IMG/VR virus record: IMGVR_UViG_3300037258_000590
Span: 62,001-126,000 of that record
DNA: 64,000 nucleotides
Direction: 5' to 3' (one strand)
Shown here: in pieces, positions 1-64,000 of the stretch
Numbering within the stretch: position 1 is the stretch's first letter
How the letters are laid out: the number at the start of each line of letters is the position of its first letter
Notes under the pieces: generated by a model
Databases searched by the model: none
Told to the model about the DNA's origin: nothing
Seen by the model: the letters and a program-made list of their open reading frames with translations, nothing else
Made by a program: the position numbers and the translations under genes

Positions 1-1
1 T

Positions 2-469
2 CGTCGCGCCGGCGACGAACTGAGCGAAGCCGGTGACGGTGGCGCTTTCTCCGCCAGACCCGGTGACGGACACCGACCCGCCGGTGATCACGTCAAACGT
101 GGCGCCGGTCACGGTGATCGTGACGGTCTGCGCACCGGCCGCCGGGGCGTCGATCCTGAAGACTTCAACGAACCCGGCGGTGCCGGTCAGCCCGGTGAAC
201 CCGCTGGACTGCTTGCCCATCGAGGTCATCGCCGTGCCGCCGTACGTGGCGGCTGTGGCATAGGCGGTGTCGGCAGCGCCTCCGTTGTTGCTGACGGCGA
301 GGCCCGCGTATACCGCTGACGGCGTTCCGGCGGGGGTATGGGTCCACGTCAGCGGACTGGTGGCGCTGGAGGTGCCCGCTGAGGACGGCCCGGCGGCGTC
401 GAACGCGACGCCTGCGCCGCCGGCGATAAGCCGGACCGGGCGCCCGGAGCGCAAATATCCGATGATCAT
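2..469 (-). CDS. Putative virion structural/minor tail protein, runs off left edge
   Basis: Manual translation MIIGYLRSGRPVRLIAGGAGVAFDAAGPSSAG... is open to the edge; Gly/Ala/Thr/Ser-rich; start uncertain. Confidence 0.5.
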   Translation of the reverse strand, partial: MIIGYLRSGRPVRLIAGGAGVAFDAAGPSSAGTSSATSPLTWTHTPAGTPSAVYAGLAVSNNGGAADTAYATAATYGGTAMTSMGKQSSGFTGLTGTAGFVEVFRIDAPAAGAQTVTITVTGATFDVITGGSVSVTGSGGESATVTGFAQFVAGAT

Positions 470-715
470 GCCAGGGTGGCGTTCGCCGCGCCCCCAGGTC
501 TTCAGGTAACGCCGGGTCAGCACCCAGGGAAGGACAGCAGGCGGCGGTGGCGGCCGGAACCGCCGCGGGCACGCCAAAGCCAGCATGAGGGCCAGCGAGA
601 AGCGAAGGAGAACCCAGGCGGCTCGCGCCGGAGCAGCCATTGACTTACCTCCGGTCCCGGGCAGCCTCCTGGCTAATCAAGGTCGGCGCCATCAGCCAGC
701 TAGCCACTGCCCCGG

Positions 716-1153
716 TCACATACCGCCAGCAGAAATCGCCTCAGCCGCCACCTGGAATGTGTTGCCGTTGGCCACGGTGATCGGCTGTCCGTTCCAGGCG
801 CCGAACCAGACCCGCAGCGGGGTGGAGTCCACGATCTCCAGTGACACGATGGTCCACGAGGACCCGGAGCCGTTGGTCCAGGAGATGGCGGTGGTGTGCG
901 GGCACGTGACGTTCGACCCGGCTGAGCTGGCTGCCGACTGGGTGGAGAAGGCGGTGCCGCCTGTGGTGTACCCGGTGCCGGTCAGCTCGGTGCCTGCCGA
1001 GGAGCCGGTACTGGCCGTGGAGAACAGCTTCAGCTTCATCGCCGAGCCGCCGAGAGCGGCGAATGAGGTGCCAGGCACGCCCGAGGCGCCGGTCGGCAGG
1101 GTGGCGTTGAGGATCTTGGTCGACATGGCCGCATCCCAGGCTGTCTGCGCCAT
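716..1153 (-). CDS. Putative phage virion structural protein
   Basis: 145 aa, S/T/G/A-rich; LKLFST..GTEL.GTGY and ITVANGNTFQV resemble actinophage tail-associated proteins (recognition only). Confidence 0.55.
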   Translation of the reverse strand: MAQTAWDAAMSTKILNATLPTGASGVPGTSFAALGGSAMKLKLFSTASTGSSAGTELTGTGYTTGGTAFSTQSAASSAGSNVTCPHTTAISWTNGSGSSWTIVSLEIVDSTPLRVWFGAWNGQPITVANGNTFQVAAEAISAGGM

Positions 1154-1158
1154 CTAGA

Positions 1159-1605
1159 TCACGCCCCCGCCGGCTGGATCACGGTACTGCCGCGCATGAC
1201 GGTGATGATCAGCGGCCTGCAGACGGTGCAGTTCCTGACGCCCTTGGCGCAGTGCGCACCTGGGCAGTCCGGCACCGTCGCGCCGGAGAACAGCGGGTGG
1301 GTGCCGGGTTCGAACAGCGGGTGATGCGCGTCGGCGGTGGCGCCCTGCCAGGTCCGGCAGCTGCCCGGTTCCGGGCACGGCTCGTCATCATGCGCGCCGG
1401 AGCAGGCGTTCGCCGCCGCGGCGTGATCATGGTCCTGGTGGCAGCAGCCGGGGTTCGTGCTGGCCGGATTGCAGGTGATGGCGGCGTCGATGCCAGCATG
1501 CGAGCAGCCGTCTTGGTGCTGGCCCGCGACGGCGAGGTAATCCGGCGGGCATGTGCACTCCAGGAATGCCTGGGTCATGCAGCCGGCACACTGAACGTGA
1601 AGCAC
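1159..1605 (-). CDS. Cys/His-rich hypothetical protein
   Basis: 148 aa with many Cys and His (CAGC, CTC, CCHQDHDH, CTVC). Confidence 0.55.
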   Translation of the reverse strand: MLHVQCAGCMTQAFLECTCPPDYLAVAGQHQDGCSHAGIDAAITCNPASTNPGCCHQDHDHAAAANACSGAHDDEPCPEPGSCRTWQGATADAHHPLFEPGTHPLFSGATVPDCPGAHCAKGVRNCTVCRPLIITVMRGSTVIQPAGA

Positions 1606-1806
1606 GAGAGCGGGCCTTCCGGGGGGTGGATACCTCCCGGCTCACCCGCTCGACATGCGCCAGGGTGCCTCGGCTAGCACCAGGTTACCGCAGGCCGGGC
1701 ACGGACGTCAGGCCACGCCAGCGATAGATCCCGGGCAGTGGGCGGGACCATCTCCGGTTCCGTCCGTGCCCGGTAAGGCAGCTACGTCCTGGCTGCGGCC
1801 AGGCTA

Positions 1807-2499
1807 TCAGCTGGCGCCGGGCCCGAACGGCTTCTGCCAGATCCCGTGCCGCTCGGAACTCCAGGCGTCCAGGATCGGGTACCACCCCATCGGCGGCCGG
1901 CATTCCAGGTTCGCGCACATGATCACCGCGCCCGGGTCAGCGGTGTTCCAGACCAGGGCCTCCAGCTTCGCCTGCAATGCTGTGTCGCGGAACGCGCGGT
2001 TGAACCAGAGCAGTTCGTGACCGCCGTAGCCGGGCATGCTGAGCGCGTCAGCGGTCACGACGTCGAGGCCCAGCGTGCGGCCGACCGCTGCGTACTCGTC
2101 AGATCTCTCGATGCCGTGCACGTCCAGGCCGAACACCTCACGGGCGATCAGCAGCTTGGTGGCGATGCCTGCGCCGATCTCCATGAGACACGGGGGCCTG
2201 TCGTCGGACTGCGGAACGTCAGGCGCGGCTTCAGCCAGCATCGCGATCCAGGTGAACAGCTGAAACGGCATCCACGGGGTGTACAGCTCACGCTCAGCCT
2301 CCTCCTGCGGTACCGCGCCGATCCACTTGCGTTCCATCTCCGCAGCCGTGCCGATCGCGCTGGCGATCTGCCGCCAGTTGGCTGGCATCAGCAATCGCCG
2401 CCCATCAGTCACCACCGCACTCAGGGCTGCCGCACCAGTCCGCGACCTGGCGCTGTCCTGGCCGCCGGGCCAGAGCGCCTGGATCGCGTTCAGGCTCAC
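1807..2499 (-). CDS. Class I SAM-dependent methyltransferase-like protein
   Basis: MEIGAGIA motif I, GIER acidic motif, VVTADAL. Confidence 0.6.
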   Translation of the reverse strand: MSLNAIQALWPGGQDSARSRTGAAALSAVVTDGRRLLMPANWRQIASAIGTAAEMERKWIGAVPQEEAERELYTPWMPFQLFTWIAMLAEAAPDVPQSDDRPPCLMEIGAGIATKLLIAREVFGLDVHGIERSDEYAAVGRTLGLDVVTADALSMPGYGGHELLWFNRAFRDTALQAKLEALVWNTADPGAVIMCANLECRPPMGWYPILDAWSSERHGIWQKPFGPGAS

Positions 2500-2597
2500 C
2501 GGCTACCATCGCGTCCCAGTCGGGCGCCTCGCCTCCGCGGGTCTCGGCAGGAGGCAATGAGGTCTCGTCAGCCATCGGCTGTTCCTCGCTTCCCCAG

Positions 2598-2945
2598 TCA
2601 GTCGGGCCGTTCCAGGACATAATAGGGCCGGCCGGCGTTGGCGTGGCTCCAGCGACGGCTGAGGATTTTGTATACGATCGGATCACCACCCTGATCGCCG
2701 TGCCTGCTGAACCGGATGACCGCGCCGACCAGCCAGCTCCCTGACGGATCATCGTAAAGCCGCCCTCCGGTCACCGTCACGACAGGCTCCGCGTCTCCGC
2801 GGCCGTACACGTCAAGCGCGGACGCGTCCATCCAGACCTCGCGGTCGCCGAGGCCGCCGGGAGACTCATCCAGGATCCACCACAGGCCGTAACCGCTTTC
2901 GCGATGCCGGCCGCGCGTTCCAGGTTCAGCGGCAGTGACGCTCAC
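2598..2945 (-). CDS. Hypothetical protein
   Basis: Open frame, GTG start chosen at 2945. Confidence 0.4.
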   Translation of the reverse strand: MSVTAAEPGTRGRHRESGYGLWWILDESPGGLGDREVWMDASALDVYGRGDAEPVVTVTGGRLYDDPSGSWLVGAVIRFSRHGDQGGDPIVYKILSRRWSHANAGRPYYVLERPD

Positions 2946-2955
2946 CCGGTCAAGT

Positions 2956-3609
2956 TTATGCCGTGAGCAGGAGCCGCCCGCATGGTGCAGCTGGCGTGAC
3001 GCGCTTTCCGGCGGGCTGGGCAAGGACGCCGTGATCGGGCTGCGCCACGCCAGCTGCACCACGCGGGCGGCTCCGGTTTACCCGAGCAGCCGCTCGCCGG
3101 GCACGGCGCCCGTCGTTGTAACACTGTCGGCACTGCCGGTAGCCCCGGGCCTGGATAATCGTGTTGGCCGCATCAAACAGGTGCCCTCGCTGGCAGCTAC
3201 CCAGGGCTGACTTTACGACGGGTATTTCGGTGATGGCCCGCTCCGATAGCCACCCTGCGTCGAGGCGCTGCTTGAGCGTGTCATAAGACACCGCGCACCG
3301 TGAATCATCAGCCCACGCAGCCAGGCAGAGCGTACGCTCGAACGCAGTGATCATCCGGTTGTTCGATCTGCGCCTCTGCTGCTCTTTCGGTGTAAGCCAG
3401 CAGCAGTTGTCTGCGCTGTAGTCCCCCGTTGAGTCTTTGCGCTGAATCCACAGCCCTGGCCGGTACCCAGATTGAGCCGCCCATTCACGAAAAGCAGTTA
3501 GGCCCGGAAACTGGAGCTTAATGCCCCGCGCCCCGTACCACGGGTAAGCGCGATGTTTTGGATCGGTGCACCGGGCCTGCATTCCAGCCCAGATAGCCCG
3601 CAGTCGCAC
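2956..3609 (-). CDS. Phage HNH-type homing endonuclease with C-terminal Zn-binding motif
   Basis: W..M..RC...YPWYGARGI, IQRKD..GDYSADNCCW, C-terminal CQRGH...RQCRQC. Confidence 0.65.
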   Translation of the reverse strand: MRLRAIWAGMQARCTDPKHRAYPWYGARGIKLQFPGLTAFREWAAQSGYRPGLWIQRKDSTGDYSADNCCWLTPKEQQRRRSNNRMITAFERTLCLAAWADDSRCAVSYDTLKQRLDAGWLSERAITEIPVVKSALGSCQRGHLFDAANTIIQARGYRQCRQCYNDGRRARRAAARVNRSRPRGAAGVAQPDHGVLAQPAGKRVTPAAPCGRLLLTA

Positions 3610-3649
3610 CCGGTCAGTCTCATCGATATGGACATTGTACTACCTGGAA

Positions 3650-4735
3650 CTACAAGAGCCATTCAGGATGACTCATAGTCCAGCGCACGGTTCGTTCCAG
3701 GGACTCCGCGAACGGGACAGGCGGCTTCCAGCCGAGTGCGCGTATCTTGCCGGAATCCAGCGCGTAGTGCGGGTCGTGACCGGGCCTGGTGCTGTGGAAG
3801 TCCTCCAGCCGGTATTTCAGCGGCATCCCGGCCGCCTTGGCGATCATCTCCGCCAGGGTGAGGTTATCGATCCGGTCCGCGGACGCGATGTTGTACCGGT
3901 CCGGCCGGTCCGCCGGGGAGACCGCAGGGCGCCCGGCCTGGACGGCACGGTACGCCGTCGTCTGCTGCCCCAGGGTCAGGTGCGCCGGGAACGCGGCAGG
4001 CCTGGTCCGGCTCAGCAGGAACAGTACCGCGTCAGCCATGTTGCGGGCGTGCAGGTAATGCCGCGAGCCGATGTTTCCCGGGCTGCCGTGAATGGTCGTC
4101 TCATTACCCGCCAGCACGTCGCGCAGCACTTTCGGAAGGAACTTCTCCGGGTGCTGGCGCTCTCCTACCAGGTTCATCGTGTTCGATATGACGACTGGAA
4201 CACCGTATGTTCGCCAATATGAAATCGAAATTGCTTCCTGAGCGGCTTTACTAGCCGCGTACGGGTTACTGGGCAGGATGGGGGCCCACTCCCGGTGCGC
4301 ACGGCCTTTCGGCGCCGGGCCGTACACCTCATCAGTTGAGATCAGCACCACAGCTTTGGGTTTCAGCTGCCGTGCCAGCTCCAGGGTGTTCAGCGCGACC
4401 GCGAAGTTGTTCTCGCAGAAGGCTACAGGATCGGTGATTGACGTGTCGACGTGGGACTGGCTGGCCATCCCGATCAGGAAGTCCAGGCCGTCATGCCCGG
4501 CAATGATGTCCTGGGCCTGCGGGCTGAACGGCGCGGTCAGGTCATGGGTGAGCACGCCGACGCGTCCCCGCGCCCGTTCAGGATGCCCGCTGATCACCTG
4601 GGCGATCCGGTCAGTCGTGCCCCGGTGCCGGAATGAGTCGGTGCACACGATGTCCCAGTCGGTGACCGTAAGCGCGTGCTCCAGAAAATGGTGGCCAGCG
4701 AATCCGCCTGCCCCGGTCAATGCCAAGCGAGTCAT
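3650..4735 (-). CDS. rmlB: dTDP-glucose 4,6-dehydratase-like SDR (RmlB family)
   Basis: TGAGGFAG, ASQSHVDTSI, ISTDEVYG, PSNPYAASKA, RPGHDPHYALD. Confidence 0.85.
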   Translation of the reverse strand: MTRLALTGAGGFAGHHFLEHALTVTDWDIVCTDSFRHRGTTDRIAQVISGHPERARGRVGVLTHDLTAPFSPQAQDIIAGHDGLDFLIGMASQSHVDTSITDPVAFCENNFAVALNTLELARQLKPKAVVLISTDEVYGPAPKGRAHREWAPILPSNPYAASKAAQEAISISYWRTYGVPVVISNTMNLVGERQHPEKFLPKVLRDVLAGNETTIHGSPGNIGSRHYLHARNMADAVLFLLSRTRPAAFPAHLTLGQQTTAYRAVQAGRPAVSPADRPDRYNIASADRIDNLTLAEMIAKAAGMPLKYRLEDFHSTRPGHDPHYALDSGKIRALGWKPPVPFAESLERTVRWTMSHPEWLL

Positions 4736-4738
4736 GGT

Positions 4739-4805
4739 GCACGGCCTCCGCGCTAAGAAGCTGACTGACAGCTCCTCGCGCCTGACGTGCTAGCGGAGGC
4801 CGTGC
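4739..4805 (-). promoter_or_regulatory. 13-bp inverted repeat covering the rmlB ribosome-binding site
   Basis: gcacggcctccgc (4739-4751) and gcggaggccgtgc (4793-4805); GGAGG lies 9 nt before the ATG inside the stem. Confidence 0.5.
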
Positions 4806-4894
4806 CCGGATTTCTCAGGTTACCGTCCGGCCGGGGCGCGTGTCTGCAGGTACGGTACCGGATGCTGCTGCACCTGCAGGCCGTCTGATCATGT

Positions 4895-5263
4895 ATGCGG
4901 CTGTATGCTGGCGTGGCGGATATAAACCCGGCTGCCCAGCGCGCGGCCCTCATCAAGCTGTGGCCGGTCATCGGCGGTTACTGCGTCGCTCACGGCCTGC
5001 ACCAGGGCAGCCTCCTTCACGGGAACCAGGGCATCCCCGTCGATACCGGAAAGCTCATCGCCCTGCGGGAAGGTCAGTTCATGACCCGCGCGCAGCTGGC
5101 TGCGAAGACCGGGCTGTCCGCCGACACGATCGCCAAGGTCGAGAACCGGCGCCGGGCGCCCACGCTGGCTGTCCTGGACGCGCTCCTCGCCGCGTTCGGC
5201 CTGCCGCCTGACGGGCTGCTCTGGACGACCGGCACCGTGGCTGAGCACCTTGAACGGAAATAG
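4895..5263 (+). CDS. XRE-family HTH regulator
   Basis: LIALRE..MTRAQLAAKTGLSADTIAKVENRRRAPT; start uncertain. Confidence 0.7.
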   Translation: MRLYAGVADINPAAQRAALIKLWPVIGGYCVAHGLHQGSLLHGNQGIPVDTGKLIALREGQFMTRAQLAAKTGLSADTIAKVENRRRAPTLAVLDALLAAFGLPPDGLLWTTGTVAEHLERK

Positions 5264-5539
5264 AGGTTGCGCGCACGTTGTCTTACGCTGTATCGTTTAA
5301 CCAATGGCCCGAAAGTCCGGGCGCAGTCGGCCCTCGGGCGCTACACTGGAGACGTGATGGATTCCTGTTCATGCAAGCAGGACAGCAACGGGCGAATCAG
5401 CCCGCTAGCCGTGCTGCACGCTGAGCAGGGCACCCGGCCCGCCGCGGCGGAACCTGGATAGGAGTCCATCAGGACCGAGACCAGGACCGCCACCGGAGAG
5501 CCGGCAGGCGGTCTTCTCAGTCTCAGGACAACTTCACAT

Positions 5540-5613
5540 AGGGGCGAGCCACACTGGCTCGGCGGCCGGTCTCCAACACCGGCAAAATGGGGGTTCGATT
5601 CCCTCCGCCCCTG
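5540..5613 (+). tRNA. tRNA-Trp(CCA)
   Basis: Cloverleaf; loop CT CCA AC; GGTTCGATTCC T-arm. Confidence 0.8.
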
Positions 5614-5920
5614 CGACCGTCAGCAAAGGCGAGAGCCCGCGCAGGCGCAGTCATAGCGGCCAGCTCGCTGGCCATTGACAAGACCATAGCGTGAGCATCC
5701 CCGGCGGGCCTTCCCCTTTGCGCCCGCCGGAAGGGCGAGGACAGCCGATCCTCGTCACGCGGGCTGTAACAGCTCGCAACGTGCGGTCCCGGCCCAGGCG
5801 GTTGTTGCTAGCCGCTGAGCCGGGACCTGCACGCCAGATGCTGCCCGGGGGTAGCCTAAGTGAGAGGCGTCCCGGAAATAAACGGGATAGTTCCAGGCGG
5901 AAACCCTGGTCCCCGGGCTT
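5614..5920 (+). ncRNA. Unassigned structured RNA with 3' tRNA-shaped domain
   Basis: Nested helices (ggccagc/gctggcc, ccggcgggc/gcccgccgg, gtcccggc/gccgggac) and a cloverleaf at 5843-5918 with non-canonical loops. Confidence 0.45.
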
Positions 5921-5925
5921 GGTAT

Positions 5926-5997
5926 GGGGCCTTGGCGCAGTGGTAGCGCATCTGCATGGCATGCAGAGGGTCAGGAGTTCAAATCTCCTAGGCTCCA
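5926..5997 (+). tRNA. tRNA-Ala(GGC)
   Basis: Cloverleaf; loop AT GGC AT. Confidence 0.9.
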
Positions 5998-6133
5998 CGA
6001 GGGTAACCCCCTTGAGGACGAGATGCGGTCCTCGCGCCCGGAGGCGGTTTCAGGCTAAACGTCCGGGGCGAAGCTGCTGATCCCCGGCTGGATCACCCTG
6101 AAGGACCGGCCGGTCCTGTACGCAGCGCACCAT

Positions 6134-6205
6134 GGGGTTGTAGCTCAGCGGTAGAGCAGCCGGCCCGCAACCGGCAGGTCCGCGGTTCAAATCCGCGTAA
6201 CTCCA
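6134..6205 (+). tRNA. tRNA-Ala(CGC)
   Basis: Cloverleaf; loop CC CGC AA (C33). Confidence 0.9.
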
Positions 6206-6375
6206 CGACCTGGGAGATCCTGGTCCGGATCCAGGCTCCTGCATTACCGTGCCAGCTGGCGATCGGCAGCTGGCGCCCGGAAAGGCCGCCGGGCAGGGAC
6301 GCGAGGATGTAGCTCAACGGGCAGAGCGCCCAGGATCAGGTTTTCCCGGGAAACCAGGAATTGCCGTAAGAATAG

Positions 6376-6449
6376 CGGGGCATGGCGCAGCTTGGCAGCG
6401 CGCTTCGTTCGGGACGAAGAGGCCACAGGTTCAAATCCTGTTGCCCCGA
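6376..6449 (+). tRNA. tRNA-Pro(CGG)
   Basis: Cloverleaf; loop TT CGG GA. Confidence 0.92.
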
Positions 6450-6583
6450 CTAGGTACGGCGTGCAGGCAAAGACCTGTTCGCGGCATGTGCCCTTATAGT
6501 GCGGACCCGGCTCATTACCGGGACACCGCGGGCACCCCTTGCTGGAGAGGGAGCTGACTGAAATCCAGTGCCATACCTAAAAA

Positions 6584-6656
6584 CGGGCCGTGGCCTAGTG
6601 GCTATGGCGCCTGCCTGGGGGGCAGGAGGACGCCGGTTCGAGTCCGGCCGGCCCGA
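6584..6656 (+). tRNA. tRNA-Pro(GGG)
   Basis: Cloverleaf; loop CT GGG GG. Confidence 0.9.
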
Positions 6657-6744
6657 CTCTGACGTGTGCCGGCTCAAGGGCAGCGGACATGAAGGGCCTC
6701 CTCGCTCTGCCAGCACACTCCGGCGGGACGAAGCGCAGGAGATA

Positions 6745-6816
6745 CGGGGTGTGGTGTAGGGGTAAGCGTGCCTGGTCTGGAACCAGGAGGGTGAGGTTCG
6801 AGTCCTCGCACCCCGA
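6745..6816 (+). tRNA. tRNA-Pro(TGG)
   Basis: Cloverleaf; loop TC TGG AA (C33). Confidence 0.85.
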
Positions 6817-6828
6817 CGAAATGCACGC

Positions 6829-6901
6829 GGGTTCCTAGCTGAGATGGATTAGCACCCGGCTGAAAACCAGGAGCAGGAAGGTTCGATACCTTCGGAACCC
6901 A
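6829..6901 (+). tRNA. tRNA-Phe(GAA)
   Basis: Cloverleaf; loop CT GAA AA. Confidence 0.88.
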
Positions 6902-7087
6902 CAACGGCATGACGCTGGCGGCGGCTATGAAACCGTCGTCGGTGACTGAGCGAGTAGCGCTCCGCCCGGTAAGCTGGCCCTGCCGGCAGGGCTGATCTCA
7001 TGCCGCCCGGGAACGGGCCTGGTCACACCTGCGGTCAGCCTCGCAAAGGCGCTTCAGGTCCCTGGCACCAGGTGGTTCCCGGGGCCT

Positions 7088-7159
7088 GCGGGTGTGGCCT
7101 AGTGGCTCGGGCATCAGCCTTCCAAGCTGACCACGCGAGTTCGATTCTCGCCACCCGCT
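7088..7159 (+). tRNA. tRNA-Gly(TCC)
   Basis: Cloverleaf; loop CT TCC AA. Confidence 0.92.
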
Positions 7160-7175
7160 CTATGACCGTAAACAT

Positions 7176-7247
7176 GCGCCGCTAACTCAGTGGCAGAGAG
7201 TCCGACTCTTAATCGGAAGGTCCGGGGTTCGATTCCCTGGCGGCGCA
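7176..7247 (+). tRNA. tRNA-Lys(CTT)
   Basis: Cloverleaf; loop CT CTT AA. Confidence 0.92.
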
Positions 7248-7250
7248 CGA

Positions 7251-7523
7251 ATGGCGGTGATGACGACGGACCGCACAGAAGAACAGGCCGCTGCCGAAGT
7301 GGCCGCCGCGAACGCAGCCAGCATCCTGATTGGCTGGTCACCATGCCGGGCCACCTGCCCGCACTGCGGCTTGCGGGGAACGGCCGAAGTCCGGCAGTGC
7401 TACCGGGTCCAGCCGCCTGGTTCGTTCTCCCTGGCGGGCGTGCAGGTCAAGTTCCCGGCCCGGCTCGGCTGGGAATTCCGGTGCGGCATCTGCGGCGTAT
7501 CTGGCTCCGCCGCGCCGAAATAA
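7251..7523 (+). CDS. Small Zn-ribbon protein between tRNA genes
   Basis: CPHC...CGIC pairs; ORF fills the gap between two tRNAs. Confidence 0.6.
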   Translation: MAVMTTDRTEEQAAAEVAAANAASILIGWSPCRATCPHCGLRGTAEVRQCYRVQPPGSFSLAGVQVKFPARLGWEFRCGICGVSGSAAPK

Positions 7524-7528
7524 ACCCT

Positions 7529-7601
7529 GGGCTCGTAGTCCAACTGGCAGAGCAGCGCTTTCAAACGGCGTACAGTGCGGGTTCGAATCCCGCCGGGCCC
7601 A
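7529..7601 (+). tRNA. tRNA-Leu(CAA), short variable loop
   Basis: Stem GCGCT/GGCGT, loop TT CAA AC, variable ACAGT. Confidence 0.75.
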
Positions 7602-7606
7602 CTCAA

Positions 7607-7679
7607 TGCGGTATGGCGCAACTGGCAGCGCGTCCGGCTCTGACCCGGAAGGCTCCTGGTTCGAATCCAGGTGCCGCAG
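7607..7679 (+). tRNA. tRNA-Gln(CTG)
   Basis: Cloverleaf; loop CT CTG AC. Confidence 0.92.
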
Positions 7680-7703
7680 CTACGCGTCATCTGACGCAAA
7701 CTC

Positions 7704-7772
7704 GCCGCCGCGCGCTGGCCGCGGCCTCGCTTTCGTAAGGCGGGAGGCCCGGTTCGACACCGGGGGGCGGCT
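7704..7772 (+). tRNA. tRNA-Thr(CGT), degenerate D-arm (possible pseudo-tRNA)
   Basis: GCCGCC/GGCGGC acceptor, loop TT CGT AA, T-arm intact, D-arm reduced. Confidence 0.5.
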
Positions 7773-7856
7773 CGATCGTCGACAGCTGCTGTTGCAGGTT
7801 ACAGGCCTAACCGGCAGTAAAAGCCCAGGTCAGCGAAAACGGTTGCCGCCGTGCAT

Positions 7857-7930
7857 GTCCTCGTAGCCCAACGGCAGGAGGCACCAGGTCGAGAATCTGG
7901 ACAGTGCGGGTTCAAATCCCGCCGGGGACA
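7857..7930 (+). tRNA. tRNA-Leu(GAG), short variable loop
   Basis: Loop TC GAG AA (C33), variable ACAGT. Confidence 0.85.
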
Positions 7931-8112
7931 CGCTCAGGTCAAGATGGCCAGCAGCATGAGCAGGCACACCGCGGCTGACTCGGCGACCCCGGTGCGGGAA
8001 CCGTCCCTGATGGCCAGGGCCAGCGCTGACCCGGCGGCCAGGGACGCGACGATCAGCACGGCGCCTATTACCGGCAGCCAGCGTGGTGATCCTGGTGCAG
8101 GCAGCGAACCCT

Positions 8113-8185
8113 GCCGCCTTAGCTCATCTGGCAGAGCAGCGGCCCTGTAAGCCGCGGGTAGCCCGTTCGAACCGGGCAGGCGGCT
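8113..8185 (+). tRNA. tRNA-Thr(TGT)
   Basis: Loop CC TGT AA (C33). Confidence 0.88.
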
Positions 8186-8383
8186 CTGACGGCCGGTTCC
8201 GGCGCGCGGCGGCACGTACACCGGGACGTCCAGGCCGAACCGGCCGCAAGCCTGGTGCAGGGCCCGGTAGTTTCCGCCGGCCGGCCGCAGGCCCAGCGTC
8301 TGCAGCGCCTCGGCGATAGACCGGCTCTGGCGGACCGCCCGGGTGACGGCCGCGCGGTCGCGCAGGATGCTCTGTACTGGCAT
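8186..8383 (-). pseudogene. Remnant resembling the N-terminal DNA-binding part of actinobacterial HNH endonucleases
   Basis: AVRQSRSIAEALQTLGLRPAGGNYRALHQAC..FGLD; no HNH core; the frame runs on antisense through tRNA-Thr. Confidence 0.4.
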
Positions 8384-8419
8384 ACGGCAACGGTACGGCG
8401 GCTGGGCTGCCAGTTCCAG

Positions 8420-8491
8420 TGGGGTGTGGGGTAACCGGCAGCCCGGAGAGTTTTGGTCTCTCTTGTCCAGGTTCGAATCCTGGCACCTCAG
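8420..8491 (+). tRNA. tRNA-Gln(TTG)
   Basis: Loop TT TTG GT. Confidence 0.9.
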
Positions 8492-8605
8492 CAAGGCTGT
8501 CCCAGACACTCAGCGGCAGCCATCCAGTTGCCAGGTAACTGCCCGGTCAGCCGGGCGCTTGACGGTTAATTGTCAGTTAATCGCACTTAATTGCTAGTCA
8601 CGTGT

Positions 8606-8679
8606 GCCTCCGTAGCTCTAGCGGATAGAGCGCCTGCTCGGTACGCAGGAGGTCCCGAGTTCGAATCTCGGTGGAGGCT
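8606..8679 (+). tRNA. tRNA-Thr(GGT)
   Basis: Loop TC GGT AC (C33). Confidence 0.9.
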
Positions 8680-8808
8680 CTGAGCGATGCGCCTCGCTCG
8701 CAAAACCAGGGCGCGGGGTGCGGCTGGTCCTCTCAAAACCAGTTCTTGCCCGCTCTGCGGAGCGGATGTGCGGTGTAAGCCCCGGCCTTGATCCTGCCGG
8801 GCAGCCAT

Positions 8809-8881
8809 GCGGACGTAGCGCAGCTGGTAGCGCGTTACCTTGCCAAGGTAAAGGCCGCGGGTTCGAGACCCGTCGTCCGCT
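8809..8881 (+). tRNA. tRNA-Gly(GCC)
   Basis: Loop TT GCC AA. Confidence 0.95.
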
Positions 8882-8915
8882 CGGCCCCGGCCTGGTGAAT
8901 GCAGGCAGGGCTCAT

Positions 8916-8989
8916 GTCCAGGTAGCCCAACGGCAGGAGGCACTGCGCTCAGACCGCAGGATGTGCGGGTTCGAATCCCGCCTTGGACA
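8916..8989 (+). tRNA. tRNA-Leu(CAG), short variable loop
   Basis: Loop CT CAG AC, variable GATGT. Confidence 0.85.
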
Positions 8990-9061
8990 CGATGGCGCTG
9001 GAAGGATCACGGCCGCGGGGTCTGCGCGTACCTGGCGGTTCGCCTGCCTTCCCCCATCCTC

Positions 9062-9147
9062 GGAGCATTGGCACAGCGGCAACTGCAGCGCCCTGCTAAG
9101 GCGTACGCCAGGTGACTGGTGCGGAGGTTCGAGTCCTCCATGCTCCG
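9062..9147 (+). tRNA. tRNA-Ser(GCT)
   Basis: Loop CT GCT AA, long variable arm. Confidence 0.92.
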
Positions 9148-9154
9148 CGAACCA

Positions 9155-9239
9155 GGAGGATTCGCCTAGTGGCTTATGGCGCACGCCCGGAAAGCGTGTT
9201 GGGGTAACACCCTCGCAGGTTCAAATCCTGCATCCTCCG
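9155..9239 (+). tRNA. tRNA-Ser(GGA)
   Basis: Loop CC GGA AA (C33), long variable arm. Confidence 0.92.
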
Positions 9240-9247
9240 CTCCCGGC

Positions 9248-9626
9248 CGGAGGCAAGTAACTATCCGGAGTCTCTTGATTCCAGCCCGTAGTTGGAGCTA
9301 TGTTGGCCTTGGGACGTTGGTGAACACTTGGGCTTCAAACGCAGGGAGCTGTCGTGCTGGTGAAAGCCTGCTACGCGGACCTCGGCCCTGCGTGAGAGGA
9401 ACTGGGGTTCGGCGACACGTGAATGGTCAGTCGGTGACTGGCGCTTGTTGTGGGTCTTGAGGTACCCGTAAGCCGCCGGGGAGCCAGACGGGACCGCGGC
9501 CCCTGAAGGGCAGCATGCGACGCGGAACCAGAGGCACCCAGACAGGAGGCATACCCGCCGTCTTCCCGGCAGCGGGTCACTGCCCAGCCAAAGGAACAGC
9601 AATCCCCGGCGCAGGGTCCTCACCCA
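9248..9626 (+). ncRNA. Unassigned ~380-nt structured RNA candidate
   Basis: acgcaggg/ccctgcgt, GG-TGAAAG-CC loop, gtcagtc/gactggc, long-range cgccgggga/tccccggcg; no convincing CDS. Confidence 0.4.
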
Positions 9627-9711
9627 GGAGGATTCGCCTAGTGGCCTATGGCGCCGGCTTTGAATCCCGGTTGGGGTGACACCCTCGCAGGTTCAAATCC
9701 TGCATCCTCCG
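9627..9711 (+). tRNA. tRNA-Ser(TGA)
   Basis: Loop TT TGA AT; near-identical to Ser(GGA) outside the anticodon arm. Confidence 0.88.
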
Positions 9712-9724
9712 CTCGCATCACCCA

Positions 9725-9814
9725 GGAGGGGTAAGCCGAGCTGCGGCCTATCGGCACTTGTCCCGAAAACAAGCTGGGAGCAATCCCGTGTGGGTTCGAG
9801 ACCCACCTCCTCCG
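9725..9814 (+). tRNA. tRNA-Ser(CGA)
   Basis: Loop CC CGA AA (C33), long variable arm. Confidence 0.85.
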
Positions 9815-9951
9815 CGTAATATCCTGATTTCTGCGGGGCGTCCTATAGGCAACGCCGCTCAGACGGTAACAGCGCGGTCGTGCGACCCCCTGAGCAGGCC
9901 AGCCAGCAGGCCGCAGCGAGACTGGCCCCCGCGGTGTACTCGCTTCATCCT

Positions 9952-10025
9952 GGGCCGGCAGCACAGTCGGTTCGTGCAGCTGCCTGATACGCAGACGGGC
10001 GCTGGTTCAATTCCAGCCCGGCCCA
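9952..10025 (+). tRNA. tRNA-Ile(GAT)
   Basis: Loop CT GAT AC. Confidence 0.88.
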
Positions 10026-10031
10026 CTACAC

Positions 10032-10105
10032 GGCGGTATAGCTCAGTCCGGCAGAGCGATCCCCCCATAAGGGAGAGGCCGGTGGATCGAAGCCACCTAC
10101 CGCTA
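10032..10105 (+). tRNA. tRNA-CAT (elongator Met, or Ile2)
   Basis: Loop CC CAT AA (C33); T-loop ATCGAAG. Confidence 0.8.
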
Positions 10106-10115
10106 CGCAGTTCCC

Positions 10116-10190
10116 GGGCCAGTGGCCAATATGGTGACGGCGCCCGTCTTATATACGGGAAATGTGCAGGTTCAACCCCTGCCTGGCCCA
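10116..10190 (+). tRNA. tRNA-Ile(TAT)
   Basis: Stem CCCGT/ACGGG, loop CT TAT AT; GGGCCAG/CTGGCCC acceptor, A73. Confidence 0.82.
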
Positions 10191-10241
10191 CGAAAGGAAT
10201 TTCCGTGAACGCTAAACGACCCCTGCGAATATGACTCGCAG

Positions 10242-10314
10242 GAGCCGGTAGCTCAGCGGTATGAGCGGCGGGCCTTTAACCCGCGCGACCTGGGTTCGAA
10301 TCCCAGCCGGCCCA
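10242..10314 (+). tRNA. tRNA-Lys(TTT)
   Basis: Loop CC TTT AA (C33). Confidence 0.88.
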
Positions 10315-10321
10315 CGATCAC

Positions 10322-10395
10322 GCGCTGGTAGCTCAGCTGGACAGAGCGACCGTCTTCTAAGCGGCAGGCCCAGGGTTCGAATCCCTGCCGGCGCA
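10322..10395 (+). tRNA. tRNA-Arg(TCT)
   Basis: Loop CT TCT AA. Confidence 0.92.
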
Positions 10396-10482
10396 CATGA
10401 ACGGCCGCGCTAAAAGACGGCCCGGTGGAACGGGGCACGTGACCCTGGACTCACAGCGAGCGTCCGTCAAGCGCGAGCACAC

Positions 10483-10555
10483 GCTCCGTTGGAGTAACGG
10501 ACATCTCACCTGGCCCTCAACCAGGAGACTGCCGGTTCGATCCCGGCACGGAGCA
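10483..10555 (+). tRNA. tRNA-Glu(CTC)
   Basis: Loop CC CTC AA (C33). Confidence 0.9.
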
Positions 10556-10566
10556 CGCAGTAACCA

Positions 10567-10639
10567 GGCCCCATGGAGCTACTGGCTAAGCCACCGGTCT
10601 TTCACACCGGAGAAGACGGGTCGGAACCGTCTGGGGTCA
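10567..10639 (+). tRNA. tRNA-Glu(TTC), atypical T-loop
   Basis: Loop CT TTC AC; T-loop GTCGGAA. Confidence 0.75.
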
Positions 10640-10640
10640 C

Positions 10641-10714
10641 TGCGGGGTGCAGCAGTTAGGTAGCTGACTGGGCTCATAATCCAGAAGACGCGGGTTCAAA
10701 TCCCGCCCCCGCTA
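10641..10714 (+). tRNA. Initiator-like tRNA-fMet(CAT)
   Basis: 1-72 mismatch, GCGGGG acceptor, CTGGG CTCATAA TCCAG anticodon arm. Confidence 0.85.
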
Positions 10715-10718
10715 CTAT

Positions 10719-10789
10719 TCTGGTATCCGTTAACGGTAAACGAGCAGACTGTTAATCTGTCCCTCCTGGTTCGAATCCAGGTACCAGAG
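10719..10789 (+). tRNA. tRNA-Asn(GTT)
   Basis: Loop CT GTT AA. Confidence 0.88.
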
Positions 10790-10865
10790 CGAGGTGCCGC
10801 AAGCCGCTGCACGAAACCGCCACGTGGCCTCATACGGCGGGGAATTGCCCTTTCGCAGCACCCTA

Positions 10866-10942
10866 GGTGACGTAGCACAACCGGCCAGTGCCCCACCCTG
10901 TCACGGTGGATTGTGCGGGTTCGAATCCCGTCGTCATCGCCA
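10866..10942 (+). tRNA. tRNA-Asp(GTC) with encoded CCA
   Basis: Loop CT GTC AC. Confidence 0.92.
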
Positions 10943-10950
10943 GCAATCAG

Positions 10951-11270
10951 GCCGGGTGCAGCCTGCCGCGGATCGTCGCGTGCGCACCCTGACAGCGGGT
11001 GCCGGCGGCGGCAGAGCGGTCTTACGGCTGCACCCGGCCCTCACCAGGTAAGAGCCGCTCACGGCCCGGACCTGACACACGAACGCAAGACTCAGGGCGG
11101 CTGGTTACGCGATCGCACCCTGACATCCGGAACTGGCCGGAACGATCAACCTGAGTGACCGGCCCGAGACGGCGGCGCCATTCCCAGGGATTAAGCGGGA
11201 CAGCTTTCCCGGACCGCGTAAAGCACAGACCGCATTCCGGCCCCAGCAGGCATTGCACACGCCGGAAGCT
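10951..11270 (+). ncRNA. Unassigned structured RNA candidate with possible pseudoknot
   Basis: 13-bp stem gccgggtgcagcc/ggctgcacccggc; internal gagcggtcttac is complementary to downstream gtaagagccgctc. Confidence 0.4.
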
Positions 11271-11277
11271 TACATAC

Positions 11278-11349
11278 GGGCGGCTGGCGCAGCGGCAGCG
11301 CGCTACCCCGACACGGTAGAGGCCACTGGTTCAAATCCAGTGCCGCCCA
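11278..11349 (+). tRNA. tRNA-Val(GAC)
   Basis: Loop CC GAC AC (C33). Confidence 0.92.
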
Positions 11350-11361
11350 CGTAGTATCCAT

Positions 11362-11434
11362 GCGCCCGCAGCACGACGGATCGTGCAGACGGCTACGAAC
11401 CGGAAGGGTGGGAGTTCGAATCTCTCCGGGCGCG
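11362..11434 (+). tRNA. tRNA-Arg(ACG)
   Basis: Loop CT ACG AA. Confidence 0.88.
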
Positions 11435-11445
11435 CGTAATACCAA

Positions 11446-11517
11446 GGGCGGTTGGCGCAGCGGCAGCGCGGCTCGTTCACACCGAGTAGGCCGCAGGTTC
11501 GATCCCTGCACCGCCCA
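11446..11517 (+). tRNA. tRNA-Val(CAC)
   Basis: Loop TT CAC AC. Confidence 0.92.
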
Positions 11518-11591
11518 CTAGCTGACGAGAAGCAGGATTGCGGTCGCGACGGCGACCAGGGGTCCGAGTCCCCGTTCTCGTCAGCCCACAT

Positions 11592-11665
11592 GGCGGCCGA
11601 AGCCAAACAGGCTGAGGCACTGGACTGTGAATCCAGGTAAGCGGGTTCAAGTCCCGCCGGTCGCC
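11592..11665 (+). tRNA. tRNA-His(GTG)
   Basis: G-1/C73, loop CT GTG AA. Confidence 0.92.
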
Positions 11666-11669
11666 CCGC

Positions 11670-11750
11670 GGGTCGTTGGCAGAGCGGACGATTGCGCCTG
11701 GCTGTAAACCAGGTTCTCCGGACACGGTGGTTCAAATCCATCACGGCCCA
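11670..11750 (+). tRNA. tRNA-Tyr(GTA)
   Basis: Loop CT GTA AA, variable arm. Confidence 0.92.
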
Positions 11751-11764
11751 CGTAACCCGGTGGC

Positions 11765-12007
11765 ATGATGGCTGTCGTGGATATCACGATCATGTACCGC
11801 AAAGACGCCGACCACCCGCAGCACGGCGGCAGCGGCGGTGAGGAGTGGCGCATCGAAGCCGTAGGCATCGAAGGCTATGACGGCGACCGGTGCGTTCAGG
11901 CTGTGCTGGATGCGGGCGCGCTGATGAAATCCGCCGCGTACGGAAATGCGCGGTTGATCGTGGAAGGGCTGCGCGGCGCCAGCCCGGATGCTGTGGCAGG
12001 TGCATGA
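11765..12007 (+). CDS. Hypothetical protein
   Basis: 80-aa ORF in tRNA-array gap. Confidence 0.45.
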   Translation: MMAVVDITIMYRKDADHPQHGGSGGEEWRIEAVGIEGYDGDRCVQAVLDAGALMKSAAYGNARLIVEGLRGASPDAVAGA

Positions 12008-12086
12008 ATGCGCACCGGCCTGGGACTGCTGGCAAGTCTGCAGCCGGAAGCCCAGGCCCTGCCGTTAGCACAGCACGTATGGCAGG

Positions 12087-12353
12087 ATGACCCGCATGGA
12101 ACTGACGCAGCTGGCCCCGCCGGGCCACGGGCTTATCTCCAAGCTGACCGCTGACGATGGCGATTTCCGGGTTACCTGGGATCCCGGCAACCCGGAGGAG
12201 ACCGAGAACGCCCGGCAGGCTTTCGCTGACCTGCGCCGCAGCGGGTACGCAATCCACCGGGTGGAAGGCGGGCGCCGGGAGGTGATCCGTGAGTTCGATC
12301 CGGCGGCCGGAGCCATGCAGCTCGTGGCGCACCGGCCGAACCGCGGCGGCTTA
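12087..12353 (+). CDS. Small phage protein apparently ending in Gly-Gly; expected stop reads TTA
   Basis: ...RVTWDPGNPEE...EVIREFDPAAGAMQLVAHRPNRGG then TTA TC ATG of the next gene; the frame stays open to 12845. Confidence 0.5.
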
Positions 12354-12355
12354 TC

Positions 12356-12985
12356 ATGCCCGCGGGAGAGTTCCGGTACTGCCGTGATCCGGAAGCTGCG
12401 TGGCTGGCCAGCGGCAACAGCATGCCCGCAAGTACGGACCCGGCAACCAGGTTCTTCACGTGGTCTGCTGCTGGTTCCGGTGTCATCTGCACGACCGGGA
12501 ATACCGCATCCGGTACGGTTATCGTTTACAGCCCGGACGGGAGTGCAGGCCTGTGGTACGGCACGTTCCCTTCCGGCCCTGGCTCAGGACTACCGCAGGC
12601 ACAGATTGAGCAGCTGGTCGCGGAACACCAGCGCGAGGCGGAAAAAGCTGCCGCGCGCCGCCAGGTCGCTGATGCCAGGGCGCACCAGTTGCTGCTGTCC
12701 CTGCTCGATGAAATCCAGGCAGCGGATTACGCGCAGCATGGCTGGTTCGAGCTGCGCGGCTCGGCAGGCGGCTGGTGGCGCATCCGCGGAGCCGGCCAGG
12801 CGGGGAACGTTGATGAACTGGAAGCTTCAGGCGGCGAGCGGATAGCGTCCTGGTGCTGTCATCCGCCAGGCGCCCTGCCGGACGCTGACGCGTACATCGC
12901 CCAGATGCTGCACCTGGCTGCTGACGAGCCTGGGTTCCGGGCCGCCGGCAACAGGACCGGGCGGCGCCAGCCTGCCGCAGCGTGA
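12356..12985 (+). CDS. Hypothetical phage protein
   Basis: RAHQLLLSLL...FELRGSAGGWWRI...CCHPPGALPDAD..AQMLHL..DEPGF. Confidence 0.6.
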   Translation: MPAGEFRYCRDPEAAWLASGNSMPASTDPATRFFTWSAAGSGVICTTGNTASGTVIVYSPDGSAGLWYGTFPSGPGSGLPQAQIEQLVAEHQREAEKAAARRQVADARAHQLLLSLLDEIQAADYAQHGWFELRGSAGGWWRIRGAGQAGNVDELEASGGERIASWCCHPPGALPDADAYIAQMLHLAADEPGFRAAGNRTGRRQPAAA

Positions 12986-12989
12986 TCTA

Positions 12990-13061
12990 GCGCCTATCGT
13001 CCAACGGACAGGGCTCTGGCCCCCGAAGCCAGCGATGCAGGTTCGAATCCTGCTGGGCGCG
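12990..13061 (+). tRNA. tRNA-Arg(CCG)
   Basis: Loop CC CCG AA (C33). Confidence 0.9.
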
Positions 13062-13134
13062 CTGGTACCCCGTGAAGCCTCGTGCTAGCTGCGGGCTCCG
13101 CGTGAACGCCCCGCTGCTGAACGGGGTACCTCCT

Positions 13135-13207
13135 GGCGGCATGGCTGAACGGACAGGCCCGCGTCTGCAAAACGTGCGCTAACCCGGTTCGACTCCGGGT
13201 GCCGCTT
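13135..13207 (+). tRNA. tRNA-Cys(GCA)
   Basis: Loop CT GCA AA, U73. Confidence 0.9.
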
Positions 13208-13211
13208 CTGA

Positions 13212-13284
13212 TGGCTCGTAGTCCAGCGGACGAGGGCACCGGCCTCCTAAGCCGGGGGCGCGGGTTCGATTCCCGCCGGGCCAG
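13212..13284 (+). tRNA. tRNA-Arg(CCT)
   Basis: Loop CT CCT AA. Confidence 0.9.
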
Positions 13285-13322
13285 CAATTCCAGGGCGCTC
13301 ACGCTATGATCGTGGTTCCGTA

Positions 13323-13401
13323 CCTTCCCGGTGCGCTAGCTGGCGGTTACTTCATCATTCTGGATGCGAATCGTGCCGCTGGCGTCTCGATCTCGGGGAG
13401 G
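13323..13401 (+). ncRNA. Y RNA-like 1 (short, no tRNA domain)
   Basis: Terminal helix ccttcccg/cggggagg; shared CGGTGCG...GGTTACTTC...GATCTCGG motifs; upstream of Ro60. Confidence 0.65.
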
Positions 13402-13419
13402 ACTGACCGCGAAACAGTG

Positions 13420-13561
13420 TCTTCCGGTGCGCAGGCAAGCGGGTACTTCGCTGACCATCCAATTTCAGCGGGTAGCTCAGTGGCAGAGCACTCGGCTGAG
13501 CCGAGAGGTCGCGGGTTCGAATCCCGCCCTACGTCCCGCCGCCGATCTTGATCTCGGAAGA
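13420..13561 (+). ncRNA. Y RNA-like 2 (tRNA domain in canonical D-anticodon-T order)
   Basis: tcttccg/cggaaga terminal helix, CGGTGCGCAGG...TTGATCTCGG; internal TAGCTCAGTGGCAGAGC, 5-nt-loop arm and GGGTTCGAATCCC. Confidence 0.75.
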
Positions 13562-13587
13562 ATGCGCGTACAACTGAATACTCCGCA

Positions 13588-13700
13588 CCTCCCGGTGCGA
13601 TTGCTGCGGGTTACTTCGTGGTTCGATTCCGCGCAGTCAGCTTGCCTGGCTGCTGCCCGACTGGCTTGGGCTATCCTGCAGCGCCTTTGACCTCGGGAGG
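13588..13700 (+). ncRNA. Y RNA-like 3 (YrlA-type permuted T-AS-D)
   Basis: cctcccg/cgggagg helix; GGTTCGATTCC T-arm, closed acceptor-like hairpin, D-like arm. Confidence 0.7.
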
Positions 13701-13715
13701 AGCACGCGTCACGGC

Positions 13716-13844
13716 GTGCCCGGTGCGCAGGTGAGGAGTTCTTCTCCTGTTAGAGAAAGATGCGGGTTCGAATCCCGCCGCGGCTCCGGCCGTGTAGCTC
13801 AATGGCAGAGCATCTGACCGCCTCGCCGACCTGATCTCGGGCAC
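13716..13844 (+). ncRNA. Y RNA-like 4 (YrlA-type permuted T-AS-D)
   Basis: gtgcccg/cgggcac helix; GCGGGTTCGAATCCCGC, then cgcggc-tccg-gccgtg, then TAGCTCAATGGCAGAGC. Confidence 0.8.
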
Positions 13845-13897
13845 TATCCGTGACGCCCGCTCCTCCTGCCAGCACAGCAAGCGAGAGGAGCATTTTC

Positions 13898-15577
13898 ATG
13901 TCCAGGTACAACACCCCGGCAGCCAAGGCTGCTGTGCGCAGCCCGGTCACGTCAGAAGCCACCCCGAGCGGCCAGACGTACGAAGGCGCACCCGGGTACG
14001 CGCGTGACGCTCGCGGCGAGCTTTTCCTTTTGTCGGTCGCCTACATGGGCGCGGATGGCGCATTCTACGAAACCAGCACCCAGCGCGATACCCGGTTCGC
14101 GAACCTGGTCCGCCAGGTCGCTGTCGAAGACCCGGCATGGATGGCGGGTTTCGTCCCGTGGCTGCGCAACGGCGCGCACATGCGCACCGCGTCGGTGGTC
14201 GCCGCGGCCGAGGCGCTGCAGGCCATGCTCGCCGCCGGGCTGCCGGGCGGCCGGGCGCTCATCTCCGCAGCGCTCCAGCGGGCTGATGAGCCGGGTGAGC
14301 TGCTGGCCTACTGGCACGGCCGGTACGGGCGCAATGAGCCCAAGCCGCTCAAGCGCGGCATCGCCGACGCGATCGTCCGGTTGTACTCGGAGTTCAGCCT
14401 GCTTCGCTATGACACGGACTCGCACGGCTACCGGTTCGGCGACGTAATCGAACGCGTTCACGTCACCGGGGAGCACCCGGAGGTCAAGGGCACCTGGCGG
14501 GGTGCGCTGTACGGGCACGCCATCGACCGGCGCCACGGCCGGGACAACCCGGTGCCAGGCGAGCTGCGGATGGTCGGCGCGAACGCCATCCTGCGGGTGC
14601 GGGCCGCGAGAGACCCATCCGTCCTGCTTAACACAGGCGCGCTGCGGGCTGCCGGCATGACATGGGAAGACACCTTGTCGCTGGCCGGGAGCCGGGTGGA
14701 CAAGGCGAAGCTGTGGTCCGCGCTGATCCCGTCGATGAGCTTCATGGCGTGCTTGCGCAATCTGCGCAACTTCGATGAGGCCGGCGTCCCGGACGAGGTG
14801 ACGGCAACCGTGGCGGCCCGGCTGAGCGATCCGGAGCAGGTCGCGAAGTCCCGGCAGTTCCCGTTCCGGTTCCTGGCCGCGTACCGGGCGGCGCCGTCGC
14901 TACGCTGGGCCTACCCGCTGGAGCAAGCACTCAACTTGTCGCTGGCGAACGTGCCAGCATTGCCGGGCCGCACGCTGGTCCTGGTCGACCGGTCCCTGTC
15001 CATGTGGAGCGCGAAGATGAGCACCCATTCGGACATGCCGTGGGCTGATGCTGCGGCCATCTTCGGCGCGGCCGTGGCTAGCCGTGCCGCGCACGCCGAC
15101 CTGGCGGAATTTTCCAGCCGCTCCGCGCGGATCGAATTCAGCCGCGCCGAATCCGTGCTGCGGATCATCGGGCGGTTTCACGCCGGCGACAGTCCAGGCA
15201 GCATCATCGGGACCGGGACAGACATCCCGCGTGCCGTTCGCGATAACCTGCGCCCGGATCACGCTCGGGTGGTGATCGTCACCGATGAGCAGAGCGAGCC
15301 AGGCATCCTGCCGTCCAACATCTACGGCGGCTACAGCAGCGACGCGATGCCGCCTACCCGGATCGATGATCTCATTCCGGCCTCTGTGCCGGTGTACCTG
15401 TGGAACATCGGCGGCTACAAGCGCGGTGTTCTCCCTTCAGGAAGCGGTAGCCGGCACACGTTCGGCGGCCTGACCGATTCCGCCTTCGAGATGATCAGCT
15501 TGCTCGAAGCACGACGGGACGCGCACTGGCCGTGGGCACCGGCGCTGCTCGCGGATCACAGCCGCGGCAGCGTCTGA
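13898..15577 (+). CDS. Ro60-like TROVE-domain RNA-binding protein with C-terminal VWA
   Basis: GAGGAG RBS; ARDARGELFLL, DTRFANLVRQVAVEDP, GAHMRTASVV, MACLRNLRNF, SRQFPFRFLAAY, VLVDRSLSM, IVTDEQ. Confidence 0.9.
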   Translation: MSRYNTPAAKAAVRSPVTSEATPSGQTYEGAPGYARDARGELFLLSVAYMGADGAFYETSTQRDTRFANLVRQVAVEDPAWMAGFVPWLRNGAHMRTASVVAAAEALQAMLAAGLPGGRALISAALQRADEPGELLAYWHGRYGRNEPKPLKRGIADAIVRLYSEFSLLRYDTDSHGYRFGDVIERVHVTGEHPEVKGTWRGALYGHAIDRRHGRDNPVPGELRMVGANAILRVRAARDPSVLLNTGALRAAGMTWEDTLSLAGSRVDKAKLWSALIPSMSFMACLRNLRNFDEAGVPDEVTATVAARLSDPEQVAKSRQFPFRFLAAYRAAPSLRWAYPLEQALNLSLANVPALPGRTLVLVDRSLSMWSAKMSTHSDMPWADAAAIFGAAVASRAAHADLAEFSSRSARIEFSRAESVLRIIGRFHAGDSPGSIIGTGTDIPRAVRDNLRPDHARVVIVTDEQSEPGILPSNIYGGYSSDAMPPTRIDDLIPASVPVYLWNIGGYKRGVLPSGSGSRHTFGGLTDSAFEMISLLEARRDAHWPWAPALLADHSRGSV

Positions 15578-15766
15578 GCAGGAGAACAGCACGACGGCCG
15601 GCTCCCGGCTACCACCCCGGGGGCCGGCCATCGCTACGCCGGGCTCGGCAGCCGGGCGTACCATTTCATGCTACCCGCGCCATTTCCAGGTAATGCACGT
15701 GCATCCGTGCTATAGTGGCAGGACAGAGCGGTCAGCATCAGGCTGCCGCCTGAGAGGGGAGATCAC

Positions 15767-15964
15767 ATGCGTCACGCCATCGCGAAGGTTCTCGTTGCCG
15801 CCGCGGCCTTCGCCGGAGCAGGTGCCCTGGCGGTACCCGCCGCATCAGCCGCCCCCGCGGTGAACCACTGCCCGCTGTGGGCCAACCCGGTCCTGCACCC
15901 GACGACCCACCCGGCCCTCGGGATCCCGGGGTATCCGCACTGTTACGCGAACGAGCACCTGTAA
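15767..15964 (+). CDS. Small secreted protein
   Basis: Signal peptide ending ASA-A, two Cys; GAGGGG RBS; TG-C-TATAGT extended -10 at 15708-15716. Confidence 0.6.
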   Translation: MRHAIAKVLVAAAAFAGAGALAVPAASAAPAVNHCPLWANPVLHPTTHPALGIPGYPHCYANEHL

Positions 15965-16031
15965 CCAGTGCGGAACCAGGCGCCCGGCACTTCATCAGGA
16001 GGTGCCGGGCGCTACCGCGTACACTAGCACC

Positions 16032-16631
16032 GTGGACGAGCAGGTAAAAAGACTCACAATTCACTCCGCCCTTGGTTTCCTGGTCGCCGCCGGGCCTGCC
16101 GGGGTGACGACCGTGCAGGTCGCGCAAGCCTTCACGCACCCGGTCAGCTACCATCAGCGGTCTAACCGGGCCAGCCAGATCACGTGCCAGCTGGCCCGGG
16201 AAGGCTGCGCGGAACGGCTGGGCATGGAACGCTCTCCGCTGTACCGGCACAACCTGGTCGGGCGCTGGCGTGCCACCGAAGCCGGGATCGCCCGGTACGG
16301 GTCCGGTTCACAGGCGGATTCGCGCCGGGAGCGGATCCCGTACCAGGTGCGGGACAGGACGGCGGCCTGCAATGCGGTTCCGGAAGCCCGCCGGGAAGCC
16401 CTGGCCGCGGTCCGCGAGGAGCTGGCCGGCCTGGTCCAGTCGGGCCAGCCGCTCATCATCGCGCGCTGCTGGCGGGCCCGCAAGATCCTGCGGCTGCGCG
16501 AAGTCCCGTGCACGCTGACCGAGATCGGGTTGCTGTTCGACCTGACCCTGGTACGGATCCGGCAGATCGAGCTGGGGCACGACGCCCCGTGCCACTGCCC
16601 GCCGTGCCGCGCCGCGAAAGCTAAGGCCTGA
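16032..16631 (+). CDS. Putative DNA-binding protein with sigma70 region-4-like HTH
   Basis: TLTEIGLLFDLTLVRIRQIE. Confidence 0.6.
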   Translation: MDEQVKRLTIHSALGFLVAAGPAGVTTVQVAQAFTHPVSYHQRSNRASQITCQLAREGCAERLGMERSPLYRHNLVGRWRATEAGIARYGSGSQADSRRERIPYQVRDRTAACNAVPEARREALAAVREELAGLVQSGQPLIIARCWRARKILRLREVPCTLTEIGLLFDLTLVRIRQIELGHDAPCHCPPCRAAKAKA

Positions 16632-16633
16632 CG

Positions 16634-17005
16634 TTGGCAGCACCGCCGAGATGGATGCGGCTCACCGATGCGCTGCACGATCCGGAAGTCAGTTTCGGCG
16701 ACAAGATCGCGATCGGCGCAGCGTGTATTGAGGAGGAAGCGCTGATGCGGACCGCGCGGCTGTTTGCGGGGGACGCTAGAGCCCCGGCATGGTATATCGC
16801 GCACGGCGGCCGGTTCCGGTTCAGTGAGGACGGCGAGCACCTGATGATCCAGGTCCCGGTACAGCCCTCCGCGCTCAACGCCGGCTTAGAGCGCTCCCGT
16901 GAAAGAGCAGAGGCCTCTCCAGCCAGGACAGCCAGCGGGCGCCTTAGGAGAGACCTCTGCCGGAAGGCCCGCGAAGACCCTTGCGCGGCAGCCAGGCCAG
17001 GTTAG
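16634..17005 (+). CDS. Hypothetical protein
   Basis: 123-aa ORF directly following the previous gene. Confidence 0.4.
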   Translation: MAAPPRWMRLTDALHDPEVSFGDKIAIGAACIEEEALMRTARLFAGDARAPAWYIAHGGRFRFSEDGEHLMIQVPVQPSALNAGLERSRERAEASPARTASGRLRRDLCRKAREDPCAAARPG

Positions 17006-17196
17006 CAGCCGGCCTGAGAGCTACGGTACCTCGCCGGAGGCGGTCAGGAAACCGCGTGCCGCGTGCACTAGCACTATGACAGGTCAAGTCCAGGATCTGA
17101 CCGCCCGCTCGGCGCTAGAGCGCCTGATCCAGGCTGGCCCGGCAGGGCTGGCGGCAGGCCGCCCGCTGAGGCGGGACCTGCGGTCCCAGACGCAGA

Positions 17197-19394
17197 TCAG
17201 GCTCTAGGCCGGAACAGGGCCTCGTAAGCCGCCGCCCAGTCGCGCCAGTGATCTTCGATCAGGTACCGGCAGGCCATATCCCGGGCCGCCTCGCCCATAG
17301 TAACCCGCAAGTCATTATCGGCGGCGAGGAGGCTCATGTACTTAAGCCATTCATGGTCTTGCTTTACCAGGAACCCGTTGACGCCGTGCTCGATGACCGG
17401 GCGGTAGGCCTCGCAGTCGCTTGCGATCGCCGGGATCCCGCGAGCCCCGTACTCAATCGCTTTGATCGCGCTATTGTGGCTGTATATTCCGGCGGCTGAG
17501 AACGCTTCGCCGTCTACCTGGATGTCTACCGGGCAGACTATCCACGGCTCTACGACGGCGATCTCGTCTTCCCAGCGGATCGGCTGTATCATATTGCAGC
17601 CGCGAGGATCACGAACCCTGTCTGTGGCGTGGAGCAACACGGCGCGCTTCCGCTCGGAAAGGAATCCGACGCGTGCGGCGAACAGCCGGGTCTCATTCAG
17701 CCGCAGCCAGACTTGCCAGTAGACACGATCGGCATACGATGACCGCTGGGGCCCCCGGCAGGCCCGGACAACAGACGGGATGCCGATGCTCCACAGCAGC
17801 CGCTGCACGTCCCGGGCCAGATCTTCGCTCTTACTGGCCAGGCTGACTGCCGATTTAGTTACGTGCCCGTCTGCCTCGAACAGCCCGGCCAGGAACGCTG
17901 TACGCACCGGGTGCGGACTGCGGAAAATCACATCCGGAACCCGCAGCGTACGCTCCCGCCGCTGGCCCAGCTTCGAATGCGGCCTCCCTGCACCGACCGC
18001 GCACAGAAACCGGGACAGATGCGCGCTGGCTACGCTGACCGACCGGCGCCGCAGCACCTCACCGTCCCAGGTCGTGACTGCTTCCGCGGTAGCCCGGAAC
18101 CCGGCGGCTTCCAGATCAGTGATCAGCGCCTTGATCAGGTCGCCGTCCTGGCCGTCACAGGAGAACTTAATCGCGGTCTTACCCGAGAAATTGCCGTCCC
18201 CTGTGAACAGGCCGAGGATACGACCCCAGGTTTCGGTAATGGCGACGGACGGCCCCTCGGCCACATCCAGGAATGCCATCGGATGCACAGCGCCGGAACG
18301 CGTAACCCGGCCGTCAGCCGGCCAGGGTACGCGACGGACAGGCAGCTCCGGGCATTCCTCCTGGACTAGCCGGAGCTTATCGCCACACCGCAAGTCCCGG
18401 GCTTGACGCCACGTCCCTCCGCTATCCATCAGGCGGTGTTCAGGCGTGACTGCGACCTGGAGTCCGCGAGCTGTAGTGATGCGCATTCCGGCCCGTTGCA
18501 GCTGATGTTCCACGGCACGCACTTCGCGCCAGCCGTCCAGCCAGACGTTCATGCCTGCTTCGATCACGCCTGCTTCGATCACGCCTTGATCCGTCGAGAC
18601 TCGCATACTTGAATCTATGCATTTCGACTGATTGAAGGTGGTCGGCGCGAGCGGGCACAGGCCTATGTCGAAATCAATACTTACGTAGAACTCTTGCGGG
18701 TGCTGGTTGACCTGCATCCAGGGCACGTAGGACATCCGGTCTGCCGGAGCCTTGACGGTGGGCCGGTAGTCGGTGGCGTTGCACTGGAAGTCCCAGCCGG
18801 GAAAACGCCGCAGGAACCGGCGCACCGGATCGGCGACGATACCGATATCGACGCCGTGACTGGCCCCGCCCATCCAGCCGACCCGCGGGCGGGCACGCTC
18901 CAGCCTGGGCAGCGTGCACACCCAGCCTGGTATGCAGTTGGGCAGCACGGCAACCGCCGGGTTGTACTCGCGCATGACCTGGGCCAGCGGTTCGGTGCTC
19001 ACGGTCACCAGGTCGGCCGTCTGCGCGGCGTGCTCGATCGCGTCGCGGATGTCGGGGCGCCCGTACAGCGTATAAGCGTTCCAGTTGTCCGGCGTGACGT
19101 GGAATACATCGTCATCCAGCTCGAACACCAGCCGTGAGTGCGGGGTGCGGGCCCGCCGCCAGACAGGCAGGCCGTCATGCTTGTTCCAGCGCTGAGCCAC
19201 GATGACGTCGTAGCCCTGCAGGCTGGCCAGCGTGATGCGAGGCGGCGTGCCCGCCTGGTCTCCGGCATCGGCGAACGTGACCTCGAAGTCCGCATCGGAT
19301 TCGTCCTGGCACGCCAGCTCTTTGAGCGGCAGCTCCATGCGATACCAGGACAGGAGCACCCGGAGCCGCCGTCGTGTCCGGCGAAGATCTTCAC
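17197..19394 (-). CDS. GT-B (GT4-like) glycosyltransferase with intein; frameshift near 5' end
   Basis: FELDDD, VGWMGGASH, DIGLCPL..FNQSK|intein|SAIKAIEYGARGIPAIASD; N-terminus MKIFAGHDGGSGC lies in another frame owing to a TCCTG duplication at 19346-19355. Confidence 0.8.
17473..18621 (-). mobile_element. Intein with LAGLIDADG endonuclease in glycosyltransferase (383 aa)
   Basis: CIDSS start, TPEHRL block B, LGLFTGDG and FLAGLFEADG, ends SHN with Ser+1. Confidence 0.92.
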
Positions 19395-19651
19395 AGGTGC
19401 GGGTTCACCAGCTGCATCGGCTGATCCTTCCGGTAGCGGTAACCAGCAGAACCTTACAAGGCTTTTCGCGTACTATCCTCGCGTACAGGCTGGGATGTGG
19501 GCTTAGAGGCAGCCATCATCTAAGGAGTGAGGACACGCTGCCTCTTGTCCGAGGGCACCTGCGGTAAGAGCAGGAACGCTGGCGGGCGGGAGGGTAAACA
19601 GGGATCTTCTCTGGCGTAACAGCACACCAGGCTTCGCTTGCACCATACGCG

Positions 19652-19870
19652 TCACGCTGATCCCAGCCACCTGGCGTAAGCCCGGCCGTAGTCCCTGCCC
19701 ATGCAAGCCGAGCACAGCTTACGGGCCGGGCCGCCTGGCATGGCGAACATACGCCGGTTCCCGGCCGAGCTGCGGATGACAACCGGGGTGCCGGAGTCCT
19801 GATCCCGCCAGCGGTGGAACCACCGGCACCACAGGGCGCGCTTGAACGCCTGCCGCCACCTCGTGCTCAC
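19652..19870 (-). CDS. Hypothetical protein
   Basis: GTG start overlapping the upstream stop. Confidence 0.35.
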   Translation of the reverse strand: MSTRWRQAFKRALWCRWFHRWRDQDSGTPVVIRSSAGNRRMFAMPGGPARKLCSACMGRDYGRAYARWLGSA

Positions 19871-20082
19871 TGCGAGTGCCCCTGCATAAGCTGCTGCCCG
19901 CGCTCGGTGATCAGCAGGATCATGACCTGCGCACGGTCCAGGTTCGCGATCGCGAACTCCTGGCTGTCGCAGTACCCGCCGTCCGCGTGGCGGATCACGG
20001 CATCGCGCGAGATCAGCTGGACGGGCAGCCGGTGCCGTGCGCACGTGATGGCCCCGGCTGCCGCGTTCACCGTTCCTCGCAT
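19867..20082 (-). CDS. Hypothetical protein
   Basis: 71-aa ORF in minus-strand gene chain. Confidence 0.4.
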   Translation of the reverse strand: MRGTVNAAAGAITCARHRLPVQLISRDAVIRHADGGYCDSQEFAIANLDRAQVMILLITERGQQLMQGHSQ

Positions 20083-20618
20083 GTGCAGCCCGGCCCGTGG
20101 GCCATCACGCCGATGGCCGGCCGGCCACAGCGCGGAACCGCAAGCTCGTAGGCGTACCAGATATGCACGGTGACACCGGTTACCTGCCCGGCGGAAGCGC
20201 GGGTGACGACCTCGCTGCGGGTCACCGTGAACGGCCCCAGCGACGGCGGTTCCGGCCTCGGCAGTGCGGCGGGCACCAGCTCGTCATGCCAGGCGATCAC
20301 CGGGTCCCGGACGACGCTGGTAACGGCGCTCACCGCGGGTGCACGACCGTATGCTTCCGGCGGCCCAAGCCCGTGCTCTGCGCAGCGGTCACCAGCGCCA
20401 GCCCGGTGATGTCCCGTGCGGTCACGCCATCGCCAGCACTTCCCCGTCCGCCGCGCCCAGGACCTCGGCCAGCTCAGCACGGCTGCCGGCCGACCGCATC
20501 GGCGGCGGCCCTGCCCAGCGGGCGTCCCAGGACCAGGACCCGTCCGCCTGCTCCTGCAGCTGGATCAGCGCGGACCTGCGCGGCCGGATGTCTTGCGCGG
20601 TATCCGCAGCAAGGTCGC

Positions 20619-20975
20619 TCATCGCCGGCGCCGCCCGGGAACGACCAGGCCGGACGGCGTGTTCGCGGCCTGCAGCCCGGATCCGGACAGGCTGTCGCGC
20701 AGCTCGGCAAGCGTGTCGGCCCACTCGGCGGCGTCCCCCCGGGTCAGGGTGACGGTGATCGTCGCGGTGGTGGTCCGGATGGTGACGATGCCGACTTCAC
20801 CAGCCGGCACCGGCAGCTTGCCGGTCAGGAGCTGAGACGGGACCGCCGTGGCGAGCAGCCAGTTACCCGTGTCGTACAGCGGCGGCAGGCCGTCCGCTTC
20901 AGCGCAAGCTGACGGGTCCTGGATCGGGCGCCCCTGCGGGACCTGCTCCGGTGCTTGCGCGGGCGTATCGGGCAT
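20619..20975 (-). CDS. Hypothetical protein
   Basis: 118-aa ORF starting 10 nt after the GT2 stop. Confidence 0.5.
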   Translation of the reverse strand: MPDTPAQAPEQVPQGRPIQDPSACAEADGLPPLYDTGNWLLATAVPSQLLTGKLPVPAGEVGIVTIRTTTATITVTLTRGDAAEWADTLAELRDSLSGSGLQAANTPSGLVVPGRRRR

Positions 20976-20984
20976 GACGGCAGC

Positions 20985-21605
20985 TTACCGGTACAGCGAT
21001 GGCCACACGTCGACTGTCTCATCATCGACGCGGACGTGCGGTATCCCGGCGTTGATCATGGCGAGCACGAAGTCCCAGTCCTCGAACTGGCCGGCATGGT
21101 CCCAGCCGGGCAGCCCGTCCAGCACGCCGCGGCGGTGCATGACCATCGGAGTGCCGACGTTCCCGCACGCGAGCGGGCCATGGCCGATGACGGCCTCGCC
21201 GCCGGGCCCGTGACTGACCATCCGGGACACCGCGAAACCAGCCTCGGGGTTAGCGTCGAGCGCTGCGGCGAGCAGGTGGCAGTGCATCGGCCGCAGCGCG
21301 TCATCATCATCGCAGTACGTGATGTAGTCTCCGGCTGCGTATTCCAGGCCGTAATCGCGGGCCAGGTGCCCGTAGTGCTTGTCCGGGTCGTGCTCAGGAA
21401 GTTCCCGGTAGATCAGGTTCCGCCAGCCGTCCAGCCACGGCACCGACAGCTGCGCGGCCAGCTCGCTGTCCCGGCCGTCTGAGATCACCAGGTGCTCGGT
21501 CTGCGGATAGCCCTGAGCCTGCACGGACGGGATGGTCCTCTTGAGCAGCAATTCGTGTCTTTGCCAGGTCGGCGTGATCACGGTCACCAGCGGCAGGCTC
21601 ACCAT
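20985..21605 (-). CDS. GT2-family glycosyltransferase
   Basis: VTVITPTW, VISDG, YITYCDDDD, EDWDF. Confidence 0.85.
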   Translation of the reverse strand: MVSLPLVTVITPTWQRHELLLKRTIPSVQAQGYPQTEHLVISDGRDSELAAQLSVPWLDGWRNLIYRELPEHDPDKHYGHLARDYGLEYAAGDYITYCDDDDALRPMHCHLLAAALDANPEAGFAVSRMVSHGPGGEAVIGHGPLACGNVGTPMVMHRRGVLDGLPGWDHAGQFEDWDFVLAMINAGIPHVRVDDETVDVWPSLYR

Positions 21606-21921
21606 AGCTCCCGGGGCGGCAGGTCCGCCAGCACGCTGTCACGCGGGTCCTCGCAAGCCAGGTGGCAGGCAGCATGGTCATGCACGCCCTGGTAAGCGGG
21701 TCCGGGCCGGGCCACGGCGGGAACCCCCTCATTGCTGACCGCCTGATTCACGCGGTCGTAACCCCGCCAGCCCGCGCAGCCCCGGCGCCAGCCGCCTGTC
21801 CGCCCGGCGGCCAGCGAGGCAGGTGCCCGCTGGACGGCGCAGTGCGGGCAGAAGCCCTCGCAGACAGCGGCAGACCAGCGCCGGTAACGCCCGGCCCAGG
21901 CGCTGTCCGCGGCAGCAGTAC

Positions 21922-22212
21922 TCACGGCTGCCGCCAGGCCATCCAGTCCGGCACCGCGGCGCAGACCTGCTCCGGGCGCACGAGATCGTGATCAAGCCAG
22001 TTGCCGGCCTCGCCCGTGTCCTGGTTCCAGCCCCAGAAGTGCCTGCAGGCGATACAGTGCCCGGCAATGCGGCGCGGCGGCGCGGCCACGGCGTCCATCG
22101 GCGTCCGGTGGACCGGGCAGCGGCTTGCGCTGATCGCGGCGGTGAGGTGCTGGTACATGCCTGCGACCGTCTCCGGCGTAGCGTCCAGGATGACCGCTTC
22201 CGCGGGGGTCAT
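21922..22212 (-). CDS. Hypothetical protein (Cys motifs)
   Basis: CPVH...CIAC. Confidence 0.45.
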   Translation of the reverse strand: MTPAEAVILDATPETVAGMYQHLTAAISASRCPVHRTPMDAVAAPPRRIAGHCIACRHFWGWNQDTGEAGNWLDHDLVRPEQVCAAVPDWMAWRQP

Positions 22213-22548
22213 GCGTGCTCCCGCCGCCAGTGCCGGCGCCAGGCCTTCCAGGCGCGCGGAGTCCCGAGCCGCTTACGCCAGGCGCACCCGGTGACGGTGA
22301 CGCCGCCCGCCCGGCTGCTGCTGCGCTCGCTCCACGAGCACATGATTGTGCTGCCGCCTCTGTCCGGCTGCGGGCGCGCGGTCATCCTGGCCTCCTGTAC
22401 CAGAGGCCGCCTGCGAGAATCGCGATAATCACCCAGCTGAACGCGGTCGCCAGCCAGTCCGGGCCCGCATGCCATACCAGGGCATGAATGAGCCCCGCGC
22501 CAGCTAGCACCAGCAGCAGCAGTTCAGGCGCCGGCCTGAGAATGCGCA

Positions 22549-23283
22549 TCAGTATGGCCACCGGTCCGGGATGTTCAGCTTGCGGTTGAATTCGGCTAGC
22601 TCCCTGGGCATGAAAGCCGTGCCGCCGAGTTTAGCGATGTCGCTGTTGAGGCCGCCAGCGCCCGCCCGCCTGGAGTAGGCGTGCCAGGCAGCCAGGTCGG
22701 TGCCGGTCCGCGCGAAGCTGCGCGCGTAAGTCTCGTCGTGAGCGGCGCCAAGGGTGTAGTGATGATGCGGTATGAGCACGTCGCGCAGGAACTCATGCCC
22801 GCAGGCCGTGCACCAGGCATACCAGGCGACATCCACGTACATATGGCTGATTTCCGGCGGTCCCATGTAGCCCAGCGTTTCCACGACGTCGGTCCGCATG
22901 AAAATGTGGCAGCTCAGCGACCCGGGCTCGCGCGTCGGGTACAGGTCATTGGCGAACGCGAACGGCTGCCGCTCCAGCGCCCTGAGGACCGCGGTATCCC
23001 AGCCGTCTGATGAGCAGGTGTTGTCGTCACCCACCGTGCCGACCGCGCTGAAGCCGCCCAGCGTCATCAGCGCCAGGTGGTTGACCCAGGCGGTGACGTA
23101 GCGGAGCCCGTCCTGGACCACGTAACCAGGACCGGACGGGTAGTCCGCCAGCTGCGGGTCATCAGCGTCCAGGCCGGCCAGCAGGACGGTGCGGGCGGTG
23201 CAGGTACGGCGCATCGACTCCCAGAGCCGGGCCATGTTCTGCGGGCGCCCGCGGCTGGGCACGAACAGGCCGATGTCATCCAC
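22549..23283 (-). CDS. GT-A fold glycosyltransferase-like protein
   Basis: FVPSRGRP, GLDADD, TVGDD, HMYVD. Confidence 0.7.
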   Translation of the reverse strand: MDDIGLFVPSRGRPQNMARLWESMRRTCTARTVLLAGLDADDPQLADYPSGPGYVVQDGLRYVTAWVNHLALMTLGGFSAVGTVGDDNTCSSDGWDTAVLRALERQPFAFANDLYPTREPGSLSCHIFMRTDVVETLGYMGPPEISHMYVDVAWYAWCTACGHEFLRDVLIPHHHYTLGAAHDETYARSFARTGTDLAAWHAYSRRAGAGGLNSDIAKLGGTAFMPRELAEFNRKLNIPDRWPY

Positions 23284-23316
23284 GGAAAAGCCCCGCCGTC
23301 CATGCTTGCGGTGAGG

Positions 23317-23985
23317 TCACGGGCGTTCCCTGATTCCGGTAACAGGAATACCCACGATAAATCCGCGGGAGGGCGTCAGGGCGTTATCGTACCGGACCAG
23401 CTCTGTCGTGTAACCGAGCCTGTCAAGAAGGGCTGTGCACTGATCCCGGATGCCCATCTGCGCAGCGAAATCGTACACGTCAGTATGGTCTTCGATCAGC
23501 AGCTGAGGCCGGTACCGCCGTAGCGTTTCCGCACCGCCTTGCAGGACACCGAATTCAGCCCCCTCTACGTCTATCTTGATCCGGTCAAGCCGGGAGAAAC
23601 CCTCAGTAAGCTGGTCAAGCGTTGAATACCGCGCGTCCTTGCCTGCGTGATGTTCCGGATAGGGCGCAGCGTCTAGCTTAGCCCTGAACTCTGGCGTGTA
23701 GCCGCCCGGAGCAGACAAGGCACAGCTGGCAACGGTCAGCCGGGCCAGGTCGAGCCCGTTCAGCTCGCACAAGCTGACCAGGCGGGACGTATAAGCCGCA
23801 GACGGATCGACAGCATAGACAACAGCTCCCGCGATCAGGGCCGGGATCGTGTAACTGCCGATATGACAGCCGACGTCAACCACGACCTCACCGGGCTGAA
23901 CCTGCCAGTACGCAGCCCTGATCCCCGCTTCGTCTTCGAAATACCCGGTGACATCCGGATTGCCGGGGAGACGCAGGCTGTGCAT
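23317..23985 (-). CDS. FkbM-family methyltransferase
   Basis: VVDVGCHIGSYT, AVDP, IKIDVEGAE. Confidence 0.85.
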   Translation of the reverse strand: MHSLRLPGNPDVTGYFEDEAGIRAAYWQVQPGEVVVDVGCHIGSYTIPALIAGAVVYAVDPSAAYTSRLVSLCELNGLDLARLTVASCALSAPGGYTPEFRAKLDAAPYPEHHAGKDARYSTLDQLTEGFSRLDRIKIDVEGAEFGVLQGGAETLRRYRPQLLIEDHTDVYDFAAQMGIRDQCTALLDRLGYTTELVRYDNALTPSRGFIVGIPVTGIRERP

Positions 23986-24266
23986 CACAGCACCCCGGCG
24001 AGAATCAGGGCACCCAAGATGACAAGCGCAGCAGCCAGCCCGGTCACGGCGACGATGAGCCCGTTGACTACGCATCCGATCTGGCGGCCGATGTCATCCA
24101 CCAGGCAGCACCACCGTCCACGCCTGCGTCCAGCCGGCACGTTCAGCGCGTGCCGGGCAGCCTTCGCCATCCCAGCCTGCGCAAACCCACACGGTGCCGG
24201 TGTAGCCGTTGCCGATGTCGCCGGAGCGAGCTTTCATGGCCCCGTGCACGGGGCACTGCGGCGGGG

Positions 24267-24905
24267 TCATGCGCGCTCTCCGGGCACGCAGGCCAGGTAC
24301 GTGCGCGGCGGCGGCCCGTACGGGACTTCGGTCACCTCGTAGCCGAGGCCGGCCAGCAGGTCCAGGCACTTGCCCTTGCTGCCGGAGGCGGCGGTGTACG
24401 GGTAGACCTCGGTATGGTCCTCGATCAGCAGCCTTGGCCGGAACCGGGTCAGCGCGGCGCGCCCGCTGCGCAGCACGCCCAGTTCAGCGCCTTCCACGTC
24501 GATCTTGATCCAGTCCAGCCAGGTCAGGCCCGTGGTTACAGCGTCGAGCGTGATCCAGGGCACGTCCCGCGGCGGGATCAGGTAGCTGTACGGTGAGGCC
24601 TCCAGCGCCGCGCGCATATCCGCAGGATACCCGGCTGTATCGAAGACAGCGGCGTTGCGGACGGTGTACCAGGTCAGCTGGTTGAGCCGTGCGACCCGTT
24701 CCAGCTTGGCCGTCGCGCCGGCATCGGGATCCACGGCGAGCACCCGGGCGCCCGCCATCAGGGCCGGGATCGTGTAGCTGCCGACCGCGGCGCCGAGATC
24801 GATCACGGTGTCGCCTGCCTGCGGATGCCAGTACGCGTCCCGGACGTCCTGCTCGTCGGCGTACGCGGCGGCCAGCCCCGGCTCGTCCGGCAGCAGGATG
24901 CCCAT
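24267..24905 (-). CDS. FkbM-family methyltransferase (paralog)
   Basis: VIDLGAAVGSYT, IKIDVEGAE. Confidence 0.85.
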   Translation of the reverse strand: MGILLPDEPGLAAAYADEQDVRDAYWHPQAGDTVIDLGAAVGSYTIPALMAGARVLAVDPDAGATAKLERVARLNQLTWYTVRNAAVFDTAGYPADMRAALEASPYSYLIPPRDVPWITLDAVTTGLTWLDWIKIDVEGAELGVLRSGRAALTRFRPRLLIEDHTEVYPYTAASGSKGKCLDLLAGLGYEVTEVPYGPPPRTYLACVPGERA

Positions 24906-25549
24906 CAGCAGCTCCCTTCGGTGTCCAGCACGGTCAGCCAAGGATAAGCGGGCAGCGGCTGGATAGCGGCGAGGAGCAGCGGACGGCGGCGCGTCCGGTG
25001 GGAGTCGGTGCTGGAGAACTGGTACCTGTACATGACTTCGGGGATCCAGGCTTCCTCGCGGACGAGCCCGGTAGCGCGGATAGCGGCGGCCCACCGGTAA
25101 TCCTCGCTGTCGCCGCCGTCGAAGCGCGCCATGACGGCGATGTCACGGCGGACCGGGTTCAGGTGAGAGATGTCCCGGACCAGCCGTTCTGGCCAGTCGT
25201 GCCAGCCGTCGTACCGGATGGAATGCTCGGCGCGCTGGGCGGGCAGGCCGTCCACGGTGCAGTCGACCATGAAGCCCACGTAGTCCGGGCGGGCGCCCAG
25301 CTCGGACAGCACCCGGAACGTGAACTGCGGGGAAACCCAGTCGTCATCGTCGGCGAAGCTGACGTACCCGGCAGAGCTGGCTTCGGTCAGCGCCTGCCGT
25401 TTCACCGCGACGGGCGCGGTCAGGTTGTCACGGTACAGCAGGGCCCCGAACCCGGGGCGGGCCTGGGCATCCAGGCTGGCCAGCAGCCCGCACAGCTGTT
25501 CGTGCCGGTGCGGGATGGTGGCGATGAGCAGCTGCCACAGCAAGCTCAT
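24905..25549 (-). CDS. GT2-like glycosyltransferase
   Basis: LIATIPHR, YVSFADDDD, SEDY. Confidence 0.8.
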   Translation of the reverse strand: MSLLWQLLIATIPHRHEQLCGLLASLDAQARPGFGALLYRDNLTAPVAVKRQALTEASSAGYVSFADDDDWVSPQFTFRVLSELGARPDYVGFMVDCTVDGLPAQRAEHSIRYDGWHDWPERLVRDISHLNPVRRDIAVMARFDGGDSEDYRWAAAIRATGLVREEAWIPEVMYRYQFSSTDSHRTRRRPLLLAAIQPLPAYPWLTVLDTEGSC

Positions 25550-26196
25550 GTGCCGAACCTGCGCAGCCACGGGTAGGCGGGGAGTCCCGGCAGCGTCCCG
25601 GATACCGGCTGGCGGGCGGTCTGGAACGTATCCGCGGTGCTCTCCCGGTAGTAGTACATCGCGTCCGGGATCCAGGCTTCGGTGCGGCACCGGCCGGTCG
25701 CGCGGATCCCGGCCGCCCATGCGACCTCGGCCCCGTAGCCGCCGTCGAACGGGACGAGCAGCGCGATCTCCCGGCGTACGGGGTTCTTCTCGCTGATGTC
25801 GCGTTCCAGGCACTGGTCGCTGGCACCCCAGCCGGGGTACCGCAGCGAGTGCTCTACCCGGCGCTGCAGCGCTCCGTCGCGAGTCCACCGGACCGGGTAG
25901 CCCACGTAGTCCGGGCGGTCCCGCAGCGCGGCGGTGACCCGGGCCACGAAATCCGGGGCCACCATGTCATCGTCGTCCACGCAGGACACGTACTCCGCGC
26001 CGGAGTTCTCGATCAGCACCTGGGTCTTGTACCCGTAACTGTGCTCCAGGTTGTCCCGGTACAGCAGCACGCCGACCTCGCCGCGAGCCGCCGGCAGCTG
26101 CCGGCCCAGCTCGGCCAGCAGCTCGCACAGCAGCCCGTGCCGGTGCGGGATCGAGGTGATCAGGATGTCGTAGGAAGGATACGGGCCGCCGGTCAT
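25546..26196 (-). CDS. GT2-like glycosyltransferase (paralog)
   Basis: LITSIPHR, YVSCVDDDD; 4-nt overlap with the next gene. Confidence 0.8.
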   Translation of the reverse strand: MTGGPYPSYDILITSIPHRHGLLCELLAELGRQLPAARGEVGVLLYRDNLEHSYGYKTQVLIENSGAEYVSCVDDDDMVAPDFVARVTAALRDRPDYVGYPVRWTRDGALQRRVEHSLRYPGWGASDQCLERDISEKNPVRREIALLVPFDGGYGAEVAWAAGIRATGRCRTEAWIPDAMYYYRESTADTFQTARQPVSGTLPGLPAYPWLRRFGT

Positions 26197-26525
26197 GCCA
26201 CCGCGGCCCTCGCCTGTTCCAGTTCTTCGATGTTGCTGCCGTTGACGGGAAGTGCCCAGATCCGGTCGTCTGCGTACCGGGGATGTTCCGGCGGCAATGT
26301 CTTCAGCCGGAAATGGCCCAGCCGCCGGATGTCCTCCCATTTCTCGATCCACCGGCCGCCTCGCGACCGGGCCAGCACCCGGACACGCCCAGGCAGGTTC
26401 CCGCCGAGCTGAGGGATGACATACGCCCTGGCCCCCGCGGCCACTGCACTGACCGAGACAACGTAATTGCAGGCGATCACCTGACGGTCCGCGCTCCGGC
26501 CGGCTGGTTCCTGGTTCGCGATCAT
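26193..26525 (-). CDS. Hypothetical protein
   Basis: 4-nt overlaps on both sides. Confidence 0.5.
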   Translation of the reverse strand: MIANQEPAGRSADRQVIACNYVVSVSAVAAGARAYVIPQLGGNLPGRVRVLARSRGGRWIEKWEDIRRLGHFRLKTLPPEHPRYADDRIWALPVNGSNIEELEQARAAVA

Positions 26526-27070
26526 GTCAGGATCGGCACGTCCAGCCTGATCGTGTCCCGCTCGTACTCCGTGGCGGCCCGCGGCCCGCGGGTGAGCACC
26601 AGGACAATGCAGTCGGTGACGGCCTTCCAGGCGTGCGGGATGCCAGCCGGCTCGCGGATGAAATCGCAGGCCTGGGCGTCCCGGGTGTGCACGCCGTCAT
26701 CTTCAAGCCAGGCGACCTGCAGCTGCCCGGATACGACGTAGGTCCACTGCGTGGTCAGCTTGTGGACGTGATTGCCGCGCACGGCGCCGGCCCGGGTGAT
26801 GATCTCGGTGACCGCATCAGCGTGCCCGAGCAGGTCCTGGATGCGCCCTCGCTCGTCGGTGAACTGGCCAAGCTCCAGCTGCGCGGTACCGCCAGGTGCG
26901 GTAGCAGCCTCGGCGAGGATGGCCCGCCTGAGCGATTCCAGCTGGGCGGTCGCCAGCTGGCCGTCACCGAGGATGTCGCCGTAGGTGCCTGCGATGACGT
27001 CCCAGACAGCCATGCCAGCCGCCCGTCCGGCCTTTTCCAGGGCGTCGTCGTCGGGATAGCGGTCAGCCAT
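26522..27070 (-). CDS. Cupin, WxcM/FdtA-like NDP-sugar isomerase
   Basis: DERG, RGNHVH...QWTYVVSG, PAGIPHAW. Confidence 0.7.
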   Translation of the reverse strand: MADRYPDDDALEKAGRAAGMAVWDVIAGTYGDILGDGQLATAQLESLRRAILAEAATAPGGTAQLELGQFTDERGRIQDLLGHADAVTEIITRAGAVRGNHVHKLTTQWTYVVSGQLQVAWLEDDGVHTRDAQACDFIREPAGIPHAWKAVTDCIVLVLTRGPRAATEYERDTIRLDVPILT

Positions 27071-27356
27071 CGTGCGGGTCCTCTCGTCCGGCGCGCCAGT
27101 GCCAGGTGCCGCCCGGATAGTCCCGGCCGCCGCACAGGTCCTGGCGCAGTTCTCCTGGGTTCAGTGACCGGCCCTCGTGTCCCGGGCCGGCGGCAAAGGC
27201 GTCCCGTCGTAAGGCCAGTACCAGGCGATGGTGCACAGGCCGTTGATGATGCCTGCCGGCAGGCCGGGCGGCATCCAGGCCTGCGGACCCGGGGTCAGGG
27301 TTACCCGCCCGCCGCGCGGCTGCGCGATCGGGTCCAGGGCGATCCGGAGCGGGATA

Positions 27357-28487
27357 TCAGCCATGCCACAGCCTGGCATGCGGGAGCGGGACGATGAACT
27401 GGCCTTCGTACCCGGCGGCGCGCAGCTTGGGCGCGATGTCGCCGGCGATGTGCCAGGCGAGCAGCAGCGCGTACGGCGGCTGGGCCTGCATCAGCTCGGC
27501 CTCGTCCACGATGGGTACGGCGGTGCCGGGCAGCATGGTGCCGATCTTGTCTGAGCCGGCCACCTCGGCGATCTTGCTCAGGCAGGAGGCGATACCCGCC
27601 CAGTGCACGAGCGGGGTGGCCCGGGTGGACGCGCTGATCCCCCAGACCGGGCCGGCCCCGGCGGCCTTCTCCATCAGCTGGAGCAGGTACCTGCGGGCGG
27701 TGTCGGCACGGGGCTGCAGGTGCCCGCTGTCCAGCCAGGCGGCCCAGGTGCGGAACGAGCCGCCGTGAACCGGGACGTGCTCGACCCGTTCCGGGACCAG
27801 GCCGTGCATGGCCAGCGCGGCGAGCAGCGTGCCGGGGGTGTAGAACCGCAGGTGCTCGTGGTACACGGTGTCGACCTGCAGGCCGTTCACGACCGAGGCC
27901 CAGTCGTGATTCTCGGTGATGAACGTGCCGCCCTCATCGAGCAGGCTGGTGACCCCGGCGAGGAAATCATGCTGGTCGCCGGCGTGAGCGAGTACATTGC
28001 ACGCGACGATCACCCGGGCCTTGCCGAGCCAGCGGGCGATGTCCCGGGCCAGGGCGGCGGACCAGAAGGACTGCTGGACCGGGATGGCCTTGCGGCGCGC
28101 CCTGGCCGCCTGGCCGGTCGGTTCCACGGCCAGCAGCCGGGCCCCGGGCGCGTGGTGCCGGACCGCTTCCAGCAGCGTCCCGTCATTAGCGCCGATGTCG
28201 ACCACCAGGTCTCCCGGCTTCAGCCCGGCGGCGATGTCCGCGGCCAGCGCGCCGAAATGGCGGCGCATCGCGGCGGAGTTCCCGGTGGTGTACGGGTGAT
28301 TTTCCGGGAACACCTGCTCCCGGTCCGGGGCGTAGGTCAGCTGGGCCAGGCCGCACCGGGCGCATTCGGCGACGGCCAGCGGGTAGCGGTGCCCGTCGTC
28401 CCGCTCGGCCAGCGGCTGCTCTCCCATGTCCAGCACCACGTCCAGCCGCGGGTCTCCGCAGGTTCCGCAGCTCGTGACCTCACCCAC
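27357..28487 (-). CDS. NDP-hexose C-methyltransferase-like protein
   Basis: N-terminal CGTC...CARC Zn site, VVDIGANDG, YHEHLRFY, HGGS, C-terminal LLLAW..FIVPLP. Confidence 0.8.
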   Translation of the reverse strand: MGEVTSCGTCGDPRLDVVLDMGEQPLAERDDGHRYPLAVAECARCGLAQLTYAPDREQVFPENHPYTTGNSAAMRRHFGALAADIAAGLKPGDLVVDIGANDGTLLEAVRHHAPGARLLAVEPTGQAARARRKAIPVQQSFWSAALARDIARWLGKARVIVACNVLAHAGDQHDFLAGVTSLLDEGGTFITENHDWASVVNGLQVDTVYHEHLRFYTPGTLLAALAMHGLVPERVEHVPVHGGSFRTWAAWLDSGHLQPRADTARRYLLQLMEKAAGAGPVWGISASTRATPLVHWAGIASCLSKIAEVAGSDKIGTMLPGTAVPIVDEAELMQAQPPYALLLAWHIAGDIAPKLRAAGYEGQFIVPLPHARLWHG

Positions 28488-28716
28488 GGGCGGCCTCCGC
28501 GGGCGGCTTGACCCAGGGGAACCGGGCGGTGACGTCGCTGCCGGGTTCTTCGGTGATGGCGTCCCAGCCGCCCGGCGCGAACACGGCCACCGGGTCAGCA
28601 GAGCCGGCCGGGTACAGGTGCAGGTAACCGCCCGCCTGCAGGAACCTGTTCGCGAGCACGACGGCCGTGCCGCCAGCCTGGTTCCGGGTGAGCCAGGCCC
28701 GCAGGCGGTCAGCCAT
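28480..28716 (-). CDS. Hypothetical protein
   Basis: Overlaps both neighbours. Confidence 0.4.
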   Translation of the reverse strand: MADRLRAWLTRNQAGGTAVVLANRFLQAGGYLHLYPAGSADPVAVFAPGGWDAITEEPGSDVTARFPWVKPPAEAARG

Positions 28717-29665
28717 GGGCCTGGTACCAGGAGACCGTCTGGCTGAGCCCGTACTCGAACGGGGTGACGGTGAGCGCGGCGCCCGCCAGGTCGTAGATCT
28801 TGGCCAGGTCAGGCAGGCGCCGGGGCGGTGAGCCCTTGGGCAGGCTGCCGGGCAGCAGCTTGATCTCGCGGCCGTAGCACTCCGCGACCGCGTGCGCGAC
28901 CCCGGCGATAGTCATCTCGTTCGCGGTACCGACGTTGTAGATGCCGGTGATCGCGCGGTCCAGCAGCAGGGCCAGCTGGCTGGTGCAGTCGCCGACCCAG
29001 CAGAACGAGCGGGTCTCCTGCCCCGTGCCCTGAACCGGGAACGTGATGACGCCGCTGGCGGCCTCGGCGGTCAGGTCGTTCATCCGGATGCAGAATTCCG
29101 GGATGACGTGCTCGCGGCCCATGTCGGGACCGTAGATGTTGTGCGGCCGGGCGATCACCGCCCGGTCCAGGACCCCGGCGCGTTCCCAGGCCAGGGCGGC
29201 CAGCTCGCAGGCGATCTTGCCGCCGCCGTAGCTGTACCGCATGTTGAGCGGGTCCGGGACGGTCAGCGGGACGGTCTCCGGGGTCGGCACCGTGGCGGCG
29301 ACCTGGTAGGCCTCGCTGGAGGACACCAGGAGAAGGTCGCCGCACCCGGTCGCCTGGCAGGCGTCCAGCACGGAGAGCATCCCGCGCAGGGCCACGTCGA
29401 GCACGGCCCGCGGCTCGGCGTAGAACGTCTGGGTGCCCTGGAGGTAGGCCAGGTGGGCCACGGCGTCGCAGCCGTGCATGGCGTCACGCACGGCATCAGC
29501 GTCGCGGATGTCGCCGGGAATGACCTCGATCCCGGAGCCGTCCAGGCGGGAGCGCTTGCCCCGGCTCATGTCATCGAAGACCCGCACCTCATGACCCGCG
29601 GCGGCCAGCTTGCGGGACAGGGCGCTGCCGATGAAGCCGGCGCCGCCGGTCACCATTATCTTCAT
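28709..29665 (-). CDS. NAD-dependent sugar epimerase/dehydratase
   Basis: TGGAGFIG, VSSSEAY, YGGGK, RPHNIYGP. Confidence 0.88.
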   Translation of the reverse strand: MKIMVTGGAGFIGSALSRKLAAAGHEVRVFDDMSRGKRSRLDGSGIEVIPGDIRDADAVRDAMHGCDAVAHLAYLQGTQTFYAEPRAVLDVALRGMLSVLDACQATGCGDLLLVSSSEAYQVAATVPTPETVPLTVPDPLNMRYSYGGGKIACELAALAWERAGVLDRAVIARPHNIYGPDMGREHVIPEFCIRMNDLTAEAASGVITFPVQGTGQETRSFCWVGDCTSQLALLLDRAITGIYNVGTANEMTIAGVAHAVAECYGREIKLLPGSLPKGSPPRRLPDLAKIYDLAGAALTVTPFEYGLSQTVSWYQAHG

Positions 29666-30013
29666 GCCGGGCTCCCTCGCGACAGCGGGAACCTGGCTCC
29701 GTCACGGACGGCCGCAGGCAGTGGCTCACGGGTGCCATCGTAGCGTGTCAGGTCCGCGGGCGTCCGTGCTCTGATCAGGTGAGGCCGGGCGCGGCCGTAA
29801 GGCCTTCAGGCTCAGCCGGCGGTCAGCTGCGCCAGCCTGCGCTGCGGTACTCGGTACCCTGGTTCCAGTCCGCGTCCGGGGCGTTCGCACCGCGCGCCCG
29901 TTTCTCCCACGCGTCGCGGGTCTCCTGGTCCAGCTCCGCCCAGTCAGCCGCGCGGCCTGATTCTGAGCAGTATGCCTCGAACCGGATCTGGCCGGGCGTT
30001 TTTCCCGGCATGC

Positions 30014-30196
30014 TCATCCGGTGATCAGCTGCGCGAGCATGTACAGGGCGAGCCCGGCCGAGATCGCCGTACCCCAGACTGCTCGCGGGGTGACGAACCA
30101 GGCAACGATCGCGGCGGCGAAAAACACCAGGAACGCGATGAGGACGAGAAACCCGTGCACGCCAGAGACGCTGAACGCCGCAGCGGAAGCGTGCAT
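30014..30196 (-). CDS. Small membrane protein
   Basis: Two hydrophobic stretches. Confidence 0.5.
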   Translation of the reverse strand: MHASAAAFSVSGVHGFLVLIAFLVFFAAAIVAWFVTPRAVWGTAISAGLALYMLAQLITG

Positions 30197-30676
30197 CAGG
30201 TCTGGCGCCAGGGACCGGGCCCGCTCTCGAACGAACCGGTGGCGTTCCCCTCACCGCTGAGGTCGCACGGGCCGGACTGCGGGTTGACCGACACCCACTT
30301 GCCGAGCGGGCCGTCGTCGGCGGCGTCGTAGGGCTGGCCCGGGACGTCGGGCGGTGAGGTGACGGGGCTGGGCGCGGATGCCATCAGGGTCCTCCTGGTC
30401 AGTTTTCCCGGACGGTATCCGGGGTGGTGGTCGTGCCCCAGGCGGGGCGCGGCGGGTTGCAGCTGCCGGCCCTGGCTGCTGGCTTGCCGTCTGTGCCGGT
30501 GCGGATGCTGGCCCCCAGCTGCACCGAGGGCTCGCCCTGGTCCTCGGCGGGCGGCAGCGGGGTGACCGGCGGGGACCCGGGAGCGGACATGGCCGCGGAG
30601 CGGTCGCTCATCATGTTACCCGCTTCCTGGCTAGTGGGCCAAATCGAATCTTTAGCCAAATGACTAAGATCTTGCA

Positions 30677-30879
30677 TCACGCCTCCTCGCTCATACGTTC
30701 GGTAACAATACGGGTAACCAGTTCCAGGTTGTCCGCGATAAGCCGCAGCAATTCCGGGTTGTCCTTCGCATGACCGCCGATGATGCTGCAGTCCGGACAA
30801 AGCGAGCCCACGACGGCATACCGGGCAAGATCTCCCTGACGGCATACCGGGCAAGATCTCCCTGACGGGCAGTGCCCAT
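30677..30879 (-). pseudogene. Endonuclease VII-like remnant frameshifted by a 26-bp tandem duplication
   Basis: Removing one copy of 30812-30837/30838-30863 gives MGTARQGDLARYAVVGSLCPDCSIIGGHAKDNPELLRLIADNL... Confidence 0.4.
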
Positions 30880-30930
30880 GCTCCGGGCCTGCGCCAGCAG
30901 GTGCCGGAGCCTCGTCTCATCATACGGACC

Positions 30931-31248
30931 TCACGTCATGGCCGCGGAAATGAACGAGACGCGGCTGATGCCGGTCCCGGCGGCGGTACGGGCGTACAGC
31001 ACGGCCGGGTCCATGTCGCCGGGCGGCGCGGGAACGACAGGTGACTCTTTCGCGACCGGGGCGGTGAATTCCTCGGACTCGCCCGGATCGACGGGGTAGC
31101 CCTGGCCGTCGCCTGCTGCTTGCACGTCCGGGCCGCCGACATAGATGACCGAGCCGCCGCGGTTCTTGACCCGCACCCCGTTGGGGGGCACGGCGCACAG
31201 CGGAACGGTATCCTCGCCGACCTCGCGGGTTCCGGACGTAAAGCCCAC
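30931..31248 (-). CDS. Hypothetical protein
   Basis: 105-aa ORF. Confidence 0.5.
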   Translation of the reverse strand: MGFTSGTREVGEDTVPLCAVPPNGVRVKNRGGSVIYVGGPDVQAAGDGQGYPVDPGESEEFTAPVAKESPVVPAPPGDMDPAVLYARTAAGTGISRVSFISAAMT

Positions 31249-31251
31249 GGC

Positions 31252-31815
31252 TCAGCCCGCTACCGCCCGGCCGCCGCGCAGCACCCGGCCGCCGCCCGGC
31301 TGGAACCGGCCTGACCCGGCCGCAGGCTCGTTGCCCTTGATCCCGGGCAGCTGCGGGCCGCCGGAAGCGTAACCGTCATCGTTGGCTGCGGTCCAGTCCG
31401 CGGACCCGGACACCGAGTCGCGCACGGTGTCCTGGGCGTAGCTGCCGGAGCCGAACGAGCCGGGGCGGGTGAAAGTGACCGCATCGGGCCCGGTGCCGCC
31501 GCTGGGAGTGGTGCCCTGGGTGCCGGGCGCTCCGGTGCCGTTGATGTCGGCGGGCGCCAGGCCGGTGAGGCCGTCGACCGTCTGGCCGGCTTCCACGGTG
31601 TCGTCATCGCCAGCTCCGCCGCCGCCTGCGGTGCCGGGTGCCCCGGTGCCCTGCGGGAGCTGGCCGCCGAAGATCATGCCGCCCCAGCCGCCGGGCGGGT
31701 ACTGGCCGGCCTCGTTGGTCGGGTCGGCGGGCCCCTGGTCGTTCCCGGAGATCTTCGGGCCGCCGGAGATGCGCTTGGTGCTGTCGTAGCCGGGGACCTG
31801 AGTGCTGCTGGTCAC
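31252..31815 (-). CDS. Gly/Pro/Thr-rich hypothetical protein
   Basis: 187-aa ORF, GGAG RBS. Confidence 0.55.
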   Translation of the reverse strand: MTSSTQVPGYDSTKRISGGPKISGNDQGPADPTNEAGQYPPGGWGGMIFGGQLPQGTGAPGTAGGGGAGDDDTVEAGQTVDGLTGLAPADINGTGAPGTQGTTPSGGTGPDAVTFTRPGSFGSGSYAQDTVRDSVSGSADWTAANDDGYASGGPQLPGIKGNEPAAGSGRFQPGGGRVLRGGRAVAG

Positions 31816-32009
31816 AGGGGGCTCCTCATCATCTGGAGCCCGGCTCCCCGGAGGCCGCGGGCGACTGGTCAGTCAGCTACCAGGATAGCCCCTTCCGGCG
31901 GTTTTCCTCAGTTGCGGGCGGCGCGCCCTCAGCGGACGCCGTAGCCAGGAGGGCCGGATGCCGGCGGCTCCCTGGCCAGCTGGCACACCTCCTCGCTCAT
32001 CTTCTGGCG

Positions 32010-33497
32010 GTCGCATCCCGCACCCAGCTCAGGGCCTGCTGCCAATTGCGGCCTAAGCCCGGACCGGAAGCGGGAATGAATGAGGCCGTCGCACCCCCGC
32101 ACCCAGCTCAGGGCCTGCTGCCAGGCGCGTACCTGTGGCCGTGGTCGCACCTCATGCCCAGCTCAGGCCCTGCTGCCAGACCCGTTCGGGCTCGGCTACT
32201 TCGTCGGGGGTCGCACCTCATACCCAGCTCAGGCTCCGTTGCCAGGCTGTGCAGCTCACTGTCGCACCTCATACCCAGCTCAGGCTCCGTTGCCAGTGAC
32301 GGCGTGCCCGCGCGGCGGTCATCTGGGCAACCCCGTCGCACCTCATACCCAGCTCAGGCTCCGTTGCCAGCCTCCCACTGGAAGGCGCGCCTACGGCTAC
32401 AATGCAGTCGCACCTAATGCCCAGCTCAGGCTCCGTTGCCAGGCCAGGCGGATACTTCTGCGCAAGGTTCCAGCATGTCTGGGGGTCGCACCTCATACCC
32501 AGCTCAGGCTCCGTTGCCAGTCGCAACCAGTCGGCAGCGGTATACCTGCCGTTCTGCAGTCGCACCGCATGCTCAGCTCAGGCTCCGTTGCCAGCAGAAG
32601 ACGACCCGAATCTTAAGGTTGCGCTCCTGGTCGCACCTCATGCCCAGCTCAGGCTCCGTTGCCAGCTCCGGACGCCCAGGCCTTAATCCCAGGCGTCCGG
32701 AGCGTCGCACCTCATGCCCAGCTCAGGCTCCGTTGCCAGCCCGGGTCATGTCCCACCTCATGCCCAGCTCAGGCTCCGTTGCCAGCCTCAGCACCCTTGA
32801 GCGCATCGCGGCGGATCCGCCGTCGCACCTCATGCCCAGCTCAGGCTCCGTTGCCAGCCGCCCCGGCCAGTCCCACGTCGCCTTGGCGTCGCATCTCATG
32901 CCCAGCTCAGGCTCGGTTGCCAGACGTATTTCTTCCCGCCTAGGGCGACTGCTCGCAGCAGTCGCACCTCATGCCCAGCTCAGGCTCCGTTGCCAGGATC
33001 TCGACCATCTCGCCGGCGAGCACGCGACTCGTGTCGCACCTCATGCCCAGCTCAGGCTCCGTTGCCAGCCCCCGGCCGGACTTTGGCGAGGCTAAGCAGT
33101 CGCACCTCATGCCCAGCTCAGGCTCCGTTGCCAGGACCAGGGCATTTTCGCATGCCCGGGGGAGACACTAGTCGCACCTCATGCCCAGCTCAGGCCCCGT
33201 TGCCAGTGTGGCGCCTGTAGGTTGCCTGACATGGAGATGCGCGTCGCACCTCATGCCCAGCTCAGGCTCCGTTGCCAGCGAAGGCCAGCGCGTGACCGTG
33301 CTGACCACGGAGGTAGTCGCACCTCATGCCCAGCTCAGGCTCCGTTGCCAGCCGGACCCGTGGCCCCCCGCCATCCCGCCGGCGCCGGTCGCACCTCATG
33401 CCCAGCTCAGGCTCCGTTGCCAGCGGCGATATCGCGGACCTGGCTGATTTCAGGCTGACCAGTCGCACCTCATGCCCAGCTCAGGCTCCGTTGCCAG
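32010..33497 (-). CRISPR. CRISPR array, 22 repeats (36 nt) and 21 spacers
   Basis: Consensus (minus) CTGGCAACGGAGCCTGAGCTGGGCATGAGGTGCGAC; unique spacers mostly 30-42 nt, three of 10, 15 and 19 nt; degenerate repeats at the left (trailer) end. Confidence 0.98.
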
Positions 33498-35133
33498 GGC
33501 TCCGCTTTCGCGTCTGCCGCGACCTGCGGCGTTCCGGCGGCTTGCGAGCACCTACCCGGCCATAGGCTCCCGGGATAAGGTTCTCAGTCAGCCCGGCGTA
33601 ACCCCTCTCCTGACCTGGGTGCGAGCGCTCCCCGGAGGGAGACTCCGCGCCTGGGTGCTCGCCTGGCGATGTCACTATTGAGTTGGGTAGCGAGTTGACG
33701 GGCTGCTGGCTGACGCCGAGGCATGTCTCCCGTCCTGCCACGGCCTGCGCTGCCGCGGTATACCGATCCAGTATATTCCGGGCCGCGACCACATCGGCAT
33801 GGCCTTCGAGCCCGCAGCGCACGCACCGGAACGTGTCCCGGTCCGGGCGGTTTGCCGCGTCGACATGCCCGCAGCGCGGGCATGTCTGCGAGGTGTACGC
33901 GGCCGGGACGGCAGCCACCTGCGTCTTGTACGCGGTGAACTGCATCACCTGATACCAGTTCCTGGCCAGGATCGCGCGGTTGAGCCCGGCTTTAGCCCGG
34001 ACCTGCGAGCCTGGCTGTTCCGCCGTGCCCCTGGCTGAGCTGGTCATCGCGGACACGTCAAGATCTTCCATGACCACCATCGCGTACCGGTCGGCAAGAG
34101 CGCGAGAAGCCAGGTGCGCTCCCGCAGTGCGCTGGCGGACCTGGCGCTGGCTGAGCTTGAGGTACGCCAGCTTGTCCCGGGCGTACCGGGCCGAATGCTT
34201 CCAGCAGCCGCAATCGTGGGCGGGATGACCCGGCGGTGGGCAGTAATGCCGGATCAGCTTGCTCCGGCCGCGCACGGTAACCCACACGTCGTGCCGGCAC
34301 GGGTTCAGGCGGCGCTTGCGGCTCAGGGTACGCTGCAGCCGGTCCTTGCGCTGCTGCTGTCCCGCAGACAAGACGGGCGTGTGATAAGCAGCCCCGTCTG
34401 CGGTGGCGATAGTGACGGCTACGCCGCGGTCGACCCCGGTAATGCCGCCAGCCGCGGGTTGCCGTACCTGGGCGGTGTCGTACTGCAGCAGCACCCAGTA
34501 ACGGCCCAGCGCATCAGCGCGCAGCACCGCGAACCTGACCAGGGTGTCGGCGGGCAGTTCCCGGTGATACCGGATACGGATCACGCCGATGACACCCGGC
34601 ACGCGGAATTCGGCGGTTGCCGGGCGGCTCCCGGTCGCTTTCCCGGTCACGATCACGGTCTTGCCCAGCGGACGCGGGCCGTTCTCGCCCTTCACCTGCC
34701 AGTACAGCGAACCGCCCCGGTGCACCGAACGAAAACGCGGCGGGCTGGACGGGCACCGCTGGCCGGGTGCGTGCGGATTCCGGTTCCACCCGGCCAGCGC
34801 TTTGAGATGCCTGGTCCAGGACCCGGACAGCTGCCGCAAAGCGCCGTACAGGAAAACCGCCGGCACGTCCGCGATCAGCCGCAAGCCGCCCTGGTACGGG
34901 AACTCCACGCCAGCCTGACGGGCAGCCGTTACCGCGTAGGAAAGCCGCTGCTTGTACGTCTCTACCGGAACATGATGCCGGTACCGGTCGAGCTGTGACG
35001 CGGCAGCCTCGTTGTAGAACCAGGTGACGCCGGCGTGGCAGAACCTGAACGCGGTTTCCTGCTCCGCGGTAAGCATGGCGGCGTAGGCCTGAGCGCGGAT
35101 ATGCCGGCCAGCATCTTTGCCAGGCGGGGTCAC
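33481..35133 (-). CDS. Compact type V CRISPR effector, TnpB-derived (Cas12n/C2c9-like)
   Basis: RuvC-I GVDRGV, RuvC-II VMEDL, CPRC/CVRC Zn finger, RuvC-III ADVVAARNI; stop codon inside first repeat; no tnpA or cas1/2; subtype is inference. Confidence 0.8.
   Translation of the reverse strand: MTPPGKDAGRHIRAQAYAAMLTAEQETAFRFCHAGVTWFYNEAAASQLDRYRHHVPVETYKQRLSYAVTAARQAGVEFPYQGGLRLIADVPAVFLYGALRQLSGSWTRHLKALAGWNRNPHAPGQRCPSSPPRFRSVHRGGSLYWQVKGENGPRPLGKTVIVTGKATGSRPATAEFRVPGVIGVIRIRYHRELPADTLVRFAVLRADALGRYWVLLQYDTAQVRQPAAGGITGVDRGVAVTIATADGAAYHTPVLSAGQQQRKDRLQRTLSRKRRLNPCRHDVWVTVRGRSKLIRHYCPPPGHPAHDCGCWKHSARYARDKLAYLKLSQRQVRQRTAGAHLASRALADRYAMVVMEDLDVSAMTSSARGTAEQPGSQVRAKAGLNRAILARNWYQVMQFTAYKTQVAAVPAAYTSQTCPRCGHVDAANRPDRDTFRCVRCGLEGHADVVAARNILDRYTAAAQAVAGRETCLGVSQQPVNSLPNSIVTSPGEHPGAESPSGERSHPGQERGYAGLTENLIPGAYGRVGARKPPERRRSRQTRKRSPGNGA
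33609..33625 (-). ncRNA. Candidate anti-repeat (tracrRNA/omegaRNA-like) inside effector 3' CDS
   Basis: Minus-strand CUCGCACCCAGGUCAGG can pair with repeat blocks UGCGA, CUGGG and CCUGA. Confidence 0.5.
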
Positions 35134-35354
35134 CGGCCCGCACCTGCTGCCAGGCAGCGCTCTACCTCCGCCAGGCTGGCACCTGTCTGCTCATCGCCGG
35201 CCAGCAGCCTGCCCTCCGCGTTGCGCAGGTACCAGCGCCCGTAGCCGAGCGCGCGAGGGTCACGCCGCCGGAGCTTAGCCAGGCGCAGCCCCTGCCGGGC
35301 GGCAGCGCGCCGGGAACGGTTCTCCCGGGTCATCAGCGTGTAGTCGCGAGTCAC
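35130..35354 (-). CDS. Small basic protein translationally coupled to the Cas12-like gene
   Basis: GTGA overlap at 35130-35133; Arg-rich. Confidence 0.5.
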   Translation of the reverse strand: MTRDYTLMTRENRSRRAAARQGLRLAKLRRRDPRALGYGRWYLRNAEGRLLAGDEQTGASLAEVERCLAAGAGR

Positions 35355-35383
35355 GCCAGCTGTAACGACAGCTGTAGCGGGAG

Positions 35384-35698
35384 TTATTCCCTTGCGTCTC
35401 CTGCGCGCATCCCGGCGGGCGGGTTCGCGTGCGGCGCCAGCTTCGCCATTTCCGTGGTCATCTGCTGCCGGATCTCCTGCTCCGCGAGATGCGGCGTACC
35501 ACCGTAGATCATGGCGCGGATAATGCGGAGCCGCCGGGCAGCGTCCACGGCTTCCGCTTCAAGCACGTCTTCCAGGTGCTCGCACCACTGGCGCAGCAGC
35601 GTGACCTGGATCTGCAGGACGGCATCAGCCGGAGCTGACAGGCCGAGCCGGCGCAGGTACTGCTCAAGGATGTCCCTGGTCGCGCTCACCGCCGGCAC
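35384..35698 (-). CDS. Hypothetical protein
   Basis: 104 aa, contains PHANPPAGMR near the C-terminus. Confidence 0.5.
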   Translation of the reverse strand: MPAVSATRDILEQYLRRLGLSAPADAVLQIQVTLLRQWCEHLEDVLEAEAVDAARRLRIIRAMIYGGTPHLAEQEIRQQMTTEMAKLAPHANPPAGMRAGDARE

Positions 35699-35751
35699 CG
35701 CCCTCCTGCTGTCAGGCTAGCGCATCCCGGCGGGCAGGTTCGCGTGCGGCG
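35405..35751. repeat. 32-bp direct repeat pair (1 mismatch)
   Basis: gcgcatcccggcgggc(g/a)ggttcgcgtgcggcg at 35405-35436 and 35720-35751. Confidence 0.85.
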
Positions 35752-35950
35752 AGCACCTGATGCACTGCAGGTTCGAGCTGTCGGCAGAGTCGGTGATGAC
35801 CAGGGTGCCGGGCATCGCCATGTGCCCGCAGGGCAGCCGCTTGAGCAGGACCCCGCCGTCACGGCAGGCCATGCAGACGTGCCGCGTGTCGGCCAGCACG
35901 ATCCGGTCCGCTGACGGCGGGATAGGCCGCCCGCAGGAGCCGCACGGCAT
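35717..35950 (-). CDS. Cys-rich Zn-binding hypothetical protein
   Basis: CGSC, CMAC, LPCGH, CIRC. Confidence 0.55.
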   Translation of the reverse strand: MPCGSCGRPIPPSADRIVLADTRHVCMACRDGGVLLKRLPCGHMAMPGTLVITDSADSSNLQCIRCSPHANLPAGMR

Positions 35951-36000
35951 ACGGCTGGCGCGGCCCCGGGCGACGGCGATACGGGAGCGGCGGCTGTTGC

Positions 36001-36600
36001 TCAGAGCCGGCCGCCGTACCGGCTCATCAGGTCCGCCTTGGTCATCGCGGCGGCCTTGTCCTGATCGGCGCCCTGGCTGACCGCCCAGTCGATCCAGGCG
36101 GCCTTGGGAGCGGCGGGACCCGGCGCGACAGGCGCTGGCGTCACGGCATCCGGCTCGCCGGGTTCCTGCACCTGGTCGTCGTCCCCGGCGCCTGCCTCGG
36201 CCCCGTCGTCCCCGGCGCCTGCCTCGGCCCCGTCGTCCCCGGCGTCGAGGTAGCCGGGCGGCTCCGGCACATCGCCCGGCACCGCATCCGCGGCCAGGGC
36301 TTCGGCGGCCAGCCGCTCGCCCTCAACCTGGCTGGCCGGGCGGCCGTCGAGCTTGGACGGGTGGCCCGGCCGCGGGCCTTCGAAGTCGTCCCGCAGCATG
36401 TCCCAGAGCGCTTCCGCGTCCTTGCCGTACGGCGCGGCCAGCTCGGCCCGGATCAGGTCCGCGCCTTCAGCGTCAGGCACGTCCAGTGTCGCGTCCACGG
36501 GCGGCCACCGCTCGCCGTTGCGATGCCCGGAGATCCCGATCCGCATCCGTACCAGCATGGCTGTTCCCTCCGGGATAGCACCTTGCTCCTGTAATGGCAT
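36001..36600 (-). CDS. Phage protein downstream of capsid gene
   Basis: Acidic linker with 27-bp tandem repeat; C-terminal KAAWIDWAVSQG..MTKADL; start uncertain. Confidence 0.6.
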   Translation of the reverse strand: MPLQEQGAIPEGTAMLVRMRIGISGHRNGERWPPVDATLDVPDAEGADLIRAELAAPYGKDAEALWDMLRDDFEGPRPGHPSKLDGRPASQVEGERLAAEALAADAVPGDVPEPPGYLDAGDDGAEAGAGDDGAEAGAGDDDQVQEPGEPDAVTPAPVAPGPAAPKAAWIDWAVSQGADQDKAAAMTKADLMSRYGGRL

Positions 36601-36662
36601 CCCAGCCGGTGCTCGCGTTACAGGCCGCCAGCACCGGCCAGGATGTGCCCGCGAGGTGCCGG

Positions 36663-37928
36663 TCAGGTACCGGCCCCGACGAACACCTTGATCGCCCCGG
36701 TACGGTCCACCAGCGTGCCGTCGCCGCGCAGGATCGCACGGAACGTCACGAGATCGCTGCCGAAAGCGAAGTCGTCGGAGCGCTCAAACCGCACCCCGCC
36801 GACCAGGCGGACGAAGTACTGGGAGAAGTCTCCGAAAGCGACCGACTTGGCCGACGTGGCCTGAGCCGGCATGAACGGGTCCGCCACCAGGGGCTTGCCG
36901 AGCAGCAGGTCAGGGGACCCGAGGACAGCGCTGGGCTCCCAGATCGGGCGCCCCACGGTGTCGGTGATCTTCCGGAAGCCCCCGATGGTCTTGTCCGCGG
37001 CCAGCCAGTAGCAGGATCGCGACTGGCGGTAGGGGGCAATCACGGAATATTCCAGGTCGACCAGGTTGGCGTAGGACGGTGCCCCGGAGACGCCGGTCAC
37101 GGCCCCGGTCACGCCGGTCGTGGCGACGGTGACGATGCCCGCGGGCTGGCCGCTGCCGGATCCGTTCACCAGGTCGGATCCGAACGAGTTTCCGAGAGCC
37201 CGCCCGGCTTGCATAGCAAGATACCCGAGAAGGTCTACCGCCGTGTCGTCAATCAGCTCCCGTGCTACTTGGAGCATAATTCCGTATTTGTACGCTGACA
37301 AGGGTTGCATCGAGAATGCAGGGTCAGCGGTGGGCAGGTTTCCGGCCTGCGCCGCGGAGGCCGCAGTCGAATGTGCTGTCGTCTTGGGCACCTGCAGCGT
37401 CTCGCCGCCACCGGTGTTGAGGACGGTCGGACCGCACTGCATCACACCCGAGACCTCGATCAAGTGTGCGATAAGCATGTCGTAGAAGTCGGTCGGTACG
37501 ATACTGCTTGCGTTTGTGCCGCTTGACTGGCCGCCCGTGGTCAGGATCCGGTAGTTGATCGGGCCGAGGCTGTTGTCGCGGCGGATCTCCAGGTTCCGGG
37601 GCGCGCCTTCCTCCCCGCGGGCCCACTTGCGGATCTCCTCCAGCATCGCGCCGCCGCCAGCGGTCCGGGCTGCCTGGCCGCCTTCGGGCTTGCGGCCGGA
37701 CAGCGCGTCGAACGCGTCATCGGCCTCCTTGGCGCGCTTCTCGGTATCGAGCACGGCGCGGATGCGGGTGTCCAGCTTGGACATCTCCTCCTGCATCGCG
37801 TCCCACTTGCCCTGTTCCTCATCGGTCAGGGCGCGGTTCTCGGTAGCAGCCGCCTCAGCGATGCCCTTAGCCTCATTCCAGACGTTCTGCCTCCGGTCAC
37901 GAAGCCTTTTTGCGACCTCACTAGCCAC
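36663..37928 (-). CDS. Major capsid protein, HK97 fold
   Basis: N-terminal coiled-coil scaffold, YKYG...VARELIDD, LVNGSGSGQPAGI, LLGKPLV, VAFGDFSQY, VTFRAILRGDG. Confidence 0.93.
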   Translation of the reverse strand: MASEVAKRLRDRRQNVWNEAKGIAEAAATENRALTDEEQGKWDAMQEEMSKLDTRIRAVLDTEKRAKEADDAFDALSGRKPEGGQAARTAGGGAMLEEIRKWARGEEGAPRNLEIRRDNSLGPINYRILTTGGQSSGTNASSIVPTDFYDMLIAHLIEVSGVMQCGPTVLNTGGGETLQVPKTTAHSTAASAAQAGNLPTADPAFSMQPLSAYKYGIMLQVARELIDDTAVDLLGYLAMQAGRALGNSFGSDLVNGSGSGQPAGIVTVATTGVTGAVTGVSGAPSYANLVDLEYSVIAPYRQSRSCYWLAADKTIGGFRKITDTVGRPIWEPSAVLGSPDLLLGKPLVADPFMPAQATSAKSVAFGDFSQYFVRLVGGVRFERSDDFAFGSDLVTFRAILRGDGTLVDRTGAIKVFVGAGT

Positions 37929-38056
37929 TTCTGTTTCCTCCTAAACGGGGATTCGGTTGGAGCACCCAGATCGGGGGCTCGGATACAACCGGCTCCGTCC
38001 GCGCCCAGGAGGGCAGCTACGGCCTCAGCAGATTCTGTTTTACTGTCCTGGGCGGG

Positions 38057-39076
38057 CTAGACGTCCTCGTCCGCCCAGGGGTCTTCCATGTTGGCCTGCA
38101 GCGCGATCAGCGCCTGGGCCCCGGTCATGGCCGGCTTGGGGGCGGGCCGCACGCGCTGGGTTTCCTTCGGCGCTCCGGCGGTCAGGTCCCGGGTGCGCTT
38201 GAAGAACTCCATGGCCCGCCCGTCACCGACCCGGGCGCGGACTTCCTCCACGTCGGCCTGGACCCACTGGGCCAGCGACTCGATCGCGCCGTTCATGGCG
38301 CGGGCGTTGGAGGTGGCGTCCGGGTACGCGGGGTCCAGCACGGGCGCGACATCGACCAGCTGCACGGACAGCAGCGTGCGCATGGGGTAGTTGAACTCGC
38401 TGATGCCCCACTCATCACCGCCGGGGTAGATCCGGAAGGCGAACGAGCTGTGCCGGACGTCACCGCGGGCCACGTACTCCAGCACGTCAGCGCGGGCGTT
38501 CGGCGGTTCCACCTCGTACGCCAGGCCGGTGTCGTCGGTGGCCAGCCGCAGGGTGCGGGCATACGTGGTGCCGAGCAGGTGATCGTCCTTGTGGTTGTAC
38601 CGGCACACCACGTCAGGCCAGCCCAGGGATTTGGTCTCGTTGAACGCGCCGGTATCGACCTGCTCCACGAAGCCGCCGAGCTTGCGGCTCAGCTTGCCGA
38701 ACGCGGCGGCGTACCCGTAGATGTACTTGGGGCCGTGGCCGCCGTGGGACTCGCGGACCTCGGGCGGGAACCGGGTGAACCGGCGCTCGGGAAAGCCTTC
38801 CGGCTCCAGCCAGCCGAGAGCGGCGCGCTGGTCCGCGGAGACGGTGATGCCGAACTTGCGGGCCGCGGCCAGGATCTTGGGCATGGCCTGCTTGCCGAAC
38901 GGCGACTTCGGTGCCCGGGACAGGGCGTTGCGGGCGTGCGCCTCGTCGTGCACGGGGAAATGGCGCTTGCTCCGCGGCACGGTCTTGCCCTGCGGGTCTT
39001 TCGTTCCGCCGGCTTCGATGTGGGCGAAAGCGCTATCGGGCAAATCATTAATGGCAGCCTGACTCATATCAGTCAT
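38057..39076 (-). CDS. HK97-family prohead protease with N-terminal extension
   Basis: IYGYAAAF, EQVDTGAF, YNHKDDHLLG, LRLATDDTGL, SSFAF, LVDVAPVLDPAYPD. Confidence 0.9.
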   Translation of the reverse strand: MTDMSQAAINDLPDSAFAHIEAGGTKDPQGKTVPRSKRHFPVHDEAHARNALSRAPKSPFGKQAMPKILAAARKFGITVSADQRAALGWLEPEGFPERRFTRFPPEVRESHGGHGPKYIYGYAAAFGKLSRKLGGFVEQVDTGAFNETKSLGWPDVVCRYNHKDDHLLGTTYARTLRLATDDTGLAYEVEPPNARADVLEYVARGDVRHSSFAFRIYPGGDEWGISEFNYPMRTLLSVQLVDVAPVLDPAYPDATSNARAMNGAIESLAQWVQADVEEVRARVGDGRAMEFFKRTRDLTAGAPKETQRVRPAPKPAMTGAQALIALQANMEDPWADEDV

Positions 39077-39110
39077 TCGAAAAACCCTCCATGACCTGGC
39101 CAGTTACCAC

Positions 39111-39563
39111 TTGGCCAACTTCCCTATATGCACTAAGGCTGTGCCTGAAATCCGGGGTATTACTGGAAAACCGTGCCGGCTCCGCGCCGGGGACATCCTG
39201 TCGCGAGGTCCCGGCCGCGACGCCGAAGTGATCTACTGCAGCGTGCGATGCCGTCGTAACCACGAGCGGGAACGAAACACCGCTGCCGGGATTGCGCCGG
39301 TCACCAAACCGTGCGAAGAATGCAGCGGGCCGTTCACGTACTGCGCCTCGGTGCGGCCTAACGGGGCTTACTGCTCGCTGGACGGCAAAAACAGGGCGCA
39401 CAGCCGCCGGATGACCGGCCGCATCCAGGACGAGCCCAGCCGGGACAGCACTTTCCGCAAATCCATGCGACGCGTTTTCTGCAGTCGGCGTGCCCTGTGC
39501 AGCTGGGAGCTGGTCCAGCAGGCCCGGCTGACGATTATCAGACATCAGCCATCCCTCCCGTAA
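39111..39563 (+). CDS. Zn-finger-like protein antisense within the head operon
   Basis: YCSVRC, CEEC, YCS, FCSRRALC motifs. Confidence 0.45.
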   Translation: MANFPICTKAVPEIRGITGKPCRLRAGDILSRGPGRDAEVIYCSVRCRRNHERERNTAAGIAPVTKPCEECSGPFTYCASVRPNGAYCSLDGKNRAHSRRMTGRIQDEPSRDSTFRKSMRRVFCSRRALCSWELVQQARLTIIRHQPSLP

Positions 39564-42136
39564 CCATTGACGTGGTTCTGGCCGCTCCCGTTTACCCCGG
39601 ACAGCACAAGCTCCCGGGGGGACGGGATCCACGCTCCGACGTACTCCGGCTTGCCCCGCGGACGGCTTCCGTGCAGGCGCCGCCGGGCCGCGAGGAAATC
39701 GAGGATCAGCTGGGCGTCCTCGCGTTCCTCCGTGGTCCCGGCGGCGCGCTGCTGGCTGATAATCGAGCCCAGCATGGATTCCGGGCCGGGCATCGGCTGC
39801 CCGGTGTCCGTGGCGAGGCCCTGCTTCTCCAGGGACTCCAGCCGGTCCACGGCCAGGTCCATCTCCAGCGTGATGCTCTGCAGCATCGAGTTCGGGATGC
39901 CCTTGATGGACCGGGACATGGCGACCATGACCTCCAGCGGGATGTTCTCCCCGCCGGCCTTGCCGGGCAGCGGCTCCAGGTCTTCCAGGTCACGGATCTC
40001 GTCCGTCGTGCGCAGGCCCATGTCCCGCTGGGTCTTGTAGATGTTCGTCCTGGTCTGCAGGTCGGTCTTGAGCAGCGCGTCGCTGTCGAACCGGACATAC
40101 CGGTTGGCCGGCAGGATCTTGAAGAACGCGTGCTCCAGCCGGACCAGCCACGGCCGCAGCGCCTCGATCACCTGCAGCGTCGACTGCTCAACCGTGTTCC
40201 CCGTGAAGTAGCAGGTCCCGTCACGCCGGGCAAACCAGGTCTTATTCGGCGTCTGCACGCACCACACCAGGTCTGCAGTGCCCTCACTGACTTGCCGGGC
40301 GCGGCCCTTCGGCTTCACGAACGGCTCGACCCGGATGCTGGCGTGATACATGCCGTTCCGGTCCGGCCCCCGGACTACCGCAGCACGGCCAGTCAGCGCG
40401 CACGCGACCTGGAATGCCTCCAGCCGGGCACGGTCCTTCTGCGCTATCACGGCCCCGGCCGGGCCGGGCGTCCGGCGCGTTCCGGCCGCATCAGCAGATA
40501 CCTGGTAAAACAGCTCCAGCTGCGCGCGGGTGAGCTGGCTAAGGAACTCCGCCGTAACTACCCTGCCTGGCGCATGCTCGGTCAGGAGCCGTCCCGCCTG
40601 CGCGTTCAGCCGGAAGTGGCTGACCTGGCGGTTACTCGTATCTTCGGTCCAGCCTGGGCCGTCCGCCGGGCCAGCGCGGACCAGAGCGGCTGTGCGGGGA
40701 TCTACGCCGCACTCCCGGCCGGCAAGCTTCACGTCCGGGCCGAACAGCCCGGTGAGCGCAGCGCGGATCCTGGCCGTATTCCGCGGGTTAGCAGAGCCCG
40801 GCTGGGTGATCGTGACCTGGCCGGAATCGCCGATCCGGCCTTCGGTCCAGAACCAGGCCATCAGCTCAGCCAGGGAGTCCGACCACTTCGGCTGGTCCGG
40901 TGCCTGATACGGTGTCGCGGCGGCGATCCGGGCGTCCCAGGGCATTGTCTCTGTCGTCCGCCAGGCCCAGCCGTTCCCGTGCGCGCGATTCGCGGACATG
41001 ACAGGCCAGCGGTGGTTTCCGGTGGTAGCCGATGAATGGCGCAGGGACCTGAACTGCGTCACCGGGTACGGGCCGTCGCGGTAAATATGCACGGACTGAA
41101 CTGGCTGCCATTCAGCTATCCCGGCCTCCACGTTCAATGTCAGGGCAGTGTCCCCGGCTTTTACCTGGTCATAACGCAGCCAGCCGCGAGTAGTCAGGAT
41201 CTGCGTGTCTTCCGTAACACAGCTGTACGTGAGCGAGTCGCCCTTGGTGCCGCCGAGCCGGTCCGGAGGCAGCCCGAGAATAGCGGCGATCATCGTGGCG
41301 TTCATCTGCAGCGCCTGGATAAATTGCGCCTCGCTCGGCGGTACAACGACTGGCTTATAGTCCCAGTCGCGGCCGTATACCAGCGGTTCGCGCCGCCTGA
41401 TCGTGGCGCTGAGCAGAGACCGGATCTCCTCGGCCTGGTCGGCGTCGATCTCGATCTCGTTATTCTGGAAGGTGCCCGGGGGGAAACCGCCGCTGCGGAA
41501 CCAGTCCGTGCCGTACCGCTGGGCTTCCATGCCGTTCAAGATGGTCAGCGCGAACGCGCGCAGCGGGCTGATGCCCTCGATACGGCCGGCGATGGAGAAC
41601 GCCTTGATGTGGAACAGCTCGCTGCGGTCCATCAGGCGCCCGTAGACATAGATCCTGGCCCGGAGCGGGTTCCAGGGCTGCTGCTCGTCATCGGCGACCG
41701 TGACGTCTTCAGGGGGGATCCATTCAACCCCGGTGGGGAAGCCGAAGCCGTCGCGGCCGGTGATGAAACCCCAGGCGTTGCCTTGCAGGACCAGCGAGGT
41801 CATGGCAGTGAACAGCCAGTCGAACAGGGTCCCGGTAACCGAGGGCGCGTCGAAGATAGTCGGCCCGCGGTAACGCGCAGCCCGGCCTCCGGATCCGGCA
41901 CGGGTGTAGATCTTGAGCGGCAGCGAGCCGACCGAATCGGCCAGCAGCTTGGCCCCGGAGTACAGCGCGGGCAGGCCCAGCGCCTCATCCTGGCCGTAGT
42001 ACGCCCGGGACGGGTGGACCGGGCCGCCAGCTGAGAAGCGGACGAAGGGGTTGCCTAAATCCCAGGGCTTCCAAGGCACCCCGCCAATAACCCGGTTTTC
42101 CGTCCGGGAAGACTGGATGCGCTCAATAAGTCCCAT
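39545..42136 (-). CDS. Phage portal protein (HK97-like) with intein
   Basis: LADSVGSLPL, LVLQGNAW, ELFHIK, GISPL, AILGLPPDRLG, LRPWLVRLE, DALLKTD. Confidence 0.92.
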   Translation of the reverse strand: MGLIERIQSSRTENRVIGGVPWKPWDLGNPFVRFSAGGPVHPSRAYYGQDEALGLPALYSGAKLLADSVGSLPLKIYTRAGSGGRAARYRGPTIFDAPSVTGTLFDWLFTAMTSLVLQGNAWGFITGRDGFGFPTGVEWIPPEDVTVADDEQQPWNPLRARIYVYGRLMDRSELFHIKAFSIAGRIEGISPLRAFALTILNGMEAQRYGTDWFRSGGFPPGTFQNNEIEIDADQAEEIRSLLSATIRRREPLVYGRDWDYKPVVVPPSEAQFIQALQMNATMIAAILGLPPDRLGGTKGDSLTYSCVTEDTQILTTRGWLRYDQVKAGDTALTLNVEAGIAEWQPVQSVHIYRDGPYPVTQFRSLRHSSATTGNHRWPVMSANRAHGNGWAWRTTETMPWDARIAAATPYQAPDQPKWSDSLAELMAWFWTEGRIGDSGQVTITQPGSANPRNTARIRAALTGLFGPDVKLAGRECGVDPRTAALVRAGPADGPGWTEDTSNRQVSHFRLNAQAGRLLTEHAPGRVVTAEFLSQLTRAQLELFYQVSADAAGTRRTPGPAGAVIAQKDRARLEAFQVACALTGRAAVVRGPDRNGMYHASIRVEPFVKPKGRARQVSEGTADLVWCVQTPNKTWFARRDGTCYFTGNTVEQSTLQVIEALRPWLVRLEHAFFKILPANRYVRFDSDALLKTDLQTRTNIYKTQRDMGLRTTDEIRDLEDLEPLPGKAGGENIPLEVMVAMSRSIKGIPNSMLQSITLEMDLAVDRLESLEKQGLATDTGQPMPGPESMLGSIISQQRAAGTTEEREDAQLILDFLAARRRLHGSRPRGKPEYVGAWIPSPRELVLSGVNGSGQNHVNGYGRDG
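40196..41221 (-). mobile_element. Intein in portal (342 aa), degenerate endonuclease
   Basis: CVTEDTQILT start, TGNHRW block B, WCVQTPNKTWFARRDG block F, ends TGN with Thr+1. Confidence 0.9.
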
Positions 42137-42524
42137 AGTCCCGCACCACCTCCCCCCGGTTGCCGTAATCGGTAAAGCGGGGAGGGCACCGGATTTGCCC
42201 CGGCGGTATTCCGGGCGCAGCCGCGCAAGCTGAATACAAGCGGAACGGCACGCCGCCGGTCACGCGCTGCTCGGCGCGGCTGGCACGGATTTGCTCGATC
42301 AGCCCGCGGGGCACGAGGCCGGGACTCCCTCAGGTCGGTCCGGGTGGGGAACCCGGCTCCGATCCGGCCGCGGGTAGTGGCTATGCACAGGTTACGCCCT
42401 GTCCCGGGACCTGCGCACCCGCGCACGCACTGAATACCGGAAAACCGGCTCCAGACTCTGCTTCCAGCGCTCTGCACCGGGATGGCCGGGCGCCTCTCTC
42501 CGGTGTTTGCAAAGGATTTTTCAC

Positions 42525-42533
42525 TGTTATAAA
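42525..42533 (+). promoter_or_regulatory. Extended -10 promoter candidate for the XRE gene
   Basis: TG-T-TATAAA with TTGCAA upstream. Confidence 0.35.
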
Positions 42534-42571
42534 CTGCGTAACAGGTGCAGGAGCGAAGACAGGAGACCATC

Positions 42572-43435
42572 ATGAGCAGAACCAAAGCTGAGACGTACGT
42601 GCTGGACTGGCGGGTGAGCGCCCGGCTGAAGCAGCTGCGCCTCGCCGCCGGCATGACGGGTACCGATGTAGCGGCCAAGGCCGGGATATCGTCATCCAAG
42701 GTCGCCCGGATAGAACTGGGCAGGAATGCCTTTCCGCTCTCCGACCTGCGCGTACTGCTCAAGCTCTACGGGCTGGAGGAGCACGGCGACGAGACGCAGC
42801 ACATCGTGGACCTGGCGGCCAGTTCCGCGGAACCGCACCTCGGCGTCAAAGGTTCCCCGCGGACTTCGGCGTCCGGAGTCCTGCGCGAGACCTGCACCGA
42901 GATCAGGCTCTGGGCGCCGGAGGTGCTGCCGCCGCCGCTGCGCACGGAAGCCTACGAACGCGCGCTTGCCACGGCAGTGCAGGACCTGACCGGCCAGCTG
43001 CCATCTGAGGTGGCGAGAGCCGCGAAGACAGCGGCAGCCTGGTCGGACCGGGTGAGCGCCCGCAGAGGCGCGCTCCCGGTGCGCGCGGTCATCGACGCGA
43101 CGACCCTGCGGCGTACGGTGGGATCTGCGGCGATCATGCGCGATCAGGTCAGTTACCTGGTCATGCTGACCCAGGAGCCCGGAATTACGCTGCTGGTGCT
43201 GCCCCTTGGCGCGCTAGCCCCCCGCGGGACCAGCGCCTTCACGTGGATGCGGTTCAGCGACGTGCAGGGCACGCGGACGCCGGATGCCGTGATCTTTGAT
43301 GACATCACGGCCCCGGAATTCAGGATCACGAACGAGGAGCAGGTGACGTACAGGTGTGCCCGCACGTTCGGGATGCTGGAGAACGCGGCCGAGAACCCGG
43401 CTGCCGCCTTGGCCGCGGCGGGGAAAGCCTGGTGA
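42572..43435 (+). CDS. XRE HTH + DUF5753-like actinobacterial regulator
   Basis: RLKQLRLAAGMT..DVA..AGIS.SKVARIELG; LRTEAY, AVIDATTLRRTVG..MRDQ. Confidence 0.8.
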   Translation: MSRTKAETYVLDWRVSARLKQLRLAAGMTGTDVAAKAGISSSKVARIELGRNAFPLSDLRVLLKLYGLEEHGDETQHIVDLAASSAEPHLGVKGSPRTSASGVLRETCTEIRLWAPEVLPPPLRTEAYERALATAVQDLTGQLPSEVARAAKTAAAWSDRVSARRGALPVRAVIDATTLRRTVGSAAIMRDQVSYLVMLTQEPGITLLVLPLGALAPRGTSAFTWMRFSDVQGTRTPDAVIFDDITAPEFRITNEEQVTYRCARTFGMLENAAENPAAALAAAGKAW

Positions 43436-43460
43436 CCGGGTATTCCGGTGCTACGCGCAG

Positions 43461-43739
43461 CTACAGCTTGGACGACCCTGCTTGCGCGGGCGGCTCCGGG
43501 GCGGCGGTCCGGGCGGTTATCTGAGCGTCCGTCAGGCCGATACCGAGCCAGTACCCGTACCGGACAGAGATCCCGGTGAACACCAGGGCACGCCAGCTGC
43601 CGCCGGCCAGGAAACCCGCGGCCACGAACAGCCAGGCGATAGCGGTGACCAGCGCGCGGCCTGGGCGTACCGAAGATGTGCGGGCGCGCTCGCGCAGTTC
43701 GTCTACCGGCAGTGACCGGAGAGCAGCGGCAGTAACCAT
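43461..43739 (-). CDS. Hypothetical membrane protein
   Basis: Hydrophobic segment. Confidence 0.4.
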   Translation of the reverse strand: MVTAAALRSLPVDELRERARTSSVRPGRALVTAIAWLFVAAGFLAGGSWRALVFTGISVRYGYWLGIGLTDAQITARTAAPEPPAQAGSSKL

Positions 43740-43832
43740 GCCAGGTCCTTCCTGAAGCCGGAAGCCTGGCTCCGGTCCGGCCGCAGGCAGCAGATACCCC
43801 CGAGGATAGCGGCCACTGGCAGCAAGCCGCTG

Positions 43833-44180
43833 CTATCCGGCCTGGACCCAGCGGCCTTCCCGCACCCAGCCGTGATCTCCGCAATGGCACCGGATCGACG
43901 GGTCCAGGGTGAGCGGCTCCCAGCTGAGAACCTGCCAGGTAACCCGCGGGCAGAAGACGCGCCTGACTTCCGGCGTGTCCGGATGCAGGGCGCCTTCGCA
44001 GTACCCGCGTTCCCGGCAGTGCGGGTGATCATCGCCGGGCAGCAGCGGATGACGGATAAGCGCGAGCGCCTTCTCGATATCCGGCACGCCGGCATACTGC
44101 GGGTTCAGCTGCCGGTCCGGTTCCCAGCTGGCCCAGTGCAGCACGTGACCGTGCCCGAGATCGAGATCGCGGTCGGTCAC
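43833..44180 (-). CDS. Hypothetical phage protein
   Basis: PLTLDPSIRCHCGDHGWVREGRW. Confidence 0.6.
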   Translation of the reverse strand: MTDRDLDLGHGHVLHWASWEPDRQLNPQYAGVPDIEKALALIRHPLLPGDDHPHCRERGYCEGALHPDTPEVRRVFCPRVTWQVLSWEPLTLDPSIRCHCGDHGWVREGRWVQAG

Positions 44181-44437
44181 CCCGGCTCCGGCGGCGCCGG
44201 CCGGAACGTCACGGCGATCTCGGCGCCAAGCTGGCCGGTGAACCAGGATGCCGCGGACTCGTTCTTGATCGTCATCTTGATCTGGCCGGACGGCGTGGCG
44301 CGAGCCCAGTTCTTGTTGTGCTCGCCGCGGCTGACCGCGACCAGGGTGACTTCGGTGGCGTCCGGGTCATAGGCACGCCGTTCGTAACCGGATACGAAGA
44401 ACCGGGCTTCGACTGCTGCAGGCATGGCTGCGCTCAT
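44177..44437 (-). CDS. Hypothetical phage protein
   Basis: ENKNWARATPSG-like motif (HNKNWARATPSGQIKMTI). Confidence 0.6.
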   Translation of the reverse strand: MSAAMPAAVEARFFVSGYERRAYDPDATEVTLVAVSRGEHNKNWARATPSGQIKMTIKNESAASWFTGQLGAEIAVTFRPAPPEPG

Positions 44438-44502
44438 TTCACGCGTAATGACGGGTGCGAGTGCCTGCGAGGGGCCGTGCGGCCAGCCCGAGCAGCCTCA
44501 TG

Positions 44503-44763
44503 TTACCGCTGCGCATGGCGGATGTCGTCCAGGGCCTGCAGGACCAGGCAGTCTTTGGCCTCGCGCAGCTTGCGCAGCCCGGCGGACAGCTCCGGGCCGT
44601 CGCGCAGCAGGGCGGCCAGCTCGATCGCGGCCCGCCAGGTGACCGCGGAGACATCCAGGGCGATACCGTCGAGCCGCGGATTCGGTTCCAGCCACTGCAT
44701 CAGGTGCCGGGTGGCTTCGTGGCGGTGGCTGAGGTCAGGGGCTGGCGGCACGGTAACGGCCAT
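44503..44763 (-). CDS. Hypothetical phage protein
   Basis: GPELSAGLRKLREAKDC. Confidence 0.55.
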   Translation of the reverse strand: MAVTVPPAPDLSHRHEATRHLMQWLEPNPRLDGIALDVSAVTWRAAIELAALLRDGPELSAGLRKLREAKDCLVLQALDDIRHAQR

Positions 44764-45011
44764 GGGGGGATCCTCCTGCTGGCGGGATGATGGCGGGCGG
44801 CGGATGGCCCGGACGTGGCGGTGATGGCCGCCGCGCACGCGGAAGTGGTGCGGCATGCTGATGACGGTGATGCGCTCGTAAGCGCCCGGTCCGTGACGGC
44901 AGCCGCGTACGGCGGGCCGGCACAAGGTGCATTCCCAGTACCAGTGCCAGCCGCCGCACAGCCTGCAGGCGGTACAGGGGCACGGGTCGCGCCGGATCCG
45001 GAAGGCTGCTG

Positions 45012-47819
45012 TCACCGGACAGACCTTCCCGGATCGTAGTGGCGGCGGCGCTTGTTCAGTGCCCACAAGGCGAGCGTGGCTGCGGTGACCGGCGTGATGT
45101 CGGATTCGCTGTCGCGCCGGGACCAGGCTTTGCCGCCGTCGCCGACGACGCGGGTCTCGGCCCTGGCCACCGCGTGCCACATGCCAGGGGCGTTTTCCTG
45201 GCCGAAGTGGATCAGGCGCTTCCCGGGAACGGTGCTGCGGACGCTGGCGACAATGAAAGCGAACGCGGCTGCTTCGTCCGCGCTGGATGCGGTCAGGACC
45301 TCGATGCCGGCTTTGACCGCATCATCGATCAGGCCGGCGGCAGGCCCGTTCTTCGGCATCGCGATGACAATCGGCCGCCAGGCCTTGCGCAGCTCGGTCA
45401 GCCGTGGGATGACCCAGGAGACGCCCTCGCGGTGGCAGCCTTGCGGGATCTCCGCAACCGGCCGCTCGGGCTCGGCCAGGGCGAGACGCACGGCCAGCGC
45501 CTCCGGCGTGCCAGCGCGGGCGGCCATCATGGCGGCGATCTCGGTCTCGATCCCGGCGCGGGAGGGCCCGGGTACGGCAGGCCGGTACCAGGCAGCGGCG
45601 ATCGACGCGCTGAGCATGTCGGGGTCGACATCCACAGCGAACGCGATAGGCCGTGTCGTGCCGCCGGGATCGGCGATGGTGCAGGCTTCCCACTGCTCGC
45701 GGGAGATCACCGACCAGGCTTCGTCTTCGGTGGGCCAGTCGCCGACGCCGAGCCGTTCCCGGTCGAAGGCCTGGGCGCTCATCGCCTCCATTTCCTTGGC
45801 GACATGCTGGACGGAAATCCGGGTGCCGAGCGCGGGATTGGCCTTGGCCCAGGACCGCGGGTCATCCCGGTCGTCATGCAGGGCGCAGGTGACGTAGTGG
45901 TTGGTGACCCGGCCGCGCAGCTCATCTCGCGGGCAGCTGTCCAGGTGCGGGCTGACCGACCATTCAGCGCCCATCAGGCTGGCGTCATTGCGGAGCACCC
46001 GGCGCCGTACCGAGCCGAGCTGGACGGAATCCTTATAGCCGGCGGAGGCGGTGTAGATCATCTGCGGATTAGGGACGGCGCTCATGGTCGGCATCGACGC
46101 GCCGACCTGATCGTCGCTGAGGATCATAGCTTCGTCGTAGATCACCGCGTCGGCGGTGAATGACCGGCCGGAACCACGAGAGCGGGCCAGGAACCGGAGC
46201 CGCGGGGTGATCGAGCGGCGGATCATCGCGCCCGTCGAGCCGAAGATCAAGGTGGGGACCGAGCGCAGTTCGATGGCCTCGTCGCCATGGGACGTGGTGA
46301 TCGACTTGACCCGCTTGCGCAGCTCGTCGTAGGCGGTGATGGTGTCGCGGACCCGGCGGAAGTGCTCAGCGGCGGCCTTGAATTCGTGCGCGGTATGGAT
46401 CAGCATTTTCTCGCCGAACACGAACAGGCCGCCGAGTTCCCGGACTTCGAGGCAGTTGTGCGTCGGAGTGAACGTGTGCCCGAGCAGGAACACGCCGTCT
46501 TTCGCGACGACGGTAATGCACCGGACCGGCACCGAGGGCACCGGCCGGACATCAGTGATGCTCATCAGCTCATGCCGCCGGGATACGGGGAACCGCCAGC
46601 GCTCGGCCTTGCGAGGGAGAGCGAACGGGTTAAACGAGGGCGTCCACAAGAACCTGGCCTGATCCCGGTGCGGCTGGCCATTCAGTGACACAGGGCGATC
46701 CCGGCGCGCTACCCGGATACCGAGACTCCGGGCCAGCCGGTGGAATCCCTCCGCGATCCGGGGATTCGACGCCGTGAACTCCGCCTGGGGCGATTTGTTC
46801 GTGATGGCGATAGAGCCATCTGAGTCCATCAGCCCGCGCAGCAGCGCCAGCCGCTGAACCGGGGAGGCCGTCAGGTAGATCTCCGGGATGTGCTTATCGC
46901 CCCAGACGCCTAGGCGCCGGCAGCGTGACTCGAATCCGTCGCGCATGCGGCCGAGGGTGATGCGAACATCCCATACGCCGCGCAAGGCCTGCTCCCGGGC
47001 ACTGGCCTTTGCTCCAGCTGCGCTCACGAGTGCCTGAACCCATTCCAGGTCTGCCTTGCCGCACGTAATGACAGGACCTTTCGCGTACCCGTCGCCCAGC
47101 CAGTATCCGAGCAGGTACGGGTCAACTGGCAAGGCAGCCTCGGGTGTATCGGGCACCGCGTCGCACCGCACCCGGTAACGGTAGGCCTTCCGGCCCGTAT
47201 CCCGCGGGGGGAAGGCGAAGTCGCCGGCGATTCTTCCCGTAGTGAGATCCTGCCACCGGCCCCTGGTGTCCCTGACGTGCCAGAGGTGATCTTCATCAGC
47301 GGTATACACCGACCCGTCAGTAAACGTCACGGCGTAACACGGCCGGTCCCGGAAAACGCCGGTTACCGCCGTGACCCGCGTCGGCTGGCCGTCCGATCCG
47401 TACACGAAATCTCCGGGGAGCAGAGCACCTATTGCCTGCCAGCCCCGGTTTACTGTCAGTACCGGTGTAATGACAGAAATCGCCTGATTTTTCCCGTTCT
47501 GGCGGCTGACGATGAGCATGCACTCGAATGCGGCCCATTTGCCGTCCGGCTGGGTACCGCAGGCCTCGGTCAGCCACCATTGCTGCCACGGGTCCAGGTC
47601 GTAGCCGAAACCGGCACCCCAGTCCAGCAGGTCGCTGCTCTGGTAATCCCCGCACCCGCAGGCGTAATCGCGGTTGTCACAGGAAACGCAGGCCGGGTTC
47701 TTCTCCCGGTGCCTCGGCGGCGCGGTCCAGAATCTCGGCTCCTGGCTGCCGGTGAGCCCGCGCAGGACCTGGCCGCCAGGCAGGATAAAGTCCGGCACGA
47801 CCCGCAGCGTGACAGGCAT
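45012..47819 (-). CDS. terL: Terminase large subunit with intein
   Basis: DPWQ, Walker A SRQNGK, HTAH, GRSFTAD.VIYDEAM, ANPALG, FDRERLG, FAVDVDPD, SDITPV.A. Confidence 0.93.
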   Translation of the reverse strand: MPVTLRVVPDFILPGGQVLRGLTGSQEPRFWTAPPRHREKNPACVSCDNRDYACGCGDYQSSDLLDWGAGFGYDLDPWQQWWLTEACGTQPDGKWAAFECMLIVSRQNGKNQAISVITPVLTVNRGWQAIGALLPGDFVYGSDGQPTRVTAVTGVFRDRPCYAVTFTDGSVYTADEDHLWHVRDTRGRWQDLTTGRIAGDFAFPPRDTGRKAYRYRVRCDAVPDTPEAALPVDPYLLGYWLGDGYAKGPVITCGKADLEWVQALVSAAGAKASAREQALRGVWDVRITLGRMRDGFESRCRRLGVWGDKHIPEIYLTASPVQRLALLRGLMDSDGSIAITNKSPQAEFTASNPRIAEGFHRLARSLGIRVARRDRPVSLNGQPHRDQARFLWTPSFNPFALPRKAERWRFPVSRRHELMSITDVRPVPSVPVRCITVVAKDGVFLLGHTFTPTHNCLEVRELGGLFVFGEKMLIHTAHEFKAAAEHFRRVRDTITAYDELRKRVKSITTSHGDEAIELRSVPTLIFGSTGAMIRRSITPRLRFLARSRGSGRSFTADAVIYDEAMILSDDQVGASMPTMSAVPNPQMIYTASAGYKDSVQLGSVRRRVLRNDASLMGAEWSVSPHLDSCPRDELRGRVTNHYVTCALHDDRDDPRSWAKANPALGTRISVQHVAKEMEAMSAQAFDRERLGVGDWPTEDEAWSVISREQWEACTIADPGGTTRPIAFAVDVDPDMLSASIAAAWYRPAVPGPSRAGIETEIAAMMAARAGTPEALAVRLALAEPERPVAEIPQGCHREGVSWVIPRLTELRKAWRPIVIAMPKNGPAAGLIDDAVKAGIEVLTASSADEAAAFAFIVASVRSTVPGKRLIHFGQENAPGMWHAVARAETRVVGDGGKAWSRRDSESDITPVTAATLALWALNKRRRHYDPGRSVR
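46455..47483 (-). mobile_element. Class 3 intein with LAGLIDADG endonuclease in TerL (343 aa)
   Basis: Starts with Ala (AISV); block B DEDHLW, block F VRCITV, block G PTHN, Cys+1; LLGYWLGDG and LLRGLMDSDG. Confidence 0.88.
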
Positions 47820-48418
47820 GACCGGAGCCGGGGCCCTTCCCAGTCGGAGGAGAGGTCAGGTTCCCGGCTCCGGAATTCACGGCCGCGGGCGTTGCTGTCT
47901 GTAAGAGTACCGGCCAACTACGCATTATCCCGCGCGGGACGGCCGGGTCAGGGCGGGATCATGCGCTCAGCCAGCCCACCTGCACCTGACCGTGCTGTGA
48001 CGAGGATTCAGCTCGCGTATCTGGTCAGATTCCGCCCGGCCTAGGTGCTCTGGCAGCACCGTCACGTAATCCGCCAGCGCGACCTCGCCCCGCCACACGG
48101 CTTATGCCGGCGGCACGCCCGCCATGATCTGCGCGACCTGCGCCGGCTTCCCGGCGTACAGGCATGTGCCTGTGGCGTCCCGCAGGATCTGCCGCGAGTG
48201 CGCACCGCAACTTGCAGGAGTCTCCGCAGCCCGGCGGGCGCCTCAGCCCCGGCCGGGCTGCGGTACCGGGCGGCGCGGCCGGCATCCGCTGCCGGACAAC
48301 CCAGCGGCCCGCAGGTAGCAGTCCCGTCCATGCGCCCGTCTGCTGTAAAACGGAGTAATGGCTGCCCTTACCGGCACATCGACCCGGCTGCCGTTACCTA
48401 TTATCCCGGGAAAAACCT

Positions 48419-48760
48419 TTACGCCTTGTCCGCGGGCGCATCAGCCCGGCCGTCACTGTCTAGCCTGCCAGGCCGAGGCCACTCCCGGGTGCAGGCCCGG
48501 CACAGGTGCCGCAGGTGATTATCGTCCGGCGCGGATCCGCAAGCGTGCTCGCCGTCTTCAGCTGTACAGGTCTTTCCCATGGCCCGGCGCTGGGCAAGCA
48601 CGAACTCGATGTCGCGCAAATCGTGCTCGGTCAGGCCGGCGATATGCCGGTTCCGGGCCAGGACCAGTTCCAGCTTGCCGCCGCAGCCGTGCTCAAGGAT
48701 CTCAACGTGCACGGGGTTACCCGATCCCAGCCCATGCCCCGGCCTGGATGCCGATGGCAA
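48419..48760 (-). CDS. Hypothetical protein
   Basis: C...H.C...H.CRAC motif; start uncertain. Confidence 0.4.
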   Translation of the reverse strand: MPSASRPGHGLGSGNPVHVEILEHGCGGKLELVLARNRHIAGLTEHDLRDIEFVLAQRRAMGKTCTAEDGEHACGSAPDDNHLRHLCRACTREWPRPGRLDSDGRADAPADKA

Positions 48761-48898
48761 GCACCCCGGCCTGGATGCCGAACGTCACGGCCATCATGCC
48801 GCCGGTGACAAACGCGGCAATGCCAGCACGGAGCATGATCAGGGCAATGACGGAGAACGCGAAAACGACGTGAGGACTGCGCGCGACGGCGAGCGTGA

Positions 48899-50185
48899 TC
48901 ATGCCAGGGCCTCCGAAGCGGCCAGCTTGCGGTCCGGGCCGGGGCCGCAGGAACGGAGCACCAGCGGGGCCTGAGCGACCCGGGCCAGGTCATGTGCCAG
49001 GACATCGGGGCTGCTAGCAGGCTCATCCTCGTAAACCGGCTTGCTGCCGGACAGAACCCGGGTGAACCCTTCCTGCCAGGGCAGGTTCCGTGGCGGCCCA
49101 GGATGCAGCCGCGTAATGCGAGTGCCGTACAGGCCGGTGTAGGCGGTGCACAACCGGAGCCGGCTCACGTCGGCGTCCAGGTGGGTGACGGCGAGCCCGT
49201 CGATGCCGCCGCTGGCCTGGACGGCGTAGTCCAGGGCCAGCGCGTCAGGGTGGCCGAGCCGGAACGCGCCCTGCCACTGACCGGCCGTGTTGCGCGGCTC
49301 TGCGAAGTCCAGTGCCGGGTCCTCGGTGACGAACGGGCCAGCACCGTGCCGGGTCATGTAGGAGCGGGTGACCCCGAGCACGTAACCTTGCTCGTCCTGC
49401 TCGGCAAGCAGCGTCTGAGCGTTCGCCGAGGTAGTGGTGGACCAGGTGGTATACGGATGCCAGCCGCGCCATTCGTCCAGCAGGACGCCCTGAGCGCCCT
49501 CGAAGATGACAGGGCCCTGCTGCAGCAGCTGGCTCAGGTGCGGGCTGCCGTCCACCAGGCGGATACGCGCGGCGAACGCCGCGTACGCTTCGGTGAGATC
49601 CGCGGCGCTGGGTACGCCCCCCAGAGGGCCGGCATCCTCGGCGAGCAGCAGCCGGGCCCAGGTCAGCTTGCGGCGCAGCTCCCAGGCCGGGCCGGCGCAG
49701 TCCCCGGCGCGGACCGCGGCGTCAGGGTGCTCCAGCGCGCACCGGGCGGTCTCCCCGATGCCCACGCCGCACGACCCGTGCCGGCCGGCACCGCGGGCGT
49801 TTTCCCGGGCCTGGTTAGCAGCGGCGTGGTACGGCGTGGTGATCAGGGCTTCGCGGTCCACGGCGATCAGGTCCAGCGGCGCGGGCACGCCGATAGCGGC
49901 CAGGTGCGCGGCTTCAGCGGCCAGCGCGAGCGGGTCGAGCATCATGTAGCGGCTCAGGAACGTCGGCACGCCATGCAGGGTGCCGGACCCGAACTGCGCG
50001 AAAACGTGCTCGCGCATGACGTGAATCACGTTGTGGCCAGCTTGCGCGCCGCCGTTGTGCCGGACCACGGCGGCGACGGGCCGCTCCCCCCGCAGCGCGG
50101 TGCCGCGAGGGGAGCACAGCCAGTCGGTGACCGAGCCCTTCCCCTCGTCACCGAACCCGAGTCCGGTAACTATGACATGAGTCAC
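48899..50185 (-). CDS. Adenylosuccinate synthetase-like protein
   Basis: GLGFGDEGKG, RHNGGAQAGHNV, HGSCGVGIG, EGAQGVLLD, PYTTWSTT, TRHGAGP. Confidence 0.82.
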   Translation of the reverse strand: MTHVIVTGLGFGDEGKGSVTDWLCSPRGTALRGERPVAAVVRHNGGAQAGHNVIHVMREHVFAQFGSGTLHGVPTFLSRYMMLDPLALAAEAAHLAAIGVPAPLDLIAVDREALITTPYHAAANQARENARGAGRHGSCGVGIGETARCALEHPDAAVRAGDCAGPAWELRRKLTWARLLLAEDAGPLGGVPSAADLTEAYAAFAARIRLVDGSPHLSQLLQQGPVIFEGAQGVLLDEWRGWHPYTTWSTTTSANAQTLLAEQDEQGYVLGVTRSYMTRHGAGPFVTEDPALDFAEPRNTAGQWQGAFRLGHPDALALDYAVQASGGIDGLAVTHLDADVSRLRLCTAYTGLYGTRITRLHPGPPRNLPWQEGFTRVLSGSKPVYEDEPASSPDVLAHDLARVAQAPLVLRSCGPGPDRKLAASEALA

Positions 50186-51150
50186 AGCCGGTCGCTGCCT
50201 GAGCCGCTGCCGTACAGGTCAGCTGGCGCGGCGGCACTGACGACCTGGCCGCCGCGGGCCGAGCCGAGCGTGGCCAGCGCCTTGCCGACGACACCGCCGG
50301 CGGTGGACCCGACATCGTGCAGGTCGGACAGGCCGCCGTCCAGGTCAGTGGCGTCTTCAGCCAGGCCGATGGTCAGCGCGATGGTTTCGGCTACGGCGTC
50401 AAGGTCGTCCAGCGCGATGACGTTCTGGCCGAACAGCTTGCGCCAGAACTCCAGCACCTGCGCGTCACCAGCGTGAGCGGTCCCGGCAGGGATGATGAAG
50501 TAGACGTCCCAGCGTTGCAGGACCTCTGCGACGATGGTCTCCAGCGGGATGTCCTCGCTCAGCTCGTCGCCGATGATCCTGGCTACCTCGCGTGCTTTGA
50601 CCTGCGGGTAGGCCATCTCGTCCCCGATGAGGAAGCAGTATCCCCGCCGGCGGCGCTTGTCCCAGGCGTCAGTCTGGACGTGCCGGGCGAGCCAGTACAG
50701 GAACAGCTCGTACGATTCGGTTTTCTGGCCGCCGCCGTTGCCTTCGAGATAGATCTTGCCGAGAACTTCCTCCATCGCGTTACCAGACTCGAACTCTCCT
50801 ACCTGCAAGGGGGCACGATCAGTGGTAGCGTCCCCGATCGCCCCGAACATGACCTGCGGGTGCGCGACGTAACCCTTGAGCAGCAGCAGGCCGAGCAGCG
50901 CCGGCAGTTTAGCCTGAAGCCCGCGCGGCACCTTGTCCATGGACCCGGTGACGTCGAACGGCACGGCAACCGGCGTCGACTCGGGGTGCTCCGCGGAGTC
51001 CCGGGATTCCCTGTCCGCACCTCTCGGGTCGAGATCAGCATGCACCTTCGTGGCCCCGCTGTCGCTGTACGCGAAGTCGCTGACGCTATGCATGCTCCGG
51101 TAGGCCTTAGCGGCGTCATACGTGCTGGCTGACCAGCTTCCTCGTCCCAT
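50182..51150 (-). CDS. VWA-like domain protein
   Basis: FDVTGSM MIDAS-like motif, AIGD, GGGQKTESYE, FLIGDE. Confidence 0.72.
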   Translation of the reverse strand: MGRGSWSASTYDAAKAYRSMHSVSDFAYSDSGATKVHADLDPRGADRESRDSAEHPESTPVAVPFDVTGSMDKVPRGLQAKLPALLGLLLLKGYVAHPQVMFGAIGDATTDRAPLQVGEFESGNAMEEVLGKIYLEGNGGGQKTESYELFLYWLARHVQTDAWDKRRRRGYCFLIGDEMAYPQVKAREVARIIGDELSEDIPLETIVAEVLQRWDVYFIIPAGTAHAGDAQVLEFWRKLFGQNVIALDDLDAVAETIALTIGLAEDATDLDGGLSDLHDVGSTAGGVVGKALATLGSARGGQVVSAAAPADLYGSGSGSDRL

Positions 51151-52109
51151 TACGGCGTCCTTCCTGCAGTTGTCCCCGTAGCCGGGATGGCGAACGGGCG
51201 GAACGTGCGCGGCCCCCAGAGCCGCTCGATCAGGTCATCAAGGTCGGCAAGCGCGGCCCAGGCGTCCAGGTCCGGGATGAGCTGACAGCCCCGGGCGAAC
51301 GCGGCCAGCTGACGTGGCAAGACGGCCGGCCAGATAAGCCAGGTCATCAGTTTCGCGGCCATGGCCACGTCGGTGCCGGTCCTGGCGGTCTTGCTGTCCA
51401 GGACTGCGGCCGGGTACCAGGAACGCCAGGCGCGGGGCACGGCGGTGAGCTGATGCTGCGGCCCGGCGCCGGAATAACACCAGTCGGCCAGGACAAGGCC
51501 GTGCTCGGCAGGGTGGATCAGGACATGCGGCGGCAGCACGGCGCCGTGGACGAGGCCGGCCCGGCTGGCGCCGCCGAGCGCGAACAGCAGCCGCCGCCAC
51601 ATCCAGGCGGCATCCCGCGGGTCCAGGCCGCCAGGATAGGCAGTATGCACGGTTCCGAGCATGACGAAGCCGTTCAGCTCGGCGATCGTGTTCACCTGGC
51701 GGGTCATGCCGGTGCCCGGGTCCTTCTGCCGCACGGCGGTGACCAGGGCAGGATAGAACGCGCGGACCTTGACGGGCGCGTCGCTGGCGAGCGTGCGCAG
51801 AGCACGGGCTTCGGCGCGCATGAGATCGCTGTCGGCCGGGTCGCGGGGCATCTTGGCGAGCTGGCCCGGCCCGGCCCGGTACAGGTTGGCGATATCACCG
51901 CGGTACGCGAGATCGCTGTCTCCCCGGGCGGCGCCGGCTTTCAGCTCGCCGAGCCGCTTGAACGCAGCCTCAGCGGCCGGATTGCCGGGATTGGTGTCCG
52001 GGTGCACGGCGGCGGCCAGCGACCGGAAGCCTGGTTTGCCGTCACCGAACAGGTCGGCGGCCACTCGCGCGGCCATGATCAGCTTGATCGCGTCACCGGC
52101 GGCCATCAT
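51150..52109 (-). CDS. J-domain (HPD) plus divergent protein-kinase-like protein
   Basis: AAVHPDTNPG..AEAAFKRL; VHGAVLPPHVLI and LADWCYS in kinase-motif positions. Confidence 0.65.
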   Translation of the reverse strand: MMAAGDAIKLIMAARVAADLFGDGKPGFRSLAAAVHPDTNPGNPAAEAAFKRLGELKAGAARGDSDLAYRGDIANLYRAGPGQLAKMPRDPADSDLMRAEARALRTLASDAPVKVRAFYPALVTAVRQKDPGTGMTRQVNTIAELNGFVMLGTVHTAYPGGLDPRDAAWMWRRLLFALGGASRAGLVHGAVLPPHVLIHPAEHGLVLADWCYSGAGPQHQLTAVPRAWRSWYPAAVLDSKTARTGTDVAMAAKLMTWLIWPAVLPRQLAAFARGCQLIPDLDAWAALADLDDLIERLWGPRTFRPFAIPATGTTAGRTP

Positions 52110-52834
52110 CAGTCCTCGCTTCCCAGGCGGGCCTGTGCAGCAGCCTGCATTACCCCCGCGGCGATCATCGCGCCGCCGCCCCGGCGCAGCACGATGCCCG
52201 TATCGCCCATGCCGGCCGGCGTTGCCCCGTATTCTGCGGACCTGGCCGGGAGGACCAGCATCTGGTCCAGGGCCGCAGCCAGCTCCTCTTCAGACAATCG
52301 CAGCATCCCGGCACCCGCACCCGGAAGATTTCCTTCCGCAGCCATCTGCAGGATGGCCGCGAACGCCTCGCAGTTACCCGTCGCGTCGTTGACCGGATGG
52401 TGATCGTGCCTGGTCCGGCGGAAAGACTTCCACTTCTGGGTGTTGCCCCAGGCCCCGTTCAGGCCCGCCCAGAAATCCGAGATCCGCCGGGCCGAATGGC
52501 CGAACGGATTAGCCACGCCCGCGGCGTCGCACATGCCGGCGATCCACATGAAGTCATACGCCGGGTTATCCGAGACCATCACCGGGCGGTCGCCCTCGCA
52601 CACCGCGGCTACCCACCTGATCAGATCGGCGGCTACCTCGAAGTTCCCGTTGAGCCGCTTGCCGACCACGGGGACAGCCGGGTTCTCCGGGTCCGGAGAG
52701 GACTCGAACAGCTGGCCGTAGAAGCTGACCCGGCTGGCGTAGTGCACCGCGCCGAATTCGGTCAGCGTGCCGTTCACCGGGGAAGTCCCGCGGGCTTCGC
52801 AGTCCACGAAGACCAGGTTGCTCATCCGGGACAT
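52109..52834 (-). CDS. DEDD 3'-5' exoribonuclease-like protein
   Basis: FVDCE, SDNPAYD, HHPVNDA. Confidence 0.75.
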   Translation of the reverse strand: MSRMSNLVFVDCEARGTSPVNGTLTEFGAVHYASRVSFYGQLFESSPDPENPAVPVVGKRLNGNFEVAADLIRWVAAVCEGDRPVMVSDNPAYDFMWIAGMCDAAGVANPFGHSARRISDFWAGLNGAWGNTQKWKSFRRTRHDHHPVNDATGNCEAFAAILQMAAEGNLPGAGAGMLRLSEEELAAALDQMLVLPARSAEYGATPAGMGDTGIVLRRGGGAMIAAGVMQAAAQARLGSED

Positions 52835-52857
52835 GCGCACTCCTCCTGAGCTGGCGG

Positions 52858-53412
52858 TCATGGCGTTTCCAGGGCCAGCATCTCGCGGGTCATCATCAGG
52901 GCGACGCCGAGCCAGTTGTGCCCGGCCCAGGTCTTGCCGGCCTGGGGCCACCAGGGCAGCTCGCGAGACCATTTCGGATGCCCTTCGGCGACGGCCCCCC
53001 AGTCAGTGTCGCCATGCCAGTTGCCTTCTACGAGGACCCGCTTGGCGGTGGCGAGCAAGGCGGCGCACAGGTCCGGGTGCTGGGTGTACTTGCAGAGCTG
53101 AACCTGGAGCATGACCGCGCCGCGGAGCTGATCCCAGCCGGGCCGGAGCCGGATCGCGCGGCCCATGCGCCTGGCCTGCTGCCAGGTTCCCAGGCGGGCG
53201 ATCCGCTCACGTTCCTCCCAGTCCAGGCTCTTGGCCCCGTGGAAGGCGTGCTCAGCGCTCGGGTACACGGTGTTCTCGAACCAGATCACGCACGGGTGCG
53301 GGTTGGCCAGGAACGCGTGCTCGCCGCGGAAGCTGATGACGGGTTCCGCGGCGAGGCCGCCGGCAGCACGGACGGCAGCCGCAGCGACATCAAACCGCAT
53401 GACCTCGTTCAC
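52858..53412 (-). CDS. NADAR (YbiA-like) family protein
   Basis: FLAN..PC, YPSAEHAFHGAK, LRPGWD, LLAT..LVEGN..DTDWG, GHNWLG.ALM..R. Confidence 0.88.
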   Translation of the reverse strand: MNEVMRFDVAAAAVRAAGGLAAEPVISFRGEHAFLANPHPCVIWFENTVYPSAEHAFHGAKSLDWEERERIARLGTWQQARRMGRAIRLRPGWDQLRGAVMLQVQLCKYTQHPDLCAALLATAKRVLVEGNWHGDTDWGAVAEGHPKWSRELPWWPQAGKTWAGHNWLGVALMMTREMLALETP

Positions 53413-53604
53413 GGGAATCCTGCCCCGGCGATCAGGACGAGCCCGATGAAAACGCAGACCGCAATAAACCCGGTGATCTCAGGTTCGGCAGCGCATGCGC
53501 ACAGGCCGCGCCGGATCTTGTCCCGGACGCACAGCAAGCAGGCGCGTTCCGTCACGGGCGCCTTTTCCTGGCTGTTGCCGCTCATGCTGTCGTGGCGTCC
53601 TTCC

Positions 53605-54405
53605 TCAGACTTTCGGGTAGCCGGGCGTCCAGGTACCGTTCTCATCCTGCTTGAAGTCCCCGAACACGGCCGGCAGCTCAGCTTGCATGATCCGCGCCAC
53701 GATGCCGAATACGAGCCGGATCTCTTCCTCCGCGCCGGGGCTGGTGCGCTCGGCGATGACGTGCCGGAGCGCCCGCAGGTTCGCGGTCCACAGCAGTCCG
53801 GTGGCGACACCTTCAGGTGCCAGGCGGCGCATAAACGACGTGCGGGCTTTTTTCTCGGCCATGGTCACGCCATCGCGGTCCAGGCCGAAATGCGCGGCCA
53901 TCCACTGCTGCAGTTCTTCCAGCCGGGCCAGCTCGCCGGTTACCCGGGCGGCCAGTTCCTCATCAGCGGCGGCCCAGTCCGGCAGCCAGAACGGGAGGTC
54001 GTCCAGCCGGACGAACCGCAAGGATTCCTGGCTTACCGCGGTGCCGGGACGGTGCCTGACCAGTTCGTGGGTAAACACGCGCGAAACCCCGTGGAAGACG
54101 AAGCTGTAGCTGACATGCTCCAGCACCGACCCGTGCCGCTGCCTGAGGATGTTATCCAGGTACTCGGCCTGCCCTGCCCGGACCCGGGTGATGTTCGGGT
54201 TGAGGCCCGGTTTCCAGGACCGGTAGCACATTCTCCCAGCGAACTCCACCAGGTCACAGCCGTCTCCGGACAGCGCAAGTTCCTGACTGGAGCACAGCCG
54301 GCTGATCCAGTCCTGCCCGCCGACGTCTTCCAGGTAGGCGGCCATCCCAGCGTAGTCGGGTACGGTGCGGGCGACGACGTGCACGCTAGGCGCTACGTTT
54401 CTCAT
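53605..54405 (-). CDS. thyX: Flavin-dependent thymidylate synthase
   Basis: AGRMCYRS, RHGSVLEH, THELVRHR, SQESLRF, ANLRALRH, AEEEIR. Confidence 0.9.
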   Translation of the reverse strand: MRNVAPSVHVVARTVPDYAGMAAYLEDVGGQDWISRLCSSQELALSGDGCDLVEFAGRMCYRSWKPGLNPNITRVRAGQAEYLDNILRQRHGSVLEHVSYSFVFHGVSRVFTHELVRHRPGTAVSQESLRFVRLDDLPFWLPDWAAADEELAARVTGELARLEELQQWMAAHFGLDRDGVTMAEKKARTSFMRRLAPEGVATGLLWTANLRALRHVIAERTSPGAEEEIRLVFGIVARIMQAELPAVFGDFKQDENGTWTPGYPKV

Positions 54406-54507
54406 GGATAACCCCTCCGGGCGTTTTTCCGGGCTGGCGGGAAACGGCAGTTCTGCGGGCCGCCGGAGATGCTGCTCACGCAAAGCCAGCAGTCTCCGGC
54501 GGGCCGC

Positions 54508-54670
54508 CAGGATCCGCGCAATGCGGATAACGCGGATCACAGTGCAGGCCCGCGGCCGGAAGCCTGGCTTGCTGTCACCGAACAGGCCGGCGGCCACTCG
54601 CGCGGCGGTTCCGCGCTGAGGCCGCCGCCAGTACGGACGGCAGCCTCAGTGACATCAAACCGCAGGATCT
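54508..54670 (-). repeat. Mosaic of diverged copies of the NADAR and J-kinase gene starts plus a 55316-55349 segment
   Basis: Similar to 53340-53412, 52020-52072 and 55320-55349. Confidence 0.7.
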
Positions 54671-54673
54671 CGT

Positions 54674-55243
54674 TCACCCAGGTCCCTGCCCCCGGCCTTC
54701 TGGCTGAGCCTCCTGGGGCGGGAACTGAACGATGAATGCCCGCCTGGCATTCCAGGCGGCTTTTTTGATCTTGTTCAGCGGCAATACAGCCGCCAGCCAC
54801 CGGCCGTACAACTCAAGAGAGTAGGCGTTCTCGTGCCGGATCTGGTACACGGCGACCCATGTCCGGTCAGACAGGCTCGGGCAGCCGCGAAGACTGATGT
54901 CGGTATTGCGGTTTGACTCGCTCCAGCACAGGTCCAGATTAGCAGCTGAGGCAATCTGGCCCAGGCTGCCGGTCTTGAAGTGGAACACGGTGATGATCCA
55001 CTGCTGGAAGTAGCCGTGCTGGCCGCACGGCACCCACCAGACGCTGTTGCCCTCGCCGGGTTTACTCGAATGCCCGTTCGCTTTAGCGCCGGCGCACCAT
55101 TTCCCGTGGTCAAACGAGATCCTGCCTGCATACGTGGTTCCGGACACGCCGGGTGCTGCGCTCGCGGCGCTCGTACCCGCAACGGCCAGGCTAGTGACCA
55201 GGGCAGCACTGAGTGCCGCCGCGGCGAGAGATTTCTTGAACAT
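54674..55243 (-). CDS. Secreted ricin-B-like protein
   Basis: Signal peptide; C...C..QQW and C...C pattern. Confidence 0.55.
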   Translation of the reverse strand: MFKKSLAAAALSAALVTSLAVAGTSAASAAPGVSGTTYAGRISFDHGKWCAGAKANGHSSKPGEGNSVWWVPCGQHGYFQQWIITVFHFKTGSLGQIASAANLDLCWSESNRNTDISLRGCPSLSDRTWVAVYQIRHENAYSLELYGRWLAAVLPLNKIKKAAWNARRAFIVQFPPQEAQPEGRGQGPG

Positions 55244-55344
55244 GATTCTCCTGTCTTGTACAGCGGATGCGCGGGCACCTCCGGGCTAGCAGGCGACTCC
55301 TGCCCGGCGGGCCGCCGTGATCCGCGCGATGCGGATAACGCGGA

Positions 55345-55938
55345 TCACGGCACGGGTACGTGTCTCGTCCACCCCTTGGCGAAAACGAGGCCGCGGTTGG
55401 CGGAGCGGCCATTGATCTTGGTGCCGCGCTTGAGCCACTGGGCTGGCCCGGCACCGTTGAAGCAGGAGAGCCAGCGGCCAGCGGTGTTCTTGATGCCGTT
55501 CGCGGCACCTTCTCTAACACCGCCGGTGACGACGAGACCCTGGCGGGGATCGAGGTGCTTGCGATGTGAGCAGTCATACGTCACTGCGCGGCCCGCGTCG
55601 TCACCGGCCTGCCCGGCCACGCAGATGTCCGGGTCGGCGCTGAGCCACAGCAGCAGGACACCGCCGATCTGGATGCCGGTCCAGAGCTGGAGCCCGTCGC
55701 CGTTCTTGCAGCCGCCGATGAACACCGCGGCGCCAGGATGCGGCGACGTGGCTTCCAGGCACAGCAGCTTGTGGCCGGCCGGATGGATCTGGGTCAGGTC
55801 GGAGTGGTAGGGGGCTACGGCCGCCGGGACAGCTGAGGTGGCTGCCGTCGCGCTCGCGGCGGCGGCGGTTCCGGCAGCCGTCCCGCCAGCGAGCAGGGCA
55901 GCGCTGAGTGCCATGGTGACAGCGGTCTTCCTGAACAT
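55345..55938 (-). CDS. Secreted ricin-B-like protein
   Basis: Signal peptide; LCLEA...GGC...QLW, ICV...YDC. Confidence 0.6.
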   Translation of the reverse strand: MFRKTAVTMALSAALLAGGTAAGTAAAASATAATSAVPAAVAPYHSDLTQIHPAGHKLLCLEATSPHPGAAVFIGGCKNGDGLQLWTGIQIGGVLLLWLSADPDICVAGQAGDDAGRAVTYDCSHRKHLDPRQGLVVTGGVREGAANGIKNTAGRWLSCFNGAGPAQWLKRGTKINGRSANRGLVFAKGWTRHVPVP

Positions 55939-55976
55939 GATTTCTCCTGATCGTCGGTCTTGCCTGCTGCTACGTG

Positions 55977-56567
55977 CTACCGCTGAGATAGCACGTGACG
56001 TTCTAGTTCAGTGAGGTTCCATACGGCCAGGACGACCCACAGGTCACCGCGGAGGTGCCGCAGGAGAGCCGGGTCAACAGGCGCCACCCGGGTCCATTCC
56101 TCCACTTCCCACAAGATGTGCCGGCGGTGCAGCCTGCTGCGGCGGGGCCGGTGCTCGGGCGGGATGATCGGCACGATGGTGCTGCCGCGGTGCCAGGCTT
56201 GCCTGATCCGCGGGGGCGCGTCGCCGGCGGGCACGCGCACCCGGACGGAGTGGGCTCCGACGAGAGCACCGCGGTTGACGTTCTCATCATCGCGATCGGC
56301 AAAGATCAGGTCGCCGTGCTGCCAGCTGGCGAAGCAGATCTCGGTGTCGGCGCGGGCGATGGCGATCTTCGGCAGGCCATTGCCGAAGAATTCACCGGCG
56401 ATAACGGTGCGGGGCAGGCTGATGAAAGGAAGCCCGCGAAGCGCGGCGCGGTAACCACAAGCGATGGCCTCGTCTTCGGCGGTACGTTCCTCGCCAACCA
56501 GGCCGGCGTAACTGGCTAGCTTGGCCTTGGCCTCGTCGGGCGGTATGACAAACGATGCCAGCTCCAT
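55977..56567 (-). CDS. Hypothetical protein
   Basis: 196 aa, GGAGG RBS. Confidence 0.55.
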   Translation of the reverse strand: MELASFVIPPDEAKAKLASYAGLVGEERTAEDEAIACGYRAALRGLPFISLPRTVIAGEFFGNGLPKIAIARADTEICFASWQHGDLIFADRDDENVNRGALVGAHSVRVRVPAGDAPPRIRQAWHRGSTIVPIIPPEHRPRRSRLHRRHILWEVEEWTRVAPVDPALLRHLRGDLWVVLAVWNLTELERHVLSQR

Positions 56568-56594
56568 AACGTGACCTCCTGGTCGTCTGCGCGG

Positions 56595-56969
56595 TCAGCC
56601 TCCGGCCAGCCGCCGTTCGCGGCGTTCGCGAACCTCATCGGTACTGTCACCGCGGACCTCGCCGGGCGCGAAGTCGTGCAGCTGGGTGAGGCACATCCGG
56701 ATCTCGCGGGCGTGCCCGGCGGCGTCGCGGCCCACGACGAGATGTGCATCCAGTTCGCTGGCCAGCCGGAGGGCCGCGGCGGCGATACCGCCCTTGCGCA
56801 TGTCATCGGGATACCGGGCCAGGTCGCGGCGCACGGCCAGCTCCACCGGTCCCTTGCGCTGCCGGGCCTGCCTCGGGCGCGGCGGGGGCGGCTGGACGGG
56901 AGCCGGGTCGAGCCGGTCCAGCTCGGTCTGCGGTCCGGGCTGAGCGGGCTGTGCCTTGCGCGGCGGCAT
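56595..56969 (-). CDS. Putative terminase small subunit
   Basis: ALRLASELD..AGHAREIR..L.QL...DSTDEVRERRERR pattern as in actinophage TerS (recognition only). Confidence 0.5.
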   Translation of the reverse strand: MPPRKAQPAQPGPQTELDRLDPAPVQPPPPRPRQARQRKGPVELAVRRDLARYPDDMRKGGIAAAALRLASELDAHLVVGRDAAGHAREIRMCLTQLHDFAPGEVRGDSTDEVRERRERRLAGG

Positions 56970-57227
56970 CTTTCACCTCAATCGCGTAAATGCGCCGCAC
57001 CTGCCTGCCGTCAGTAGCTACGGCCCAGTCGTGCACCGCGATCGTGAACGGGATTCCGGGCAGCGGTGGCTCGCAATACCAGTCCTGCCAGTATGGCCCG
57101 CTGCGCTCGCGCCAGTGCAGTCCCGGGTCGCTCACGCGGGCTTCCAGGGTGGCGGCGAAATCAGCCAGGACCTGCATATCGGACGGGCTCACCGGGCGGC
57201 CGTCGAAATTGCAGCGCGCGCAGGCCA

Positions 57228-57530
57228 TCAGTAATCCCCTTTTTCCCGGTAGCCCGGTCCGGGCGCATCCTCGTCCTCACCGCAGCACTGCGCAAGCCAG
57301 CCGCTTGCCCCGTCCGCGCGGATCTGCTCGCCTTCGGGGAACTCATCGCCGCAGCCCGCGCAAAGGCCGTCGTATCCGGCGGCGAACCACGGGCCGTACG
57401 CTGACGGCGGCGCGGGTGCGGGCTGGGCGAAGAACCCGCGCAACGTCCCCGCAGGCGGCGGGCTCATTCCCGGCCGGGGCGCGCAGGCAGCGCAGGCGCT
57501 CAGCTCCAGGTCATGCTTGCACAGGGCCAT
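57228..57530 (-). CDS. Cys-rich hypothetical protein
   Basis: CKH..CAAC; CAGC...CC. Confidence 0.5.
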   Translation of the reverse strand: MALCKHDLELSACAACAPRPGMSPPPAGTLRGFFAQPAPAPPSAYGPWFAAGYDGLCAGCGDEFPEGEQIRADGASGWLAQCCGEDEDAPGPGYREKGDY

Positions 57531-57812
57531 GCTTTGATAGTATAAGACGACGGCAAAGGACGCTACTGCCGAGCTGGAGGTTCAGTGACGGATCCAGGCG
57601 CGGGTCGGCTGACCTGCGATCCTGACCTGCCCAGGGACCTATCTCCGGTCCCGCACGACTACGAATGCCAGGGCGAGGAGTACGGCTCCCTGCGCGACGG
57701 CGGCTCGTACGAGCGGCTGTGCTGCAGGAACTGTCTCCGGATCGCCTGCCGCTCACTGCCGGACTGACGTTTCCCGCAAGAAACCCGTACACCAAGGAAG
57801 GCACCTGACCTG

Positions 57813-58400
57813 ATGCCCAGAACTTTGCCCCAGCCGCACGAAGGTATTACCGGCATCAGCCGAGATGACTGGCTGCTGTCCCTGGATGAGCGGGCGGTCG
57901 CGCACCGGGAGGCCCTGATCATCATGGCCAGGCACCTGTCTACGGCTACCCTGGTCGGCCAGCCCGCACCGGTAGTCAGGCGGATGAGCAGGCGGATGGC
58001 AGATCCGAGGGCCGGCGACCTGGCGGTGACTACTGAAGTGCTGTACGGCCGCCAGGTCGCCGGTGACCGGATCAAGGGCTTCGGCATCCTGCTTGCGCAC
58101 CGCCAGGAGTGGGGAGAGCCTGACACGAGCTGGGCAGCTACGTGCCTGCGCGAAGGCTGGAACCCGGTGACGGAAGAACGCTACGCAGAAACCGCGTGTT
58201 ACCTCCAGTACGGCTGCAGGGCCAGCGATGTATGCCGGTGGGTTAACTCGCTGCCGGTCGCCCTGCCTGCCTGGATCAGCTCGTTCAACCTGGACGCCGC
58301 TGCTGAACGCAGCGAAACAGGCGTCACGTTCACCCGGGACAGCCTCATTACCGGACTGGCCGACTCAGGCTTCACCCTTCGCGGGCCAGAGCGGCTATGA
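57813..58400 (+). CDS. Hypothetical protein
   Basis: 195-aa ORF. Confidence 0.5.
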   Translation: MPRTLPQPHEGITGISRDDWLLSLDERAVAHREALIIMARHLSTATLVGQPAPVVRRMSRRMADPRAGDLAVTTEVLYGRQVAGDRIKGFGILLAHRQEWGEPDTSWAATCLREGWNPVTEERYAETACYLQYGCRASDVCRWVNSLPVALPAWISSFNLDAAAERSETGVTFTRDSLITGLADSGFTLRGPERL

Positions 58401-58666
58401 CTAGTCCGCGCGGCACGGTAACCGGACTGCCCGCCGCCGTCTGCTATCACCCTGATCCAGAGATCAACAGGGAGGTCATCGCCGACGCGACCGACGCCGA
58501 GCGCGCGGACCTCGCCGCGGGCTACTCGCCCCGCCGCTGGCGCTGCATCTGCGGTACCGAGCATTCGCGCGGCCACGTCGCCGGGACTATCGGCGTTCAC
58601 CGCTGCCTGGCGTGCGGCTACACCGGTACCGGGGGCGTGATGTCCGAGGACGAGGGGCGGCCGTGA
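58397..58666 (+). CDS. Small Zn-ribbon protein
   Basis: CICG..H..HRCLAC; 4-nt overlap. Confidence 0.5.
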   Translation: MTSPRGTVTGLPAAVCYHPDPEINREVIADATDAERADLAAGYSPRRWRCICGTEHSRGHVAGTIGVHRCLACGYTGTGGVMSEDEGRP

Positions 58667-59280
58667 TGAGCAATGACCCCGGGCCCCTTCCCGGCCACCT
58701 GAAGTCGATGATCACCGGTCTTGTATCCGGCATCGAGCCCACCGATGACCTCGGGCGGGAGCACCGCCGGAACGCCCTGTCGTGGCTGGCCCGGACCGAT
58801 GACATCTTCCGGCGGGTGAAGCCGGTCACCCCGTCACCCCATCTGGTGTCGTACTTCCTGCTTGTCGACCGGCCGGCCGGGAGCGTGCTCCTCTGCGACC
58901 ACCGGCTGTCCGGCCTGTGGCTGCCGGCCGGGGGGCATGTCGAGCCCGGCGAGCACCCGTTCGACACCGTTCGCCGCGAGGCCGCCGAAGAACTCGGCGT
59001 CACTGCGCAACCCGACCCGGCATCCGGGGCCAGCCCGTTCCTTCTCACGATGACCGAGACCGTAGGTCCGCCCGCGACGCGGCACGTGGACGTCAGCCTC
59101 TGGTTCGCCTTCGCCGGTCACATCAGGCAGCCTCTGCATCCATGTCCACGTGAATTCGCTCAGGTCCGGTGGTGGGCGGGCGCGGAACTGGCGAACGCTG
59201 ACCTCGGCCGGTTTGAACCGCACTTGGTGCGTGCCCTGGGCGCGCTAAGCCTCACCTCGCCCGCTGGACGTACACGTTGA
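58666..59280 (+). CDS. NUDIX hydrolase
   Basis: WLPAGGHVEPGE...RREAAEELG Nudix box. Confidence 0.88.
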   Translation: MSNDPGPLPGHLKSMITGLVSGIEPTDDLGREHRRNALSWLARTDDIFRRVKPVTPSPHLVSYFLLVDRPAGSVLLCDHRLSGLWLPAGGHVEPGEHPFDTVRREAAEELGVTAQPDPASGASPFLLTMTETVGPPATRHVDVSLWFAFAGHIRQPLHPCPREFAQVRWWAGAELANADLGRFEPHLVRALGALSLTSPAGRTR

Positions 59281-59347
59281 GCCGGGACTCCCTGGTGCCC
59301 CAGCTGAATGCGAACGGCATGCGGGCACCGGAGAGCTGGACACCGCG

Positions 59348-60112
59348 ATGGAAGTAGTGTTCGACGGCTGCTGCGGTGAGGGCGGCGGTACCCGCGGCTG
59401 GGCTGAATCTGGCGCCTGCGTGATCGGCTGCGATATCAACCCGGCCTGCCGGGATGGGTACCTGCGGAGCGGCGCCGCGGAGTTCGTCTGCGCCGACATC
59501 CTGGATGTCCTGGCCGACAAGTCGTTCATGAGCCGGTTTACCTTCGTAGCCTGCGGATTTCCTTGTCAGCGGTATTCCCAGATGACCCGCTGCCGGCCGG
59601 GGCTGCGCGATACGTACCCAGAGCTGATCACTCCGGGTAGGCCATTGCTGAACGCGCTGTCACTGCCGTACGTGATAGAGAATGTCGGTGCCGCGCGGCC
59701 GTGGCTCCAGGAGCCTGTCACGCTGTGCATGTGGATGCTCGGCCGCGAGACCTACCGGCACCGGCTGATCGAGGCCGGCGGCGGGTTCCAGCTGCGCCCG
59801 CCGCCGCCTCCGCCCCCTGGCTCGCCTGCGTGGCTCGCGCCGGCCGGCTGCGTGACCGCGCTGAGAGGTGCCCGCGTCAACCGCGAGTGCGGCTGGCCGC
59901 ACCCCGTGCCGACCGCCAGGGCCGGGCACTGGCAGCCGGGCAAGTTCGTCTCCGTCGCCGGGCATGAACGCAAAGAACCCGTCCAGCGCGTGATGGAGAT
60001 CGGGTGGATGAGCGACCGGGACGCCGTGGCCGAGGCGATCCCGCCCTACCTGAGTGCATGGATAGCAGGCCAGCTGCGCAACTGGCGCCAGGATCAGGAG
60101 GCAGCAGCATGA
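59348..60112 (+). CDS. DNA (cytosine-5)-methyltransferase, phage type
   Basis: DGCCGEGG, GCDI, GFPCQ, IENV, RHRLIE, EAIPP. Confidence 0.8.
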   Translation: MEVVFDGCCGEGGGTRGWAESGACVIGCDINPACRDGYLRSGAAEFVCADILDVLADKSFMSRFTFVACGFPCQRYSQMTRCRPGLRDTYPELITPGRPLLNALSLPYVIENVGAARPWLQEPVTLCMWMLGRETYRHRLIEAGGGFQLRPPPPPPPGSPAWLAPAGCVTALRGARVNRECGWPHPVPTARAGHWQPGKFVSVAGHERKEPVQRVMEIGWMSDRDAVAEAIPPYLSAWIAGQLRNWRQDQEAAA

Positions 60113-60488
60113 CGACCGCGGCTTCAGGTGCCGGCGCTGCGGAAACGGTGCCGGACCCTGATCCCGCCAATCACGGAGCCCGGATCTGATGGCCGCCCTC
60201 GTGCACATCCGGACCGGGGTCCGTCTTGCAGCCTGTGACACGGAGGACTCCCGGTCCCCGGGCCTGTAACCCGCGAGACCCCCGCCAGGAACGGCTGGCG
60301 GGGGTCTCTCGATACCGGACGGGCGCATCCGGTCCGGGCGGGGATCACAGGATCAGCATGCCCGCGTTAAGCCGTGCCTATCCGCGGCGCACTGGCTTAG
60401 GTAAACCTTAACCAGGCATCCGGCGTCTGGAGTAACGTAATCGCTCGTCCCGGCACGGAGCCGGGCTGGGATCACGAGAGGATGCTTT

Positions 60489-61730
60489 ATGTCACGGAAA
60501 ATCAGGCTCGCAGCAGCTGCTGCCGGGCTGGCGCTCGCTGCGGGTACCGCGGTCCTGGCGGCTAGCCCAGCCAGTGCCAGTACTCCGGGCTGTGCATTCA
60601 GCAACGGGTGCGCCACGCTCCAGGGTGTCGACATGGCCAGCCACGCGGTGGCCATGGATGCGAAGTACCAGAAGGCGACGGAGATCGTGATCGGCTACCC
60701 GGACAAGCCGGGTGACGGGGCGACGAACTTCGACGCGGTACTGCACTTCACCACCGGGCCCAGGAGCACGTCCTACCAGGACACCGGACTGCAGCTCAGC
60801 CCGACCTTCACCAGCATCCCGTGCCTCACCGGAACCCCGGGCCCCCAGACTCCTGGCATCACTCCTGGCGCGCTGATCGTGACGGGCCACACGCTCACGG
60901 TGCAGGCGACATCAGGCAGCGTCACCGCCTCACCATCGTCCGGGGCGCTCATCACGGTCAACGGCGGCACCACGGGCGGGACGCTCACGGTCAACCAGGT
61001 GTACGCGAATGACGGCAGCTCGTGCGTGGCTGCCTACGCCTACAACGTCACCGCCGGAGCCACCCCGGTCCTCACCCACACGAGCACCGACTTCGCGGAG
61101 CTGAAGTTCCCGACCAGCCCCGGAAGCTCGCAGTTCACCTTCCTGGACTCCGACACGGCCGGCGCGTTCAGCTTCACCGGCCTGCCGGCGGGCATCTCAG
61201 TGAGCGGCGGGACGCTGACGGCCAGCACGTCGACCGCTGTTCCCGGCACCTACACCAACGTCGGGGTCACGTTCACGGCGACGGACGGTGCGGTCTTCAC
61301 TGCCACGTTCACGCTCACGGTGTCCGCGGTCAAGACGGTCAACCCCGGCGCGCACGTGCCGTACTACACGTTCGTCTTCGCCAAGGCCGGCGTGTGGAGC
61401 AACATGTGCGTCACCGACATCAACGGCTCCGGCGCGCTCAAGCTGCAGACCTGCACCCTGGGCAAGAACCAGTACCAGGACTTCTACGCCCTGGACGGTT
61501 CAGGGCACCCGAGCCAGGCCCTGACCGGCGGCGGCCAGTTCTCCATCCAGAACCGGCTGGCCGCGGTAGCGAACCCGGCGGGGTCCTGCCTCACCGACCC
61601 GTCCAGCCTGAACCCGGGCACCCCGCAGTCTGACCCCGCTGACGAAGCAGGCGCCCCTATCTTCGGGCGTCAGCTCCGCACTGACGGCTCATGCACGTCA
61701 ACCGCGGACAAGTGGTCCTGGGCCAGCTGA
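60489..61730 (+). CDS. Secreted Ig-like/ricin-like surface protein
   Basis: Signal peptide; FTGLPAGISVS.GTLTAS Ig-like repeat; CVTD..LKLQTC..QDF. Confidence 0.6.
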   Translation: MSRKIRLAAAAAGLALAAGTAVLAASPASASTPGCAFSNGCATLQGVDMASHAVAMDAKYQKATEIVIGYPDKPGDGATNFDAVLHFTTGPRSTSYQDTGLQLSPTFTSIPCLTGTPGPQTPGITPGALIVTGHTLTVQATSGSVTASPSSGALITVNGGTTGGTLTVNQVYANDGSSCVAAYAYNVTAGATPVLTHTSTDFAELKFPTSPGSSQFTFLDSDTAGAFSFTGLPAGISVSGGTLTASTSTAVPGTYTNVGVTFTATDGAVFTATFTLTVSAVKTVNPGAHVPYYTFVFAKAGVWSNMCVTDINGSGALKLQTCTLGKNQYQDFYALDGSGHPSQALTGGGQFSIQNRLAAVANPAGSCLTDPSSLNPGTPQSDPADEAGAPIFGRQLRTDGSCTSTADKWSWAS

Positions 61731-61906
61731 CCGCTGCCGTAAGACTTCCCGCAAGCGGTCCGCCTGAGGGTGGGATTGCGCCGGAAACGGCCAGGCTGCC
61801 GGTCCTGTCACTGAGCATTACCGGCCCCGAGGACCGCCCAACCCAGCGGAGCCCCCTGTCTCGCGTGGTCACGAGGCAGGGGGCTCCGTCATTGCGGCTC
61901 AGGCGG

Positions 61907-62437
61907 TCAGGCCCACGGCTCCTGATCTACAGCCATGCTGGTGGACTGCAGGCCATCCGGGGTCCAGTAGTTAGACTTCTGCCGCTTGCGCCAGAGGAAC
62001 AGCACGGTAATCAGCCGCGGGCTGACCTCGGTGATTGAATGGGCCTGCGTGTGCCGGAGCCGGTGCACGCCGAACCGCTGGTGCCGGACGTGCCGCTTGA
62101 CGGTCAGGTCAGCCGGGTCGTCATAGACGTCTTCCGCGTACCAGCCGAATTTCCAGCTCCAGAATGTCCGGGAATGGTCGTGCGGGTACTTCCGCTGGTC
62201 GTCAGCCCTCCCGATCCGGGTGACATCGACTGAAGCCAGCGGAGTCCGGAAGACGATAAAGCGGGTCAGGAACCGCTCACCGTTGATATCAGAGGTATAC
62301 GGCCAGTACAGCCGCAGACTGCCTTCGGCATCGATGCCTGCACCAAGGAGGGCCCAGCCGGGCATGCCACCGTGCTTGCGTACGGTCTTCGCAGTGACGC
62401 TGGTATTCGCGGCCCTGCTGGATTCGGTTATCTTCAC
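61907..62437 (-). CDS. Hypothetical protein
   Basis: 176-aa ORF, AAGGA RBS. Confidence 0.45.
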   Translation of the reverse strand: MKITESSRAANTSVTAKTVRKHGGMPGWALLGAGIDAEGSLRLYWPYTSDINGERFLTRFIVFRTPLASVDVTRIGRADDQRKYPHDHSRTFWSWKFGWYAEDVYDDPADLTVKRHVRHQRFGVHRLRHTQAHSITEVSPRLITVLFLWRKRQKSNYWTPDGLQSTSMAVDQEPWA

Positions 62438-62479
62438 GGAGTCCTTTCCTGATCGTCTCGTGTGATACTCAGCGATTGC

Positions 62480-62749
62480 CTACTCACGCCAGGCGGCGGT
62501 CTCATCCTGGTAGGCCAGGAACGCTTCGGCGGCGGCTTCCTTCGCAGCACCAGCGTTCACGGCCATGTCGGTGATGTGCGTGCCCGCCTGCTCCAAGCCC
62601 TGGCCGCCAGCCCACTCAGCCAGCTCGTCCAGCTTGCGGGCCAGGGTCTCGCAGAACCCCGGCAGGCCTTCGATAGTGGCATGCAGCTCCGCGGGGTCCT
62701 CCGGGATGAACCCGGCGGCGACAGTCTCGGTCAGGTCATCGATCTTCAC
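62480..62749 (-). CDS. Small helical acidic protein
   Basis: Shares the GFIP motif with the upstream gene. Confidence 0.5.
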   Translation of the reverse strand: MKIDDLTETVAAGFIPEDPAELHATIEGLPGFCETLARKLDELAEWAGGQGLEQAGTHITDMAVNAGAAKEAAAEAFLAYQDETAAWRE

Positions 62750-63354
62750 CGCAAGTGACTCCTTGCATCCAGCCAGAATGCGTTGGCGCTGTGATACGTT
62801 CCGCGGGCCTCATCAGCGGCCTGGCCCATTGCGGTCATCATCCCGGCTAGGGCGCCGAGCTGGTCACCGGTAACCGGCCTGTCCAGCTCCTGTTCAGCCC
62901 ACACAGCCATGCGGCGTAGTTCTTCAGCTAGCAGCCCGGCCAGCTGGGAGATGGAGCCGAGCGTATCGGCCAGGGCGAAGCCAGCCGGGAAAGTGCCGTC
63001 CGGGATGAAGCCTTCAGCGACGTCCTCGGCCAGCGTTTCCGCGGGCGCGTACGAGCAGTCTTCACCTTCGAGCCAGTGCGTATTATCCGCCCGGAACCTG
63101 GCGCTGCAGGTTTCAGCAGCCGTGGCGGCTTGCTGCGGATACGGGATAAGGGCCTGAATCAGGTCACCGGGCCTGCCGCCGACGCCCCGCAACGCGGCAG
63201 CCCATTCGGCCAGCTCCGGCAGTCCGGCTGCCATGGCGCGGAACACATCCGGCAGCACGGCCAGCGCGCCGGCCAGTTCACGCGCGGTACCTGGCTGCAG
63301 GCCCGCTGACGCGCTGTCGATCATTGCTTCGATGTTGTCGCTAGGGGCTAGCAC
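62746..63354 (-). CDS. Helical protein with internal repeat
   Basis: Two ~100-aa halves with LAEWA/MAVWA; 4-nt overlap. Confidence 0.5.
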   Translation of the reverse strand: MLAPSDNIEAMIDSASAGLQPGTARELAGALAVLPDVFRAMAAGLPELAEWAAALRGVGGRPGDLIQALIPYPQQAATAAETCSARFRADNTHWLEGEDCSYAPAETLAEDVAEGFIPDGTFPAGFALADTLGSISQLAGLLAEELRRMAVWAEQELDRPVTGDQLGALAGMMTAMGQAADEARGTYHSANAFWLDARSHLR

Positions 63355-63554
63355 CGGGCGCCTCCGGTTTCAGGTGCGATCTCCGCGATGTCCCAGTCGT
63401 CTCCCCGGATGTAGCGTACGGAGTACCCGCTGGAATAGCGGTGGACCTCGGCGAAGTGCAGGCAGACGACTACCTCGTCATTAGCCATGATCTCCGGGCA
63501 CCAGCCACACTGCACGAGTCCTCCGAGGATGTGCGGCTGTGACAGCACCATCGG

Positions 63555-63998
63555 TCAGGCTCCCAGCGCCCAGGCGGCGCGCAGCAGGCGGAGCGGGTTC
63601 CACTGGCTGCGCCGCTCAGCAGCCAGGATTACCTCAGCTTGCTTCTCATTCGCCCAGCCGTCCCACGGGACGTAGACGGCGCGACCTGACCGGCGGTACC
63701 GCCAGTAGTTGCTCTTGGTCAGGTTACATGGCTTGCATAGCGCCCGGCAGTTGAACAAGGTAGTAAGCCCGCCGAGTGACCACGGCATCGTGTGATCAAC
63801 TTCCAGGTGGTCGGCGTGTACCATCAGCCGGGCCCGGCAGCTGACGCACCGGTTCCGGTCGGCAGCGAGGACGACACGGCGCAAGCCGGCGCTGATCCGC
63901 GCGGATCGCTGTTCTTCTCGCGGGCGCCGCTTACGGTACCGCTTGCGCCAGTCTCGGGGGACGCACCCGGCTCGCAGCAGTGCAGGCAGGAAGTACAA
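63555..63998 (-). CDS. HNH endonuclease (5' end possibly outside window)
   Basis: RCVSC, EVDHTMPWSLGG, NCRALCKPCNLTKS. Confidence 0.85.
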   Translation of the reverse strand: MYFLPALLRAGCVPRDWRKRYRKRRPREEQRSARISAGLRRVVLAADRNRCVSCRARLMVHADHLEVDHTMPWSLGGLTTLFNCRALCKPCNLTKSNYWRYRRSGRAVYVPWDGWANEKQAEVILAAERRSQWNPLRLLRAAWALGA

Positions 63999-64000
63999 GC

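What the first reader, a model, noticed from the sequence alone, without database searches (positions are those of the whole stretch)
33481..33760. Anti-repeat hidden in the effector's own 3' coding tail
Seen: after RuvC-III the ORF continues about 90 low-complexity residues. On the minus strand, 33625-33609 reads CUCGCACCCAGGUCAGG, which can pair with repeat blocks UGCGA, CUGGG and CCUGA with a 7-nt repeat bulge. A related motif GCACCCAGG lies at about 33650-33660. Known: the TnpB omegaRNA overlaps the 3' end of tnpB. Inference: a tracrRNA-like scaffold is encoded inside the CDS and may be contiguous with repeat 1 as a natural single guide.
Basis: partly seen in the sequence, partly recalled or inferred. 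Interest (0 to 1): 0.78.

Follow-up and report, generated by a model that had tools for sequence, protein, structure and literature searches.

The report
Guide-RNA scaffold inside phage nuclease gene
The last ~300 bases of a small phage-borne CRISPR nuclease gene also encode the folded guide-RNA scaffold, which runs straight into the CRISPR array; this arrangement is already known for Cas12n and TnpB, and the 17-base 'anti-repeat' that was flagged is probably not the element that pairs with the repeat.

Summary
The sequence facts are correct. The 550-aa TnpB/Cas12-like ORF (35133->33481, minus strand) carries a ~90-residue disordered tail. CUCGCACCCAGGUCAGG sits at 33625-33609, and the ORF's stop codon lies inside repeat 1 of a co-directional array of more than 20 repeats.

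The flagged complementarity is at chance level for this GC-rich DNA: 216 of 469 equal-sized chunks of the window match a perfect anti-repeat as well.

Twenty related loci show that the tail is a structured RNA. Two stems have 12 of 23 pairs with compensatory changes, and substitutions in the tail are nearly even across codon positions.

The element that changes together with each lineage's own repeat is a different box. Box A (33696-33662) lies just after stem 2 (permutation test, 0 of 20000).

So the idea of a tracr/omegaRNA-like scaffold inside the CDS, contiguous with repeat 1, is supported. The specific anti-repeat is doubtful.

The arrangement is published for Cas12n (type V-N) and TnpB, and RdCas12n is this family's best solved-structure sequence match. 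The locus lies in a 210-kb actinophage contig. I found no RNA data.

Verdict: a new member of a known kind, of moderate interest.

The parts
33481..35133 (-). Effector ORF, 550 aa, a TnpB/Cas12n-like RNA-guided nuclease. RuvC residues D235, E356 and D447 and the zinc-finger cysteines C418, C421, C437 and C440 are invariant across the family.
   Evidence: searches (Pfam Cas12f1-like_TNB, 5.9e-17; NCBIfam guided_TnpB, 139 bits against a cutoff of 100), 11, and 48 (best PDB sequence match RdCas12n 9J09, E 1e-25).
33775..33804 (-). Codons for GHADVVAARN, which contain the RuvC-III aspartate D447. This marks the end of the folded protein core.
33462..33758 (-). Dual-use tail. It codes for residues ~459-550, predicted to be disordered, and also forms the whole proposed guide-RNA scaffold through the last base of repeat 1.
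   Evidence: pLDDT ~30. (ratio of third-position to first/second-position substitutions is 1.39 in the tail against 2.46 in the core; GC3 is 0.71 against 0.82)..
33738..33758 (-). Stem 1, a 7-bp hairpin (CCGCGGC...GCCGUGG).
   Evidence: alignment columns 35-55, with compensatory changes at 4 of 7 pairs..
33697..33734 (-). Stem 2, a long irregular hairpin.
   Evidence: columns 59-102, with compensatory changes at 8 of 12 pairs..
33662..33696 (-). Box A, the family-wide anti-repeat that covaries with the repeat. Its 5' half, CUCGCUACCCAACU (33694-33681), faces repeat positions -22 to -6. Its 3' end, GCCAG, can pair with the repeat's 5' CUGGC.
   Evidence: cognate -14.09 against permuted -9.22 +/- 0.93 kcal/mol, 0 of 20000 permutations as low. 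In this window the pairing itself is weak (4+4+2 bp, -9.3 kcal/mol).
33650..33663 (-). It is the predicted 5' arm of a local hairpin with box B.
   Evidence: the GCGAGCGC:GCGCUCGC helix is kept in 8-12 of 13 sequences, with no covariation. In this window the helix has one A.C mismatch.
33609..33625 (-). It is a conserved scaffold element. It could be the partner of the invariant repeat 3' end GCGAC (pseudoknot-like) or the 3' arm of the B'/B hairpin. It is complementary to the repeat only in this clade.
33555..33574 (-). Hairpin D. In this window it is CCCGG...CCGGG; in relatives it is UCCC...GGGG. It codes for the conserved LIPxxWG peptide.
   Evidence: the inner pairs are invariant, and the flanking helix shows compensatory pairs..
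33540..33549 (-). Box C (GCUCGCAAGC), the third CUCGC box. It is conserved even in relatives that lack box B.
   Evidence: no repeat-specific complementarity.
33498..33530 (-). Two small hairpins, GCCGC-AGGUC-GCGGC at 33530-33516 and CGC-GAAA-GCG at 33512-33503, followed by the conserved GGAGCC that abuts repeat 1.
33462..33497 (-). Repeat 1, identical to the array consensus. It contains the ORF's stop codon UGA at 33483-33481.
   Evidence: the stop falls inside repeat 1 in WIN, L037, L038, L050, L116, L118, L119, L120 and L044; an independent contig spans 33468-35200.
32003..33497 (-). CRISPR array of 20 regular 36-nt repeats plus 2-3 degenerate ones at the far end (32003-32128). Spacers are mostly 30-38 nt. 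The array reads in the same direction as the effector.
   Evidence: repeat degeneracy at the distal end sets the polarity; the array differs between samples.

Best explanation
The locus is a phage-borne miniature type V system of the Cas12n/TnpB kind. Its guide-RNA scaffold is written into the last ~300 nt of the nuclease gene, on the coding strand (33758->33462), and runs without a break into repeat 1 of a co-directional array.

Shown: the tail is a conserved structured RNA, namely stems 1 and 2, box A, an optional B'/B module, hairpin D, box C and two small hairpins. As protein it is disordered and only weakly constrained. Box A, directly 3' of stem 2, is complementary to positions about -22 to -6 of each lineage's own repeat and changes together with it. 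The last 5-7 nt of the repeat (GCGAC) are invariant.

Inferred: the effector transcript, or a read-through transcript into the array, is processed as for the TnpB omegaRNA and the Cas12n tracrRNA. The first unit (scaffold, repeat 1, spacer 1) can act as a natural single guide in cis. Later repeat-spacer units are served in trans by the same scaffold through box A.

The most likely roles are an arm of a local hairpin or the pseudoknot partner of the invariant GCGAC end. Only in this clade does it also resemble an anti-repeat, probably because boxes A and B are similar here (16 of 20 nt).
For: - Effector identity.
- Disordered tail.
- RNA constraint on the tail: 12 of 23 predicted pairs have compensatory changes in stems 1 and 2; 6 of 21 in the downstream module; codon-position ratio 1.39 in the tail against 2.46 in the core.
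- Box A covaries with the repeat, with perfect or near-perfect helices at the same anchored position and different sequences: CCCUCACCC/GGGUGAGGG (L049), UAGGCACCAU/AUGGUGCCUA (L123), CACGCCA/UGGCGUG (L125), CUCGCAGCCC/GGGCGCGAG (L118). Permutation over 10 lineages gave 0 of 20000. The cognate repeat beat every non-cognate repeat in 9 loci.
- Contiguity: the same distance from scaffold to repeat 1 in 20 loci, and the stop codon inside repeat 1.
- Solo relatives with one repeat-like end.
- L129 lacks stems 1-2 and box A, and its repeat carries an internal palindrome instead.
[quoted passage not shown] Cas12 tracrRNAs typically form a pseudoknot with the 3' end of the repeat (bioRxiv 10.1101/2025.01.20.633832).
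Against: - There is no transcript evidence at all. No RNA run was listed, and no promoter or terminator consensus was found.
- In this window the box A:repeat pairing is weak (-9.3 kcal/mol, 4+4+2 bp) and weaker than box B:repeat (-15.5). Neither exceeds chance within the single sequence.
- Box A is poorly complementary to the repeat in the B-less relatives L038, L121 and L040.
- The reading frame stays open through the tail in all loci and some peptide motifs are conserved (LIPxxWG, the basic RKRPERRRSR). Some protein-level role for the tail is therefore not excluded.
- The fold of the region between box A and repeat 1 is only partly resolved, and no pseudoknot could be tested because both candidate strands are invariant.
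Confidence: 0.7

Rival explanations
1. One reading: the 17-nt box B (33625-33609) is the functional anti-repeat in this phage. It pairs with CCUGA, CUGGG and UGCGA of the repeat across a 7-nt bulge.
For: - In the clade WIN, L037, L116, L118 and L050, box B and the sequence following it are co-linear with the whole repeat and at least as complementary as box A (WIN -36.3, L037 -39.2 kcal/mol; cognate rank 0-1; WIN B -15.5 against A -9.3).
- The UCG serine codon inside box B is invariant in nearly all lineages, which suggests a constraint at the RNA level.
- Its distance from the guide (-161 to -164) resembles the pseudoknot strand of RdCas12n at -168 to -170.
Against: - The match is chance-level in the single sequence.
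- There is no lineage-specific complementarity outside one clade (5480 of 20000, ranks 6-16 of 16-18 in L119-L125).
- Box B is absent from array-bearing L038 and from L117, L121, L040 and L042.
- It is predicted to be sequestered by box B'.
- Within the clade, changes in the repeat (CUGGG to CCGGG) are not compensated in box B.
Confidence: 0.2
2. A crRNA-only system. The conserved tail RNA structure is not part of the guide. It would serve as the array leader or promoter, a transcription or translation regulator, or an mRNA-processing or stability element for the effector.
For: - The tail sits exactly where a CRISPR leader would be.
- The relative L129 has a self-complementary repeat and no box A.
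- Cas12m, a neighbouring actinobacterial miniature type V system, uses crRNA only (table in PMC11641405).
Against: - Covariation between box A and the repeat across lineages is not expected for a leader or regulator.
- Solo relatives keep the whole tail with a single repeat-like end.
- The closest characterised relatives (Cas12n, TnpB) use a scaffold derived from the ORF tail.
- The repeats of this window have no strong internal hairpin (-7.6 kcal/mol).
Confidence: 0.07
3. The tail is conserved only as protein, as a basic, disordered nucleic-acid-binding C-terminal domain. The apparent RNA features are by-products of GC-rich coding sequence.
For: - The frame is open in all loci. The motifs LIPxxWG and RKRPERRRSR are conserved, and residues 512-528 reach pLDDT of about 70.
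Against: - Double-sided compensatory changes occur in stems 1 and 2.
- Substitutions are nearly uniform across codon positions and GC3 is reduced.
- The proteins P0008 and P0010 are frame-shifted in the tail while the nucleotide sequence stays alignable.
- Box A covaries with the repeat.
Confidence: 0.03

Closest known systems
Cas12n (type V-N, formerly V-U4/C2c9; AcCas12n, RdCas12n)
   Same: - It is a 400-700 aa TnpB-like monomeric effector from Actinobacteria.
- It has an unstructured C-terminal tail after RuvC-III that contains the tracrRNA; the reported mean length is 544 aa, or 485 aa without the tail. Here the figures are 550 aa and about 460 aa.
- The array is adjacent, and no cas1 or cas2 was seen among 34 ORFs of the window.
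- RdCas12n is the best solved-structure sequence match (E 1e-25, with the shared motif MTxSAKGTxExPGxNVxxKxGLNR).
   Different: - Only the C-terminal ~175 residues align with RdCas12n. AcCas12n could not be compared.
- The published description places the anti-repeat at the 3' end of a 100-200 nt tracrRNA. Here the covarying anti-repeat is followed by ~165 nt of further conserved structured sequence that abuts repeat 1, and the stop codon lies inside repeat 1.
- The PAM is unknown, and the locus is phage-borne.
TnpB omegaRNA/reRNA (IS200/IS605, IS607)
   Same: - The guide scaffold overlaps the 3' end of the nuclease ORF on the same strand and is followed directly by the guide.
- NCBIfam guided_TnpB scores above its cutoff.
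- The top structural matches are ISDra2 and ISFba1 TnpB (TM-score by target 0.74-0.76).
- Some family members carry a single repeat-like end plus unique sequence.
   Different: - This locus has an array of more than 20 repeats instead of one transposon-end guide.
- No TnpA or transposon ends were identified.
- The protein is ~150 aa longer than typical TnpB.
- No Rfam omegaRNA family matches.
Cas12f (type V-F) tracrRNA, with its two repeat:anti-repeat duplexes and pseudoknot
   Same: The overall logic is the same: a multi-stem scaffold, a duplex with the repeat, and a separate short pairing with the repeat's 3' end. Foldseek ranks 2-6 are AsCas12f.
   Different: - The Cas12f tracrRNA is intergenic, not inside the ORF.
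- Cas12f acts as a dimer.
- NCBIfam Cas12f2 scores 38 bits against a cutoff of 450.
TranC (transposon-CRISPR intermediates, e.g. LaTranC) and the 'functional RNA splitting' model
   Same: The family mixes omegaRNA-like solo loci with array-bearing loci. The repeat equals the last 36 nt of the omegaRNA-like scaffold. Both fit a reRNA split into tracrRNA and crRNA.
   Different: - Sequence similarity to LaTranC is weak (E 1e-8).
- The reported TranC C-terminal domains are structured and do not hold the tracrRNA.
- Clade membership was not tested.
Phage-encoded miniature type V systems (CasPhi/Cas12j, Caslambda, Cas12p 'hacker')
   Same: A compact single-effector CRISPR system with an array, carried by a large phage and lacking adaptation genes.
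   Different: - CasPhi and Caslambda use crRNA only.
- Cas12p has a separate 185-nt tracrRNA and needs thioredoxin.
- Sequence matches are marginal (E 1e-9 to 7e-4).

Membership tests
Cas12n (type V-N / V-U4) | Miniature (400-700 aa) TnpB-like effector with an intact RuvC D-E-D triad and a zinc-finger TNB domain | tested here: met
   550 aa. D235, E356, D447 and four cysteines are invariant in 32 sequences. Pfam TNB domain.
Cas12n (type V-N / V-U4) | Unstructured C-terminal tail after the last RuvC catalytic residue | tested here: met
   AlphaFold2 pLDDT is about 30 for residues 464-511 and 529-550, against about 90 for the core. Whether the tail is dispensable cannot be tested here.
Cas12n (type V-N / V-U4) | tracrRNA encoded within the tail-coding part of the ORF, with an anti-repeat | tested here: met
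   Structured RNA with compensatory pairs and an anti-repeat box that covaries with the repeat. The existence of the transcript was not testable.
Cas12n (type V-N / V-U4) | Sequence relatedness to characterised Cas12n proteins | tested here: inconclusive
   RdCas12n (9J09) is the best PDB sequence hit (E 1e-25, against 1e-15 for Cas12f and TnpB), but only over residues ~295-469. The 9J09 model lacks the NUC lobe, so Foldseek ranks it 39th.
Cas12n (type V-N / V-U4) | 5'-AAN PAM | not testable with these tools
   No protospacers were found in the phage or plasmid collections. Three spacers matched only their own contig in IMG/VR.
TnpB / omegaRNA | Protein matches the RNA-guided TnpB family model | tested here: met
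   NCBIfam NF040570 guided_TnpB, 139 bits against a cutoff of 100. Foldseek top hits are 8H1J and 8IAZ.
TnpB / omegaRNA | A single guide defined by the transposon right end, with no CRISPR array, inside an IS element with TnpA or defined ends | tested here: not met
   An array of more than 20 repeats follows the scaffold. No transposase was found among the neighbouring ORFs. The IS200_TnpB and IS607_TnpB exception models score far below their cutoffs.
Cas12f (type V-F) | Match to Cas12f family models; intergenic tracrRNA | tested here: not met
   NCBIfam Cas12f2 scores 38 bits against a cutoff of 450. There is no intergenic space: the ORF runs into repeat 1.
Cas12m (type V-M / V-U1) | Sequence relatedness; crRNA-only guide | tested here: not met
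   PDB Cas12m hits have E of 7e-4 to 3e-6 over the RuvC region only. The anti-repeat evidence argues for a scaffold RNA.
TranC clades | Placement in a published TranC clade | not tested
   Only LaTranC chains were available for comparison (E 1e-8). No clade reference set was at hand.

The most novel reading that the evidence does not exclude
This is a phage-borne family caught between TnpB and CRISPR. A complete omegaRNA, written into the nuclease's own coding tail, is fused to repeat 1, so the first unit would be a natural single guide. The same scaffold would serve all later repeats in trans through box A. A duplicated anti-repeat-like box (B) would give an alternative or second docking site in this clade. 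Close relatives at 45-70% identity span the states 'solo omegaRNA', 'mini-array', 'array of more than 20 spacers' and, in L129, 'self-folding repeat with box A lost'.
Probability: 0.3. Interest if true: 0.6.

Novelty: new member of a known kind. Interest (0 to 1): 0.35.

Why it matters
The principle of a guide scaffold hidden in the nuclease's 3' coding tail is already published for TnpB and Cas12n. The finding therefore does not open a new category.

Its value is as a natural comparative series. One family on large actinophages and other mobile elements contains omegaRNA-like solo loci, small arrays, a 20-spacer array and a variant whose repeat folds on itself. The anti-repeat and the repeat visibly co-evolve across these states. 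That makes the proposed splitting of a transposon RNA into tracrRNA and crRNA testable within a single family.

It would also add a compact nuclease (about 460 aa without the tail) and its scaffold to the miniature-editor repertoire. Finally, it shows that eye-matched complementarity in GC-rich DNA is unreliable without comparative controls.

Tried and rejected
- RNA evidence: two run searches listed only four soil-metagenome DNA runs and no RNA run.
- DNA contigs laid on the locus confirm the tail-repeat 1 junction and show array polymorphism, but say nothing about transcripts.
- An Rfam scan at a permissive E-value gave no match in 31500-36000.
- The sigma-70 promoter and intrinsic terminator scan found nothing in 31700-36700. 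This is uninformative for an actinophage.
- Protospacers and PAM: the whole array against the phage and plasmid collections gave only chance-level hits. Three leader-proximal spacers searched in IMG/VR matched only the window's own contig.
- The supplementary Cas12n sequence set of PMC12216341 is not held. Cluster look-ups gave no names.
- Foldseek could not settle Cas12n membership, because the solved RdCas12n model lacks the nuclease lobe.
- Unrestricted RNAduplex of the whole tail against the repeat is too permissive in this GC-rich RNA and gave several mutually exclusive 'full-length' pairings. I replaced it with anchored segments and cognate versus non-cognate controls.
- Box C and hairpin D showed no repeat-specific complementarity.
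- The L002 'array' is a coding pentapeptide-like repeat next to a gene fragment. Distant relatives at 28-36% identity lack arrays and look like ordinary TnpB.
- One script flooded its output because a fuzzy regular expression swallowed spacer ends. Only its repeat list was used.
Full report
**What is there**

The finding lies at the 3' end of a 550-codon ORF on the minus strand (35133->33481). The protein matches Pfam Cas12f1-like_TNB (5.9e-17) and the NCBIfam RNA-guided TnpB subfamily model (139 bits, cutoff 100).

Directly downstream on the same strand lies a CRISPR array (33497->32003). It has 20 regular 36-nt repeats plus degenerate copies at the far end. That places the leader-proximal end next to the effector and means the array reads in the effector's direction. 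In crRNA sense the repeat is CUGGCAACGGAGCCUGAGCUGGGCAUGAGGUGCGAC. The ORF has no stop until the UGA inside repeat 1 (33483-33481), so there is no intergenic space at all.

**Checking the observation**

CUCGCACCCAGGUCAGG is at 33625-33609, and GCACCCAGG recurs at 33658-33650. The three pairing blocks (UGCGA, CUGGG, CCUGA) with a 7-nt bulge exist.

The match is what chance gives in this ~70% GC DNA.
- In a gapped local alignment against the perfect anti-repeat, the 263-nt tail scores 10.5. Of 469 equal-sized chunks from the rest of the window, both strands, 216 score at least as high.
- By RNAduplex the motif reaches -30 to -31 kcal/mol in a 30-nt window, a value reached by 5.4% of 124,782 windows elsewhere.

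The single sequence therefore cannot carry the claim. Comparative evidence is needed.

**The family**

A protein search found about 50 close relatives (43-72% identity, 500-590 aa), almost all from soil metagenomes. After them there is an abrupt drop to ordinary ~390-aa TnpB proteins at E of about 1e-41.

In the alignment the RuvC residues D235, E356 and D447 and four zinc-finger cysteines are invariant, so the nuclease looks active.

I collected 20 non-redundant loci with the tail and what follows it. Every one has the same layout. The tail leads, at a fixed distance, into a repeat-like unit ending in ...GCGAC.
- Some loci have 2-6 repeats, and the window has more than 20.
- Several loci (L039, L119, L121, L049/L052, L040/41/48) have just one such end followed by unique sequence, like a TnpB omegaRNA with its guide.
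- In the window's clade the stop codon is always the UGA inside repeat 1.

**The tail is an RNA**

RNAalifold on the 20-sequence alignment (A2) predicts two stems right after the RuvC-III motif: stem 1 (window 33758-33738) and stem 2 (33734-33697). Of 23 predicted pairs, 12 show changes on both sides that keep the pair, for example G-C to A-U in 8 sequences at one pair. The downstream part also has a hairpin with an invariant core and a flanking helix with compensatory pairs.

Substitution patterns change at the core/tail boundary.

| Sequence set | Third-position to first/second-position substitution ratio, core | Same ratio, tail |
|---|---|---|
| Close clade | 2.46 | 1.39 |
| All 16 sequences | 1.87 | 1.16 |

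GC3 falls from 0.82 in the core to 0.71 in the tail. The AlphaFold2 model (mean pLDDT 79.9) gives pLDDT of about 30 for residues 464-511 and 529-550. Two relatives (P0008, P0010) are frame-shifted in the tail while the nucleotides remain alignable. The tail is therefore mainly constrained as nucleic acid. The frame is kept open, however, and a few peptide motifs persist.

**Which element faces the repeat**

Three boxes in the tail contain CUCGC and could pair with the repeat:
- box A, right after stem 2 (33696-33662);
- box C (33549-33540).

I compared each locus's box with its own repeat and with the repeats of unrelated lineages.

Box A is cognate-specific in most lineages. In 9 loci no foreign repeat pairs as well. 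The helices sit at the same anchored position but have different sequences: CUCGCAGCCC/GGGCGCGAG (L118), CCCUCACCC/GGGUGAGGG (L049), UAGGCACCAU/AUGGUGCCUA (L123), CACGCCA/UGGCGUG (L125).

I then took 10 independent lineages and anchored segments: 14 nt of the box against repeat positions -22 to -6.

| Box | Mean cognate energy (kcal/mol) | Permuted pairings (kcal/mol) | Permutations as low |
|---|---|---|---|
| A | -14.09 | -9.22 +/- 0.93 | 0 of 20000 |
| B | -12.10 | -11.73 +/- 0.60 | 5480 of 20000 |

Box C and hairpin D show nothing.

Box B is conserved almost letter for letter (GAGCGCUCGCACSCAGGUCAGGAG) in lineages whose repeats are quite different. It lies in an indel-variable module that is missing from L038 (which still has an array), L117, L121, L040 and L042. 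That helix is conserved but shows no covariation.

**A caveat for this window**

In the clade WIN, L037, L116, L118 and L050, boxes A and B resemble each other (16 of 20 nt in the window). Box B plus the sequence after it is co-linear with the whole repeat. In the window itself box B pairs better (-15.5) than box A (-9.3 kcal/mol). The family-level answer is box A. Use of box B in this phage cannot be excluded without RNA or structural data.

Box B's CUCGCA is also complementary to the invariant repeat end UGCGA(C), and it lies about 161-164 nt upstream of the guide. In RdCas12n, positions -4 to -2 pair with -168 to -170. A Cas12p preprint states that Cas12 tracrRNAs characteristically form a pseudoknot with the repeat's 3' end. 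This is a lead only: both strands are invariant here, so it could not be tested.

**A natural variant**

L129 comes from a 130-kb viral contig, is 46% identical and has at least 11 repeats. It lacks stems 1-2 and box A but keeps box B, hairpin D and box C. Its repeat carries an internal palindrome (UCUCUGAUCAGAGA) not seen in the others. This fits box A being the strand that otherwise pairs with the repeat, although the energies involved are modest.

**Context**

The window is part of IMG/VR contig IMGVR_UViG_3300037258_000590 (210,383 bp). It encodes a large terminase, portal, prohead protease and major capsid protein just upstream of the effector and 39 tRNA genes. It is therefore a large actinophage.

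Two relatives are also on viral contigs of 101 kb and 130 kb. Others sit beside integrases, ParA/ParB or WhiB-type genes. The closest genome hit is a Streptosporangiaceae MAG. No Cas1, Cas2 or Cas4 domain appeared among 34 ORFs of the window.

An independent assembly contig spans 33468-35200, so the tail-repeat junction is not an assembly artefact. Other samples carry array variants.

**Comparison with what is known**

[quoted passage not shown] A third source says the tail is unstructured, dispensable and contains the tracrRNA, with a mean length of 544 aa, or 485 aa without it (bioRxiv 10.64898/2026.03.27.714800). The same is known for the TnpB omegaRNA.

The family profile's best solved-structure sequence match is RdCas12n (E 1e-25, ten orders better than Cas12f or TnpB), but only over the C-terminal ~175 residues. 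Foldseek puts TnpB and Cas12f first and cannot judge Cas12n, because the solved model lacks the nuclease lobe. I therefore call this a Cas12n-like member of the known kind. Strict membership remains open, because the PAM is untestable and AcCas12n was not available.

The locus differs from the published Cas12n description in four ways:
- the covarying anti-repeat is followed by ~165 nt of further conserved, partly structured sequence;
- that sequence abuts repeat 1;
- the stop codon lies inside the repeat;
- the system sits on a phage.

**Mechanism proposed**

Shown:
- a dual-use tail;
- a structured RNA;
- co-evolution of box A with the repeat;
- contiguity with repeat 1;
- an invariant GCGAC end on the repeat;
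- an intact catalytic triad.

Inferred:
- the scaffold is released from the effector or array transcript, as for TnpB and Cas12n;
- the first unit can act as a natural single guide;
- later units are served in trans via box A;
- box B is a structural or pseudoknot element and, in this clade, possibly an alternative docking site.

Nothing is known about transcripts.

**Verdict**

- The principle is already published.
- This is a new, phage-borne member of a known kind, with a useful natural series of states in its family. Interest 0.35.

Noticed in passing
window 5540-13285 (+), then 13835-15577 (+): A cluster of 39 tRNA genes covering nearly all amino acids is followed by a Ro60/TROVE RNA-binding protein gene. 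A TROVE gene also lies near the relative L124.
   Followed up: no
window 48899-50218 (-): An adenylosuccinate-synthetase homologue whose best PHROG (phrog_1211, 3e-71) is annotated as the PurZ-type enzyme of phages that replace adenine with 2-aminoadenine. ThyX (53605-54645), a NADAR domain protein (52858-53478) and a C5 DNA methylase (59249-60112) are nearby. This may point to a modified-base genome.
   Followed up: no
window 45012-47855 (-): The large terminase subunit (947 aa) is interrupted by a LAGLIDADG/Hom_end homing-endonuclease domain at residues ~323-391, which suggests an intein.
   Followed up: no
window 32246-32260 and 32740-32749; 32003-32128: The array is irregular. Two units have very short spacers (15 and 10 nt), and the distal repeats are degenerate.
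   Followed up: partly
window 32210-32334 and 33352-33462: In other soil DNA runs, one contig lacks 125 nt (two repeat-spacer units). A 9.8-kb contig carries the same repeat with different sequence between two repeats. The array therefore differs between co-occurring strains.
   Followed up: no
L129:5275-6400 (IMGVR_UViG_3300036820_000002): A divergent relative (46% identity) on a 130-kb viral contig. Its tail lacks stems 1-2 and box A but keeps box B, hairpin D and box C. Its AU-richer repeat contains an internal palindrome, and it has at least 11 repeats.
   Followed up: partly
window 42542-43435 (+); L117:1997-2872, L119:1358-2242, L120:6541-7377: An HTH_31 + DUF5753 regulator gene, often with DUF6879, recurs near the effector in the window and in several relatives.
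   Followed up: no
window 30812-30863: A perfect tandem duplication of a 26-nt unit lies downstream of the array.
   Followed up: no
window 35405-35436 and 35720-35751: A 32-nt direct repeat (97% identical, 315 nt apart) lies in the small-ORF region just upstream of the effector.
   Followed up: no
window 20985-21638, 26522-29665 and 3650-4789: A set of sugar-modification genes flanks the array on its distal side: a glycosyltransferase, a cupin, a C-methyltransferase and two nucleotide-sugar epimerases/dehydratases. This is unusual cargo next to a phage structural module.
   Followed up: no

Follow-up and report, generated by a model that had tools for sequence, protein, structure and literature searches.

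A 210-kb actinobacterial phage carries a conserved, uncharacterised cassette of three genes, encoding a J-domain protein-kinase-fold protein (a probable pseudokinase), a MIDAS-bearing VWA protein and a divergent relative of adenylosuccinate synthetase (AdSS), which is also found as a chromosomal operon in hundreds of actinobacterial species and whose AdSS-like member is neither an ordinary PurA nor the PurZ of Z-genome phages. No description of this cassette was found in the literature searched. The window that was analyzed comprises 64,000 nucleotides of the virus record IMGVR_UViG_3300037258_000590. An earlier note, made from the sequence alone, had described five tightly packed genes (AdSS-like, VWA, J-domain kinase, DEDD exonuclease and NADAR) with overlaps of 1-4 nt, and that observation holds: the five ORFs lie on the minus strand with a coding-like GC3 (0.80-0.88) and every motif that had been named is present, namely GDEGKG at residues 12-17 of the AdSS-like protein, HPD at 36-38, HGAVLPPH at 188-195 and DWCYS at 209-213 of the kinase-fold protein, next to a DVTGS MIDAS at residues 66-70 of the VWA protein. 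The features are collected in Table 1.

Table 1. Features of the cassette and its surroundings (positions within the window)
Position	Strand	Predicted product or feature	Length (aa)
48717..48902	-	ORF coupled to the stop codon of the AdSS-like gene	61
48899..50185	-	AdSS-like enzyme	428
50182..51150	-	VWA protein	322
51150..52109	-	J-domain protein-kinase-fold protein, probable pseudokinase	
52109..52861	-	Predicted DEDDh-type 3'-5' exonuclease, accessory	250
52858..53412	-	NADAR-domain protein, accessory	184
53409..53585	-	ORF with one hydrophobic, helix-like stretch, coupled to NADAR	58
54538..54677	-	Relic junction upstream of thyX	

The junctions, as read directly from the sequence, all overlap by 1 to 4 nt: ATGA (4 nt) between NADAR and the exonuclease gene, which places the start of the latter at 52861 and not at 52972, TGATG (1 nt) between the exonuclease and kinase-fold genes, TAATG (1 nt) between the kinase-fold and VWA genes, and GTGA (4 nt) between the VWA and AdSS-like genes. 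The coupled array is longer than the five genes of the note, as a 58-aa ORF, preceded by an RBS-like GGAAGGA and starting with ATG at 53585, overlaps the NADAR start by GTGA, whereas a 61-aa ORF (GC3 0.81, no Pfam match) overlaps the AdSS-like stop by ATGA. Small ORFs occupy positions comparable to that of the latter in relatives.

Conservation of the neighbourhood, which had been named beforehand as a way to refute the note's reading, showed that the AdSS-like gene is co-conserved with the VWA and kinase-fold genes far beyond chance. The three genes are adjacent and in the same order in around 200 cluster C mycobacteriophages, in related metagenomic phage contigs and in 76 of 80 sampled actinobacterial loci, out of at least 589 species genomes with a VWA relative. 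The conserved unit is thus a core of three genes and not of five, as the note had proposed. The putative exonuclease gene was absent from the 80 bacterial loci and from the cluster C phages, and NADAR occurred in 1 of the 80 loci, on the opposite strand, so that these two behave as lineage-specific accessories. They do recur around the VWA/AdSS-like pair in close phage relatives and in the unrelated Vibrio phage Va1, where a strong Rv2179c-like exonuclease sits next to the AdSS-like gene and a NADAR gene lies 1.1 kb upstream of the VWA gene, although both kinds of gene are common in large phages and their recurrence in Va1 could be coincidence. In the related phage contig L095 a NADAR gene lies directly upstream of the kinase-fold gene, and an 82% identical fragment of the exonuclease was found in L094, the closest relative. 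The window itself contains a relic of such an earlier NADAR-to-kinase adjacency: upstream of thyX, the first 71 nt of the NADAR gene are joined to nt 37-105 of the J-kinase gene, as evident from two direct repeats (89% and 87% identity) that were also recovered by tblastn.

The AdSS-like protein matches the Pfam family PF00709 with 192 bits, belongs to phrog_1211 and has bacterial PurA as its best PDB matches. Nevertheless, it scores far below the curated NCBIfam equivalog cut-offs, with 150.1 bits against 402 and 113.8 against 395.55 for PurA (NF002223 and TIGR00184, respectively) and 27.7 against 300 for PurZ (NF038379). In the phylogeny it falls on a long separate branch, in a third, VWA-linked clade (support 100/98) apart from the PurA of E. 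coli and Micromonospora and from the PurZ of phiVC8. Host-type bacterial genomes that carry the gene also keep a canonical purA, which scores around 610 bits on PF00709 against 191-213 bits for the paralog. Alignment with E. coli PurA showed that the bacterial long form of around 430 aa, the P-loop GD.GKG, the equivalents of the catalytic Asp13 and His41, of Gln224, which contacts O6, and of the guanine-recognition elements Asp333 and Ser414-x-Gly-Pro are kept, and the catalytic residues and GTP-binding elements are invariant in 33 members of the clade. In contrast, the positions that recognize L-aspartate in E. coli PurA (V273, T300, T301 and R303) are replaced by H, W, Q and A/K, the loop GATTGRRRR having become a conserved W-Q-G-x-F-R, and the contacts to the IMP 5'-phosphate (N38, T129 and R143) are replaced as well. 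The individual changes include N38 to Q, T129 to C, R131 to M/V/K, V273 to H, T300/T301 to W/Q, R303/R304 to A/F and K331 to H. The replaced set is itself invariant within the clade.

No Pfam model matched the VWA protein (phrog_2971), but its AlphaFold2 model (pLDDT 82.5) retrieved integrin I domains and vWF A1 as top hits in Foldseek (E about 1e-6, probability 1.0) and its neighbours in the ESM Atlas are named VWA. The MIDAS is complete: D66, T68, S70, D107 and D177 are invariant and T109 is present in 22 of 24 sequences. The N-terminus (M-G-x-G-x-W, with M1-G2 invariant) and a C-terminal R-L tail are also conserved. The kinase-fold protein (phrog_3043) has 1946 cluster representatives at E <= 1e-3. 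Its J-domain (around residues 1-62) stays below the Pfam cut-off in a single-sequence search (DnaJ, 22.6 bits against 27.8), but the N-terminus of the model is helical and HPD is conserved in 69-71 of 72 relatives. The AlphaFold2 model (pLDDT 93.6) retrieved eukaryotic-type kinases, PknB and the DnaJ-PKA chimera (8fe5/4wb7). Of the residues that characterize active Ser/Thr kinases, the beta3 Lys (K86) is present in 62 and the alphaC Glu (E100) in 72 of the 72 relatives and the DFG Asp in 52, but HRD reads H-G-A, with A in 64 and otherwise S, G or C, never D, and the Asn of the catalytic loop is His in 49 and Asn in 18. Where the note spoke of a kinase, the protein is therefore probably a pseudokinase.

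The NADAR protein scores 77.3 bits on PF08719 (cut-off 35.1) but remains below the YbiA-type equivalog cut-off (60.7 against 73.7), and it matches phrog_1017 and the PADLOC model PDC-M42C. For the putative exonuclease the matches are weak: the Rv2179c-like Pfam model gives 20 bits against a cut-off of 27, PDB entry 7t2s an E value of 0.027 and a PADLOC exonuclease effector model 1e-6, while DxE, D and H-x4-D motifs can be read in the translation. PADLOC has no model that matches the AdSS-like or VWA proteins.

In bacteria the cassette is headed by a gene of the Nudix/NrtR type, which was present in 77 of the 80 loci and had an intact Nudix box in two (L085 and L086) of the four copies inspected. 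It is accompanied by tandem operator-like palindromes (TTCTCA-N3-TGAGAA-like): at least two CTCA-N4-GAG sites occurred in 66 of 79 upstream regions, against 0.3% of control windows. This organization resembles that of auto-regulated nrtR operons (PMC2330246, PMC6800001), although the genes concerned are not those of NAD biosynthesis and the palindrome differs from the published mycobacterial site GTTTTCGA-N7-TCGAAAAC, so that responsiveness to ADP-ribose, the effector of characterised NrtR proteins (PMC2330246), is only an analogy. Neither the regulator nor the sites are present in the window, and the phage genome contains no NrtR wHTH, Hsp70, PurB or MazG domain. Neighbours related to ADP-ribose or nucleotide processing recur in separate lineages. 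Besides those in the window, L095 and Va1, these include PRTase, HAD and NMNAT/Nudix genes in Rhizobium phage RHph_TM30.

The interpretation given in the note, a nucleotide-signalling or counter-defence system rather than housekeeping purine synthesis, is partly supported by these data, as regards co-conservation with the VWA and kinase-fold genes and an enzyme that is not an ordinary PurA, whereas a counter-defence role would be an inference from context alone. The gene order, the bacterial regulator gene and its sites, the coexistence with purA and the pattern of kept and replaced residues follow directly from the analysis, whereas substrate, product, phenotype and all activities are inferred from sequence and context. 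We tentatively propose that the AdSS-like enzyme still uses GTP to phosphorylate the 6-oxo group of a purine nucleotide and then couples that carbon to an amine other than free aspartate, or acts on a differently substituted nucleotide, so that the product is not adenylosuccinate. The VWA protein would be its obligate partner, as it is the only one kept in every lineage, including proteobacterial phages, and may present the substrate, receive the product or be the substrate itself; a complex prediction for the two proteins gave no answer. The J-domain pseudokinase would recruit host DnaK; the phage encodes no Hsp70. By analogy with characterised NrtR proteins, which release DNA on binding ADP-ribose, the bacterial operon would respond to NAD+ breakdown. 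In this phage, NADAR and the putative exonuclease stand in the place of the regulator and its operators, and the module would then be expressed during infection to act on purine or ADP-ribose-linked nucleotide chemistry.

Two other readings are unlikely but survive to a similar extent. In the first, the AdSS fold serves as a GTP-driven switch or scaffold that, together with the VWA protein and the J-domain pseudokinase/DnaK, remodels or assembles a target, like MoxR-VWA pairs do, without making a new small molecule. VWA proteins commonly pair with P-loop NTPases (PMC7824862), and the conserved HPD, the degraded kinase fold and the heavily altered substrate-binding positions would agree with this. 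However, the equivalents of the catalytic base (Asp13), the acid (His41) and the O6-contacting Gln are invariant across the clade, which a pure switch would not need, and the invariance of the replaced pocket residues points to a defined ligand. In the second, which is compatible with the enzymology proposed above, the cassette is an actinobacterial anti-phage or stress-response system triggered by ADP-ribose, carried by phages to pre-empt or counter host NAD+-based immunity or to exclude rival phages. The distribution is indeed patchy (3 of 401 genomes in a phylum sample, 59 of 151 in a Micromonosporaceae sample), the cassette occurs in several unrelated phage groups, it sits beside NADAR, Nudix or exonuclease genes, the combination of VWA and kinase recalls the TerY-P triad, and a SIR2 gene and a TNT NADase-domain gene are nearby in contigs L091 and L085, respectively. 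On the other hand, besides the lack of PADLOC matches for the AdSS-like and VWA proteins, the flanks within Micromonospora are syntenic metabolic genes and not variable defence islands, which fits a physiological role as well as a conflict role, there is one copy per genome and no effector domain could be recognized.

Less likely still is an ordinary auxiliary metabolic gene, that is, a working PurA that raises AMP synthesis during infection amid unrelated neighbours. The clear Pfam domain, the PDB matches, the kept catalytic and GTP sites, the annotation 'PurA-like adenylosuccinate synthetase' in cluster C phages and the nearby thyX in the same array would favour it, but the failed cut-off, the separate branch, the replaced aspartate loop, the coexistence with a canonical purA, the linkage to the VWA gene in every lineage examined and the absence of purB from the phage argue against it. 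A PurZ-type enzyme that makes 2-aminoadenine, as suggested by the PurZ-style product name of phrog_1211 and some RefSeq records, can practically be dismissed, since the PurZ cut-off is failed, the catalytic Asp is kept where 100% of phage PurZ sequences (PMC12884076), as in the phiVC8 alignment, have Ser, the guanine-specific Asp and Ser are kept, PurZ is a short archaeal-type protein (343 aa in phiVC8) that travels with DatZ/MazZ/DpoZ (DatZ or MazZ/DutZ clearing dATP) whereas this phage has no MazG and no DatZ-like small HD protein (its only HD domain lies in a 598-aa frame around 76 kb away on the genome), and the clade is mostly chromosomal in bacteria.

Of the other systems that come close, the TerY-P triad likewise has a VWA protein encoded beside a protein-kinase-fold protein in a small cassette of patchy distribution, but in our case no phosphatase (PP2C in the triad) was found in the cassette in any lineage examined, the kinase fold lacks the catalytic Asp and carries a J-domain, the third partner is an AdSS-like enzyme and no PADLOC TerY-P model matched. 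A J-domain with HPD on the same polypeptide as a kinase fold is also found in the human DnaJB1-PKA chimera and in GAK/auxilin, yet here the fusion is natural, bacterial and viral in origin, and ancient, and its kinase half is probably inactive. The cassette is above all a chromosomal operon of actinobacteria, headed by an NrtR-type gene, that keeps its flanking genes within Micromonospora, and phages therefore appear to share a cellular module rather than carry a phage-specific weapon.

The 210,383-bp virus record from which the window (bases 62001-126000) was taken has direct terminal repeats and around 68% G+C, and its closest terminase relatives are found in cluster J mycobacteriophages, at 42% identity. 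Considering these properties together with the block of 39 tRNA genes and the intein within the large terminase (see the table below), the record represents a novel large actinobacterial phage known from a metagenome. We found that the five ORFs described in the earlier note are real and coding-like, with GC3 values of 0.80-0.88, and that every motif ascribed to them was present; the observation as such was thus confirmed. All four internal junctions overlap (ATGA, TGATG, TAATG and GTGA), the overlap between NADAR and DEDD moves the start of the latter to 52861, and two further small ORFs are coupled at the ends of the array. Profile searches against PFAM supported the AdSS (192 bits) and NADAR (77 bits) assignments, whereas the support for the J-domain (22.6 bits) and for an Rv2179c-like exonuclease (20 bits) was weak, and for the second gene nothing was recovered, even at E <= 10. 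The two uncertain proteins were folded using alignments of relatives. The kinase-like protein gave a model with pLDDT 93.6 that matches eukaryotic-type kinases, PknB of M. tuberculosis and, over its whole length, the human DnaJ-PKA chimera. The second protein gave a model with pLDDT 82.5 that matches integrin I domains and vWF A1, in agreement with its neighbours in the ESM Atlas and with an invariant D-x-T-x-S ... T ... D MIDAS. PADLOC contained no model for the AdSS-like or VWA proteins and yielded only a marginal PD-T4-6 match for the kinase-fold protein (E 0.002), and a megablast search of the locus against phage records returned nothing.

The conservation of the neighbourhood, which had been put forward beforehand as a check, was analyzed in phages, bacteria and metagenomes. 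In tblastn searches of sequenced phages the AdSS-like protein was recovered from 239 records, the VWA protein from 219 and the kinase-fold protein from 202. About 200 of each are cluster C (Bxz1-like) mycobacteriophages, in which the order is kinase (gp253), VWA (gp254), an 88-aa ORF and then the AdSS-like gene (gp256). The VWA/AdSS-like pair is also adjacent in Rhizobium phages of about 207 kb and in Vibrio phage Va1, and it occurs in an unannotated 176-kb phage scaffold as well. A word search recovered AdSS-like and VWA homologues at 55-80% identity on bacterial contigs of up to 7 Mb, mostly of Micromonospora, and a scan of a genome collection yielded at least 589 species genomes with a VWA relative, the best 80 of which come from Micromonospora, Actinoplanes, Catellatospora, Actinoallomurus, Actinomadura, Actinocorallia and Streptosporangiaceae. 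In 76 of these 80 loci all three genes are adjacent in the order of the window. One of the four exceptions is cut by a contig end, and in the other three the upstream Nudix gene abuts the VWA gene. These three bacterial loci (L042, L076 and L077) appear to lack the kinase-fold gene, the NrtR-type gene there directly abutting the VWA gene, so that the VWA/AdSS-like pair can exist without the pseudokinase in actinobacteria too. Representatives of the kinase-fold family that are only 33-37% identical to the query are still followed by a VWA-sized gene and an AdSS-like gene. An apparent kinase-VWA fusion in 34 loci proved to be an artefact of ORF extension, as an in-frame stop lies three codons before the VWA start.

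The other two genes of the window behave differently. The DEDD gene is found in 0 of the 80 bacterial loci and NADAR in 1 of 80, on the opposite strand, and both are absent from the cluster C locus. Among the close relatives of the window, however, one phage contig (L095) has NADAR directly upstream of the kinase-fold gene and another (L094) has the DEDD gene upstream. In the unrelated Vibrio phage Va1 a strong NADAR gene (166 bits) lies 1.1 kb upstream of the VWA gene and a strong Rv2179c-like exonuclease (128 bits) lies immediately downstream of the AdSS-like gene, although this exonuclease and the DEDD protein of the window are not detectably similar by BLASTP and share only the PFAM family, weakly on the side of the window. 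We therefore consider NADAR and DEDD to be recurrent accessories and not core genes. A 140-nt composite relic within the window joins part of the NADAR gene head to tail to part of the J-kinase gene, and represents a footprint of an earlier NADAR-to-kinase adjacency and of a rearrangement. It also creates the odd N-terminal extension of the thyX ORF, the real start of which is probably near the Met at residue 65. The earlier note's reading of the five genes as a nucleotide-signalling or counter-defence system rather than housekeeping purine synthesis is partly supported.

Coordinates of additional features in the window and in related phage loci
Sequence	Position	Strand	Feature
window	5540-13285	+	Block of 39 tRNA genes; ARAGORN calls include an odd tRNA-Tyr with anticodon ATA and a 91-nt tRNA-Ala
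window	43833-44180	-	Small DUF6527/BubE-family protein (23.2 bits, just under the 23.6 cut-off) near the terminase
window	45012-47819	-	Large terminase subunit (935 aa) interrupted by a LAGLIDADG homing-endonuclease intein; the related contig L095 has an intein-containing ThyX instead
window	54496-54540 and 55304-55348		45-nt direct repeat (93% identical) containing an inverted repeat (GATCCGCG ... CGCGGATC), at the 5' ends of two consecutive minus-strand genes; may be a phage regulatory element
window	54538-54677		140-nt composite relic just upstream of thyX
window	54538-54606		Part of the relic, 87% identical to nt 37-105 of the J-kinase gene
window	54607-54677		Part of the relic, 89% identical to the first 71 nt of the NADAR gene
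window	58612-59280	+	Nudix hydrolase with an intact Nudix box but no NrtR-type DNA-binding domain, on the opposite strand to the module; this gene and the next lie 5-6 kb from it
window	59348-60112	+	C5-cytosine methyltransferase-like gene following the Nudix gene, also on the opposite strand to the module
L086 (related phage contig)	14867-15217		Annotated with the same PFAM family (DUF6527/BubE), a few kb from the cassette
L003 (Vibrio phage Va1)	5222-5935		Conserved protein upstream of the VWA gene, unannotated, Met-rich
L002 (Rhizobium phage RHph_TM30)	4777-5568		Conserved protein upstream of the VWA gene (EVB93_016)

In bacteria the cassette takes a form of its own. In 77 of the 80 loci a gene encoding a Nudix plus NrtR-type winged-helix protein lies directly upstream, often overlapping the kinase-fold gene, and such a gene is also present in two phage contigs. 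Its Nudix box is intact in two of the four copies inspected, those of M. auratinigra (L085) and of phage contig L086. Upstream of this gene lie tandem copies of a palindrome close to TTCTCA-N3-TGAGAA, and at least two CTCA-N4-GAG sites occur within 140 nt in 66 of 79 loci, against 0.3% of control windows with even one. Characterised NrtR proteins are repressors that are released by ADP-ribose (PMC2330246), but considering that the published mycobacterial site is different (PMC6800001), the effector of the present regulator is inferred by analogy only. The phage has no NrtR-type domain, only an unrelated Nudix gene, and no such operator occurs within the window or the rest of the phage genome. 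The cassette was found in 3 of 401 genomes sampled across the phylum and in 59 of 151 sampled Micromonosporaceae, always as a single copy, and its flanks are conserved metabolic genes within Micromonospora but differ in other genera. In the chromosome of Micromonospora sp. NBC_01638 (L088) the canonical purA lies only about 9 kb from the AdSS-like paralog, and in M. auratinigra purB lies about 7 kb upstream with a TNT-type NADase-domain gene and a VapBC pair in between, which may or may not be coincidental.

Genomes that carry the cassette also carry a canonical purA, which scores about 610 bits on PF00709 against 191-213 bits for the paralog. The protein of the window scores 150 bits against the PurA equivalog cut-off of 402 bits and 27.7 bits against the 300 required for PurZ. 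In a maximum-likelihood tree all VWA-linked sequences, including the cluster C, Rhizobium and Vibrio phage proteins, form one clade (support 100/98) on a long branch, apart from PurA of E. coli and Micromonospora and from PurZ of phiVC8, and the window protein groups with phage contigs inside the actinobacterial radiation; warnings on long branches apply to the proteobacterial phage sequences and to PurZ. Alignment with E. coli PurA, combined with the conservation in 33 clade members, showed that G12-D13-x-G15-K16, H41, Q224, T239, R272, D333 and S414-x-G-P are kept. Other positions are changed to a different conserved residue: N38 to Q, T129 to C, R131 to M/V/K, V273 to H, S240 to W, T300/T301 to W/Q, R303/R304 to A/F and K331 to H, whereas R143 has no counterpart. 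According to the structural work on PurA by Honzatko, Fromm and colleagues, the kept set reportedly constitutes the GTP site and the phosphotransfer machinery, and the changed set the L-aspartate pocket and the contacts to the IMP 5'-phosphate.

The kinase-fold protein keeps the beta3 Lys (62/72) and the alphaC Glu (72/72), but HRD reads H-G-A and is never Asp, the catalytic-loop Asn is usually His, and the DFG Asp is present in 52/72, which is the pattern of a nucleotide-binding pseudokinase. The HPD of its J-domain is nearly invariant, and no Hsp70 was found in the phage; the expected partner is DnaK of the host. The VWA protein has an N-terminus, M-G-x-G-x-W, that is invariant in every lineage including the proteobacterial phages. 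Its first 30 residues are modelled with low confidence, and in 17 of 18 full-length homologues of the actinobacterial type a variable Gly/Ser/Pro-rich linker ends in ...R-L. A prediction of the complex between the AdSS-like and VWA proteins gave ipSAE values of 0.02 and 0.00, which is neither for nor against binding. No kinase-fold gene lies near the pair in the Rhizobium and Vibrio phage loci. There, a different protein of 237-263 aa without PFAM match is conserved upstream of the VWA gene, with 39% identity between Va1 and RHph_TM30. The Rhizobium phage also has a HIRAN-domain protein between this protein and the VWA gene, and a Ter-type PRTase (PF15610), a HAD protein and an NMNAT/Nudix gene a few kb upstream.

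The gene linkage, the paralogy, the residue pattern, the folds as modelled and the regulator with its sites are what the analysis has established, whereas the substrate, the product and the role in infection are inferred. Given these data we tentatively favour, with less than even confidence, a GTP-dependent purine-C6 ligase with a partner other than aspartate. In this view the enzyme would work with the VWA protein, would be coupled to DnaK through the J-domain pseudokinase and would be connected to ADP-ribose or NAD+-breakdown chemistry, a connection that rests on the recurrence of NrtR/Nudix, NADAR and, in Rhizobium phages, PRTase, HAD and NMNAT/Nudix neighbours. A non-ligase GTP switch with a chaperone-like role is unlikely but survives best among the alternatives, together with the equally doubtful view of the cassette as a conflict system, which overlaps with the favoured explanation. 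That the enzyme is an ordinary PurA is less likely still. PurZ is all but excluded, since the catalytic Asp is kept where all phage PurZ have Ser (PMC12884076), the protein is of the long bacterial type, and the phage lacks MazG, a DatZ-like protein and purB.

A more speculative reading, which we consider unlikely but not excluded by the evidence, is based on the conserved termini of the VWA protein and holds that the AdSS-like enzyme is a new kind of GTP-dependent purine-C6 ligase whose amine partner is not a free amino acid. The partner could be a macromolecular or ribosyl amine, and the most striking specific version would be the N-terminal glycine of the VWA protein itself, given that M-G-x-G-x-W is invariant from actinobacteria to Vibrio and Rhizobium phages and that this segment is predicted to be disordered; the result would be a protein-nucleotide conjugate. 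Alternatively, the product could be an N6-substituted adenine nucleotide that acts as a signal within an ADP-ribose-responsive pathway, with NADAR or Nudix enzymes as its erasers.

Full-text literature searches recovered no description of this cassette, and a survey of jumbo phages does not mention it (PMC7824862). A census of 2026 counted 481 phage AdSS homologues, of which only 147 are PurZ, and leaves the others undiscussed (PMC12884076). The 2008 description of NrtR (PMC2330246) lists the unknown regulon genes nrtX-nrtY in Streptomyces, Frankia, Kineococcus, Proteus and Hahella, which might or might not be related. Thus far two functions are known for the AdSS superfamily, that of PurA in the synthesis of AMP and that of PurZ in the 2-aminoadenine genomes of some phages. 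Our analysis points to a third, large lineage of this superfamily in a new, conserved gene context, connected to at least 589 bacterial species genomes with a VWA relative and to more than 200 sequenced phages, with a rebuilt substrate pocket and always paired with a VWA protein, and in nearly all of the sampled actinobacterial loci also with a J-domain protein, predicted to be a pseudokinase, and an NrtR-type regulator. There is a substantial chance that the chemistry is new as well. If the enzyme makes a new nucleotide or a protein-nucleotide adduct, this would add a new reaction to purine biochemistry, and it would also link ADP-ribose sensing, Hsp70 recruitment and phage infection.
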